A stretch of 60,157 nucleotides of DNA, counting the filler, from Hausera hauseri (Eukaryota): NCBI GenBank assembly GCA_046269625.1. It is 11 parts of 11 records of this genome, joined end to end, with 100 filler letters (N's around TTAATTAATTAA, not from the genome) between each part and the next. Parts side by side here need not be neighbours in the genome. Positions count along the whole stretch, not along the records: positions 33,931 to 39,977 come from JBJURY010148534.1; positions 40,078 to 46,174 come from JBJURY010141205.1; 9 more parts are not named here. One strand, written 5' to 3'. The number at the start of each line of letters is the position of its first letter. The stretch's first letter is position 1. A model generated the notes under the pieces. That model searched no databases. It was not told the origin of the DNA and was given only the letters and a program-made list of their open reading frames with translations. Of this stretch, positions 1 to 60,157 are shown one piece after another. The translations under genes were made by a program, and so were the position numbers.

Positions 1-210
1 CTTAAAAAGCTATGGGGAGGATTGCTAGCATTTGGCCAAGTCTCATCAGGATTCTTAGCTGTATATTTTTTGCTTCAAATTGCAAGGACTATTGTAGCGC
101 AGATTACGAGTGGGTTTATTAATTTTCAATTATTTGGATGTTCAAAACGTCTACTAACAGCGATATGCCCACCTATTGCAAAGTGTCTGCAGCATGCCTT
201 TCTAGCACAA
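1..210 (+). CDS. Putative C-terminal transmembrane anchor/tail of a chuvirus-type glycoprotein, in the same open frame as the protease
   Basis: Frame 1 is open from base 1: LKKLWGGLLAFGQVSSGFLAVYFLLQIARTIVAQITSGFINFQLFGCSKRLLTAICPPIAKCLQH. Fits the W..F.FG..SG..hydrophobic..G....FG.S..LL pattern I recall from chuvirus-derived glycoprotein C-termini. No stop before LIDTG. Confidence 0.7.
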
Positions 211-3200
211 TGGATGAGGGATCAGGAAAGACGTAGTGGTGGGAGAGGCGATGGAGAAACAAGTATTTTAGGAAAAAGAAGTCTTAAAGGTAGTGTTAAA
301 AGTCGTAGAAAGTATCAAAAGGAATCGACTAAAAACAAAATTATGAAGTGGATTAAAGGAATTAAAGTAGAGAATCAGAAACCACCACGATACAGTTCTT
401 ATTCAATTCACTCCCAAAGAATACATAATCCAACCTATCTAAGTCGACAATTACCTCCAATACCAATAGAATCCACGATTAAAACTGAAAATGTCCCAAT
501 GAATACCATAAATGAAGATCAGCTTGATCAGTTATATTTAGGAAGTAAAGCTCAATACATAAAATATAGTGATTTGAGGAAACAATTAAAAACACTTCCC
601 ACAGATAAGGGTCAAACGTCTAATGACCCAAATATAGAATTACTGCTTCCAACTTCTAACAATGAAATGCGATTGCAAGTGGATATGCCCAATGTCAGTA
701 GATTCAATGCATTACGTACAGCACAACGATTACAACATACTAGACGACCTTATACAGTGGTCACAATTCACAATGATTGGAATGTAGATGCTCTAATTGA
801 TACAGGATGCGATGATTCAATAATTAGGCTTGGTTGCATTCCACAGAAATATCAACAAGAAATAAAAGAACCTAAAAAATCAGAAAAGGCTACTGTATCA
901 GGATGGGGAGATAAATCTTTCCTGGCAGGACAATGGACAACGACTATTATACTATACGGCAAACGAATTACACATACCTTTAAAATATTTGAAAAACTTT
1001 TAGAAGATGTCGTCATTGGATTAGATTTACAACAGAAATGTACAGGACGATATCCTAACCTGGAAACGGGACAATTAGCTATACCACCAGTTGAATTTCG
1101 ACCAGGAATAGTGATAGTACCAGAAGCCATAGTACTGGAACCACGCTGAGAACACATCATTCAAGGATATGCCACTAATAATTTAAACGGAACACAACTA
1201 TTTGAACGAAGTCTTAAATTATATCAGAAAACAGGAATCGAAGCAGCATGCAGTATTAGTCCCATAGATGAAGGAAACTTACCAATACGCCTAGTTAATC
1301 CTACACAAGAAGTAGTGATCTTAAAACCGATAACGGTTTTAGGATCATTATGTGCAATATCCCACATAATTGAACAAGAAGAATCAAAAACAATCCTAGA
1401 TAATGTTGAAGCTATCCATACAGAACTTCAAGGAGCTGATAAAATAAGATTACCATGTATGTTAAAACGACATGTGCAAAGCATTGCTAAGAATTATAAC
1501 GAATTAGGTCGAACAGCGAAAATTGCTCATAGAATCCATTTGTTAAATGAACAACCAATTAGACAAAGACCATAAAGGGTTACCCAAGAACTACAAAAAG
1601 ATGTGGAGAATCAAATACAAAAAATTCTAGAAAACGACATTATTCGAAAAAGTAATTCACCTTGGTTGTCACCAGTAGTAGTTGTGGCAAAAAAGATGGA
1701 GGATCTAGAATTTGTATTAATTTTCAGAAGTTAAACAAACAAACAGTTAAAAATTCATATCCTTTGCCAAGACAAGATAATATTTTTGATCGATTGACCG
1801 GTTCAAAATATTTTACAACCATGGACTTACAGACTGGTTATTGGCAAATGCCAATTTACGAAGAAGATAAATACAAAACAGCCTTTTCGACGGGGAAAGG
1901 ACAATATGAATTTAATGTAGTACCATTTGGTCTTTGTAATGCTCCTTCGACCTATCAAGAAGCCGTAGAAGCTATGTTAATGGATTGTGCTCATGCTATG
2001 GTGTATATAGATGATATAATAGTATTTTCAGTAGATCTCGCAAATCACTTAGATGATTTAGAAAAAGTGTTAAACTTGCTAGAAATTTGGGGTTTTAAAT
2101 TGAAATTAAAAAAATATAGATATGCTATGCAACGTGTACAGTTCTTAGGCCATTTTGTATCATCATCTGGATTAGAAGTCGATCCTGAGATAGTATCAGC
2201 TATCACAGCATGGCCCATACCAAAAACTGTAACAGAGATAAGAGCATTCATCGGAACAGCTAGCAAATAGGGAAAACATATCCTTAACTTCAGTATTATT
2301 GCTAGACCATTTTTTGAATTAACAAAGAATAAAGTACCTTTTGAACGGACAATCGAATGTCGAGAAGCGTTCGACATATTAAAAAAGTTGTTAACTACAG
2401 CTCCGATTTTAAGATTTCCAAATTTTTAAGAGCCGTTTCTTATTGTTACAGATGCTAGCCAAACAGGACTAGTAGCAGTTTTATCACAAATGGACCAAGC
2501 AAATAATCAGGAATTCGTTATAGCTTATGCTAGCAGAACTTTGTCGGTAATAGAAATAAAATATCCAGTAATTCAGAAGGAAATGTTAGCCATTGTTTAT
2601 GCAGTAGAAAAATTTAGATATTATGTATGGGGACAAAATTAAAGTTTATACAGATCATGAGCCGCTTTCGTTTTATGCAGGATGCAAAGACCAATTCTCA
2701 CGATTGAAAAGATGGCAGTTAAAACTACAAGCTTATGATACCACTATATATTACAAACATGGAAAAATTTACAGAAATGCTGATGGATTATCTAGAATAC
2801 CAGCTACAAAACAAGAATTACAAAATCTCGAAACTGAAAGTAACCAAATTCATATTTCTCAAATGTTAATATTCCACAAAGTTCTACACGATGATCAATT
2901 GACCGAGACCGATATTCAAAAACTAATATGTTTACAAGAAAAGGATCCAGAATTACAAATAATTAGAGAATTTGTGAGAACAAAGAAAATTAATATAGAA
3001 GAGAAAAACTTAACTCACCATTTACTAAACCAAGGATCGCATTATCTTATTATTAATGATCTGTTAAGATATTGGCACCGTAATAGACAAGTAATTGTAA
3101 TACCATTGGAAAAGCGAAAAGACATACTACACCAAGAACATGATGGGATGTTGGCGGGCCATCCGGCTTCTAAAAACTTTAGAAAGAATCAAAACAAAAT

Positions 3201-4138
3201 ATTATTGGAGGACTGTTCAACAGGATGTGGAAAAATGGTGTAAAAATTGTCAAATCTGCGCAATTAGACGAGCTGGAGGACTACGCAGTAAACCGCAATT
3301 ACACTTTATAACGTCACCAGAAAGACCGATGGAATTTACTGCGATGGATATTGTCGGTCCATTACATAAAACTCAAAGTGGCAACCAATGCACAATAGTA
3401 TTTATTAATTATTTGACACGATTTCCGGAAGCTTTCCCAATGCCTGATAAGACAGCGTTCACCGTTGCAGCTTTGTTTGTCGAAGAAATAGTTTTTCGAT
3501 ATGGTGTTCCACGAAAAATATTAACGAATCAAGGAAAAGAATTTATAAATCATATCTTTGAAGAAGTGTGCAGACTATTTACTATATACAAACTTAAAAC
3601 CGCCGCATATCACCCACAAACAGATGGAATGGTAGAAAAACTAAATGGGACATTATTGTCAATGCTGGCAACAGTAACAAATGATCGGCAAGATGATTGG
3701 AATCTATTTATTCCAGCCTGTATGTTCGCTTTGAGATCTGCGCCACACACGGCAACGCATAAATCTCCCTTTTATTTGATGTATGGAAGAGAACCATTAC
3801 TACCCACAGATTTAGAATTTATACCAAATGAAGCATTGGCAAAAAGTGAACCAGATTATGTAAACTATCTAAAGGAAAGATTAACGAAAGCTTGGGCTTT
3901 AGCCCAGTCACTAACATTAGACTATCAAAAACAATATAAAAAGCAATATGATAAACATGCCAGACCCCACAAAATTCAAGCAGATGATTGGGTAATGGTT
4001 TACGACCACGTAGCAAAGAAAGGTCTATCACCCAAACTAACTCGCCCTTGGAAAGGACCTTATCAGGTTGAACGAGTTACAGACAACAATATTTTTATTA
4101 AAAAGAAAGTAGGCAAAAAAACGAAATTGTTTGCTTAG
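1..4138 (+). mobile_element. pol: Decayed Ty3/gypsy LTR retrotransposon pol (protease-RT-RNase H-integrase), preceded in frame by a membrane-protein tail
   Basis: Protease LIDTGC (Asp codon 799-801); RT motifs YPLP, DLQTGYWQ, PFGLCNAP, YIDD; RNase H TDAS, YASR, YTDHEPL, NADGLSR; integrase H..GH/CxxC, MDIVGP, AYHPQTDGMVEK and WKGPY. Order PR-RT-RH-IN. Several stops and frameshifts. Confidence 0.95.
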
Positions 4139-4225
4139 CAGCCGAATGGTGCATATTGACTTCTCCGCCTATACCGAAAAGCAAAAATCCATCAATAAAA
4201 CAATCAGAGGTTAAAAAAAGATAAA

Positions 4226-5599
4226 ATGAAAGTAACAAATATTACCGTACCATCCTGCTCCACCTTATTTGAAAACCGCATCTCTTACGCAACATTTTTT
4301 TTATCCTAATTTGTTGCTTAGAAATTTACGAATGTCTACCAGCAATATATATGGGATGGAGACATCAAAACCAGATAACTTATTTACATACAGATATTAA
4401 TATTCCACATTTGGAATAACAAATCAATAGAATTCCTTGGTCTTTGTACAATTGAACCGCCTGGTGGCGCATGTTTTTATCCCGTGGACAAGCCCACAGT
4501 GCAGCAAACTTTCGCCTTCTTTGATCAAGATTCAACTACAATAGTTGACAGGTGAGAAACGGAACCTTTGCAGACACCTTCGTTTCGAATCTTCAGAGAA
4601 CCATTCTTAGTTTATCAGTACTTATGGACTAAAGGACAATCCGGAGTTTTAGTACAGATTGAAAGAATTAGACTAAATTTTACTAAACAAACAATGACCC
4701 CAAAATGGTCTCTTGATTTACCACGTTTTCCTATATATTATAATAAGCCGACTTGGGTCAGAATTACTATTCCGATAACCGGAACAAACATATATTTCAT
4801 ACACGACTGGTTAATTCCCCCTGTTCAACCTTTATTTACATCAGGATCATTTTTGTGGAAAGCAATCCCCTATTCTTCTATTGACGTATTACGAACACGG
4901 TAGAACCCCCCAGTGTTGGAAGCCACATACATAGGGAAACATTGGTCGGTATCCGTTGGACCTTCTTCGCCTCGGCTTATAGTAATAAAGAAAGAAAATA
5001 TTCACTTTCGACCCTCTGTATGTAGGATCCAGTTCACAGTATTGGTAGATCCCTCACATCGTGTCATAATTAATACTACGCTAAACTTAAAACATTTATT
5101 TTCGTCTAAGTCGTCACCTTGGATAAAACCAAGAGTTGTTATGTTAAACTCACGATTTGTTTCTACGAGGATGGACCTCCTAAGTACAACAGTTAAATTT
5201 ACACCTAATGAATCATTATTAAATTTAACAAAACGCAAACGCAATACAACACGTTTTGTAACTTCTAAACCTTTAGAAAGGCCCATACCATTTAAACAAA
5301 AATTTCCAAATTGGAAACAAAAGTTTGCTTTTTATTTCTTCTCACACATACCTGCTCCAACAACAAGTGCGACAGCATTATCAAAAAGAACTTCTATTGC
5401 TCTATTTTATGTATGGATAATTGTGATAATCGCTTCAGGTATAATGATTATAGTTTGCTTTTCTTTGGCCATGTACTTAAAACTTTCTAATGAAATATAT
5501 CTAAAATATAATTTGTACGAAAATGTAATGCTGTATGATTCTCATTTTAATGTAAATTATTTTGCTGCCGATGAAATCGCCGACAGACCTTGTAATTAA
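4226..5599 (+). pseudogene. Disrupted accessory ORF downstream of integrase, resembling a type I membrane protein
   Basis: ORFs 4568-4903 and 4913-5599 are in the same frame, split by one TAG; C-terminal hydrophobic segment IALFYVWIIVIIASGIMIIVCFSLAMYL; frameshifted signal-like FFILICCLEIYEC near 4295-4335. Confidence 0.5.
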
Positions 5600-6545
5600 A
5601 TATATAGAGTTATATTATGACGATTACACTTGGCCATTGCCTATTACTTTCTGGCTAGGGCAAGATCTTCTGATACCTATTTATTTTTAATGACTCTATT
5701 CGGATGAAATTAATGGTCACTTTATAACCCAAAACTTGATGTCAGATGTTGTCAGCGAATGTTCAATTTTTCCTCCAATCCGACTCTTCGCAGGAGGCCA
5801 TTTTGAAACGATATGAAATTCGTGTTGAAACAGAAGAAGCATCTATCAAACGCTCTATGAACGATGTTCAACCATCCTTAATTCTTAAAGTCACACATGC
5901 CCCGTCTACACATGTATGTACCCAATAAATCACCTATTCTATTTCTAACAGAAGTTCTCCTTTCCTGTTCCGTTTACCGATGCATGCGTATGGATACATC
6001 CTCTGTAATTCTATTAAACTTTATCCCACCATCTTAATAATTTCCAATAAATATAAACACAATAGTTTACAGAATCGCTGTATACTAATTTCTCATTGTC
6101 CCCATAATTATGGACATCATCCTTTGTGCAAGATCTTTGAACACGTATCTATTAAGCATTTTCCAACACAACCCAAAGATTTATTACTTACGGTTGCCCA
6201 TGGCTCGATTGTTTTAAATATCCATAAACCATCTTTACCATTGTTACAATTCTATTTATCCACCTACAAGTCCGCTTTTTTAACAGCTGATGTTTAGGCT
6301 ATACTTTGAATTAGAATGTACGGATATTTCTTTATGGCGCCATTACTTAGATAATTCATCTAATAGAAAAATATCACTGAATGATTTAGACTAGATTCAA
6401 AACCCCTGGATCTTTCTGCCAAAATCTATGTTCAAGTTTCCCAATTATATAAAAAATCTTACTTTTGCAGGCCATGTGGCAGCATTCTAGGAAAATCTGC
6501 CTCTATCTGGTGAAGTTGTTCTTGATGATTTCTCTATTCATATAT

Positions 6546-6645
6546 NNNNNNNNNNNNNNNNNNNNNNNNNNNNNNNNNNNNNNNNNNNNTTAATTAATTA
6601 ANNNNNNNNNNNNNNNNNNNNNNNNNNNNNNNNNNNNNNNNNNNN
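6546..6645. other. Artificial contig spacer N44-TTAATTAATTAA-N44 (first of ten)
   Basis: Same 100-nt spacer with stops in all six frames also at 10722-10821, 14902-15001, 19355-19454, 27551-27650, 33831-33930, 39978-40077, 46175-46274, 50247-50346 and 54490-54589. Adjacency across spacers carries no biological meaning. Confidence 0.98.
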
Positions 6646-6698
6646 CATACTAAACTAGTAAAAATAAATTGGGCATTAAAATTAAATACCTTTCAGAA

Positions 6699-7000
6699 AT
6701 GGCCATGTCGAAAGTTAGAGCACAAATTACGAGAAGAAAAGTAACGTGTCCTATTTTCGTACACCGAAATATCCTTGTCAGTCCATAATTCCCACTTACG
6801 AAGATATAATTCGCTGTGTTCTTCAAGAAAAGGACAATTTGCTAGTATCTGAAAATAGAAAATCTCCTACTTTCAAAGAAAGAGGCAATTTTACTACCGC
6901 CGAAATCCTATGCCCTCAAAACCAAAACCAAATCAGTCCTCGAATGCAAGGGCATAAATCTCAAACAGACAGACTTGCAGTTCGGTAACTACCTACAGGC
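6699..7000 (+). mobile_element. Possible N-terminal relic of a hAT (hATm-like) transposase
   Basis: Frameshifted CPIF..P......IPTYEDIIRC resembles N-termini of this family; short, with no catalytic residues. Confidence 0.3.
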
Positions 7001-7002
7001 TA

Positions 7003-7800
7003 ATGAAACCTGATTGTTGGACCATGATAGATCAGGAGCGAATTGATACTAAAAACCATCAACTTATGGCAATCAGCTCAAAAAAGAAAACATTAGATCA
7101 TTTCGACAACAAACACCAATGGCTTGACAAAAATGTCGCATATGGACATTATTGTATAAATGTGTGATTATATTTTGTATCAATAAATATTTCATACTTT
7201 ACTGCGTTTGTTTTAATAACAGTAAATACTGTTTTAGTGTTGTGAACATTTATAATATACAAATGTTTATTATCGAACAAATCTAGATACAAATATTACA
7301 AATGCACCAGTAAGAATACTACGCACAAGTAAAACATTTCTCTGTCTTTTCCTAAATTCTTCTTTAATATTTGTCATCAATATTGATCGAACAATAAGTT
7401 CTACATATTCTTCTTCATTACGAAATTGGACACAAACAATTTTCCCACTGCATATTTCATCTGCGAGTCGCTTAATTTCACTTTCTAAATCTATTTTGTA
7501 ATTCTAAATATATGTATATAGATCATTTAGGAGAACAGATTTAAAATCATACCATTCGTCGTATTATTTATTAAAACAACCCCATGCTATTTGCACACAT
7601 TTATATCAAACCACCAAAATTAAAACAAAAAATTTTCGCGCAAAATTCAAAATTTTTAAACAACTTCGAATCCATAAAGTACACCTCCTTGCGTGTGTAT
7701 CGTTTTCCCTACCCCATGATTCATCCCGAACCACTTCTTTTCCTTCCTTCCCTTGGGGGGGGGGGAAGGGTTGGGGCCATGTGCTCACATCTATCTATCC
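7003..7800 (+). mobile_element. Polinton/Maverick-like right end: polB C-terminus, convergent small ORF relic, putative terminus
   Basis: 7003-7168 encodes QERIDTKNHQLMAISSKKKTLDHFDNK..VAYGHY (protein-primed polB C-terminus), homologous to 10822-11002; minus-strand ORF relic about 7275-7560; G-run then TGCTCACATCTATCT similar to the terminus at 11335-11352. Confidence 0.65.
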
Positions 7801-8141
7801 TCACTGAAGTGTTCATCACACCAACCGCGTTTTGGCCAGCCTCTTCCTTTCATAGGGGTCATTGTACTTACCGCAAAGAAGAATTGTTCAATATGCTTTA
7901 AGTTTTTTACATGCGGATGTGCTGGATAATTGCGATTTTTGAATCCCATTGTCGAAAAACGTCACTAGTCATCCATGATTTCGTATTAAACAGACAGAGA
8001 ATGTGATGAAGTGTACATTTTTAAACCGTGTGGGTAAATCAAAACGAACAAAGACATTTTATTTGAAACATAATCTGATGAAGATCGAAAGACAGAGAAA
8101 TGGTAAGAATGAATATTTATTCAAATGGAACAGCCGATCAA

Positions 8142-10362
8142 TTACGATGCATGCCGTGACAGAACCATCACCAATTCAACGTGCGGCGTGTGCGGAAACA
8201 AATCCACTGGAATTGCCGTTTGCGGGAAAAACGGATCTCCACGAACTCGTTTGGAAATCGGTCGAGAAAATTCCAGGAAATTGGCAGTGGCCGCCTCCGG
8301 ATTACAGGACACGAATATGACATTACTGATCAGACGGCACCGACGGATGGCCTGCACAACGGACGTATCTTAAATATGGCGGGGGGGGGGCGTTAATCGA
8401 TGACAATTTGATGATAGATAAACTCACGGAGACCGGCACGGGGGGGATCGACAACAGCGATAAATTCCCGATTGGATTTTGTGACATCTCGTTCCTCGGT
8501 GATGAGTAAATTATCTAATACGGCCTCTGCACGACCGACATGGAACATGGCATTGCGGATGTCTACAACGGAATGGTCAATTGGTATGTCAGTGAGTAAT
8601 TGTCAGTACTGTTTAGCGATGCATTCAGTCGGGCATCGTCGACTGATTCAGCGCACATTTCAATACCGACGATCTGATCGGCTAACTAAATCCATAGAAT
8701 CAATGCATGGCAATACCAATGAACAACAAACGTACATCGGCCAACGACAAACCGATTGTTCCAGTGCCGCAGCACACATCAAGGATTGTGACTTTCCGTT
8801 GGGACTGTGCGACTAACGCAGCGCATTGCTGCCGTATGACGTTGTACAGACATTCGGCTGCACCGGTATTGACTGAATCGTAATGCCATAATCATTATCT
8901 ATTCACAATATACCTTGAAAGAACGCATTGTACGACACACGGAAATTCATTGATAACAACCGTTCACAGACGAACGGTGTGCCATGAATAACTTTCGTTG
9001 TCGTCCCATCAACGGGATCGCCATTATTCAATCTGACCGACACCAGAATTGACGTCAAACGGCATTCTTTTCCATCACCTTCGATAAAGTAATCTTTAAA
9101 ATATTGGCTGACTTTGTCGATGTCGGCTTCGGTGAGATTCCTCGGCGACAAATCAACAATGAGCATAATGCTAATACGATCACTGATGTTATTGTCGTTA
9201 TCAATGGATTTCGATCCTATTCTGATTGTTATGCCCCGTAGATTGCCGTCATTTTTCCCCGGTTGCACAACGGACAGTTGCGGTGTAAAATTGGCCGAAA
9301 CTAAATGTGGCAGAATTTTATTCATATGGTCCAAAACCGGAACCATGGACTGGTGTATGACTGGGAGCGTTTGTGCATTGCCAACAGCATCAAATCCACT
9401 GCGATATTTCCCGTAACAAAATCCGACAATTGGCCCTGAAATCGACACAGATTTCCAAGAGTACTTTTTTTATCATTTACCCACCCTCTCCATTTGGTGT
9501 CATTCCAATTGTAAATTCGCATTTATTTCTGTAATGATCATTTGTTGGCTAGACAACAGAATACAGAATATTTCAATTGTCAGAAAGTCTAACTGAAGGA
9601 ATGATTTTATGTTCTGTACAAACGAGACGTTGAAATTCCGTTTTAGTTTCAGATAATTCCGTTTTAATTTCTGATAAATCGTCAGAAACGATATCGAAAT
9701 TGATCAATTTCAAATGATCATTGTACTTTGTGATTGTGCCTTTCAACATATGAAGAATATGGGAAATATTTTTCTGCTTTTTAGTCAATTGTTCGTCATA
9801 AGTCAATCGCCAAAACTTCGTAACGTGATCTTTCAATTTTCATCTGTTTGATTGTCTTCTTCAGTTTTAATCTGCTTGCTATTCAGATCTTGTTCAATAT
9901 CGGCATATGCCCTTCTTTTTAATATAAACGGATCAGCTCTACCAACAGCAATCTATACAAGACTAGTTATTTCAAATGTTAATGATAAATTTTAATACAT
10001 GAGCGACTAATGTATTGCCTTTCCAAATATGTCCGGTAATGGTTTTAATGGCCAAGTCTCGATCTTCTGGTGATCTTAATTCAAAAATAAGTAAAATTAA
10101 CTAACTACGATAAAATCTACTTAAAAGTAACAAAAGTAACATTTGGGAAAATTTTGATTTTGTGAGGATTCAGCTTAAGCGATTTAAGCCGATGTTTCAA
10201 TTGCTATATTAAATCAGATTTTAGATTCAAAATATCAAAGACCATAAATATTACACTGAATCCGACTTTTGAATGAAGATTCTTGATTTCAAGTTTATAC
10301 AATTCAGATGTAAATTCCGGTTTGTCTAAATAACTGTATGGGTTAATTTCAGCTTTTTCCAT
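8142..10362 (-). CDS. TRMT2A: tRNA (uracil-5-)-methyltransferase homolog A (TRMT2A/Trm2 family), about 10 exons
   Basis: Spliced by hand: exon 1 10362-10255 MEKAEINPYSYLDKPEFTSELYKLEIKNL, exon 2 10203-10121, exon 3 10074-9999 (RRM), exon 4 from 9952; then YRNKCEF, AFFQVN, SAM motif LDVCCGTGTIG, VDPPRAGL, FVSCNP and VDLFPHTPHVE. GT-AG introns of about 41-60 nt keep the frame. Confidence 0.93.
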
Positions 10363-10821
10363 GAATTTTTAAAATTGAAAAATTTCTTAGTCATATATTA
10401 AAACAAATTAATTATTTCAATTTGATTTATTTCGATTTTTGCACTTTCCATTGATGCGCCAAATTTGTCCGATATATATGTTATACAAATATCAAAATAT
10501 GGAAACGAAAATATGAAACTCTAGTGAGCATTTTGAAGCAACATGAATTTTTCGTCAAAAGTTAGAATTATACGTACCACATAATTGTCGGTGTATATTT
10601 ATAATTAAACAATGTTTTATTATTATTACTGAAGAGTGGCATGTGCATGAAATACAACAAAAATGGTAATTATATCGGTTAACTAAATTAGACAACTATA
10701 GAAGTAACTGCAAAGTGTAAGNNNNNNNNNNNNNNNNNNNNNNNNNNNNNNNNNNNNNNNNNNNNTTAATTAATTAANNNNNNNNNNNNNNNNNNNNNNN
10801 NNNNNNNNNNNNNNNNNNNNN

Positions 10822-11352
10822 TATGAAACCGGTTGCAGCACTATGGTAGACCAGGAGCGAATTGGCAGTAAAAACCACCAGCTCATGACAATCAGCTCGA
10901 AAAAGAAAGCTCTAGATCCCTTTGACGACAAACGACACTGGGTTAATAAAAACAAAAGTGTCGCATATGGACATTATTGTATTGAATGTATAAATATTTA
11001 ATTGTTTGTATATGTTATATTAATAAATATTTTGTACAGAATTCTTTGTCTTATGTTTTGTCTTATGTTTTGTCATAGTGTACATTTAAATGTTAACTTT
11101 ATTCGCAAGTGACACTTACACAGGCGTATTTATATCAACTTAGTAAAATTTAAACAAATTGGGGGTAAGAATAATGAAACCACGGCTGAGCCAAAATTTT
11201 CCATATAAAATATTGATTTTTTGGGGGTGGGAATAGTGAAACCACGGCTGAGCCAAATTTTCCCATATAAAATATTGATTAGCGATCCTGGGGGGAGGGG
11301 GTCCTCGAGATAAGAAATTTATATTGGCTCAGTGTCCTCACATCCTACTACT
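10822..11352 (+). mobile_element. Polinton/Maverick-like right end: polB C-terminus plus terminal region
   Basis: QERIGSKNHQLMTISSKKKALDPFDDKRHWVNKNKSVAYGHY; about 62-bp tandem duplication at 11159-11280; ends in CTACTACT (11345-11352), reverse complement of the AGTAGT-type Polinton terminus. Confidence 0.75.
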
Positions 11353-12087
11353 AATAACATTGTGACAATTGTCTTACCTTTTTGTTGTTGTTAAACTCCT
11401 GATGGGTATCTCTACCATACCTGTTTGAGTATATGAATTCTTACCCAGAGCGGCGAAATGATTAGTTAAATAATTATTATACATAATCGACATAGGTCTA
11501 ATACTAGGAATATCAACTATAGGAAAATCAGCTATAATTCACATTAAACATAAACGGAACTAAATTAAAGAACAAAAATCCATTACCATACACCCTTTCC
11601 CAATACGAAACCATAATGAATCAATAAAATAAAATTTGGACGAAATTTACTAATCAAATTATTCTACTAATTAAAGACTCTTGTGAAAACCCGAGTGTTG
11701 GTAGTGATGTTTATTGGATGAATGAAATCAAAACGTTGTTTTTCTTGGTTTACGACAGAAAACGAGTCAAAGATACGAGTCAAAACATGATTCAACACAC
11801 AACTTCCAAATCCACTCATATAAATAGTTTAAATATAAGATGTTTGCCGATAGTAGTTGTAAAGATAAATCCTTCAAAAAACTATGGCGTAAAGCAAATT
11901 GAAAATTCAATTCCTTTTTTCATTTTTCAATTTAAAAATTTAAACAAAATTACACGTGCACTGCAGAATTCAAATAAAGCGATTAGTGTGTATGTGTGCC
12001 GTTATTGTATGATCATTGCTCCAGCAAATTTAACCATGCGTCCTTCCCAACCGACAGCTGATTTGTCAAATGAAGATATTCCTTCTG

Positions 12088-13179
12088 CTATGATTCAACT
12101 GCCATTTTTGCATCGAATTGACCCACAGCAGTAGCATCTGGCGTCGCTACAAACGTTGATTCTGCCTTTATAATGACTGCTGTAGATGCCGGTCCAACTG
12201 CCAATTTGTTTAACTTGAATGCTTTACTGTATGCCTCGTCGAATATCTGAAAAATCGCGTGCCAGTTGCAAGACGTTGCTATCCATATTGTTATATGCGT
12301 AACAATTGCTGAACATGAGATTGACATTGGCCAGAAATTCCGATTTGTTTTTGTACACATACGTTTCCAATTTATCACGAACTGTATCGAGATCCATCGG
12401 TTGTTTAATGACGTCGAAATAATCTTTGAGTCCAGGAAATTTCTGTGTGACTGGCTCGAGGATCATTTCATTGAGATGTCGATAACTCACCGACGTTATA
12501 TCTTTCAAAATTGACTGACAAAGACGCAAATCCTCCAACAATCGAGGCCGTTTAGGTATGCAACCATCTCCTTCATTTCTTAATCTGTTTAATCGATGGC
12601 GGACTCGGTGTTAGTGACATATCGTAACAACTATGCACTCGTTTCTTTGATCCACTCGCTGCCTTACTTGATGAAACGCTATTAGGTGGAGATCCAATTG
12701 ATGACCGATCGCTTATTCTAGTACCGTTACCGCGCATTCGTTTCCGACCGCAGTTTTCTCGTTTGTCACCGGAACATACGATTTCATATTCATCGATTGG
12801 CATCATTCTTAACTTGTCGACGACGATTTTCTTCGATTTCTGGGCCATTGTGATAATTTCAGTGCCGGGCTGATTTTTATATATAGCAATTTGTGCATAT
12901 CTGATATATAACCGATACGCATTCGCGGGAATTGTAATAAAATTTCTGAGTCAATCGGTGTTTCATTCGTGTCAAATCGATAGAAGATTTGATAATATCA
13001 GGATAATCTGGCAACGTTAACTGGACAAAATCAACCCGTTTCAGGAATGGAAATGATTGCGGATGTTTCATTAGAAATGGAACGATCTGCTTTTTGATAA
13101 AGTCTAATTTGTTTGTCATTATATTTGATGGCCACAGCTTTTCAACTGGTCCACTATCGATGGTTGATTTCTTCTCCAT
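12088..13179 (-). pseudogene. Intronless, frameshifted tandem-bromodomain (BET/Brd2-4-like) gene copy
   Basis: BD1: TNKLDFI..KHPQSFPF..VD..LTLPDYPDIIK..DL..CTNCYI; BD2: CQSILK..PV..GLKDYFDVIKQPMDL..LMFSNCYAYN. Frameshifts near 12875, 12560 and 12250; no introns; no ET domain recognised. Confidence 0.85.
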
Positions 13180-16100
13180 TTGGAGAACGGAAAAATTTGG
13201 TCGGATTTTGACTAATCCAATATAAAATCTTAAAAGTAGAAGTATCAAAATATAATGGAGAGTGAAAGTGATTTGAAAATTTCGATTAAAATCTTTTGAT
13301 TTTTCACAATATAATTTTCACAGACTTTGATTTCAGAGTCCAACGCCGCATAGCATGAGCACATAAACCACGTACATAATTGTAGGATTATTTCGACGTA
13401 ATTGAAAATTCTAAAACAGCCTACTTCTTCTGCAGTTGGATTTTGATAATTTATTGCCTTTTAAGGCGTTTGCATGTATGGCTAAAATTTCAAACATTTT
13501 GCTACAATTCACGCTGCCAAATTTTACATTTTTCTCTGTTTGAAGGAACTAAGCTTTCCAATACCGGGATTGCTAAACCCGATAATAGGTTTAAAATAAA
13601 TTCCGATCTCAATAAACTGTACATAACACTATTTGAATCTTAAGCCGAGCAGTAAATGAGAAAATGATTATGCAAGGGATGCATGTAGTAACTAATTTGA
13701 CTGGCAATATTTAAAAGTGATTCGTAATATATTTCTTCCTTCAGCTCTTCCATAACATTTTCAGCCATGTATCTTTATTCGACATCTGATTTGAAAGCAT
13801 TAAATCTGTAGTCTAAATAAGAAACACTGTCTGAATGATCTGAAACGTGACTTCCTTTCATTTGATAATAATCGACTAGCGGAGTAGCAGTGACAGTAGT
13901 AAGAGTAGTACTAACATCTGTACATAATTTTATTAAAAATATACAATCAGCATTACAATGAGTGATATAGAGATAGCAAGAAATTGAGAGAGATAGAGAC
14001 ATTGGAAGATGTTAGATAACCTTCTCGTAAAGTCCAACGGATAAAATTCTTCAGGCGGAGAGTCGGACTCTACTATTGATTCGATGAGGAGATAGGGAGG
14101 CCCGGCCGTGCCCGACCAAATGGGCCAAAGGGCATCGGCCACTGTGGGCACCACACCGAGTCATAGTAATTGCCAAATTATCAGAGGAAAACTGACACAA
14201 TATTTATTCGAACCGACAGAATTATCAAAATGTATCAAACCCCATTTCCAAAATCAATTAATTTAAAGAGCTTCACAATGATTAACCTAAATATACTTGT
14301 CTAAAACTGTCAAAATTGATTTCGAAAATTAAACAACAGTAGCAAAACCCGAATCAAATGATTACAAAAATTGATAATCAAAATTCACGATAAACACCAG
14401 AATGGTACATAAACCACTCCCAAAAAGAAAGAACACACAAAAAATTTTTATACCTACATTGTTATCTATTGGGAAGAATCATTGGGATTTTAGTATAACA
14501 TATATATACCGGTAAATTGGTATAATTTCCACTAATATAAGAAAATCATACAGTTGATAGCATCAAGGATCATCATTATATGAGGAGGTAATTACCACGA
14601 AGACTAGCACCAATATCAGAGAATAACCACCAATCTGATCAACATCTACTATTGCAGAATACATATTCATTTATCACTTTACAAAAGCAAGATGGATCAC
14701 CGAGAGGGAAATGGTTTCGAATATTCAGAGAGAGCACTCGGGTAATTGTTGTTAATTTTGATAATTTAGTTAGAGTCAATTACGCAAGTAATGGTATAAT
14801 ATTCCTTTTATAACGTCTCACGAACTGTGTAAAATTGTTTTATTAATAAAATTTTATTCAAAAAAATGACATCCAATTCGACAATAATTCGTAGAAGTCT
14901 ANNNNNNNNNNNNNNNNNNNNNNNNNNNNNNNNNNNNNNNNNNNNTTAATTAATTAANNNNNNNNNNNNNNNNNNNNNNNNNNNNNNNNNNNNNNNNNNN
15001 NCAAAAAGTTTTTTACATCCAAATTTTTTGTTTCGCATGCCTATTTCGTGGCACACGGAACCTCTCACCAATGTAACATTCATACTTTTTTCCATTGCAA
15101 ACTTTATGACTAGAATATATGTTAATGTTTACCAATCGCATTTGTTACCCCTAAGTATTCGATAAAATGAGATAAAGCCATTTTTAAAATAATTTCCGTG
15201 CATGTTTACGATCCATCCGTGTTCAAATCCATTAACAGCATTACTGCCTACTCAGTGCTATTCCTGAATATAAAATACGTTATGTTCTATCGAAATCCCA
15301 GGATAATGTCACAGAAATTTCCAGTGCTGACAATTGCAAATGTGCGAGGGTTATTCCAAATGACAGGAAAATGTTTAATGAAGACATCGAAATAAATATT
15401 CCACATTGCGAATTGTTTAACTACTATAAACTTTTGTTCGTTTCATTAACGTATTTCATTTCACTGAATGGACTTTTGGAAGCACAACATCTCTGATGGA
15501 TATTTGACGGTTTTTAATAGTCATGATGTTTTTCAACAGGGTCTTTATGAAATTATCCTGTATCCGTTGGATCAAAAACATTCACATATCGTTGCAAGCA
15601 GCATTTGAAAAGGTCATTTATTTACCAGCATTTAACGGTCAATCCCCATACATTTCCCAATTTTACATGTTACTGAAAACCATGCGTAAAAATGTTCTAA
15701 ATCACTTTCCACCGGTACCAACAAAAAAATAACATTGGCTAAAGTCTCCAGGCGAATAGATGAGATTAAAACAGAGTAAAAATATTTTTCTCAGAACTTG
15801 ATTTCGCTTTACGAAATATATGAGTCTCGTTTCCAGTTGTGTTTACGAGACCGACGATGAACAATATCAATGGGAAACGGTCTAATACAAATGCCATTGA
15901 AAGAAAATATTACTCGAGGACGAAAAATTCCAAAGCTATTAGCACGGACAGAACTTTTGCAGCGACAATTAAGTATTTCAAACATAAGTTTAACATTTTC
16001 CCGCAGAAGTACAGTATCTACCATCATTGCGTTGGGAACTCTCAGTCGTATTCTATCAAATTTCAGGCGGCGAATTCGGTCACCCCGAAATTTGAAACCC

Positions 16101-16559
16101 GTCGCGGCAAGGCTGAGGTCTCGGCCGCCCATCCTGCGCCATTAGGTCGGACGGTACTTTTCGCTGCCGCCCCACAACACGCCCCCGGGCATACCATCTC
16201 TCCCTACTCCATCTTTCTTTTTCTACATAACAAATATATACACACATACACAGCATTGCATTTACACACTGCAACCATTCATAACTTCATCTCTACCCTA
16301 CCTTACTCCTCTGACTTCTACATTACATACAATGGATCTGTAGTACCTTTCGCTGAATCCCTCCAACTTTCCACAACTTTCGTCTGCTTTCATATTCATT
16401 TCCGTATCCATGGATCCATGGTATTATGTATTCGTCACCTAAAACGGATACCACGGACAAACTGACCAAACCACAGATCCCCATCATTCACTTATCCAAA
16501 CACAGGGCTTCCAAAACCCCTACGCAACACACCCTCCTCACTCATTCATCCTGCACAGA

Positions 16560-19354
16560 ATACTTCTTTGACAGTCAAAACTCCACTCAAACTTGACTAA
16601 AACTGCACCAATTTTGGCTCCAATCACAAAACGTCGTCGGCCCTTTATCCAAACCCAACAGCCTCTTTTTCCACTTACTAGCTTCCATCAAAACTAAAAT
16701 TACCAATATAATCGATATCCTTCAGCACTCTGACCCATATACCCAACTCTATAATGCCGTTCTTAAGCTTACTGAGCCTCCAATCGATTCAATCATTCAA
16801 AGGATCTTTAACGATAACGCCATGAGCCTTCAGAAACCTTCTGAATTCTTACGCACATCCTTGTCTAACCTTAACACCCTTGGCGTAACATCTGAACATA
16901 GCCCAGAACTTATTCGCCGCTACTTCTTAAATGCATTGCCCCTTCAAATAAGAGCTTTTCTTACCGTGGTCGAAGACTTCACGGCTCTGGACAAGCTAGC
17001 CAAGCTGGAGGACAAAACTTACGAAGTACTGCACTCACACGCAGCAACAACTATCTCTGCAGCATTAACAACAGACCAACAACAACAAAATGCAATGCTG
17101 CAGCAACAAATTGCGCAATTACGCACAGGAAATGAAATGTTGCAAAAAACAATTAACGACATAAACGAAAAATTAAACGAATTAACGCTACCTCGACGCG
17201 GTTTTTATAGGGCTGCTTACCCTAATGTATTAAATCAACGTCAAAGACGGTCGCCTTCGCCCGCGCGGTCGTCTATTTGCTATTACCATAACAAATTTAG
17301 TAATAATGCTCAAAAATGCTGCATCGGTTGTAAATTTTACTTTCCCAATTTTAATACAAGCAACATCGCTTGCATCTATTACTCAAAATTTGGCGCAAAG
17401 CACAAAAATGCCTACCTGGCTGTATTTACAACATATACAATAAGACCAACACCATTAAGCTCACACAAAACAGTAGGCCAAACTTACCAGCTACAAAAAA
17501 CTGATTTTGCCACTAGGACGCACGGCAAGTCCTAGCAAAGGCAACAACCTGCAAAAAGATAGACGACACATTTCTTTTGCTGTATTCACGTTGGAAGCAG
17601 CAATCATAACTCCAACAAAGCAAAACATTAACGTTCTTATAGACACCGGCGCAGCAATTTCTACTACAAACAACACAACACACCAAAACAATTATACTTC
17701 ACAAAAGCAACTGTTCACTGCGTCCGGTGAACCTTTACAAATTTTTGGAGTTACCACATTAACATTCACTCTTTCGCACTTCACAAACACATTCACAATG
17801 TAATTTACAGTAGCCAATGTACGAACATTTATATTGGGTTCAGACTTTCTGTCTCACTACAATTTACTTGTAGACTGCAAACGAAGTTCCTTAAAATACG
17901 GCAATAATCTGAATCAAATTAGCAGCATTTCGATGACCACCCCGGTAATCGCTTCCAACAAGACGATACTGAAACAAACGACTTCCGATTTATATTATTT
18001 TTATAATCATACATTATATAGAAATTTTTACTGCGGTGACAAATACGATATTGCCAACTGCGTGGCACCTATTACTAATAGCACAGCTGCAAACACCATC
18101 TTCAACACAAAGATCCTGCACCAAATACCGCCTAGTCACAACATCTCGTCTATAACTCATACCTCAACTGCATCCAGTCACGATGCATCGACAACATCGG
18201 ATAATTTATCATCGTTGCCTTCTGATCTACAGCAATACATTTCTTCCTCCTGCACGCGTTTGCTGCAGAAGGGCAAATCATTTTACCACCTCAATCTACC
18301 ATTCATCACATAGTAACAGCACATCAAAGGCCAATAGGGCAAATGGTCCGTCCGCTATCACCTCGTCGCAGACTGGCAGTGAAGGCTGAGTTTCTCGAAC
18401 TGAAAAATCAAGCATAATCAGAAGTTCCAAATCCCCCTGGTCTTCACCACTGCATATGGTTATAAAAAAAGACGGCACCTTTTGCTCACGCGGTGATTAC
18501 CGCCAACTTAACACCATAACTACAATGGATGCATTCCTTCTACCATTAATCAACTATATCCTTCACAGGCTCCATGGTGCGACCATCTTCTCCTGCATTT
18601 ATTTGCACAAAGCATACCACTAAATTCCTGTGGCCGCAGCAGACATTCTGAAAACGGCTGTCATTACAGCTTTCGGCCTTTTCGAGTATCTCTTTATGCC
18701 TTTTGGACTTCATAGCACTTCCCAGACCTTCCAAAGGCATATAGATACAGTAATATCAGGTTTAGACTACGCCTACTCCTACATTGATGATATCTTAATT
18801 GCATCATTCATCTCGAAACAACACGCCGAACACTTACGTCTAATCTTCCAACGCTTGCAACAAAACAATTTGCAAATAAATTTTTTTAAATGCTCCTTTT
18901 TTCAACATAAGGTCAACTTTCTAGGACGTGTTATTAACTCCTCCGGACATTCACCTCAGCCAAACCGCATCACAGAGCTAAAAAACATACAGCTACCACG
19001 TGCGTCAACAGAGATGCGTTCTTTTCTCGGAACTTTGCACTTCATTCATAAGTATGTTCTACACTGTTCCACTTTAACCGCTCCATTTGTTTTACTAAGC
19101 TCTGGCAAGAAGAAACTGCCTATTCAATGAACCGCCAAACTATTCAATGCTTTCGATCACGTCAAAGACAATTTAAAAACTGTAGAAATCCTAGCATATC
19201 CAGACTCCCATGCAGAACTCTTCTTAACCACGAACGCATCCACAATAGCTGCAGGCGCTGTCCCCCATCAAGTGAAAAATGGATCCCATGAGCCATTAGA
19301 GTTCATCTCTCGAAAATTCACAGCAAAAAAAACAACGATATTCCACCTTTGACC
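16560..19354 (+). mobile_element. Decayed Ty3/gypsy element, CsRN1-like clade (gag-protease-RT-start of RNase H)
   Basis: Gag KPSEFLR..FLNALP..LDKLA with CHCC motif CYYHNKFSNNAQKCCIGC (Cx2Hx9Cx3C) and a second degenerate copy; LIDTGA; ILGSDFL; SPWSSPLHMV; MPFGL; YIDD. Cut by contig end. Confidence 0.9.
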
Positions 19355-19454
19355 NNNNNNNNNNNNNNNNNNNNNNNNNNNNNNNNNNNNNNNNNNNNTT
19401 AATTAATTAANNNNNNNNNNNNNNNNNNNNNNNNNNNNNNNNNNNNNNNNNNNN

Positions 19455-21010
19455 AGCTTCTTTCGTCTTTGATGTGTTCGGTTGTTCTGATGTGTAGTTC
19501 TCTTATTGTGCTGATATGTAGATTTTATTGCATTTGTTACATGTCATTCGGTAAATTACATTCTCCTTGAGACATAGGTCGTTGTTGAGGGGGCTCCTGG
19601 AGGATTGGGTGGAGGATTGCCCTACCCACTTGGAAGGCAGCTCCGAATTAATCAAATCAATCGAAGAAATAGGGGAAGAAACACTAAGTACTAACAATTA
19701 CTACTTTAGCCTAGATGTAGTGGCTCTTTACACCTCTATCCCCTACCAAGATGTAATACAGAACGTATGCCGAAGATTGGACAGCAGGAACGTGAACTAC
19801 CACGGCATAAACCTCGAGGACATAAGAAAACTTGTAGAATCCGTGGTCGACACAACATATTTCACATTCAACATGGAAATATTCAAACAAATCGCAGGAT
19901 TACCGATGGGGAACTGCCTATGAGGAACACTAGCCATCCTCTTCATGGACCAGATCGAACGAAAAGCGATCCTAGATAATAACATCGCTCTCTACAAAAG
20001 ATATATCGACGACATTTTCATGATATGCAAGAACAAGGAAGAAGCCAAGAAAATATACGCGGATATGAACGTCCTACACAGCAACATCAATTTTCTAAGC
20101 CTGCTAGATTTCACTGTCACAGTTTACACAAACGGAACCCACGACCTGAACTTCTACAGGAAAACAGCCCTGAAGGACATCTTCATAAACAGAGGACCAA
20201 AGTAAACGTAGTCAGGCAGATAGCTAAAATCAAGGAACGCTGTAGCAGAGAATAAGAACTCAAAGACAACCCAGAAGAACTAGCCATGAACGACTACTCG
20301 AGAAACTATATCCAAGAACAATGTGAGACCAACCCGAAAAAGAAGAAAGGAAGCAAAAAACGGAACAGAAGAGAAGGACGAAAACGGAAAACTAATATTC
20401 TTCTTCAACTTCCCTTTCATATTCGACCAAGTGAACAAGAATATAAGATCAAACTTCAGAAAAGAAGGATTCGATGTACTACTTTACGATAAGAAACACA
20501 CCCTTAGAAACCTCCTCAGTAAAACTATCAAGGAACCATGTAGAATGAAAACTGCCTCCTCAACAACGACCTATGTTTCAGGAAGAATGTAGTTTACAGA
20601 ATAACATGTACCAAATGCAACAAAAACTACATAGGCAGCACAATAAGAGAGTTACACACCAGAATATCCGAACACCTAAAAGACGAAAGAAGTTCAGTAT
20701 TCGAACACCAACAGGAGTGTAACTCAAAATTCTCAACCGAGGTACTGGACACGGCAAGAGACCAGATTAATCTAAGGATCAAAGAGGCCATCCACATAAG
20801 AAGATCCCAACCTGAATTAAAAGTCAAACAGGAAATCTGCGACATAAACAGTATATTGTTCTGAAGATCCAATGAAAACGAACGAAAAGATAAACATCAA
20901 CAAAAATGAACTCATACAAACACTAAAACCGAAAAAGTCCATGCTCTGAAGAAGATCTTAGCAAGATCAAAATCTCAGAACCAAATAACTCTCAACATTA
21001 TTGATTATTA
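19455..21010 (+). mobile_element. Penelope-like element (RT + GIY-YIG), 5'-truncated, with an inverted GIY-YIG segment at its 5' end
   Basis: SLDVVALYTSIP, KQIAGLPMG, RYIDDIF, LLDF, FYRK; GIY-YIG NVVYRITCTKCNKNYIGSTIRELHTRISEH..IKEAIHI..PEL (about 20565-20865); 19455-19590 is a diverged minus-strand copy of the GIY-YIG region. Confidence 0.92.
20941..20982 (+). ncRNA. Degenerate minimal hammerhead ribozyme motif in the Penelope 3' region
   Basis: CTGAAGA-A-GATCTT-AGC-AAGATC-AAAA-TCTC: CUGANGA core plus perfect stem II; GAAA box mutated to AAAA. Confidence 0.6.
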
Positions 21011-22392
21011 TTAAAAATAGTTTTAATAGTATACTTGCTACAAAGAAAATCTGGGTCAGACGGTAGCAGAAAAATGGCGGTTCTGGGCCCATCCCCTATG
21101 CAGTCATTAGAGCGCGTGCTTGATGCATATAATGTATGTAGAGTTGCCAATTTTGATACTGTGATTCAATGGACAACACACCAAGTCTGTATGATGAAAG
21201 GAAAATGGTAATTTTCCATGGGAAAAAAGTAACTTTTTCCAGGAAAGATAAGCAATAATGTTCAAAACATGGAATTTTAGAGTTTGCAAACGTGCATCTA
21301 CCAATGCAAGTTTTAAGTCAATACGAGCAAAGGTGTGATAAGAGGGGATCCAAGAAGTAACCCCAAAACGCCGTATGGTTTATGACGAATTGAAAATGGA
21401 TGTAGGACAAATAATAATGGATTCGGAATACTCAGTCAGCCGTGATGTCAACGGGCGAAAAAGTCCCGGAAAAATGGCATGAGATCGTATCCAAACCTAA
21501 ATATGTTAGTGTGTACCGATGGTTTCATTTGAGTCAAACTCAGGTATGGATCGAGAAAGTTCGGCAAGGTATATACGATGGAGTTGATCGGTCTACAATA
21601 AAAGAGGAATTTGGTGAGTAATGGTCGAAAAACCGTGAAACCCCTAAAGGGGCCCTATGAAGTACATGAAAAAAGTATCACTGGCACAGATCGAGCTATA
21701 TATCAAATGAACGGGCATGGTGAGCCAAAACGGTTAGAATTTGTCAAATAAAAAGGCGCCGTATGCGGAGAGACCAATGTGTGTGCTTCCTATGAGGTCT
21801 ACATAAGCCACATGATTTTTCGGATGTTCTACCATTTTTTAATTTTATAAAAGTTGCTTTATTTCTTCTACAACAGTATGCTTCAATTCATTTGGCAAAT
21901 TATAAAGAACATTTCGAATTTTTATTCCAAATCTGCGGTTTATATGATTCTAGTTTTGTTTTATATTGCACATTTTCAAAATGATAAAGAAACTAGATAA
22001 TAATATGATTAGTTTGCACAAATAAAATCGATATACACGCCAATCTTAAAGAATCAACGATCATGTTTAATGTGTATTCAATGTTATAATTATATATGGA
22101 TGAATCGCATAAATTGAAATGAAAAATTGGTAGTATAATATGGATAAATCAGTATACCATATATATTTGATAAACTAGTACAATGATCAAAGTAGGAGTT
22201 TAAATGTTGTTTCATTTAATTATTTTTTTAGTGTCAAACATGAAAAATATTGCCACAAAACAGACCATGGATAACCTGATGATTTTCATCAGAAAATAGA
22301 ACGATAATATGCTTTTCAATGTAATGGGCAAATGGAGTATATCTGCACAAAATGCCAGTCTATTAATTCGGATTTATATATGAAAATTTATA

Positions 22393-22546
22393 CTCCCTCT
22401 GTCCGAAAATATGGTAAACATTTAAATACAAACAAACAAACAAACAAACAAATAAACAAACAAACAAATAAACAAACAAACAAATAAACAAACAAACAAA
22501 TAAATAATACAATGTAAATGTATACCATATTTTCGGACAGATGGAG
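22393..22546. mobile_element. Stowaway-like (Tc1/mariner-type) MITE filled with an (AAAC)n/(AAAT) microsatellite
   Basis: 31-bp TIRs CTCCCTCTGTCCGAAAATATGGTAAACATTT with 2 mismatches; TA on both sides (22391-22392, 22547-22548). Confidence 0.9.
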
Positions 22547-22832
22547 TAATAAACATGAACACCACCTAGGTCAATTAAAGTCTGTCTGAAACCGATCAAT
22601 CCAAATTCAATTCCGTGTAAACACACAATGGGCAGCAGTATTTAATATGTCCACTATGCCTTGAACCAACGAATACCGACCTACTTCATTGAATCGCAAC
22701 CGTATTCAGTTAACCAGAATATTCGCCAGTTTTTTGAGTCCTGCATTCTGGAAATTGAGGGAAAATGCGGGAATACTGGTATAATGCAATCAAGGTAAAA
22801 TTTTTCATTAAGCCCGAATACATAAATATTGA

Positions 22833-22867
22833 CGGTGAAACGGTGAAACGGTGAAACGGCGAAACGG
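22833..22867. repeat. 8-bp tandem repeat (ACGGTGAA) x about 4
   Basis: acggtgaaacggtgaaacggtgaaacggcgaaacgg seen directly. Confidence 0.85.
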
Positions 22868-23099
22868 GCATTTATACCACAAATAAGCCCGTACTCAGGA
22901 AAATCAATGGCCCGGAGTTTATTGATATAGAATACCGAAAAATACTCAGGAAAGCCGATGAGTACAAAGAAAAGTGGCTAGACATTTTCCGCAATCTGAC
23001 TACTTGGTGTTCGGGTGAACAAGCATTCACTAGTTGGCGGTTCATCATACATAACTCTGCCAGAATGAGTGAACAGAACAAAATCATGTGTAAACGTAT

Positions 23100-23513
23100 A
23101 AAATTTTCAAGATGATTTTTGTTTCATATATGCTATCCCCACAAAACTCCTTACAGATCAGAATAATCATAAGCTACATATTGTGAAGAGACATAAAAAT
23201 TTACAGCACCCGTAAGATTTCGAATGCATACCGTATTCGCCGAGTATGAATGTTGTAAAGACGTTTGAGCGGATTAACAACATGTCAATCAACATATTTT
23301 CGATTGATGAGTCAAACAGAATCTATCCGGCGAAAGTATGTTCTCAGGAAAAAGGCGATCACCTGGATCTGCTCTTGCTCGAGAACCGAAATGAAAAAGA
23401 AGGATAGAGCCTCTTCGTGTATATCCGAAACACTGAGCGATTGGTTTACCCACAAATCACACGAAACACACCGGATTTTTCTATGCAAGCGGTGCTTCAG
23501 CCATTACCATGAT
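23100..23513 (+). mobile_element. Polinton-like polB N-terminal relic
   Basis: Frameshifted FERINNMSINIF..IYP..DHLDLLLL..HRIFLCKRCFSHY, homologous to the polB N-terminal segment at 57240-57465; cut off by the hAT element. Confidence 0.65.
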
Positions 23514-23515
23514 CC

Positions 23516-26183
23516 TAGAGTTGTCCAGTAAAACTTAAATTACTCGTATGGCTCCAGATGGAAAATTTCCCATTGATAAGTTAGCATTTAATGTGAAAAT
23601 AATTTTTCCCATTTTTGAGGGGTTCTGAGGTCCCTCAAAGCAACGGAGAATATACACCCCCAAAATAGCAAAATTGCCCACATTGATTTGTTATTTCCAC
23701 TTCTATATTTTTTATTTTCATTTGCAAGTAGGTTAAATATTGTTCGCCAATACATTTTGTTTGCCATAATTAAGGCCAGCAAGTTCACGTCACACAGCTC
23801 ACCGCAGTGTCGTTGCATACTCGCACAGTTGAACATGCTAGTGGCAGCGGCTGCTGTAACAACTGCTTGCTGCTGCTCAGTTACTGTGCGTGCAGGTGAA
23901 ACATGACGATTATAAAATTATTAGTGAGTTGAAATCAGTTGACTTGAATTTATGTTGCTAGTGAATTATAAAGTGATAAGTCTTTTTGAGGACAATAATG
24001 TTGCGAATTTTTCGAAGCTGATATTTCGATCTTATTAAAATCTTCGTCAGAGTACTAGTATTCTGACGAAGATCTTAATGCGATCAAAATATCAGTTTCG
24101 AAACATTCACAACATTATTGTCCTCAAAAAGACATCACTTTACAATATCTCACTAAATGTTGGTCCAAAAGAATTTCCGTATTCTATTAGTGAATTAAAG
24201 TAGAAATAATGGCAACCAGAAGCGGGCGTTCGTATATTAACTCGAATGAGATCCCGGTGGAAAAAGAGCAAATTTTATTTTAAAACTGGATAAACTTTTT
24301 GATATTGGTGCACCAGATGCTATATATGAAATTATGAAATGTAGGCTGCCGTGAGAAGAGAAGAAAGGAGAAGACGTAGACTTCTATTTACATCAAAGGA
24401 GGAAAAGGGCAGAAACGATGTCCGGCCATGAAAAAATATTTCAAAATAAGGCTGAAAGTAAAGAAATGAGACAGAAAGCTTTGTACACGCAGTCTGTGAA
24501 AGAGGTGGCTACACAAAGATCGGGTATAATCCGGACAGTCATGAAGTGAACGAATCAGAGGAGAAAAATGAGGTACAAGATGATGTCGAGTTCATTCCCA
24601 AAGTATGCAAGATGAAAAAACGGAATAAGTAAAGATCAAGATGATGTCGAGTTTATTCCCAAAGTATGCAAGTTGAAAAAACGAAATACGTAAAGATCAA
24701 CCTACCAAAAAATAATGCAGTGCGAGGCCATCACAATTGCAGCAGGTAGGCTCATGCTGTCAGACAAACAGAAAACGATGTTGGTTTCTGCAGAAATTAA
24801 AGCTGATAATGGAGATCTCAAAGACTTTGACATATCACGGCAAACCACGCGCCGGAAGCAAACGGCTAACAGGCTACAAATCGTAGAAGACGTTGCCCAC
24901 TTATTCAAAGAAAACCCATCTCGCTCCGCTGTCCTCCACTGAGATGGAAAACTGATAAAGGATCACCTTGGAGCAGTCAGTGAAAGCCTTGCTGTTATTG
25001 TGTCAGGTGCTCCTGATTACACTGAAGGAAAATTGTTATGCATACCAGCTCTGTCAGACTCAACCAGCCAGTCACAGGCTGAGGCAACACTCGAGTTTGG
25101 GGAAATTTTACCCAACATTATAGCGCTAGTGTTTGACACCATAGCCAGCAATAGTGGTGTAAAGAGAGGGGCAGCAAAAGTACTTGAAGATGAAATTGGA
25201 AAAAACAGTTATACTATCTTGCCGGCACCCTATTCTTGATCTACTCATAGATGCAGTATGGAAACCTTTGTTTGGCAAGGTTGTTAGATAAGATAACAAC
25301 CTGTTTGCCAAATTGAAAAAAAGCATGGGGTCATTTTGATCTTAAAGCTCCTATCGAAATGTTACAGTTTGACGATCATTGGTTGAATCAACTGAAAGCA
25401 CGCTTAATCAAAGAGCTTACTACACTTCTGTCAGGTAGTTCTACGGAAAAATGTACATGCGATGACTATTGTGAATACGCTGAAAAGGCTTTGGTGATAT
25501 TGAGTGCAACGCCGCCACGGGAAATCGTTTCATGAAACCCGGCGCTATTCATCAAGAACGGTGGATGGCTTACAATTTATACACTATGAAAATGTTTATG
25601 TTTGCCAAACAGATGGAGTACGATGTCACAACTGTCGACATGCTGCGCAAACTGAACACATTTTTCAGCCTATTTTACGTGTCATTGTGGATGAAAGCCG
25701 GCTGTGACACTGATGCCCCTGTTCTTGATTTACAGATAATTTGTAACATGATAGACTACAAGCGGATTGACCGTGATGTTGCCGACACTGTCCTAAATGA
25801 GCTTTTCAAGCAGTGCTGGTACTTGACACGAGATCGGCCCTTTTGTACTATACCGTAAGCAATCATCAATTACCGACAGTGCCAAACAGGGCATAGCATT
25901 TAGGCTTGACGGTATTCCAGTTCCAGAATACTTCCGATTGGGGAGACCGGTATTCCCAGAATTGAAGCGAAACACATCATTTGCAAATTTAGTGGGACCA
26001 GAGTCTTACACTTTTTTCGCAGTCTTAATGTAACCATCACATGGCTCACCAAACCAATTAGTCAGTGGAACAGCGATATTAACTTGTATACTGTCAAAGA
26101 TTTCGTCTGATCGGTGAAGATTGTGAACGATACGGCTGAACGAGAAGTGAAACTATTGACTGATTTCGCAATCTGTACAACCA
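23516..26183 (+). mobile_element. Decayed hAT-superfamily (hATm-like) DNA transposon
   Basis: Transposase relic about 24200-26183: LH*DGKL, VFDTIASNSG..GAA, CRH, DDY, PGAIHQERWM, WYL, VNDTAEREVKL. Putative left end TAGAGTTGTCC at 23516; 61-bp internal tandem duplication from 24576. Confidence 0.8.
23968..24144. repeat. About 175-bp palindrome made of two inverted Penelope-type 3' ends, each with a hammerhead-like motif
   Basis: Arms pair around GTACTAGTAT (about 24056). Minus arm CTGACGA-A-GATTTT-AAT-AAGATC-GAAA-TATC keeps both core boxes; plus arm has GAAA changed to AAAA. Similar to 20941-21000. Confidence 0.8.
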
Positions 26184-26799
26184 CTGTTTTGGATCCCGAC
26201 AACTCTGTTGGGTAATCCGGTCAACACCCAATCGGAAATGTTAGGGCGGGTGCAGTTGTATATAGTGTATATAGTCGAATGTGTGTTGGAATCATATGTA
26301 TATTGTATATATAAATTTTATGTTTAGTGTTAATTTGTATGGGATTGAGTCTGTTTGAAGAAATATGTGATTGAAAATGTAAAACGTTATGAATATAACA
26401 AAAGTTATAAAAATGGTGATGTAAACATAGCACAGTTCCTATCGGCAATTGGGGAGCGGGAAAACTGGGATGTTGCTTATGTATTGAATGATTCACCATA
26501 ACTATTTCCTTGTTCCTCTGAGTTCTCCCCCCAGGGCTGGGAATCGGACGTCGGCCCATTAACACAAAAATGCTGGAAAAATGATGAATATATATAATTA
26601 TTGACCAACCAATAATTATCAATTCAAAAATTTGATAACCAAGATAGTATTATTGTTATTATTGCTGTTGTCCGTCAGTGGCCGGAAATGCATAATCAAA
26701 CAAGAAAATCACTCAAATATGTGATAACAATGTCGATTCAAATTACCCTTTAAATTTTATTTCATTTTTGATATTAATCAGAGAATTAACTACCATTAA

Positions 26800-27300
26800 T
26801 CATCTCTTTTGGAATCTTTTGCATTCAATTAATGGAAATGAAAATTTAAATATCGTTCGAGGTCAACCAAAGGGTTCAGAAATTATATTGCGATACATTT
26901 ACATGGGCAAAGTAAATATTACTTGCAAAAAGGTTGGAAAATTGATTGAGATTGCAAAACGAATTGACGTTATTTCGTTGTCGGAATTATGTGCAAAATT
27001 TCTAGTAAGCAGTATCAGAATTAGCAGTTGTTGGAATTCATGGAAATTAATCAAACAACTAAATCTCTCTATCTTGTCGAAGAACAGACTTCTTTCTGGG
27101 GAATTTCTCGGAAATTTCTAACGAAGGGGATTTTCTAAAATTGAGTTATGAAGAGTTAGAAGATTTATTAGATAAAAACAAAGTGAATGTTCCGACTGGA
27201 ATATTCCTGTTCGATTCTATTATCAGGTGGATGGAATATAAAATTGTTGATCATGAATAGTTCTTGGTTGCTCTGTTAAACGATTTGAGATTGACTACGT
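26800..27300 (+). pseudogene. BTB-BACK (Kelch-like family) relic
   Basis: ILRYIYMGKVNIT..LIEIAKRIDVISLSELCAKFL..ISSC, then frameshifted FLEISNEGDFLKLSYEELEDLL..VNVP..FDSIIRWMEY; stops follow. Confidence 0.75.
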
Positions 27301-28539
27301 TGTAACTAATCGAAATAAATTTGTTTAAATGGAATCTTATTTTCTGACTATTGCTATGGCAGATGAAAACGATGTTGAAACTTGTTGGACAGATATACAT
27401 GATACACATGTTAGGATCTCTTAATTACCCAAAAATTTGAATAAAAAATCAAAAAATCGACCTTTTTGAATTTGAAACCTGTGAGAGAAATAACCATTTC
27501 CCCAATCAACAAAAATCCCAAACAGTAAAAGTCGAAAACGAGCTTGAAGANNNNNNNNNNNNNNNNNNNNNNNNNNNNNNNNNNNNNNNNNNNNTTAATT
27601 AATTAANNNNNNNNNNNNNNNNNNNNNNNNNNNNNNNNNNNNNNNNNNNNAGAGTGGAATGGTTGAAAAGAGTGAACAAGGATCATAAAGGAGAGGGGAA
27701 AGTAATGGAGCAGCAAAAATAAATAATTTATAATTAAATAAATTACATTTCAAACTTTAACTCTAATTCAACTTTTGAAAAAATGCGCAGTGATACTGCG
27801 GATTTCGATCCTCCGACTTTGCCGAGTAAAGTCTTCTTTACTTGTAACATTCATAGTTACTTTTAATTTTCAATCGATAAATAATGATTCGTGTGTTTTA
27901 ATAATTCAATAAAATAAAGGTAAATATAAATTAAATTTAGGAGGACAATTGTAGGTTTGTTGGATAATTGTTTAAATTTTATCTTCGTTAGAAATTTTCC
28001 TTAGTTACCAAGTGTAAATAAAATTTCATAATTGTCATTTTTATGTTGGTGTGTGTGTGTGTGTAGTGACCTTGGTGCATTGCGTGGCTCCATTTTTAAA
28101 TGGAAATCAAATATGGAATATTTTTAAAGGGTAAAATATTTTTCCATTCTAACCAACGATTTGCATTTAAATGTGAATTTGTATCATGAAAAATTGCAAC
28201 TATATGACGGCATTACGTCTGTAGTTCAATGAATTGTTTTTATGCATTTGACTGAGTATTTAGCTGCTGCAGATTTTGTAAATTTGCAAAAAATGACGAC
28301 ACACACACACACACACACACGCAAATTTTATGCATAAAAAATGGAAAAGGTAAGAAAATTAGTAAAATGATTTAATTTTATTTTTGTACAATAAATCATA
28401 AATATTTTCTGTCAATAAATAAATAAATAATTGATTGATTATTGACAATAAAATTATTGAAATGCAATCAATGACAAAAATTATCTCACTTGTTACTTTG
28501 ATGATGACTCATTCATAAATAAATTTGCGTACTGCATAA

Positions 28540-29260
28540 ATTCCCGACTTTTTTACCCAGTTTAATTTTTCTGCCAAAATTCAGGCAACCAATGAATTGC
28601 TCTTGTGAAAATCCCTTCTGCCTTTGATGCGATGAACTCATTGAGATGCATTTTGTGGCTTGTTCCACTTTGGTAAAATATTTCCCAGCCAATGCATTTT
28701 GTGACGAGCTGAACCAATGAAAATCAGTCGCAGCAACATCAGCTGAATATGCCGGATGCGGCACAACTTCTCATTCAAGTTCCCCAATTGTATTTCCTGT
28801 CGCCAAGGCAACATGCGGCCTTGCATTATCATTCTGGAATTATGTCCATAAAACTGCCGTAATTGTTGAATTGTATCATTCAGTTTCATCAGCTGATTAC
28901 TGCACCGCACTGCTGGGACTGTTTCACCCCGGTTTGACCAGATCATTCGTATGAAACATCCTTCGTATCCCCCACCAAATGCTTTCAACTTTCTTACTGC
29001 GGTGCAATGGTCAATTTCAAGGGTCTTTTGGCGAGTCCAGCAGCTTTTGCAGTTGTTCGCCTTCAGTTTCTGACTGGCTTCCAATTCGAGTTTTCTCTTC
29101 CATTTTTAAACTTCTTATGCCAGTATTTAACCGTAGCCAGTCCAAAAACGCCTTTTCCATGCGCTTCACAAATCCTTTCTTTTGCCTCATTCGCAGATTT
29201 GCCAACATTAAATATAAATAAAAATGCAAATTCGAATGTGATTCTTTGTGGGATGCACAG
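28540..29260 (-). mobile_element. Internally deleted mariner transposase pseudogene
   Basis: N-terminal HTH region (GKSANEAKERICEAHG..TVKYWHKKFKNG), NARPHVA and PHPAYSADVAATDFHWF (YSPDLAPSD-like). Confidence 0.85.
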
Positions 29261-29701
29261 TTGAATGATTCGGTTAAATGAAAAAATGTCGTTAGAAATG
29301 TTGATTTTATTTCATTAAAATGATTTGATTGGCCAGTTGGGTAGTTTTTTATGCATGACTGCAATGCACACACACACACACAACTTTATGACATGAATGA
29401 ATGAATGAATGAGTCAGTGACAGTGACGTAGTCATGACGACAGAAATTGATTGATAAATGGGCACAAATTTGTGGTGAATGATTGGCATTTTAATTTTTG
29501 GTTTTTTATAAAATTTTGTCCGTCTGATTCTCGTTCTCGTTCTTGTTCATGATGATGAATATGAAAATGAGTTTGTTACTTTTCATGAGTGAGGATTTGT
29601 TCAATGATTTGCCTATTTTAATTTTTGTAATGATGAGAAATATTTTTTATCCACATTTGCAATGAATGCACACAGGCAGACAAACTTTACAATTGACTTA
29701 C

Positions 29702-30994
29702 TTTTTTGTTGATGGCTTGTTCGATTATTTGGATAATTTCCTTTCCATCCTTTCTCTGCCGTGCCAAATCCAATGGTGTTTCACCCTCCTGCAGATGCAG
29801 TCAATATTCACATACAAACACAGAATTACGTCATTTGTTACATCCAATTGGCATCCGTATTGAATCAATAATTGGACACAAGCACCATTGCCATGACAAG
29901 ATGCGCAATGAATTGGCCGCCATCCATCCTGCATTTGTTAATGTCACACATAAAATTATTTACTTACTTTGTCTGTCACTTCTTTCTGACAACCTTTGTC
30001 CAGCAGCAATTTTACCACTGCAGTGTGACCATACCAACAAGCCAAATGAATTGGATACTGCCGCAATCCAAACTGCATGAGAAATGATTTGTGTCATTTG
30101 TTATTGTCACCAAATACAAAATGCAAAATGCAACACAATTATAAAATTATGCAATGCAAACATATTCACAATTCTACTGCACTTGTTCCATTGCATCAAT
30201 TTGACTGGCATCAGCAACCATTTCATTATTTACTTACCCAATTTCCTGCTGGCACATCAATTTGACATCCTTTGTTTATCAAAAATTCAGCAATTTCTGC
30301 ATGACCATTTTCACATGCCAAATGAATTGGCCGCCATCCACCCTGCATCAGTAAAAATTGCCATCATCAATAACAACAAATTGCTGTACACAAAGCAAAT
30401 TCACCAAATATGCACATTCAGCTGCAATTATTTCACATTTCAAAACCCACAGTCAGACAAACATCCACAATTGACAAATAATCATCAGTGGATAAGCAGA
30501 ACTGAATATTTGACAAAATCCAACAAACATCAGTAGTTAAAATGGGTTTGCTCGACAATATCGGCGGATCGAAATCCGGAGTATCACCTGACATTTTATG
30601 GCATATTTCTTCAAAATAGAATTAGATTTTAAGTTTGAAATATCATTTAATTTCTATTTACAAACAAGTTTTCCGTTTATTAAAAACAAATAATAATTGT
30701 AATTCATTAAACAAATGGACTAACACACAAACACAGACAAATTACATTTGCATTTAAAATTGGTGAATTCGCTTCATTAAACAACAAAAATAATTTACCT
30801 CATCTGCGTTATCAATCCATTCTTGTCTATACAGACGACGTACTTCCTTTGCATTGCCATTTTTCACAGCATAAATGAAATTATCAAATGCACTGAATAA
30901 AAAAAATTATGAAACACAAACAAATGACAGTGCCATCACAATGAATGGTACAAAATGTTATCAAATTACTCACATTAAAATAAATTTACCTCAT
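29702..30994 (-). CDS. Small ankyrin-repeat protein, at least 6 exons; 3' end uncertain
   Basis: Exons 30994-30990, 30892-30799, 30342-30238, 30072-29968, 29928-29830, 29788-29702, all GT-AG and in frame: GWRPIHLACENGHAEIAEFLINKGC, YPIHLACWYGHTAVVKLLLDKGC, GWRPIHCASCHGNGACVQLLIQYGC, GETPLDLA. Two introns are 39 and 41 nt. Confidence 0.88.
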
Positions 30995-31973
30995 AAAAAT
31001 AAATAATATAATTTCGTATTTTTTAAAATTAGGAAGTTTTAACTAATTTGAATTAGTGCGTTTGTAAATTTAATTCATTTAAACAAACGTCTAATTTAAT
31101 GATTGCAAATGATCAACGGCACTTAAATTACAAAATGATACATTTCCATGTTAATCGCGTTATTTCAGAAGACTGTCAATTGATATTGTTTTAATAAGGC
31201 ACTTACAAATTGTTAATATACGATGGTAAAAATAAATTGTAAATATCAGCAAGTCATACAGTTTAGTGTTGTGTTTATTTCGATAAATCTCTATGTTTAT
31301 GGCCATGTGATAACAGTGGAATTTACAAATTCTAACACATCGTCAATTTTAATATTTACAATACAATTGCTAATTACAGATGGATAAATAAACAAAAATG
31401 AACTATATATTTAAGGGAATTGTTGCACACAAACACTATTCAAATTTTACAAGTGTTGCCGAAATTCATCAGCAAATGGAGTCAAAAAGCGAATGCGACA
31501 TGAAAAACATCGACGGAAGACATTGAGCAAAATTCATCTAATTTCAAACGTTATTGATAAATCCAGTACTGTAGAGTTCCCTAATTATAACTTATACATA
31601 ACTGCCAATATCGGTAATTGAAAAAAAATAAAACCTTACATTATTGTAACTCTGTACTGTACATCATTTTACCTACGGCAATTGTTGAATTCTGATTAAC
31701 TATAATAATAAACTGTAAAATTGACAAAGTTTTGTGTATTTAAATTTAATAAATCATCATTAGGATTTCATTTTTGACATTGAAAAATCATTGGTCATTT
31801 TGTTCCATTTACCAACGTATTTCTGTAATAAACAATGATATACTTTTTACAGTATTAGAAAGATCATTTTAATTTCAATAAATTCACTAAATTTCATAAA
31901 TGATATGAGTAAAAATGGAAATAAAGTATTGGCTCAAATAATATTTCATTGAATCAAAATGACCTATAGTAAC

Positions 31974-33190
31974 TGTGAGGAGGAATTTAAACGAATATTA
32001 ATGTTTAAATTTAATTCAAAGTTAAATCAATAAACAGCCAAGATAAAGTCAAGAAATTCAAAAACAGGATGAAAAAAAGAATCATTTAATGAGTGAAGGA
32101 GATAATTGTTATACAAACTTTTATAATAAATTTCTTATGGAGAATTCAATCTTACAATCATCGAATGGCGTTGAGGTCGGAATGGTATAAACGCGATCTA
32201 CGAACATGGTGAACCATGCTTCAAGAGACTTCTTCGAGAAGAAATTTATGCCAAAAAAATTTCAGAAAGGTGATAACGTGGATACCTTTATTGGAAAATG
32301 CGAGAGACTTCGACTTCATAAAGATGTCGGAGTCGGATCGGGAAACTGCGGTCCTGTGCCTATTGGCGGACGAAGAACAGGAAAAATACCATCTGGTGAT
32401 CCAGAAGGTGAAAGGTTACCAAAATCGGTTAATACAAGCCTTTGCAAAAGCCACAACGCTGTGCGGAGACCTGCGGGAGTCATTAAATTACATAATGAAT
32501 GGGGCAAAACCGGACGCCTACTTCAACAAAATTGAACAATTGGCGAAGAGCATTCTTAGCCACAAAGTAACATTGGAAGCCCTAACAGCGGAATTGATGA
32601 TCCACTGTTGCGACAATCCAGAGATGAGAAAGGAAATTTATCGTTGTGACGAAATAAGTGTGGAGCAAATCAAAGCGAAAATACGGAAGGTCCACGAAAT
32701 TGCAACAAAGACGGAATAGTTAAACGCACTCAGAGAATACACTAGAGATTGTCGACAAAGTTATCGGGATGTGGCGGCGAATAAATTTGACAAACCAAGA
32801 CAGGAAAGGAAGGATTTCAAACTGCACAATACGCAGGCAAAGTGTAGGATGAAATGCTGGTCGTGCCACAAAGACGGGCACACAAGCCGGACATGCAACC
32901 TCCAACAAGCACCAAGATGTTTTGGTTGCGGGAAAGAAGGGCATATTAACAGGAATTGTCCGGAAGAAAACCCATAATATACTATGGGTGCAGTCAACAA
33001 GGGCACATAAGACGAAATTGCATAAATATGATATGCAATCGATGTCACAATAGAGAGCACAGGGAAGAAGAGTGCTATTCAAAATTTGACAAAAATAGAA
33101 GACAAATTACGTATACCAACAATTTCAAACGTGCGGGGTATGGTCAGAAAAGATATGGCGAGAGGGTGAACAGCTGCCTCTCGAGTTGAT
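31974..33190 (+). mobile_element. gag: LTR retrotransposon 5' part: putative short LTR, PBS-like site and gag with four CCHC knuckles
   Basis: TGTGAG..AATAAA..CTTACA (31974-32156), TGGCG at 32166; frameshifted gag 32206-33189 with CWSCHKDGHTSRTC, CFGCGKEGHINRNC, YYGCSQQGHIRRNC, CNRCHNREHREEEC. No pol follows. Confidence 0.75.
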
Positions 33191-33930
33191 TTATAATCGT
33201 TCCACTCCAACAAGCAACATATAAAACGATGTTAAAAGAACCAGCCGTGGCTAAGAGATTGTGTTGAGATAAGGGTTCGTGAGTCTTATGGTGGTCCGAC
33301 AACTGAATGTGGTCTACACCCGTGAAGTCGACGGATTTAGATAATATCCTGCTGGAAGTGAAATGGTTAATCACTCTCAGTACTACCGTAGGACGACCGG
33401 ATAATATTGTTTCTATTAACAAGTGCAAAATCGTACGATGACTATATTATTGGAATAGACGGAGTGATTTAACGACGCACAATTTATATAAGGTTTAGCT
33501 GTAGCGTACTCTTATGTTTTCCTAAAACAGCTTTCACCGCAGCCCTTAACTAGTGTCCTGATCAACGGGAGGCATCACATTTATCAGTTTCACTCGAACG
33601 AGACATTGATTCTTATTCATCTCGTAAACTTCTGAATGATGATTTGAGTAAATATCGCTGAATTGGGTGCAATTCACTCGTACCATATATAAGCATCATG
33701 GCTTCTTGATAATAATTGATATATTTATAAATAGGTCATTAGTTTAAGCGTTATGCATGAGTCATTAATTCAATTGTTATGTAAGAAAGACAATATGACC
33801 TATTCATCAATTCACCCATAAATTCTCCAANNNNNNNNNNNNNNNNNNNNNNNNNNNNNNNNNNNNNNNNNNNNTTAATTAATTAANNNNNNNNNNNNNN
33901 NNNNNNNNNNNNNNNNNNNNNNNNNNNNNN

Positions 33931-35580
33931 CCCAAATTTTGTATAATATTTCTGTCGTTACCTTTTTATAATAACCAACACCCAGTAATGACTCCCATTT
34001 TGGTTGGTAACGCGAGTCCTCTAATATTGTATGCATTGCTCTGTTTAATGCATGTGTATGTTGGCGAGGAAAAGCAAGAAATTGTCTGAATGCCTCTACT
34101 TCTTTTGGTCGGTAAATACCCTTTGCTGCTGTATTTTGAAATTTATCATCGGTTATTCCCTTTATCAAACTGGTTCCTCTCAGTTTGGTAGGAGGTGCGA
34201 TAATACCATCATTCGGTAAACTTACCCAATCTGTTTCGCTACGTCTGAACATGGGCTCTCCTAAGCTAGTTTTACAGTCTCTTAAGATTGTCGGTTGAGT
34301 AGCATTAGCCAATAGTACTCTGGTAATTGGGGTTACTAGCCTCGGTACGTCCTGATCTATCACTGGAAGCTCTTGTATACACCTGTTTTCTTCCACATTG
34401 ATCGGTACGTTTTTCTTCTCACACTCATGCGTCAATAAAACCTCTCCAGTTACTTGTCCAAAAACATCTTCCTTCATTGGAATTATTGCTGATACCAACT
34501 CAGGATTTGCGTATATTAGAGCTAGTTTAGTTCTCATGATTTCCAAGCCCAATTTGCAGTCGTTTGATATCATCTTGTGGTACAACTCGGCTATTTCGGC
34601 TTGTCCTTTATAGTAGAAGTAGTCATCTCTGTTCTTCAAATAGTCTTCAATCCGGATGTCCTGAGTCTCGAGTTTGAACGTTCTGGCATTTATTTCTGTC
34701 TCGGCTACAAAAAATGTTTCATAGTTGGTGGCATACATTACGACGTCGTATCTGGTTAGCATAGCTTTCATTGCAAATTTTAATCCATGAGTATCAGAAA
34801 TCAGTATAGTAGATGTGGACTGTTCGGCTACATCTTCTCGTAGGTTAGAGTTAGTTTCTGTCCTACTTATGTAGCGTTTTCCTGTCGTCTCGTTGAATTT
34901 AAGCTCTTTAATTCTGATAAAGTTGCAATCGGTCTTTGCTGGGGGTTCCCAAATTACTACAGAACTTCGAAACGGGCATGTGTCATCCTGAATGTGGCAC
35001 TTGTGGTTCTCGGTGTAAAATTTGGTAACGCTATGGAACATCACTTTCTGTATGCGCATTTCGGTTTCGTAAAAATCCACTACCACTACGTTTGCTTCTA
35101 ATCCTTTTCCTGTATCGTACTCTGTACCTTGACAATGTCCGGTGTGCATATCAAGTCTTCCTGCTGCCACTTTATATACCCTGATTATTTTTCCTTGCTG
35201 CATTTCCATTTCCATACTGTCCCATTTTATCCTCCCAGTTTCTCTAGCTTGCTTACAATGCTGTCGCTCTAAATTCATCGGAATTAGTGGGGTTGTTGGC
35301 TTGATTATTGACGAGTGTCCATGTAGCAGTCCGCAATGGAAAATGCTGCGAGATCGTCTCAACATACATTCTACTCCATCTAATGCAATTAGTTCGCGTT
35401 GTTGGTATAATACGCAATTCTTTTCTTTTGTTTCTAATTTGTGTGGTCTCGCGTCTTCACACATTTCTAAGTCAATTAGTGAGTATTTTTGGCCAAGTCT
35501 AAATTTGTCACAATCATATACCGTGACTGCGCCCATTTGTTTTACTAGCATCATCAGGGTCAGGAAGTTTATTAGCCAAT
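33931..35580 (-). CDS. env: Chuvirus (Jingchuvirales)-type envelope glycoprotein ectodomain, uninterrupted, cut by contig end just before the TM segment
   Basis: Motifs VYDC..YSLIDLEMC..LYQ..VEC..RSIFHCG..HSSI, VVIWEP..C, ATNY, C.L..KLALI..P, FGQVTGEVLL..C, CIQELPV..PITRVL, GIY..AFRQFLAFP, ending ILYKIW; more than 540 codons without a stop; preceded by hydrophobic WLINFLTLMMLVKQMGA. Confidence 0.85.
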
Positions 35581-36058
35581 TCGATTCGTTTCCTTTGCGA
35601 TTTCCAGTTACATTTCGTAGCAGCTCTCCGAATCTATTGTTATCGAAGAAGAATCCACTCTGATGTTCTTTCTCTTTTTCTAATAGCTTAGATCAGTTCA
35701 CTTCTCAGGATAGTTTTCTGGCAGCCTTCCTTGAAAGCTAGTAGCCTTGTTGAACTCATTTTCCCGATTCGGATTGGTTCTGATGACCAGGTATAGCAAC
35801 ACTTTCCTCAGTTCCTATATGATATTCTCTACCATAATTTTCTCAATTATCATTTCGTCACTTAAAGTGCTCTTGGTTGATTTACAGAGAAGGTTCTTCA
35901 TGGCCTTTGCTGCGTTCGCTATGGACTTCTCCTTCTCGTCTAATATATCACTGCTGAGGCTAGAGTGGTTTACTATTCGTGTCAAATCTTTTATCAGTTC
36001 GTTCATTATCCGTGCTAACGATCGGTATGGACATCTGCCTCAATTCTCTAATCAAGTC

Positions 36059-36520
36059 TCAATTATAATAGATTTCATCTCGTATCTTCCATGGCCTACC
36101 AACAGGACGTTTCTGTTTTGTTACCGCGGGTATATTGCCATCGATCGGTACTAAATTTTTATCATACTGCTCATTATCTTCATTCGTTTGTAAATACTCA
36201 AAATATACTGCTGCATCTCGAACTCCTATTATTCGTCCTACCTGTTGTTCTGCTTTAGCCTTTCTTATAGCCTCCTCTTTTGTTTCGTCGACAGCGGTAG
36301 TTACCACTACTCGGTTTACCTCACCTGGAGTAATTCCAACTTCTACTAAGGATTCCGACTCGTCTAATATCCTTCCTCTAAAATAGAGTCTATAGTTTAG
36401 CTCCTGGACGTAACCATTGTTCTTTATCCACAGCAATACATCTTTCACAAAGGAACGCGTAGTGAACTCTTGTTTCTTCTCGTCCATTTAGTCAGCCGTT
36501 ATTCTTATTTCATTCGTCTC
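36059..36520 (-). CDS. Ubiquitin-like domain followed by an AT-hook-like motif, segment of the retroelement polyprotein
   Basis: EIRITAD*MDEKKQEFTTRSFVKDVL..YRLYFRGRILDESESLVEVGITPGEVNRVVV fits the RLIFxGxxLxDxxTLxxxGI ubiquitin-like signature; no C-terminal GG; KRPVGRPWK at about 36085-36112. Confidence 0.7.
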
Positions 36521-39500
36521 CTCGGGCCTTGACCTTAAGAATTTTGCATATTCTTTGATTAAAAGTTTTGGTACCGCACTGTAAATCGTACCTTCGCTGG
36601 CTAATTTAGTTAGGGTAGGAACTAACATCTTAATTGATTTTCGGTAAGGTCTACGTTGATTAAATTGAATAGATCCTTTTCAGTTTGTGCCGGGTCTAGA
36701 AGCATTTCTACACGGAATTTCTGATCTGGTGGACACATCTCCGTTTCGTTTAAGTGCACGGGAGTTTTTGGGTTTTCAGCTACCATTGCGTTTAGATAAA
36801 TGTCCCATTCATTCTCGTCTTCGGGTAATCCAAAACCAGTCTCTGGAGTTTCTAACGGCCGGGCTAAGTTTGCTTCCTTTATTAGTTCTCTTAATTCTCG
36901 TAGTTTTTTGTTGCTTTATAACCATTTGTCTGGTTCGAAAACAACGTCCATTTCCAGAATTTCGGCGTAATACGGTTAGCAACTGGCATAATTCTTAGGC
37001 TGATATAATCCCTTGTTCCTGATAATTAGTTAACTCGGAAGTTACGTCTCTTTGCCATCTTTGCACAAATTGTGACTTGTCAGCCTTTTCTGCTTCTGTC
37101 AGAGAATACTTAACCTTATATGGTTCCAGTCCTTACACTAGTTTGTCTAATATCATCGCTCTCTGTTTAGTTTTAATGCAAGTTTCTTCGGCTTGTCGTA
37201 TCTGTGGCAGCAGCTGTTTTAGATTCTCGTCACTAATTTCTGCCATTTCCACCATCAGTAACACTAATTCATGCATCTCATTGATAATTTTTAAGTCTGG
37301 GTCCATTTCGTCAAGCAGTCTTTTTACAAACTTGGCCTCTTCGAAATTAAGATGTTGGTCATTCCTTATTTTAGTTATTTCGATATGATACCTTTGATCC
37401 GTTCTATCGATCTTTTCTTGTGGTTGATGTAAGAATGTCACTATTTCTTCGAGGATCGACTGGTATTCTGGGCAAACATCTAACGTCTTGAGATCACGGA
37501 CCGATATTTCCCCTATAGGCTTGGCGGTCAGATATTGAACTCCTACTAGGCAGACTCTTCTTAATCTTGGATAAAGGTCACAAGTCCGATTCCGTTTTTT
37601 TTTCAAAGTCTGTTTCCTCTATCATTTTATATATGTCGTCGAGTATCGTCATTTCCTGTTTCTTTTCCATAAAGTCCAATTAACGCAATGCCTCAAATTG
37701 GGTTCGAATTTCAATTACTGCTTTGATAGTATCTAGATTCCGAGCGTGTCCCTCTAATCGCTTTCTTACTGAAGGTTCGCTTTCCGGGAATTCTTTTTTT
37801 CGATTTGTTACTAATTTACTCAATCTTGTTATTACTTCGTACCATTCTTTTAACTGATTAGTGTTTTCCGGTTTTGCCATTATTGTCCTGTCTAACATTT
37901 TCTGTGCATCTTCCAACTCGTCATCTGGACATTTAATAAAGTCAATAGTCCGACGGACGTGGTTAATTTCATCCTTATACTCGTCGATTTCGAGGATACA
38001 GGCCAAAATTATTTTCTGTGTTTCGTCGTTATTTTGCTGCATAATTCTCTTTTTTAATCCATATATTTGCGATCTCTTCTCGACCTCGATTTTAAGACGG
38101 TTTTCCAAGATTGTATACTGTGTAATTGCAGTGGCTGCAATTTGTATCATTTCCATTAGTGTCGGAATATCTAATGAATTTATGCCCATTATTCCTAGAT
38201 CGACCTCAGTCCGTTCTTTAACCGGCTTCTTTTTCAGTCGGTCAACTATTGTGAATCTAATTTTTCCATAATACGCTTTAAGTTACGTACTGCTCTTTTT
38301 AATTTCGGGTTTGCTTCTAATGTAATTAATAACGACTGAGCTTGATTGACTCTAGTTTCAATATTTTGGGTAGTTTTATCTTATGCTTCTGGAGTTTTCA
38401 TTCCACTTTTTATCCGGACTTCCAATTTTTGTTTCTAGTTATCTTGTGTTTCTTTTGACACTTCCTCGGGTTGATCTAGATCTATGGCTTCGCTTAGCTT
38501 TCCGTCACCATATAATTTCATCTTTTTATATAACCTCTCTACGAACTGTTGTTTCTTTTCCGAAATGTCCACTTGTCCGCTCATTGCCTTGAATTTCTCT
38601 AGATTCTGTTGTACTACCTCTGGGTTGAGACAATTTGTCCTCATTCTTTTTAATTCATCAGCACTTCCACGAGCGTCTGATCTTCAACTTTTTAGGATCG
38701 AGTTTTTCTTCTTGTTCTGTTCCCTCTTCGCTCGTAGGTAAAGGACATATATCATTTATTTCATTTACGGATTCTGTTAGCTTATCCATTTCATTAATTT
38801 CCGGAATGTTCAAAGCAAACTCAGTGTCGCTCTCCAACGCGGTTTCAGTATCTCTCTTTGTGTCCGACTTCTTAATCATTGGGGATCTCGAACGATCCTT
38901 GCGTTTCCGTCTCATTGATGGGCTACGGCCTCTATTCTTTGTCATTTTAAGTATTAGTGGTTCAAAAAATTCTTTTTCTTTGTCGGTCTCCACCTTCTTG
39001 GTTACCTTTTCTATCGTATATTCGGGTTCTACATCTAAATCTACCTCATCCAGAGTCTCAGGTTTTCCTGTTTCGACTAAATCTTTGTTTATCGTAGGAA
39101 TGTTCTTTTCCGTGCCATATCATTAAGCCTTGGCATGGCAATGGAATGTTCATTTTCCGTCTCTGGTTCCCGCAGGCCATGGTAAACTTCCAATAATCGT
39201 AATGTGCTCATACTCGTTTTTGGCTATTAAAACTTTACGGTTTTTAGTATTAGGTTGGGCCTTTAAAAAGCTTCGTAAGTCTTGTATCTCAATGATCATA
39301 CCCGTGTCTCTACGGACACCGTAAATTGCTTCTAAGTTTTCGTTTTTAATTACATTAGTTTTACTAGGTTCGACAAACGAGACACTTCGCGGATTTGGAC
39401 AGGACCTCGCTATGTGTCCTTCTTGTCCGCATGTATAACAAATTAAGTTGCCATTTCTACCAATCCTTTGTCGGCCATCTTTGTTTAACGGGGATTTCGA

Positions 39501-41359
39501 TCTACTAAGATTCCTATTGTAGCCTTGCTGCGACGGGACCTGCCTAGGGTCTCCGTATTGGCGATTATCGTGATTTCGACTGTCGCTCTGTTGATTAAAA
39601 TTTATGGGTCCATCTAGGCGTTTATCCAAATAATAGTTTGATTTACTAGAAAAACTATTTCGACTATTATCAAAATTCTGATTATTGTATCGATAGTTTT
39701 TGGGGTCATAATTACTGTTCTTGTTCCGATCTCCGTAATTCCTGTTAAGTCGTCTATCATTTTTATTATTCCGATTTCTATCGCTTCGGTCGCTTCGATC
39801 ATTGTCTCTATCGTTTCTGTTACTGTTTCTTGCATATCTATCCAATGCCATTTCTACGTATTGAGCTAATTGCAATGTCCTATCAAAATTCTACGGGCGT
39901 GCTAGAATCAATTGCTTTACTATGTCTTTAGACCAAATACCGTTTATTAACTGCGTCATCATCATGACGTCCAAATCNNNNNNNNNNNNNNNNNNNNNNN
40001 NNNNNNNNNNNNNNNNNNNNNTTAATTAATTAANNNNNNNNNNNNNNNNNNNNNNNNNNNNNNNNNNNNNNNNNNNNTTTTAAAAACGGGGAGGGTGCGT
40101 TAGATAGGAAACAAAAGTCTGTTTGTTATATTATGCTTTTCTCGGACATCTTTCTGTCTGACTTCATTCAGAAGTCGACTTGTAAAACACTGCTATACGA
40201 ATAACTGTCTACATTTATACTGTTATATATAGCCCAACGGCGTCACTAAGGTTGGTGTCAATCGGTGACTAAACTCTGGTGTCACCAGATAGTGAGTTCT
40301 TATTTGGGAGTGATGGATCTTTGCATCTGAAGCAGTTCTTATCTCTTGGATTTTCGTGTTGGTGGTCAGGTTAATGTCGTGAATCAAGGCGACTTACAGC
40401 AGGGTCCCTGAACTCATACGATTTATAGATACATCCCACCATCACGAAAGAGATTAATTTCCTTCCTACTGCAGAACGATAACATCGTCAGCGACTATCA
40501 TTTCTGATAAAATACGGATACCCCCGACATCAGCCAGAATTTCTCATTTTTCCAGGTCACCACAAGAAAATGACGAAATTTCCTGGTCAGCGTGTTATAG
40601 CTGTTCACGTGATTACTAAGCCAAAAATCAGGACAACAATGAAAGCGGATGTGGGAAGCTGCGATAGATAAACAATTCAACCTGTGTAAAATACTGCAGG
40701 GGACCAAAGGGCTCACAGTCAAAGCAACCCTCCCTTCACGGAGTCCGTCATGGACTCTTGGTGCTCCCCGTTTGGAGCAGACAGGGCTCTGCCGCCTGTT
40801 CTTGCGCTCGAGCAGGATGAGGTGTCCATTGGCCGCTCCTACTGTTTGTCCATTTCCTACTGAATGACAAGGTTCAGACAATGGTTGGGTTTGAAAAGCC
40901 TAGACTGAGCTGAAGCCAGCTGCACGGAGGGCGCTAATGTAGACATGTGATGCTGCACTCACGTTCCAGGCGCACTCAAACCGCCGTGCAAGGCAGGGAA
41001 CCCTCCCAGCGAGCAAAGCTCGGTCTTTTGCGGAGTGGATCTGTCCGATCGCAAACAACAAATGTAGACTAAAATCTGTATCACTTGCTAGGCTGGAATT
41101 TTTTTGGCTCACTCTACATCTCTGATGGGCTTGGATGAAATTTTGAGAAGCTGTTTTCACGACTGGTAAAAACAAGCTGTGTTAACTTGTTCGTTACAAG
41201 TGTGCCATTCTAAAATTCTCACGCCCGGAGTGACAGCCCCATTTGCAACCCCCGCCACGCTAGGCACCGATTATACACCATACGAAGCAAACGTTCACTT
41301 GCACAAAAATTACATGATAATTAGAGCCTGTCTAATAAATCAACTTGCACTACGACAAT

Positions 41360-41690
41360 GCGTTAAGCGGTCTCGAGGTAGGACGTCCGCCTTGGGTGCT
41401 AGAGGTACGGGGTTCAAAGTGGAAGACTTTGAATTTTTTTCCCCCTGGATCTTCTAATAATAAATTTCCCTCATATCTGGGTAGTGAGATCGAAGTCCGT
41501 GTACAATGTTGTGCACGTTAAAGAATCCCTTGGCAGTTGGAAATCGGCGGCTGAAAAATTGTATAAAAATCTCCCCAACATACAAGGTTGTCACCGGTAG
41601 AGATGAGTAAGTGCCGTGAGCTGTGATAGTTCAAAAATGGAGGAGAACGGAGCACTTATGGATATACATCCACGTGTGCGAAAGTGCTGA
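41360..41690 (+). mobile_element. tRNA-Pro-derived SINE with Nin/Deu-like central domain
   Basis: GGTCTCGAGGTAGGACGTCCGCCTTGGGTGCTAGAGGTACGGGGTTCAAA resembles tRNA-Pro(TGG) with A/B boxes but lacks an acceptor stem; downstream GCACGTTAAAGAATCCC (about 41514-41530) matches the Nin/Deu core as I recall it. Confidence 0.65.
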
Positions 41691-42020
41691 CCCTTCGCAA
41701 TAAGTACTGAAGTATGCACCCGCTCGTTCGAACTTTCACCTGTAAGCATTTTCCAAGCTTGCGACACACTGAGTCACGGGAATGACCGATAATCACAATA
41801 ATACCTACAGTACCCCACCCCAGCCATGCTAACATCGATAGAAGGGGCGGGGGAAATTGCCAACACTGGCTAATATCAATGCTTTAATTTTTTCCTTTGC
41901 ACTGGAGAGCTGCTGGTCGTAAAATTCTCATCGTTTACAAGATGTTTTAATTTCGTTTTTATTTACAATTTAACATTGTATATTATTTTCCTTTTTGTCC
42001 GCATTGCTAAAATTTGTGAA

Positions 42021-42864
42021 TATGGAGGCGTCGCCACTGACGAAACAAGACAACACAAGAGAAAACACGCAAATGGAAGAGCAGTTTGATGGTGGAAATT
42101 TCCCGACGCACATACCATTGTTTTCATGCACATCCGCGCTAACTTTTATATACGTGAAAAATCGAGTTCGCGATTTTTGAGAGTTTCTAAACTCGTTTTT
42201 TTTTCACACGGATATGCTTTATGATCTCGTAGCGCGCGAAGAGGAAATCAACATGGATCTGTGTGGTACACTACTAGCTTACCTGCATGTCAAAAGGACA
42301 TGTACCCTGAAATGGTTTGCAGACAGCTGCACCATTAGAGGTATAATGAAAAATGTCGCCATCGACGAAAATATACCCAGCATGTTTGCTCGTAAAGGAA
42401 AGTCGGTGACTGTCAGCTACCGAGACATGAAAGTCAAGCTGCAGTCTGTGAAGGACATAACCATTACCGCACAAACGGAGGGCATATGCATATCTGGTCA
42501 CTTCACTGGCGACATTTTTCACAACAGGAGTGAAAAATTCGCATGCGATGTAATATACGACAAGATGAAACGTACTTTCGTGTGCTGGGTTTACCGTAGG
42601 CGTCCCGAAAACTGTACTTGGCACTTTTATAAGTATATTGACTGCGGTGATTATACTGGATACATTTGCACCAAGGATATAAGTGAGTGCGAGTACAGAA
42701 ACATTGGCGTGCAAGCCGAAACAGCTAAGAAAGAAACCAGCACCACGATGTACGATTGTTTTGCCAGTGGACCTCGCCTTTTGAAGTGGACCTCGCTCCA
42801 GAATGTAACACAAAGAGGCTCTGAGAAAAGGGAAATGAGCAAACGACTGACATTAACATGCTAG
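42021..42864 (+). CDS. Unknown Cys/aromatic-rich ORF (about 280 codons) with one in-frame TGA
   Basis: ORFs 41995-42180 and 42214-42864 share a frame, separated only by TGA at 42178-42180; A-rich tract at about 42996-43045. Confidence 0.45.
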
Positions 42865-43064
42865 TCAGTAGCTGAAGTTAATGTTTCATTTATTTTCGGC
42901 TGTGAATTGTTATGCACCTGTGTGGGGCATAATTGAAAGAATGAAAGTATATAAAGAAATTTATCGGTTGGTAGTAAGGTCAGATAAGCACATTTAAAAA
43001 AAAAAAGGAAAAAAAAAAAAAAACAAAAAGAATAAAAACAGAAAAAATATATTAATTATTAGTT

Positions 43065-44625
43065 ATGTGCAAGTAGGAACACGAATGTACGTAGGGTACG
43101 CATCATAAAAGAAGCACGAATGAACAAGCATACTTCACAGTCACCACTAGGTATTCATCAGGAACAAACAATATAAAGCAACTGACAACCAAATGTTGCA
43201 ACGAGATGCAAGACTACCTGAATAAACAAACGATAAACAGCTACTGTGAAAGTAGAACTTAGCTGTATATAAACTTCACGACGTCGATTTGAAATGGCAG
43301 CGCGGTAGGTGTGAAAGGAAGAAATGAGAATGCGCGCGCAGAGAGTCGCGGGACTGACCCAACGACTGAAGAGTTCAAATCAACAAATGTACCACTGGCC
43401 ACGAAGGGAGGGGGTTTAAGCGCGGAGAACTGGAGGATGAGAGATGAGCAAGTATGAGAGCATAGAGACGGAATAAGAGAGGGGGTTGCATTGTAAGCGG
43501 ATTGCGGGTGGATGTGAGAGAATGAGAGATCTTCTCTCAAATCCACTTGTTCTTCTTACACTGCAAACACTCCCCCCTCTCTAATTCCGCCTATATGCCC
43601 TCTTTGTTTATCTCTGGTCCTGCAGCTCCCCGCGCTTCACCCACCCCCAGCGCAGGGAGCTGGAGGACTAGAGATGAACAATAAAGAGAACATAGAGACG
43701 GAATAAGAGAGGGGGTTGCATTGTAAGCGGATTGCGAGTGGATGTGAGAGCATGAGGGATCACATGCGTGCAGATAGAGACAGAAGTGGGTTAAAGGCAA
43801 GAAATATGAATGTTAAGACCGTTAGGTGAAACATTGTTCAGGTTGTGCACCAACCGCCGCTAAACGGTGTGGCGTGCTTTCTCGTTGGAAGAGCAGAATC
43901 TGATGGCGGTGACGAGAACATCTGTAATCCTTGAGTGGCCGGGGCTATTGAATTGGTTGCCCAAAGGAGATGGCTACTTCAGGATTACAGATTTTTCATC
44001 ACCATTATCAGATTCTGCTCTTCCGACGAGAAGACTCACTGCTCCGTGGAACGGTTGTTTGTGCTTACTCTGAATAATCTTTCACCTAACGGTCTTAATA
44101 TTCACATTTCTTGTCCTTAACCCACTTTTGTCTCTGTCTCCATGTACGTGATAACCTCTCTCAAATCCACTTGTTCTTCTTACACTGCAAACACTCCCCC
44201 CTCTCTAATTCCGCCTATATGTCCTCTTTGTTCATCTCTGGTCCTCCAGCTCCCCACGCTTCACCCCTCCCCCTTTCTTCGTGGCCAGTAGTACTTTTGT
44301 TGATGAAAACTCCTCACTCGTTGGACCAGTCACGTCTCTCTCCGCGCACGCGTCTTATTACTTCTGTAACACCTACCGTGTCGCCCATTTCTGATCGACA
44401 TCGTGGAGTTTAGCTTATAGCTAAGTTCTGTTTTCATAGTGCATGTTTTATCCTTTGTTTCATCATGTAGTTTTGGTTCTCATTACCTCGTTTGTTTGTG
44501 TGCTGTTTTGTCTTGTCTGTTCCTGATGAAGACATAGTGGTCGCAACGTAGTTTGTTTTTTTTCATTCGTCCTCCTTAAGTGAGACTTACCATACCCTCT
44601 GCCTTCTCATTCCTACATGCACTTG
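43065..44625. mobile_element. About 1.5-kb degenerate foldback made of two head-to-head Penelope-like 3' ends
   Basis: Centre about 43956. Minus arm NQFNSPGHSRITDVLVTAIRFC..RLVHNLNNVSPNGLNI and plus arm ..ITIIRFCSSDEK..VERLFVLTLNNLSPNGLNI (GIY-YIG C-terminus); hammerhead-like CTGATGA-AGAC..GTC-GCAACGTA at 44523-44550. Confidence 0.8.
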
Positions 44626-45469
44626 TGTGAGTGTTTGTGTGTGGTGAAAGATCGTTTTTTTTAATGTTTTAACAAAAATAAAACATGTTTTATTGTGGCC
44701 GTTTGATGTAAATAATTATTTTGATAGGAATCACGCATTTGTTTGTTCGACGTTTGTTATGTTTCGTTAGATTATTTGTTTCTCTTTTTGTTTTTTTAAA
44801 TTACACGATGCTTTGTGCCGTTTTTTTACAACTAAGATTTTTATGTTTTGGTTTGTTTGTTGTGTGTAGGCTAGAAATGTACCACACAAACCCATGAGGA
44901 ATCCGCCTCTTTCTGATCGTGAGCTCAGTTGTGTGTGTCATAGAAACGGACTTTTTCGGTTTCGAAACGGTTGGTAAATGAAATGCGAGTAACATCAACA
45001 AGTTGGTTACCATCGTATACTTGTAGTACAAATTAAGAACTTGATTCTGAAGCCATGTTTTTTCGATGTAAGAAACAAGGGTGCGCTTCTTTTACCAGCC
45101 CCCCATTTTTTTCCCTTTATTCACACCCCTCATAATATAGCGACGAGCAAGAATAATGTAGCAGCCGCGTGATTAATGATGCTACATTATACGACTCACG
45201 CTACAGTCCAACCCCCGCAGACATTGTGTTTTTATCTTGGCATAGTATTTTTCTTTTCTGTCTGGTGGGATAAATTACTGAATAAAGAAAAAAAAAACTA
45301 CACAAGAGAGGTGTTGATATTTTCCCTCTCGTTAATCATTCATACTTCTTCTTCGTCGAACGCCTTCGAATGTCAACTTAATTGTTTCGAAAGAAAGCAG
45401 CTGTCAGCTTGGGGTCATCAGCCACACTTACTCTTTGCTCATAATTATTCTCTTTGCCTCTTCATATGT

Positions 45470-45615
45470 TGCACTTGAGGTAGTTTCCTGCCTTCTTTTG
45501 TTGTTTTGACTGCCTCTTCATTTCCTGAAATGTTGCAGTGCTATGGGATCCACTGCACAACCACTCTTTTGGACTGTTGCCACAGCTTGGTGATCGATTC
45601 TCTAAGGTCACTCAG
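45470..45615 (-). mobile_element. Non-LTR retrotransposon RNase H relic
   Basis: KRVVVQWIP*HCNISGNEEAVKTTKEG matches the WIPxHxxIxGNExADxxAK motif. Confidence 0.65.
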
Positions 45616-45857
45616 AAGGTAATAAACAAGTCTACAGGCAGAAAGTGCAGGGTACAAAACGAAAACGAAGACTAAACTAAAAATACGTTAATTAAAACAG
45701 TTGAACAGACTGAGCGAGGCTACATAAATTATACACGTGCTGGTTAGTTTGGTCGAAGGGTAAAATATCTTCGCACATTGACAATTTATGTTTCGTTCCA
45801 GTTCTATTTCTACTTCTTTCTGTCTATCACGTGTCAGATGCATGCGCATCTGTTCTG

Positions 45858-46030
45858 CTTATTATCATTATCATCGTCAATGGCCGCGCAATGAAGCATG
45901 GGTCATTATGGATCTCCATCTCTCTGGTGTCTCCAATCATCTCTGATGTACGCTTAATTCTTTGCCATTCACGACTTCTATTTCCTGGTGTTGTTCGTCC
46001 ATCTAATTGATGATGACAATGTTCTTCACC
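45858..46030 (-). mobile_element. Possible RTE-like non-LTR 3' end
   Basis: LDGRTTPGNRSREW..IRDDWR followed by a (GAT/AAT)n-like tail; short and decayed. Confidence 0.35.
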
Positions 46031-46419
46031 AAGGATTCAATGAAATCATGAGGGATAGTCACTAGAAGTAGGAAGGGCGGTAGAAATGGAACGATGGGTG
46101 CGAGAATGGCTAATCAGGGCAATCCTGGCTCGCAGGACCCTGCCACAGGTTGGACATGTAAATGCAGGTTTTGTNNNNNNNNNNNNNNNNNNNNNNNNNN
46201 NNNNNNNNNNNNNNNNNNTTAATTAATTAANNNNNNNNNNNNNNNNNNNNNNNNNNNNNNNNNNNNNNNNNNNNGATCAATCTGGATATGAGTTTAACAA
46301 GTCTATAAAACGAGTTTGAGAAGAATTGGAAAAATGATTAGAAAAGAAAAGAAAAAGAAGAGAGATTTAAAAACCGAAAAGTAAAGAAAAAAGAAACAGA
46401 AAAAGAAAGGTGGAGTTCG

Positions 46420-48190
46420 AATAAATCGATGAAAATTCCTCCGAATATCCTCAGATAAAAATGCCCGAATTATTTAAAGCTTATATGCAAACGGGCGATT
46501 GGAGTTGGAGTGCCTGGACCACAAATCTTTCGAAAATAGAAAACACTCATCCATAGTTGTGTCAACCTTTTCTTAAAAATTGCGGTCATGTGGGAACTTA
46601 TTGGAAGGAAATGTATAAAAGTGATGTCCAATCTATCCGTACATGTAATGTGAGCATTGACAAGCCTGATAATGATAATCTGACATCTTCGGAACCAGTA
46701 ACAATTTCTAACGACTGAAACAAAATGATAGAGAATCACAGAAGCATCGGTAGTTAATATTAGTTCCTTATCTGGTTTAGGATAAGCTACTATCTTGTCA
46801 GTTTTTAGACCCTCGCTTAAATGATCAAATTGATTGAAAAGTTGACAATGGTTTTTTCTTTTCTGACGATAGAAATGCGAAAGATGTCGTTAATTCGGAA
46901 CAGTGTGGCACATATTTATGAAAGAAATGAAGTGTGCCAAGAAAGGAGCGAATTTCGGTTGTTGTTCGTGGTGGTTGGATGTTTTTAAGCTGAGTTATAC
47001 GGTCTTGTTGAGGAGAGTGGCCAGATTTGCCAATGACATGTCCAAGGAAATTGATCTTGTGTTGGAAAAAAGAACATTTGGAGTAATTTACTCCTAGATT
47101 ATTTTTGGTGAAGTCGTTGAAAGGCTATGCGTAAATGCTCAGAATATTGTTTAGGAGATGACGAAGCTACGCGAATGTCATCTATATGAGGGAATGAGAA
47201 ACTTAAGCCTATGAGGAATGCATCACTATGCCTTTAAAATGTTTGAGAAGCACTACGCAGATCCAAAGGCAAGAAGGCATACTCAAAAAGGTCGAAGGGT
47301 GTTGTTACAGCCGTTTTCGCTGTCAGCAGGAGAGACAAGAATTTGATGGTAAGCTTTATGTAGATTGATGGATAAAAAGATGATATTGCCGTGGAGTCTA
47401 TGCAGAATGTCGTTTATGAGCGGTAATGGATATGCATCCATTACCGTAATGGAGTTTAATTGGTGATAATCATCACAGGACCTGAAAGTTAGTCCTTCTT
47501 GGGTACTAGATGCAAAGGTGAGGCCCAGGGTGACTTTGATCTTCATATGATAACAGCTTTTCTACTTCACTGAATTCGCGGAGAAAGTGGCCTAACTTTC
47601 TGTTTAATCGGCCTTTGGTGTTTAGTTACAATGTAGAACAGGCTTGAGGTTGGGGTCTTTCTTTAACGTTCTAGGACAAAAGGTTGTAACGTAGTCACGA
47701 AGAGTTACGCCCAATTGCATAAATGGAGTGGAAGCTGAGAGATCGTGTCCGTGTTGGCAATTGTTTTCGTTATTACTGTATGAACGGAAACGTTAAAATC
47801 GGGGGTTGTCAGTATCCAATTTATCTAATTTAATAATAGATTTCTTTAATATAGACTGGCATCACGGTCAGTTGCGCAACAAGTGGTGCATTATTTTGCG
47901 ATTTTGTATGATTGATTGTATTTTGAATCACACGATGCTGTCTGCAGTCGATAAGTAAATTGTGATGCGATAGAAAATCAGAGCCTAAGATGGGAGTTTT
48001 GATGTCAGCAACAATGAACTTCCACTGAAACAGACCAGAGAAACGTGCTAAGGTGAAAGAAAGCTCTGCATTGCCAGAAATATGTAACGCTTGTCCGTTG
48101 GCAGTAAAAAGCTTTGCAGACGTGGGAAGTATTTTTAAGAAATCGAAAGATAAAGCAGTAATGAGACGGTTGTACCAGAATCAATCAGGA
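46420..48190 (-). mobile_element. Second, more decayed CsRN1-like Ty3/gypsy pol (protease-RT-RNase H)
   Basis: IDSGT, TANGQALHISG..FTLARF..ILGSDFLSHHNLLIDC and DAYPLPLINDILHRLHG..INLHKAYHQI parallel the element at 17600-19354; ITDAS, CTDRL, DFIDLS remnants. Confidence 0.85.
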
Positions 48191-48689
48191 ATTTAGTGTG
48201 GTGTGAAAAAGATGTGAGTGCAGCGGCCAAAAGGAAAACAGCATGAGTACGGTTGGAAGGTTTAAATTGTAACAATATAATAAATTGCTTAATTCTCCTT
48301 TTAAGTAAATAGTTATTCTGACCATCAACTTATTCCTCAACGTAAACTTTCTTTTCTTCCTCCTGGGCCCATTTAATTTCTCCTTTAATACGGATCTATC
48401 TCCACACTCCTCTTCCTTTAGATTTGGGGTACTAGTCCTTTGTTTGATTACTATTAATTTCAGTTTAAACCCCATATATTCTGGTCTATATAATCCCATA
48501 ACCTCCCCCCGCTCTCCACCTAATATATAATTGTATGTAAACCCGTTTAATTTGATTTTGGTAATTTTCGCAGCCATTGATAACGGAGGGCTGCTCTCCG
48601 GGGGATTCTCTCCACCATTAATTTGGCCGTGAACATTCAAACGGATTTTATCAGGCACACACAGACACACACAAACCCCGGCAGGGTTC

Positions 48690-49333
48690 ATCACACCAGA
48701 AAAACGAAAGTAACAAATAACGATCTTATTTACATGACATTCAAATACCTTTAATGTCTCGGTTATGCTCAAATGTTCATCGGCGTATGTAAAGGCATCA
48801 GTGGATTTCCAATTCTGTATTAAATTTGAGTTCTGAGTGTTTTCCCATTTAACCATAATTTCGTTTAAATCACAATCATCCACAGAACTGAGATTTCCAA
48901 ATGAAGCAGACACGTCTCGACGAATGAGTTTTGGAACGTACAATAATTTTAACTGATCACCATTTCCAAGATCTGATATACCTTTTTCACATATTTTCCC
49001 TTTGTTAATTCGTCTTTTAATTTCAGAGATTTGCTGAGATATAGACACAGAAGCCATTTGTAATGCTTTAAATTCCAAATTAACTGTTTCTGAATTTTGC
49101 ATTTGTTTCTGTAAATAAGACGATTGGGACATTTTTAATCGTCTATACTTTTGAGGCCTCTCCTGGCCTGAATTTTGGACCTTTTTTGGAGAGGAGCCAG
49201 AGGCATGGCCCTCGAATTTGTCCGCATCGATAGATATCTTGTTTTCAACTAATACGTGGATATTTTCCACGGAATTTGATGTTTTCGATCTTGTCCTTAC
49301 CAGGACTTTATGATGACACATTTCAATTTGCAT
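48690..49333 (-). CDS. Unknown ORF with coiled-coil-like segment
   Basis: First about 215 codons of the 387-aa ORF look coding; the rest runs through an LTR-like TG..CA segment (about 48267-48694). Confidence 0.3.
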
Positions 49334-50346
49334 TAATTTTCCAATCAATATTTATCAATAAATTTTTATTCATTAGCTGCTTAGCAGCTTATATTCTTTA
49401 TATACCTATATTTATATAATTTATATAAGTTTATTTATTCAAACTTTTTCTAAAAAATGGCCCAAACCTTCCTTGACATCGCTGTTGATGAAAAATATGT
49501 AAATTATTAGATTTATTTTTCAAACATATATTTGGAAATATTTGCCTACAACTAAAAATGAAGATCTTATGAGTTTCTCACCATTGTTGACAACAGATTA
49601 TTTAGAAAGTCACCATCAAGAGTAATAAATTAATGGACGATAGCTTTCAATGCCTAAGTGAAGGTCTTGGCCGCTTTAACGCATTAGGCACGGTTTTCCA
49701 TGGCCTTTGATTCTAGGGACTACATTATACATGTAACAGCTTGAATTTGTTCGCACAAATCCTGGAAATGTTAAAGTCTTCGTATTGTTCATGGATTTTA
49801 ATGTTCAATTATCTGCGGGATGCTTTGGGAGCTTTCGGCGACTCATAGCTGGTTTTGTCAGTACTGAAGAACCATATTCAGGACAGACCTCTCCCCACGC
49901 CCACACCATGTCTCCCGAGGAGCAACGGCAGGGGAACCTACGGGCCAACTTACGTAGGCTGGAGATGATCCCTACTTGAGTGGTAAATCATTTCTTGGAG
50001 GTGAAGCATTGCACGGCTGTTTGGAGGACCTCGGTTCACCTCCTAGATAATAACCGGGAACAAGAACGCGTTGTATCCCCTCTTCCCCCTCCCCCACCAG
50101 TCCTTTTTAATAAGACTAAAGCAGCCTTTTTTAAACTTCGTTAACAAGAGCTGACGCTCAATGCCGTGAGGGCCAAAGACAAGATATGACAAGATAATTC
50201 TCGCTTCACATCATTTGTTTGTTTAAACACTGAATTTACCTTTTACNNNNNNNNNNNNNNNNNNNNNNNNNNNNNNNNNNNNNNNNNNNNTTAATTAATT
50301 AANNNNNNNNNNNNNNNNNNNNNNNNNNNNNNNNNNNNNNNNNNNN

Positions 50347-53300
50347 TCCTTTTACCCATATCCTTATTTCTGACTTAATTCCTTCGGGATCTTTTCGTCC
50401 CAATCTACATTCATCACCCACAGTTGCTGCAGAAACACTTTACCCAACAATGTGTAACAACTGAGGAAACCTAATGGGTCGAACATCTTCGCCAATGCGC
50501 TTAATACTGTTCTTTTTGTTATCTCTATTTCTTGCTTGTTACGATCCTCAAACTTGAATCTATAATCTTCGATCTTCCACTTTATCTCCAATGTCTTGGT
50601 AACAACATCAGTTTTTTTAATATATTGAATTCCTTGGCTCGGCTCGTGGTAGGTATTATTTTTATCAATTCATTAGGGTTTGACACCCATTTGTGTGGTT
50701 CCATCCCAGCCTTTTTCCAGATTTCACTTAGCTCGCTGTATAACGAAACAGCTTCTTTCTCAGTCCTGACTGAATCGATGCAGTCATCCATGTAAGTAGG
50801 GTACTCTATAGTTTCTATGGCTCTGGGGAATTTATCTTTGAGCTTTCCGGCGTTGTCTTGAAATCAGTTGCGCCAGAAATGTAGAGGTGTTCAACCCAAA
50901 TACCAACCGACTGAACTCGTATGTCTTGAGTTTCCCATCCTTATACCATAGAAATCGCAGATATTTTTATCTTCCTGTTTTACTTTAATCTGCAAGAACA
51001 TTTCCTGGATGTCACATATGACAACCCAGGGCCGTTTTCTCATCCTTAATATAATGTTTATAATGTCCAATTGTAATTTCGGGCCGGGATACAGAAAATC
51101 GTTCAGACACTTTCCTCGATATTTCGAAGCAGCATCGAAAACTATCCGGCATTTTGTGGTTTCCCTATCGATTTTCATGACCGGAAAATGTGGCAACAAC
51201 CAAGCTGTCCCTCGTTCTTCCCGTTCTTTCACTACTCGGATATACCCTTCCTTAGTGTGTGCATCTATCACTTTCTCGTAAGCTGTTTTTGCAGTCTCAT
51301 TTTTATCTAGCTTATTCCCCAAGGTTTCCAACCGTTTATGTGCCATCCATTCGTTGTCTTTCATTTCAGGCTGTATCGCTGCTTTCCATGGCAACGGCAC
51401 ACAGTATCTGTTTTCTTGATAAGTTGATTCTCTTAGTATCCGCTCTATCGTCTCCTCGTCTTGTTTATTTCTCTCAGACGCCTTCTCCGCCCATAAACGG
51501 TTCAAGTCGTTTTGAATTTCTTCGGTGCTTGTCCAAAAGGTCCTTATGAAATTACTATTTATGTTTTTCTTCCCCTTTTTATTTGTCCTACACAGGTCCA
51601 GCCTAACGGAGTTAATCGCGCTCCCGGCGCACCTCTTTTGCCACATACCTCTTTGATCCGCAATAATACCATCCACTTCAAAATTGTGTGACAATGTGGG
51701 AAACTTTAAGTTCTGGAAATGGGGCCGTTTTTCTTTTTCTGTGGACCAATTCACTGCCCTCATCTTTCCGGTTAGATTTTTTATAGCTAACGCCTCAAAT
51801 TTGACTTCTATGGATCGGTCCATATTCATCAATACCATTTTGACCCTGTCAATAGAGGTCTCTGTCTGTTTCCCTCCGACGACTGTTATCGTCAACCTTT
51901 CTGTTTTCTTATCAACACGCAATTCTTTACATAGTTTTGTATCGACGAAAATCGGTACTAGCATCGTCCGACAGCATTATTGCTTTCTTCATTCTATTCC
52001 CATTCTTTAGCCATATTTCCACTTTTCTCAGAGCTACCATTTCTTCTTGTTCATTTGCCTCCTGAGAACCTTGGGTAACGTAGGCCCTAACATCTTTTTG
52101 TTTATTTCTGACCTCTTTTCCTTCTTCATTCTTCAACGTCCGTGGCACTGACTCCTCTGTTGTCGTTCCTACTATGTTTTCACAGGAATTTTCAATTTTT
52201 CACCCGACATCCCTCTGGTCGTAACTGTTTTTACCCTTTTCCATGCTACCAATTTTTCCATGTAGGAATTTACAATTATTCCCATACTTACATTCTTCTT
52301 TTTCAAAGTACCAGCATATCCTTTCTTGATCATTCTTACTAGGTTGACGTAAATATTTACAGTTCCTTCCGAATTTGCACTGATCATTCTTTTCGTAGTT
52401 CCAGCATCTCTGGGACCGATCTTCTCGCTGTATATTGGGGCGGCTAGACTACATCCTTTATTAACTTCTCGATCATTTATTTTGGAATTCGTATTCTTGT
52501 ACTCTCTAATTACAGCCTGTGATCTTTTCGTAAAGTACGATCTTCTATCTTCTATCGGTGAATATCGACCACCTTGACTTGTGTTCAACGCTTCTATTCC
52601 TCTTACTCTCTCTATGGTATTCCTCCTGACCATTGCTTCTATTTCAATCCCATTCTTCAATTCTACAACGGTCCTATCCGACTTTTTCTCGATGACATGC
52701 CTTTCCCACTGAAGTACAATTGATTCTGGGAGCTTCTCCACAAGGCTTTGGTACAATATACTTCCGCTAGGTTCTTCTGTTCTTCCTAGGTTCTTCAATC
52801 TCACGATTATCCCTTCCAACATCGCCACGAATTCGTCTATCCCTTTGTTGTCTTCCTCCTCTATTGCCCGAAACCATATGACTTCGGTCATAAACACTGC
52901 ATAACAGCGTTGTTCACCCCCATAATATGAATCCAGTTTTTCCTGTGATGCTTTGTACCCTTCGTCTGATAGGTTGAAGTTTTCTATCAGCCTTTTCTGC
53001 TCACCATACAAATATTAATTCAGCTGCAGTTGCTTATATATTTCCGACATTGGGGTTTTGTGGATACAAGTATCAAAGGTCTCTTTTCACTTATAGTATT
53101 CCGTAGTTACTCCCCCGAACTTCGGCAACTCTAATTTTTGTAACTTTGGTAGGATTACCCTTTCCCTTTTTTCCTTTTCAAACCTTCCGTTGGCGATCAT
53201 CACTTTATTTTCCCTTGAGCTTCTCTCGTAGATAATCGCATTGATTGTTTCCTTCTGGTCATGCAACTTCTCCCTATCATTTTACAATAGTGTGAGGTTC

Positions 53301-53900
53301 TCCTTTTTCCTCAACTTACTCGTTGCGGTAGCTAATATACACAGCTCACGTTGAAACTTGATAAATGCCTTATCATATTTTTGGTGGTAAACTTCGTATT
53401 CTTGGTCACTCAAGTTTGCATCCATTAACTTCCTTTGAATCGCTGAGAGGTCATTGATAAATTTACGTCGTTCAGACAGCCCATCTTCCAGTTCTTCTGC
53501 AGTTAACTCGCTTCCACCCTTCCGCCGCAACTGTAAATGTATGGTTACATCCTTCTAAATATTGTATTCGCTAAGTTTTCGACCGTCCTTTAGTTATATT
53601 CTATTATAAACCAACAGTTGTTGGTTTGTCGGGATTCCTTCTCTTTCTTCTACAACCGATTTCAGTTTTTCTACTTTATCCGACAAGTTTATAGCCGTCG
53701 CAATTAATTTTCCTGAAAATGTTTCAAAAAAACCGTCGGATTTGCCTGTTTCGTTTTAGTGGCCCTTTTGCACCAAGTCCTTGGGGCTACGTTCTTTGCT
53801 TTTATCCTTCTTAAACAACTCCTGCTTTAAATGTAACTTATCCACTTCGGGTGTGCAATTCTCCAATGTTTTTTTCCACTCCATACCGTTGATTTATGGT
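50347..53900 (-). mobile_element. Decayed BEL/Pao LTR retrotransposon (gag-protease-RT-RNase H start)
   Basis: Gag LPKFGG..LIENFNLS..YYG..LVEKLP; protease LSDDAST; RT VPLPWK, LPHFPV..TTKCRIVFDAAS, PGPKLQ, DIQEMFLQI, YMDDC; TKRTVLS..FDPLGF..WDE. Confidence 0.93.
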
Positions 53901-54600
53901 TCTTGATCGATCCTTTTAACCCGACTTTCAGTAGTTCTGGACCTCGAATATTTTTTGACTTCCAGTAATCCATTTAAATTTTGAAGGTAACGTGTTTCAA
54001 ACAAGAACCCTCTGACACATTTGCCTTTCCAGTCAGTTACCACTGATTCTGTTAGTCTATGTCTATTCTCTACGTGTTTAGAAACATAGATATTTAAAAC
54101 CTTCCATTTTAACAAGTTATCGCCCTCAGCGCAAGATACCACAACTTCTCTTGTTTGCGTCACCTCTAGAAAATAATCATGGCATTCCTTTTCCTTCGAA
54201 TCCACGCAGCTTCCCACCGTGAGTATTATGCAGAATATTCTTGCAATTTGAACTAATAAGTGGAATGAATAAGAGCCGGAAACAAGGAGACGGACACAAA
54301 GAACTCGTAAGGCCATCGCCTTACGTGGCTTGTGCCTGCAGATCACGGTGCAGAGCGCAAACCACGCTTTGCTACCCACAAATGGAGAATCTACATAGAA
54401 GATATGTAACAATTCAACCCTAACCACGCATACATCGTTAGTATGGGGAAATTGGAATTCTGGCCCACTCTGGCGCGGGGTAAACGATANNNNNNNNNNN
54501 NNNNNNNNNNNNNNNNNNNNNNNNNNNNNNNNNTTAATTAATTAANNNNNNNNNNNNNNNNNNNNNNNNNNNNNNNNNNNNNNNNNNNNAGGTATAATAA

Positions 54601-55179
54601 ATGGACAAATTATTCTTGAAGAAACATATTAACAGTGATTACGAAGTTGCTGAAGCTCAAGTTGCCGATTATACACGACAAATTGGAGTCGATATAACAA
54701 TCAAAGAAGAATTAATGTACTTCAAACAGTTTAAAGAAGAGAATATATTAGCCAGAGAAAAGTCGGATTTTTGTTATGTGAATAAGTTTTATACCAAAGA
54801 ACAAAATTTAATGAATTGTTGTAATCCACAAAGTCGTTCTGAAGGATATGGTTTTTCTCATACCAATATTCAGACATGTAATAATCGCTTAACTGGAAAT
54901 TCCAGTCAGTATGAGCCTCATGGTGACGCAAACTATTCTCAAACTGATAACCAAGCGATAGCTCATGTGTCTTCGACACCTCGAGAAGACTTTTTTGATG
55001 TTCTAAATCAGCCAACAAGTAACATGTCATTCGTGTCCGAATTGATTGGAGAGGTTTCTCAACCTGATCTAAGCGCAAATTCCAACAATGTGCGTGATAA
55101 ACTTTCAACTCCACCGATTGTGGAAATCACCGATCTCAATTCAGTCCTGTTAATAAAAGCATTCACAGTGCATTTGTAA
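54601..55179 (+). CDS. Unknown ORF, 192 aa
   Basis: Open frame only; no motif recognised. Confidence 0.25.
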   Translation: MDKLFLKKHINSDYEVAEAQVADYTRQIGVDITIKEELMYFKQFKEENILAREKSDFCYVNKFYTKEQNLMNCCNPQSRSEGYGFSHTNIQTCNNRLTGNSSQYEPHGDANYSQTDNQAIAHVSSTPREDFFDVLNQPTSNMSFVSELIGEVSQPDLSANSNNVRDKLSTPPIVEITDLNSVLLIKAFTVHL

Positions 55180-55399
55180 TTAATTCAACCCAAGATAATC
55201 TTTCAGAATCTCGTTTATCTACTACGAATTTTATGGATTCGCTTAAATCTCAGATCTTTTCGACTGTACCATATCAACATACGAGTCGTTATAATAATCA
55301 ATCGGACCAATAACGTTTAACAACTTTCAGGCTAATTCGAATGTCAATTTTTATGGATTTGATTTCAATTCTTCACTGGGTAAGACCATGAATAGACCT

Positions 55400-57465
55400 A
55401 ATCACAGATGCCTACCAAGTTCTCTGTATACATGGTGTTGCTATGGACGTTAGGCTTGGCAATAAGATTCTTTGCTCGCCTCCAGTCACATACTAGCTCA
55501 ATGTTGATCCTGTTGCGGATATTCTCCATGGTCTTGCCAAAGACGGAGTTGTTGTAAAGCTTGAACTGGTCCTTCTCAAAGTCGTTCTAGGCATTAGTCC
55601 GCAGCTTCGTATTGAGATATATGTATCACTGGAGCCACATGGACTGGCTGAACTGGAGGGCTCTATGGATCTTGGTAATACGAAGTCCATGTCTAACTAC
55701 CAGCTGGAGATTGATGTAGTGAACTACATACCTCTCCATATTACCCAGATGACTGAGCAGTTTTCTCTGCTTTCCATGGGGCGGAGGTCTGCTTTCAGGG
55801 AGAAAAGGCAGCTGTTGATGCCTTGCGTGGATGGAAGCCCGATATTCCGTATCCATCTCCAGTGGGATCTAGGTCCAATATAGGGCTGTTTTCAGGATTT
55901 TTGGTCCACTTGAAGTTATCATATGGCAATGCAGCGCTTATTGCCCATCCATACAAGTTGTTGGCATTCAGGTATGATATATATAAGGATTTCTTTGTTG
56001 AGTCGTATTCGGCCATATACTTGTTATTGGTCTCACTATACCGGTGAATGGCCTGGCATATTACGCTTCTAATGCCTCTTTCAATCATAAGGATCATGTA
56101 ATAATCCTTAATGATCTGCGGCCTAATACCACTAAAGCGCAACATTGCTGCCAAACTCATCCCTGGAGCCGTAAAAAATGAGCCGAATCCAATGCATGGC
56201 TCTTCACTGTAACATCCCTGAAACTTTCAAAGATGGCCGTCAACAGCAGCACGTCAGTCTTGAGGTATATGTCGCCGTATTCCCCTAATGTTTGGCATTG
56301 GAATGCATGCCCGACGTTCTGGGCATGCTGGTAGGCAGCATCACTAATATCGGAATCAGAGAGGATTCTGTAAAAGTCCTTGTCTGGCAATGAGGTCTAA
56401 TCCAGTGTTTCCCATAAAGTTATATAGTCATAAGGAAACACGCCTTTCCTTTTAACCAGGTCAAAGGTAATGGGGAAGAACCGCTTCGTCTCCTTGAGTT
56501 CTTCTGCAGGGAGGTTCTTCACTAAACTGTCCAGTGAAGACAACATGTAACGAAAGCTGTCTGTGAAGCGAAGTTGGATTTTGCCCACATGCTTAGTGAA
56601 AGTGATATATTTTTCCTCACTGTTGGGAATTACATATATCTTACTATCAATGTTGCCTAATTCTCGGACTATGAAATGGGTATCATAGCCATTGAGATTA
56701 TGGAACACTACAGACACATATGTGCATGTTTTGCAGCAAAGATTACAGTTGTTGCATGCTGCACTTCGATATGCATCTGTAAAATGGCAGTGATGCTTGA
56801 CTTTACAATTTTTCTTGGTAAAGAACTTGTTGCACAAGTAACATGCTGTTGCCTTGCGCCATTCATCTTCTTGTTTCCGCAACATGCTAATATTGTCCAT
56901 GTTCTTCTAAAGCATTATTTCAAGCTTATGAGCCATGTCTTCAAATCGTTTCATAAAATGTGCTGCTGCGCCTGGACCCCTGAATAGAAATGGTTTACTC
57001 TCCAGTCTTTTGGCAAACATGCAATATGTCGTTGTGGTGCTATGTTGAGGACTGGGAGTGCAGCTGTGAATTGGCCGGAGAATAGCTTCAAAGTCGCAAT
57101 AGATAACTATTTGGACCTTGATCTTCTTCTCGAACTCCTTGAATTCAATGTAGTCCTCCTTGCGAAATTCTGGCCTTCCACAGTAATTGTTACTGCAGTA
57201 CATTTTGTGCTCTGCAAGCTTGTCCACTGCTGAATTACCACTGAAATGAGACAAGCATCACTTACATATTTCTATTTGTCCATGATGTTTCGTAATTTTG
57301 GATCTGACTAGACGTTCAAAATTCCTTACCCAAACATAATGTTTCTTTTCTCCATTGTACAATAGGAGCAGATCCCAATGATCTTCCAATTCATTATCAT
57401 ATATCTGCAGGAGATAAAATTTATCTCCATCATCCAATCCATTGATGTTTGTGGATATGTTGTTG
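55400..57465 (-). mobile_element. polB: Polinton/Maverick-like protein-primed DNA polymerase B pseudogene with endonuclease VII-like insert
   Basis: IYCDFEA, CYLC..HHCHFT..YR.AACNNCNL, FHNLNGYDTHF, DSFRYM..SLD.L, RKGVFPYDY, YLKTDVLLL, YLNANNLYGWA, FKLYNNSVFGKTMENIR; many frameshifts; C-terminus missing. Confidence 0.92.
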
Positions 57466-57466
57466 A

Positions 57467-58175
57467 TTAGACTATATGTTGTTGATTCCTTGTTGTTTCT
57501 TCCTCTGTGTACTCCAGGAACTCCTTGATGGTTGTTTGACCAGTTGTATCAATGACACATTTGCGGCATTTTTTCTTTAATTCTGCAGCATCAACTGGCC
57601 GCTGTCTTTGACTCTTTGATGGAGCCGGTACGCCTGATGCGCCTGATGCGCATTTTAGTCCTGCATCTGGCTGTACTGCATGCTGTGCAACTGGCTTATG
57701 TTCACTAAAGATGATCTTCTTTGACTTTGATATGAAGTCAGTCAAATGATCTTTGTGATATTCATAAAACTGTATGTATTCTCCATCACATACAGCCTTA
57801 CATCCTGGGCAGATTTAATAGATGATCCTATTGAATTTGTGTCCATAATAGCACTTCATGTTATTGTGGCAATTCTGATGGTTGTGTACTACACATGTGC
57901 AATACACATATGAACTGAATCTTTTATTGTCCTTTAGCACGAAAGTCATTATTGGCATATTGTTTTTTCGACTTAGTGAAGAAAATCAAGTGTTGCTTAT
58001 GGACATTGTAAAAGTCTTCGTAATTGGTTTGATACACTACCTCGCATGTAGGGCATATATAATACTGAACCCTGTTGTAAATATGACTATGTATTTCGTC
58101 ATAATAATGTGGCAATTTTTAGGCTAATGGATTTGAGCCAAACATCCTCTGCAAAGTTTGCACTTCTAAAAATCA
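57467..58175 (-). pseudogene. Disrupted ORF upstream of polB with a tandemly duplicated Cys/His domain
   Basis: Unit 1 YNRVQYYICPTCEVVYQTNYEDFYNVHKQHLIFFTKSKK; unit 2 FNRIIY*ICPGCKAVCDGEYIQFYEYHKDHLTDFISKSKK. Confidence 0.55.
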
Positions 58176-58299
58176 ACCAATTATTTGAGGAACACAACTA
58201 AAAAACTCATCATTCGTTGAAGTGATTTTGGAAATAATGAAAATGTAGTCATATCGCCATGTACTGCCCCGATTATTGATTGCTTTTTATGCACTTTTG

Positions 58300-60157
58300 T
58301 TTTAATGCATCAAATAAATGATCGGTGTCACCAAATTTAGGGTTTTCATATCGAATGACGTCATTAAATTCTTCGAATAATGCATGCTCGACCGAATATT
58401 TGAGCTCGAATAGCTATGTATTTGAATTGTAACTTCGAATTCAATATCTAGCATCATATTCCGATTCGGCAAATGTACTTTCCTATCAAACTCCAGTAGT
58501 GTGAAAATGGCGGTTCCGTCCCACCCGGGAGGGAGGTAATCGATATATGGATTTTGCACATGTGCCGATCAATGGTGCACCCGGAGCCCTATAGATCCAA
58601 TAAGTGCCTAGCAACGGTGCAACTAGGCACCGTTGCTATGCATATTTTTGCACTTTTGACAAATCCATCGCTGCACAGTGCAGTATTGATTGAATCGATT
58701 GGGCAAAGCTCTAATCTATAGAGCACATGGAGGCTCATCGATTGGTCCACTTTCCAAGTGTGCAACGCATGTGCAAGTGTGCAAAAATCAATAATATTGG
58801 ATTTACGATAAATCAAAAATCGACGATTAGCACTCGCTGTCGGGGGCAATCGGTAGCACGCACGACGGGCTATGTGAATGTGCAGTTAGAATTTAAATCG
58901 ATTGATTGGTTTTCGAATAATTTGTAAGTGGGACCGAACCGCCACAAGCCTTTCCGATATTAATTTTAAATCAATAATCTCAATATGCTCATATACTGGC
59001 TTGTACAACACTTGATGTGTTGTAAGTGTGCAAAAATTAATGATATCGAATTTCCGACATTTCCAATGTGGATGATTAGCACTCGGCATTGAGTGGATTC
59101 GAACACAAACACGGTGCAGTGTATGAATGTGCAGTTAGAATTTAAATTTATCGATTAGTTATCGATTAATATCGATCGGAAATGCAAATTTGTTATATTT
59201 TCAACATGTTTTTTAAGCCTAGGGAAGCAAAATTCGATCCAACATTGAGCAGGGCAGATAGGAAATTGACTATGACGAACTCGAATCTCGAGTCAAAAGT
59301 TCGAAATTCGAAGATTTTCGAGCTGGAACATCGAAATACGAACTATTCGAAAAATCTAACAGCGGGAATCGATTCCTCGTATTCGTGAACCCCTACGTAC
59401 ATAAAAATTATTCCATGGAAATGTACTATATAGGCATAAAATTAATATTTCAAATTAAGCAAAATGTGCTTTTGAAGCGCAGTGAAGAGGAAATCAACAA
59501 ATCTAATAACGGGCTGGATAGGAAGTCATGTATGCCAATTACGAATATAATGTTAGATATTCGAAATCGAACTTAAAAGTCGAATACTTGGCTATTCGAA
59601 CTCGAAAACTCCGTCAAGCATGTATTATTCGAAGAATCAGACGACGGCACTCGATTCCCTATGGTTAAAAACCTATTTGTCAATCAAGAAAAGTGCGGTG
59701 CAGTGATGTGCAGTGTATAATAGCAAGGCTTTTCAAAATATGCCAAAAGTTCTTGGTAAATGCAAAGTCATTCTTATATTAATTAAGCAATTGAGTTGAT
59801 TTTGAAGGTGAAGCACACTGAAATAGGTAAATCTTTAAGTGTACGTGGATAGGAAAGCATATGTGGAGAATCCGCATCCGGTGTCAGATGATTGAAAACA
59901 CTATTCGAACTCGAATATTCGGTGAAGCGTGAATTAATCAAAGAATCAGATGACGGCATTCGATTCCCCATATGCGAAAACCTGCAAGAAAATCAAAATT
60001 GACGCGGTGCAGTGCACCGTTATCGAATAAAACAAGGTTTGTCAAAATGTTTAACTTATGCAATAAATATTATGTAATTAAACGGAGCTTGTTTTGTTTT
60101 AATTAATTGACCTATCTTAAAAGGTGAAATTGAAGGTGAAGCACACTGAAATCAATA
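58300..60157. repeat. Degenerate TCGA-rich complex repeat array
   Basis: Units starting GATAGGAA at about 59257, 59518 and 59848 with an inverted copy ending about 58487; second unit (TGTGCAAAAAT..GATTAGCACTCG..GAATGTGCAGTTAGAATTTAAAT) at about 58778 and 59027; GAAGGTGAAGCACACTGAAAT at about 59804 and 60132. Confidence 0.75.

Follow-up and report, generated by a model that had tools for sequence, protein, structure and literature searches.

What kind of element places a virus-type glycoprotein behind Gag, and where does its pol gene lie? This question is raised by one contig of the Hausera hauseri assembly GCA_046269625.1, which we analysed as part of a window of 60,157 nucleotides made up of 11 separate contigs with N-linkers between them. 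The element of interest takes up the whole of contig 7 (33931–39977, minus strand), and its order on that strand is the capsid end of Gag, a CCHC knuckle, ∼970 unassigned codons, a helix plus ubiquitin-like domain (UBL), an internal signal and the glycoprotein G (Table 1). The contig ends at its border just short of the G membrane anchor and holds no pol domain; a tblastn search with 20 relatives as queries gave no reverse transcriptase (RT) match in contig 7, as a preliminary description had stated for the interval between Gag and G. Contigs 1 and 7 are both cut inside the element, and no long direct repeat or LTR was seen in contigs 1, 7, L003 or L004. Elsewhere, contig 2 holds a methyltransferase-like ORF without database match, and no tRNA genes were found in the window.

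Table 1. Features of the two element contigs, with window coordinates and the evidence for each
Feature	Coordinates	Strand	Evidence
Contig 7			
Gag capsid C-terminal helices, remnant	39837..39971	-	profile of 9 relatives' Gag, E 0.024, weak
Gag nucleocapsid region, R/N/S/D-rich	39153..39890	-	PF00098 E 9.9e-8
Accessory region, decayed and charged/helical, without assigned domain	36640..39150	-	open-frame cost far under controls
Helical hairpin and UBL, stop at 36490	36299..36637	-	5-relative profile E 2.8e-7
Basic GRP motif, 3' of UBL	36086..36112	-	seen in sequence
Possible truncated BCL2-like remnant	35743..35904	-	7-relative profile E 0.076, positions 15-72 of 103
Internal signal-like hydrophobic stretch, directly 5' of the conserved YDC start of G	35525..35578	-	aligned with relatives
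Class III fusion glycoprotein ectodomain (chuvirus G/herpes gB type), as modelled	33932..35524	-	PF24664, model, Foldseek
Contig 1			
Membrane anchor and tail of G, sharing the protease frame	4..228	+	PF24664 538-609, E 4.4e-10
Aspartic protease	742..1047	+	PF00077 E 2.9e-5
Weak, degenerate dUTPase-like linker joining PR to RT	1150..1377	+	aligns with L003, L004
RT and RNase H, stops and shifts inside	1689..2736	+	PF00078 E 3.8e-29, PF17917 E 1.2e-6
Integrase (H2C2, core, GPY/F motif)	3173..4099	+	PF17921 E 2.3e-9, PF00665 E 1.2e-7
Decayed post-integrase coding tail, ends in membrane-spanning stretch	4136..5600	+	open-frame cost

The preliminary description had read contig 7 as one decayed minus-strand frame. 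The open-frame cost was 22, compared with 62.5 ± 4.4 in 100 second-order Markov sequences (control minimum 46), and the frame upstream of G is much more open than expected by chance despite its breaks; the reading holds to this extent, but what it follows is a path with about 19–20 stops and shifts. The Gag capsid match was the best among the 66 frames of the window and lies at the expected place, with one stop at 39893 and the remaining Gag past the contig end. A single CX2CX4HX4C knuckle (zf-CCHC, PF00098) is present at about 39440–39393; both this knuckle and the UBL proposed earlier were recovered. No Pfam family reached the cut-off in the scanned ORF pieces of the accessory region, and the only modules in common with the pre-G regions of 18 relatives were the Gag nucleocapsid and the helix plus UBL, the latter being common to the family of polyproteins with internal G. 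Ubiquitin was matched by Pfam alone at E 0.016 only, and a profile of the UBL stretch with six relatives matched PDB ubiquitin in single-domain chains at E 2e-7 to 1.5e-5; the first named Atlas match, PF11976 Rad60-SLD/PF00240 (score 0.89), serves as a lead only. By sequence, contig 7 carries a Ubi2/SUMO-like domain upstream of env. The GRP motif, which we take to be AT-hook-like, has comparable motifs ahead of G in P0004, P0007, P0008, P0015, P0153, P0156 and P0159. The possible BCL2-like stretch occupies the site where relatives have a BCL2-like domain (PF00452 E 1e-3 in P0005 and P0159); 2 of 300 shuffles scored equally high on it, its C-terminal GGW motif is missing, and the BCL2 profile had no significant match in the plain frames of the window.

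G itself was matched by PF24664 (Monjiviricetes_fusion) at E 3.7e-44 over profile positions 6–540 of 653, within a stop-free minus-strand frame of 587 codons (35692–33932). Its structure model (pLDDT 88) retrieved chuvirus G at E 8e-34 and HSV gB at E 2e-13 in Foldseek; chuvirus G gave the best structural matches, with TM-scores up to 0.68 and the same cysteine pattern, in line with the chuvirus-type assignment made at the outset. The modelled fold makes G a class III protein. The first methionine of the frame is residue 47, within a hydrophobic stretch at residues 39–50, and 46 codons are open upstream of it, close to the 45 or so first counted. Because this methionine lies inside the signal, a separate workable start for G is lacking. 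The signal of the window copy stays under the hydropathy threshold of 1.9, which 6 of 15 relatives with internal G exceed. Hydrophobic stretches flank G on both sides, namely the signal before it and, in contig 1 and the relatives, the anchor after it; with its predicted gB-like class III fold, signal and membrane anchor, it fits an HSV/gB-type Env in the operational sense of that term.

The missing half of the layout is seen in contig 1 (1–6545), where the plus-strand frame 1–1146 holds the anchor part of G together with the retroviral protease. That this contig starts with the anchor of the same glycoprotein family and continues into protease-RT-RH-IN, as had been proposed, is borne out by the matches in Table 1. 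Its RT is 42–50% identical to those of gypsy-type relatives with internal G, and contig 1 and the relatives have the PR-RT-RH-IN order and GPY/F motif of Ty3/gypsy (Metaviridae). For the dUTPase-like linker, the sole PDB match of a three-sequence profile was a dUTPase, at E 0.36. The two contigs overlap in just three positions of the PF24664 profile, the DNA differs there, as noted before, and neither blastn nor tblastx matched one to the other. Contigs 1 and 7 are different elements, and the tie between them is one of analogy only, in keeping with the preliminary description.

The whole order in one stop-free frame, from Gag to IN, is shown in natural relatives, which were found by exhaustive phmmer search. 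Five proteins of 2,627–3,865 aa (P0006, P0158, P0160, P0161 and P0162) carry CCHC-UBL-G-PR-RT-RH-IN without a stop; at the DNA level, P0160 occupies a single frame of 3,703 codons between stops in L003, and in L004 the frame is open for 3,426 codons from the UBL to past IN. A protease follows G in the same protein in 11 of the best 16 phmmer matches of the window G (14 of the 16 were scanned) and in 8 of 9 further relatives. The single polyprotein Gag-X-UBL-signal-G-TM-PR-RT-RH-IN put forward in the preliminary description is thus supported by intact relatives. A word-index search for longer G relatives returned only P0002, a post-pol env element; P0001 was not found in viral contigs, nor P0006 in GTDB genomes.

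It is quite improbable, in our estimate, that the subfamily of contig 7 has this gene order with Gag and accessory-Env-Pol in separate frames joined by a programmed shift or splice, an arrangement that some GAG-ENV-POL elements may have. Directly 3′ of the Gag knuckle (39152–39105) lie three clustered stops and a probable change of frame, and only one length difference is listed there, in about half to two-thirds of the depth; the ORFs of several relatives (P0004, P0016, P0153, P0156 and P0157) start 3′ of Gag, and PMC13524379 describes an ORF order, the word 'polyprotein' having 0 occurrences in its available text. Against this, ten relatives are open from the CCHC knuckle through G to the protease (P0006, P0008, P0009, P0014, P0018 and P0158–P0163 in part), and the ORFs that start 3′ of Gag may be broken or cut copies.

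The breaks are unevenly spread, with 0 in the 587 codons of G and about 19 in 1,400 codons upstream (8.0 expected in G, P 3e-4; with only stops counted and exposure used as the weight, 4.1, P 0.016). G as the sole unbroken part, and homologous to the G of two chuvirus-like genomes, L001 (E 2e-16) and L002 (E 5e-10), could be taken for a host-domesticated or newly endogenised chuvirus glycoprotein beside gag debris, a reading that is largely refuted and that we regard as extremely improbable. In the G tree, which omits 57 of 90 non-family rows, the window G falls inside a 25-row clade with polyprotein-internal G (SH 99), and the 33 chuvirus and post-pol env rows fall apart from it; of the 24 rows marked as internal, three (P0005, P0011 and P0012) lack a recorded protease. 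Moreover, no N or L gene lies nearby and no start codon stands ahead of the signal. Among the 16 G differences listed, a small, tool-selected sample, 8 of 9 private changes were at codon positions 1–2 compared with 1 of 7 shared ones (Fisher p 0.009), as expected for private changes under neutral decay. Both the window G (1.62) and the contig 1 RT (2.19) are long branches. Support for the RT group was 91/94, below the bar of the tool, in a tree whose outgroup is two rows only and which lacks named gypsy references, so that it does not classify clades.

The same contrast in breaks would also be seen if contig 7 were an assembly mosaic or recombinant of several copies, with a G drawn from a copy that is younger, or more abundant, than the source of its Gag side, and the summed depth is indeed several-fold greater over G than over 37769–38172. 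We consider this unlikely: pieces of runs X1 and X2 tile across 35362–35733, the G of the window copy has private changes, and a mosaic would leave the order intact, since relatives have that order on single frames. Contig 7 belongs to a large repeat family, with 11,567 contigs of run X1 aligning to its stretch, mostly 80–95% alike. Six breaks lie between UBL and G, two of them private to the window copy; at the shift near 35734, 95% of the aligned depth differs in length, and at the stop at 35817, 99% has another letter. The other four, and the post-Gag stops at 39152, 39125 and 39122, are not among the differences listed (40 of 1,553 substitutions and 12 of 30 indels), and the subfamily may have a fixed break between UBL and G or just after Gag. 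None of the aligned pieces spans the contig 7 stretch and 106 run past its ends; no single molecule connecting contig 7 with pol was seen in the alignments listed.

Taken together, contig 7 very probably represents, in its 5′ two-thirds, a dead copy of a Burro-like Ty3/gypsy element that is present in many copies and has a class III envelope, and contig 1 the 3′ half of another such member, the working ORF being Gag-(accessory, UBL, BCL2-like)-signal-G-TM-PR-dUTPase-like-RT-RH-IN-(signal-FN3-like-TM). Polyproteins of enveloped RNA viruses are handled by host proteases and their own. By analogy, Gag would be synthesised in the cytosol and G directed by the internal signal into the ER lumen, where host signal peptidase would release the YDC end, and the anchor would bring the chain back to the cytosol with Pol attached to the G tail. 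The element protease or proteases would cleave Gag and Pol during budding, and particles could then fuse with other host cells, for example as a route into germ cells or stem cells. For the UBL and BCL2-like domains, the most likely role would be to adjust protein turnover and cell death in the host, a hypothesis found in the available text of PMC6431247.

The novelty implied by the preliminary description did not stand. According to the accessible text of Arkhipova & Yushenova (2019, PMC6431247; citing Grohme 2018 and Jurka 2007), Burro/GYPSM1 are giant gypsy elements of planarians, >30 kb with LTRs, with an RT group Burro-1 to -4 and variable MATH, BIR and ankyrin domains, and ORF1 of Burro has Gag-CCHC, SUMO-like, BCL2-like, env, PR, dUTPase-like, RT, RH and IN in one frame. 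Burro had correctly been named as a giant single-ORF element, but its SUMO-like and BCL2-like domains and in-frame env had gone unrecognised. BURRO1 expression is reported to increase on smedwi-2 RNAi (PMC8532177). Compared domain by domain with this published description, rather than by sequence, the elements here share the single ORF, Gag with CCHC, the SUMO/ubiquitin-like domain, a BCL2-like domain just before env (in relatives; in the window a possible truncated remnant at best), an in-frame env between gag and pol that in Burro matches mononegavirus glycoproteins, PR-RT-RH-IN with a dUTPase-like part between PR and RT (a weak candidate in contig 1), ankyrin repeats (in relatives P0153 and P0159), accessory ORFs and common decayed fragments. 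The env is in frame in one ORF in the clade (five complete proteins), and G-PR is so in contig 1; the Gag-to-G continuity of contig 7 runs only across breaks. In contrast to Burro, with two or three knuckles, one was seen in the window, and MATH, BIR and ankyrin gave no match in its broken pieces; the Burro env is likened to gypsy Env/F proteins in that text, whereas G here is class III by its modelled fold.

The available text of Chary & Hayashi (eLife, PMC13524379; citing Sacco et al. 2022) describes gB-type GAG-ENV-POL errantiviruses in Nematoda, Bryozoa and Platyhelminthes, Supplementary file 1 listing about 36 entries from nematodes, ten from bryozoans and six from Schmidtea mediterranea. 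Ty3/gypsy pol, a chuvirus-like gB-fold env and env 5′ of pol are common to both; that work takes intact multi-copy elements, whereas both window copies are broken, in a multi-copy family. Like 'polyprotein', the terms 'in-frame', 'fused', 'ubiquitin', 'fibronectin' and 'Burro' are absent from its main text, and its figures or the sequence repository of its authors may show these things. Other known systems are more distant. Anakin (PMC10084718 and PMC12440569, as far as their text was available) and P0002 share the glycoprotein family PF24664, and G follows integrase in P0002, P0071 and P0039, in other clades than the window G; Anakin, with BEL/Pao pol and G 3′ of integrase, was rejected because here G precedes PR and pol is gypsy-like. 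Troyka, described in the accessible part of PMC12440569 with a CX2CX8-10HX4C knuckle, no env and no GPF/Y motif, was rejected because a canonical knuckle, env and GPY are present here. Chuvirus (Jingchuvirales) G has about 20% identity to the window G and is a gene of its own beside N and L.

The 3′ end of these elements may hold a further membrane protein. The open-frame cost of the contig 1 tail was 6.5, compared with 15.4 ± 2.5 in controls (0 of 200 as low), and the tail had no detectable homology to the post-integrase tails of relatives. By motif, an in-frame protein with signal, FN3-like part and membrane segment follows integrase in 7 of the 10 relatives that have G before pol. One model gave an FN3/Ig-like fold with a middling Z of about 8; the FN3-like alignment reached only E 1.4–1.5 against PDB sequences, an Atlas score of 0.87 is a lead only, and Foldseek of the model gave no match at E<=0.001. 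For herpes gB, receptor binding and triggering are the role of gD and gH-gL, and the predicted FN3-like protein is a candidate attachment partner of the fusogen here. A wider proposal, which is tentative and rather unlikely to hold as a whole, is that elements of the Burro type form a broad clade of true invertebrate retroviruses with envelopes, also outside planarians, whose single polyprotein supplies an entry machine of two components. One would be the class III fusogen ahead of pol, the other a fast-evolving FN3-like type I membrane protein, placed after integrase, for receptor binding or fusogen triggering; accessory genes of BCL2-like, ubiquitin-like and DEDD-exonuclease type would complete the set. 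Such a post-integrase protein was not found by full-text literature search, nor in the available text of PMC6431247, where tandem proteases are likewise unmentioned for Burro, or of PMC13524379.

Since an in-frame env flanked by gag and pol (PMC6431247, 2019) and gB-type GAG-ENV-POL elements (PMC13524379) are already published, as the accessible text of both papers makes clear, the layout carries little weight as a discovery of architecture. The finding confirms a coherent clade for this layout, with many intact members within metagenome assemblies, and an env that is class III, by its modelled fold, rather than F-like. The available text of the eLife study (PMC13524379) asks by what means gB-type elements get into cells when herpes-type partner glycoproteins are missing, and the post-integrase FN3-like membrane protein is a concrete candidate answer to that question.

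When read on the minus strand, contig 7 carries a decayed retroelement copy in which G lies downstream of Gag remnants and a helix+UBL (ubiquitin-like) module; a joint profile of this module from contig 7 and its relatives matched ubiquitin. Upstream of G, a 4,285-base stretch reads through only with about 19–20 breaks, yet its openness exceeds by far that of 100 Markov controls (openness cost 22 versus 62.5 ± 4.4). The G match to PF24664 stops at profile position 540, which is the contig end. Residue 47 of the G frame is the first Met and lies within a hydrophobic stretch. The preliminary description had named G a chuvirus-type glycoprotein, and this was borne out by its AlphaFold model (pLDDT 88): the best structural matches were chuvirus glycoproteins (E 8e-34, TM up to 0.68) and, among solved structures, the model matched herpes gB (E 2e-13). 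These matches make G a class III fusogen. The same G profile also retrieved two chuvirus-like genomes from IMG/VR (L001 and L002), which look complete and have gene orders G-N-L and L-G-N.

A phmmer search with contig 7 G over 1.84 billion representatives gave 448 matches at E ≤ 0.001, and the top ones were long polyproteins containing G internally. A protease follows G in the same protein in 11 of the best 16 matches (14 scanned), in 8/9 further relatives and in 2/3 cluster members. Moreover, CCHC, helix+UBL, G, protease, RT and integrase are united in single proteins (P0006, P0158, P0160, P0161 and P0162); on contig L003, P0160 occupies a single frame of 3,703 codons, and 3,426 codons are open on a second relative's contig, L004. 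It is these intact relatives, with this gene order in one frame, that settle the architecture, and the earlier reading of a family with G between Gag and Pol was correct. Several relatives carry a BCL2-like domain just before G; the corresponding place in contig 7 scores weakly (2/300 shuffles as high) and the GGW end is absent. Hydrophobic stretches flank G, and two further ones follow integrase. Among P0008, P0153 and P0156–P0163, polyproteins have 2–7 aspartic-protease-like motifs each, some after integrase, and some have ankyrin repeats and C2H2 fingers. The NCBI entry for P0006, a retroelement polyprotein, calls it hypothetical and assigns it to a Flavobacteriaceae MAG; the likeliest explanation is that animal DNA was binned with bacterial contigs.

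Contig 1, which the preliminary description paired with contig 7, starts at PF24664 profile position 538 and continues through an anchor into the protease within one 382-codon frame, followed by RT, RNase H and integrase. Direct comparison found no DNA similarity between contigs 7 and 1, and therefore they are different elements, as had been proposed. In a FastTree phylogeny of 58 G ectodomains (33 of the 90 other rows included), contig 7 G fell, on a long branch, within a 25-row clade of G-internal polyproteins (SH 99). The contig 1 RT groups with the same polyproteins (support 91/94; long branch, few outgroups), in a phylogeny that the preliminary description had called for.

The element is real, and its kind is already known: it is Burro-like and belongs with the gB-type GAG-ENV-POL elements. 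The latter are known from Nematoda, Bryozoa and Platyhelminthes according to the text of PMC13524379, which cites Sacco 2022. Its Schmidtea entries are, we infer, Burro; that text does not say so.

Contig 7 belongs to a large repeat family, because 11,567 of 15.5 million contigs in sequencing run X1 and 1,170 of 9.6 million in X2 match it, mostly at 80–95% identity, and together cover 30/30 bins. No piece linking G to pol was found among the listed X1/X2 pieces on contig 7. The UBL-to-G interval has six breaks, of which a shift near 35734 (95% of depth differs) and a stop at 35817 (99%) are private to this copy; these calls rest on the listed differences (40/1,553 substitutions, 12/30 indels), and the other four breaks lie outside these. 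G has no breaks where 4–8 are expected from the ~19 in the upstream 4.3 kb (P 0.016 to 3e-4), and this odd contrast makes it possible that contig 7 is a mosaic assembly. Domestication of G is disfavoured, because among the differences listed 8/9 private ones in G fall at codon positions 1–2, compared with 1/7 shared ones (p 0.009), which fits neutral decay.

The window consists of 11 unrelated contigs of 4–8 kb, connected through N-linkers and carrying mostly animal-type repeats, and its features are collected below with those of the relatives.

Features of the window and of relatives' contigs and proteins
Feature	Location	Strand	Remark
Gag capsid end	contig 7	minus	weak profile match, E 0.024
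R/N/S-rich region with CCHC knuckle	contig 7	minus	E 1e-7
~970 codons without domain assignment	contig 7, between CCHC region and ubiquitin-like stretch	minus	
Helix+UBL module	36637-36299	minus	relatives' module profile, E 2.8e-7
G, 587-codon stop-free frame	33932-35692 (contig 7)	minus	PF24664 E 4e-44
Ubiquitin-like copy, decayed	contig 10 (50347-54489)	minus	second-best UBL-profile match, E 0.043
ORF	8906-9469	minus	resembles TRMT2A-type tRNA methyltransferase exon; no database match found
Two bromodomains, shifted intron-less frames	12227-13317	minus	probably processed pseudogene; taken to be BET family
Two related decayed gypsy pol copies	16597-19354 (contig 4); 47833-48180 (contig 9)		
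Penelope-like RT with GIY-YIG, decayed	19555-20861		
MITE/foldback-type long inverted repeats	about 23959-24155 (contig 5); about 43067-44622 (contig 8)		
BTB domain, decayed	26696-27118		
Decayed gag with knuckles	32213-32716 (contig 6)		
Decayed BEL/Pao element	50367-53014		DUF1759
Polinton-type protein-primed polymerase, decayed	55798-57814		
Signal, FN3-like domains, Ser/Thr-rich stalk, membrane anchor	L003:10066-11208; L004:9101-10282		in frame after integrase
Same post-integrase array	tails of P0004, P0006, P0153, P0158, P0161, P0162		
Extra copy	L004:4802-5050		between L004 proteases
RNase T-type (DEDD) exonuclease, separate downstream ORF	L003:12085-13473; L004:10617-12107		E 1e-3; E 1e-5; adjoins coiled-coil ORF

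A short FN3-like motif follows the integrase GPY motif in 7/10 G-before-pol relatives having GPY, and sits between signal-like and membrane stretches. One such domain of L003 is predicted as a seven-strand sandwich closest to FN3/Ig folds (pLDDT 70, Z ~8; a common fold). The contig 1 tail after integrase is decayed coding sequence with a membrane stretch at its end (0/200 controls as open), and no homology to the relatives' tails was detectable. A full-text literature search for G-before-pol combined with a post-integrase FN3-like protein yielded one paper, which was unrelated; this membrane protein may be new, though the figures and sequence repository of PMC13524379 or Repbase may contain it already.

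By analogy with enveloped-virus polyproteins, the internal signal before G would act within the polyprotein, signal peptidase would release G, the G tail would carry Pol back into the cytosol, and the element's own protease or proteases would make the remaining cuts. The 2–7 protease-like copies of many relatives might, speculatively, dimerise inside one chain. Gag, Env and Pol would be expected in equal amounts unless splicing or early termination intervenes.
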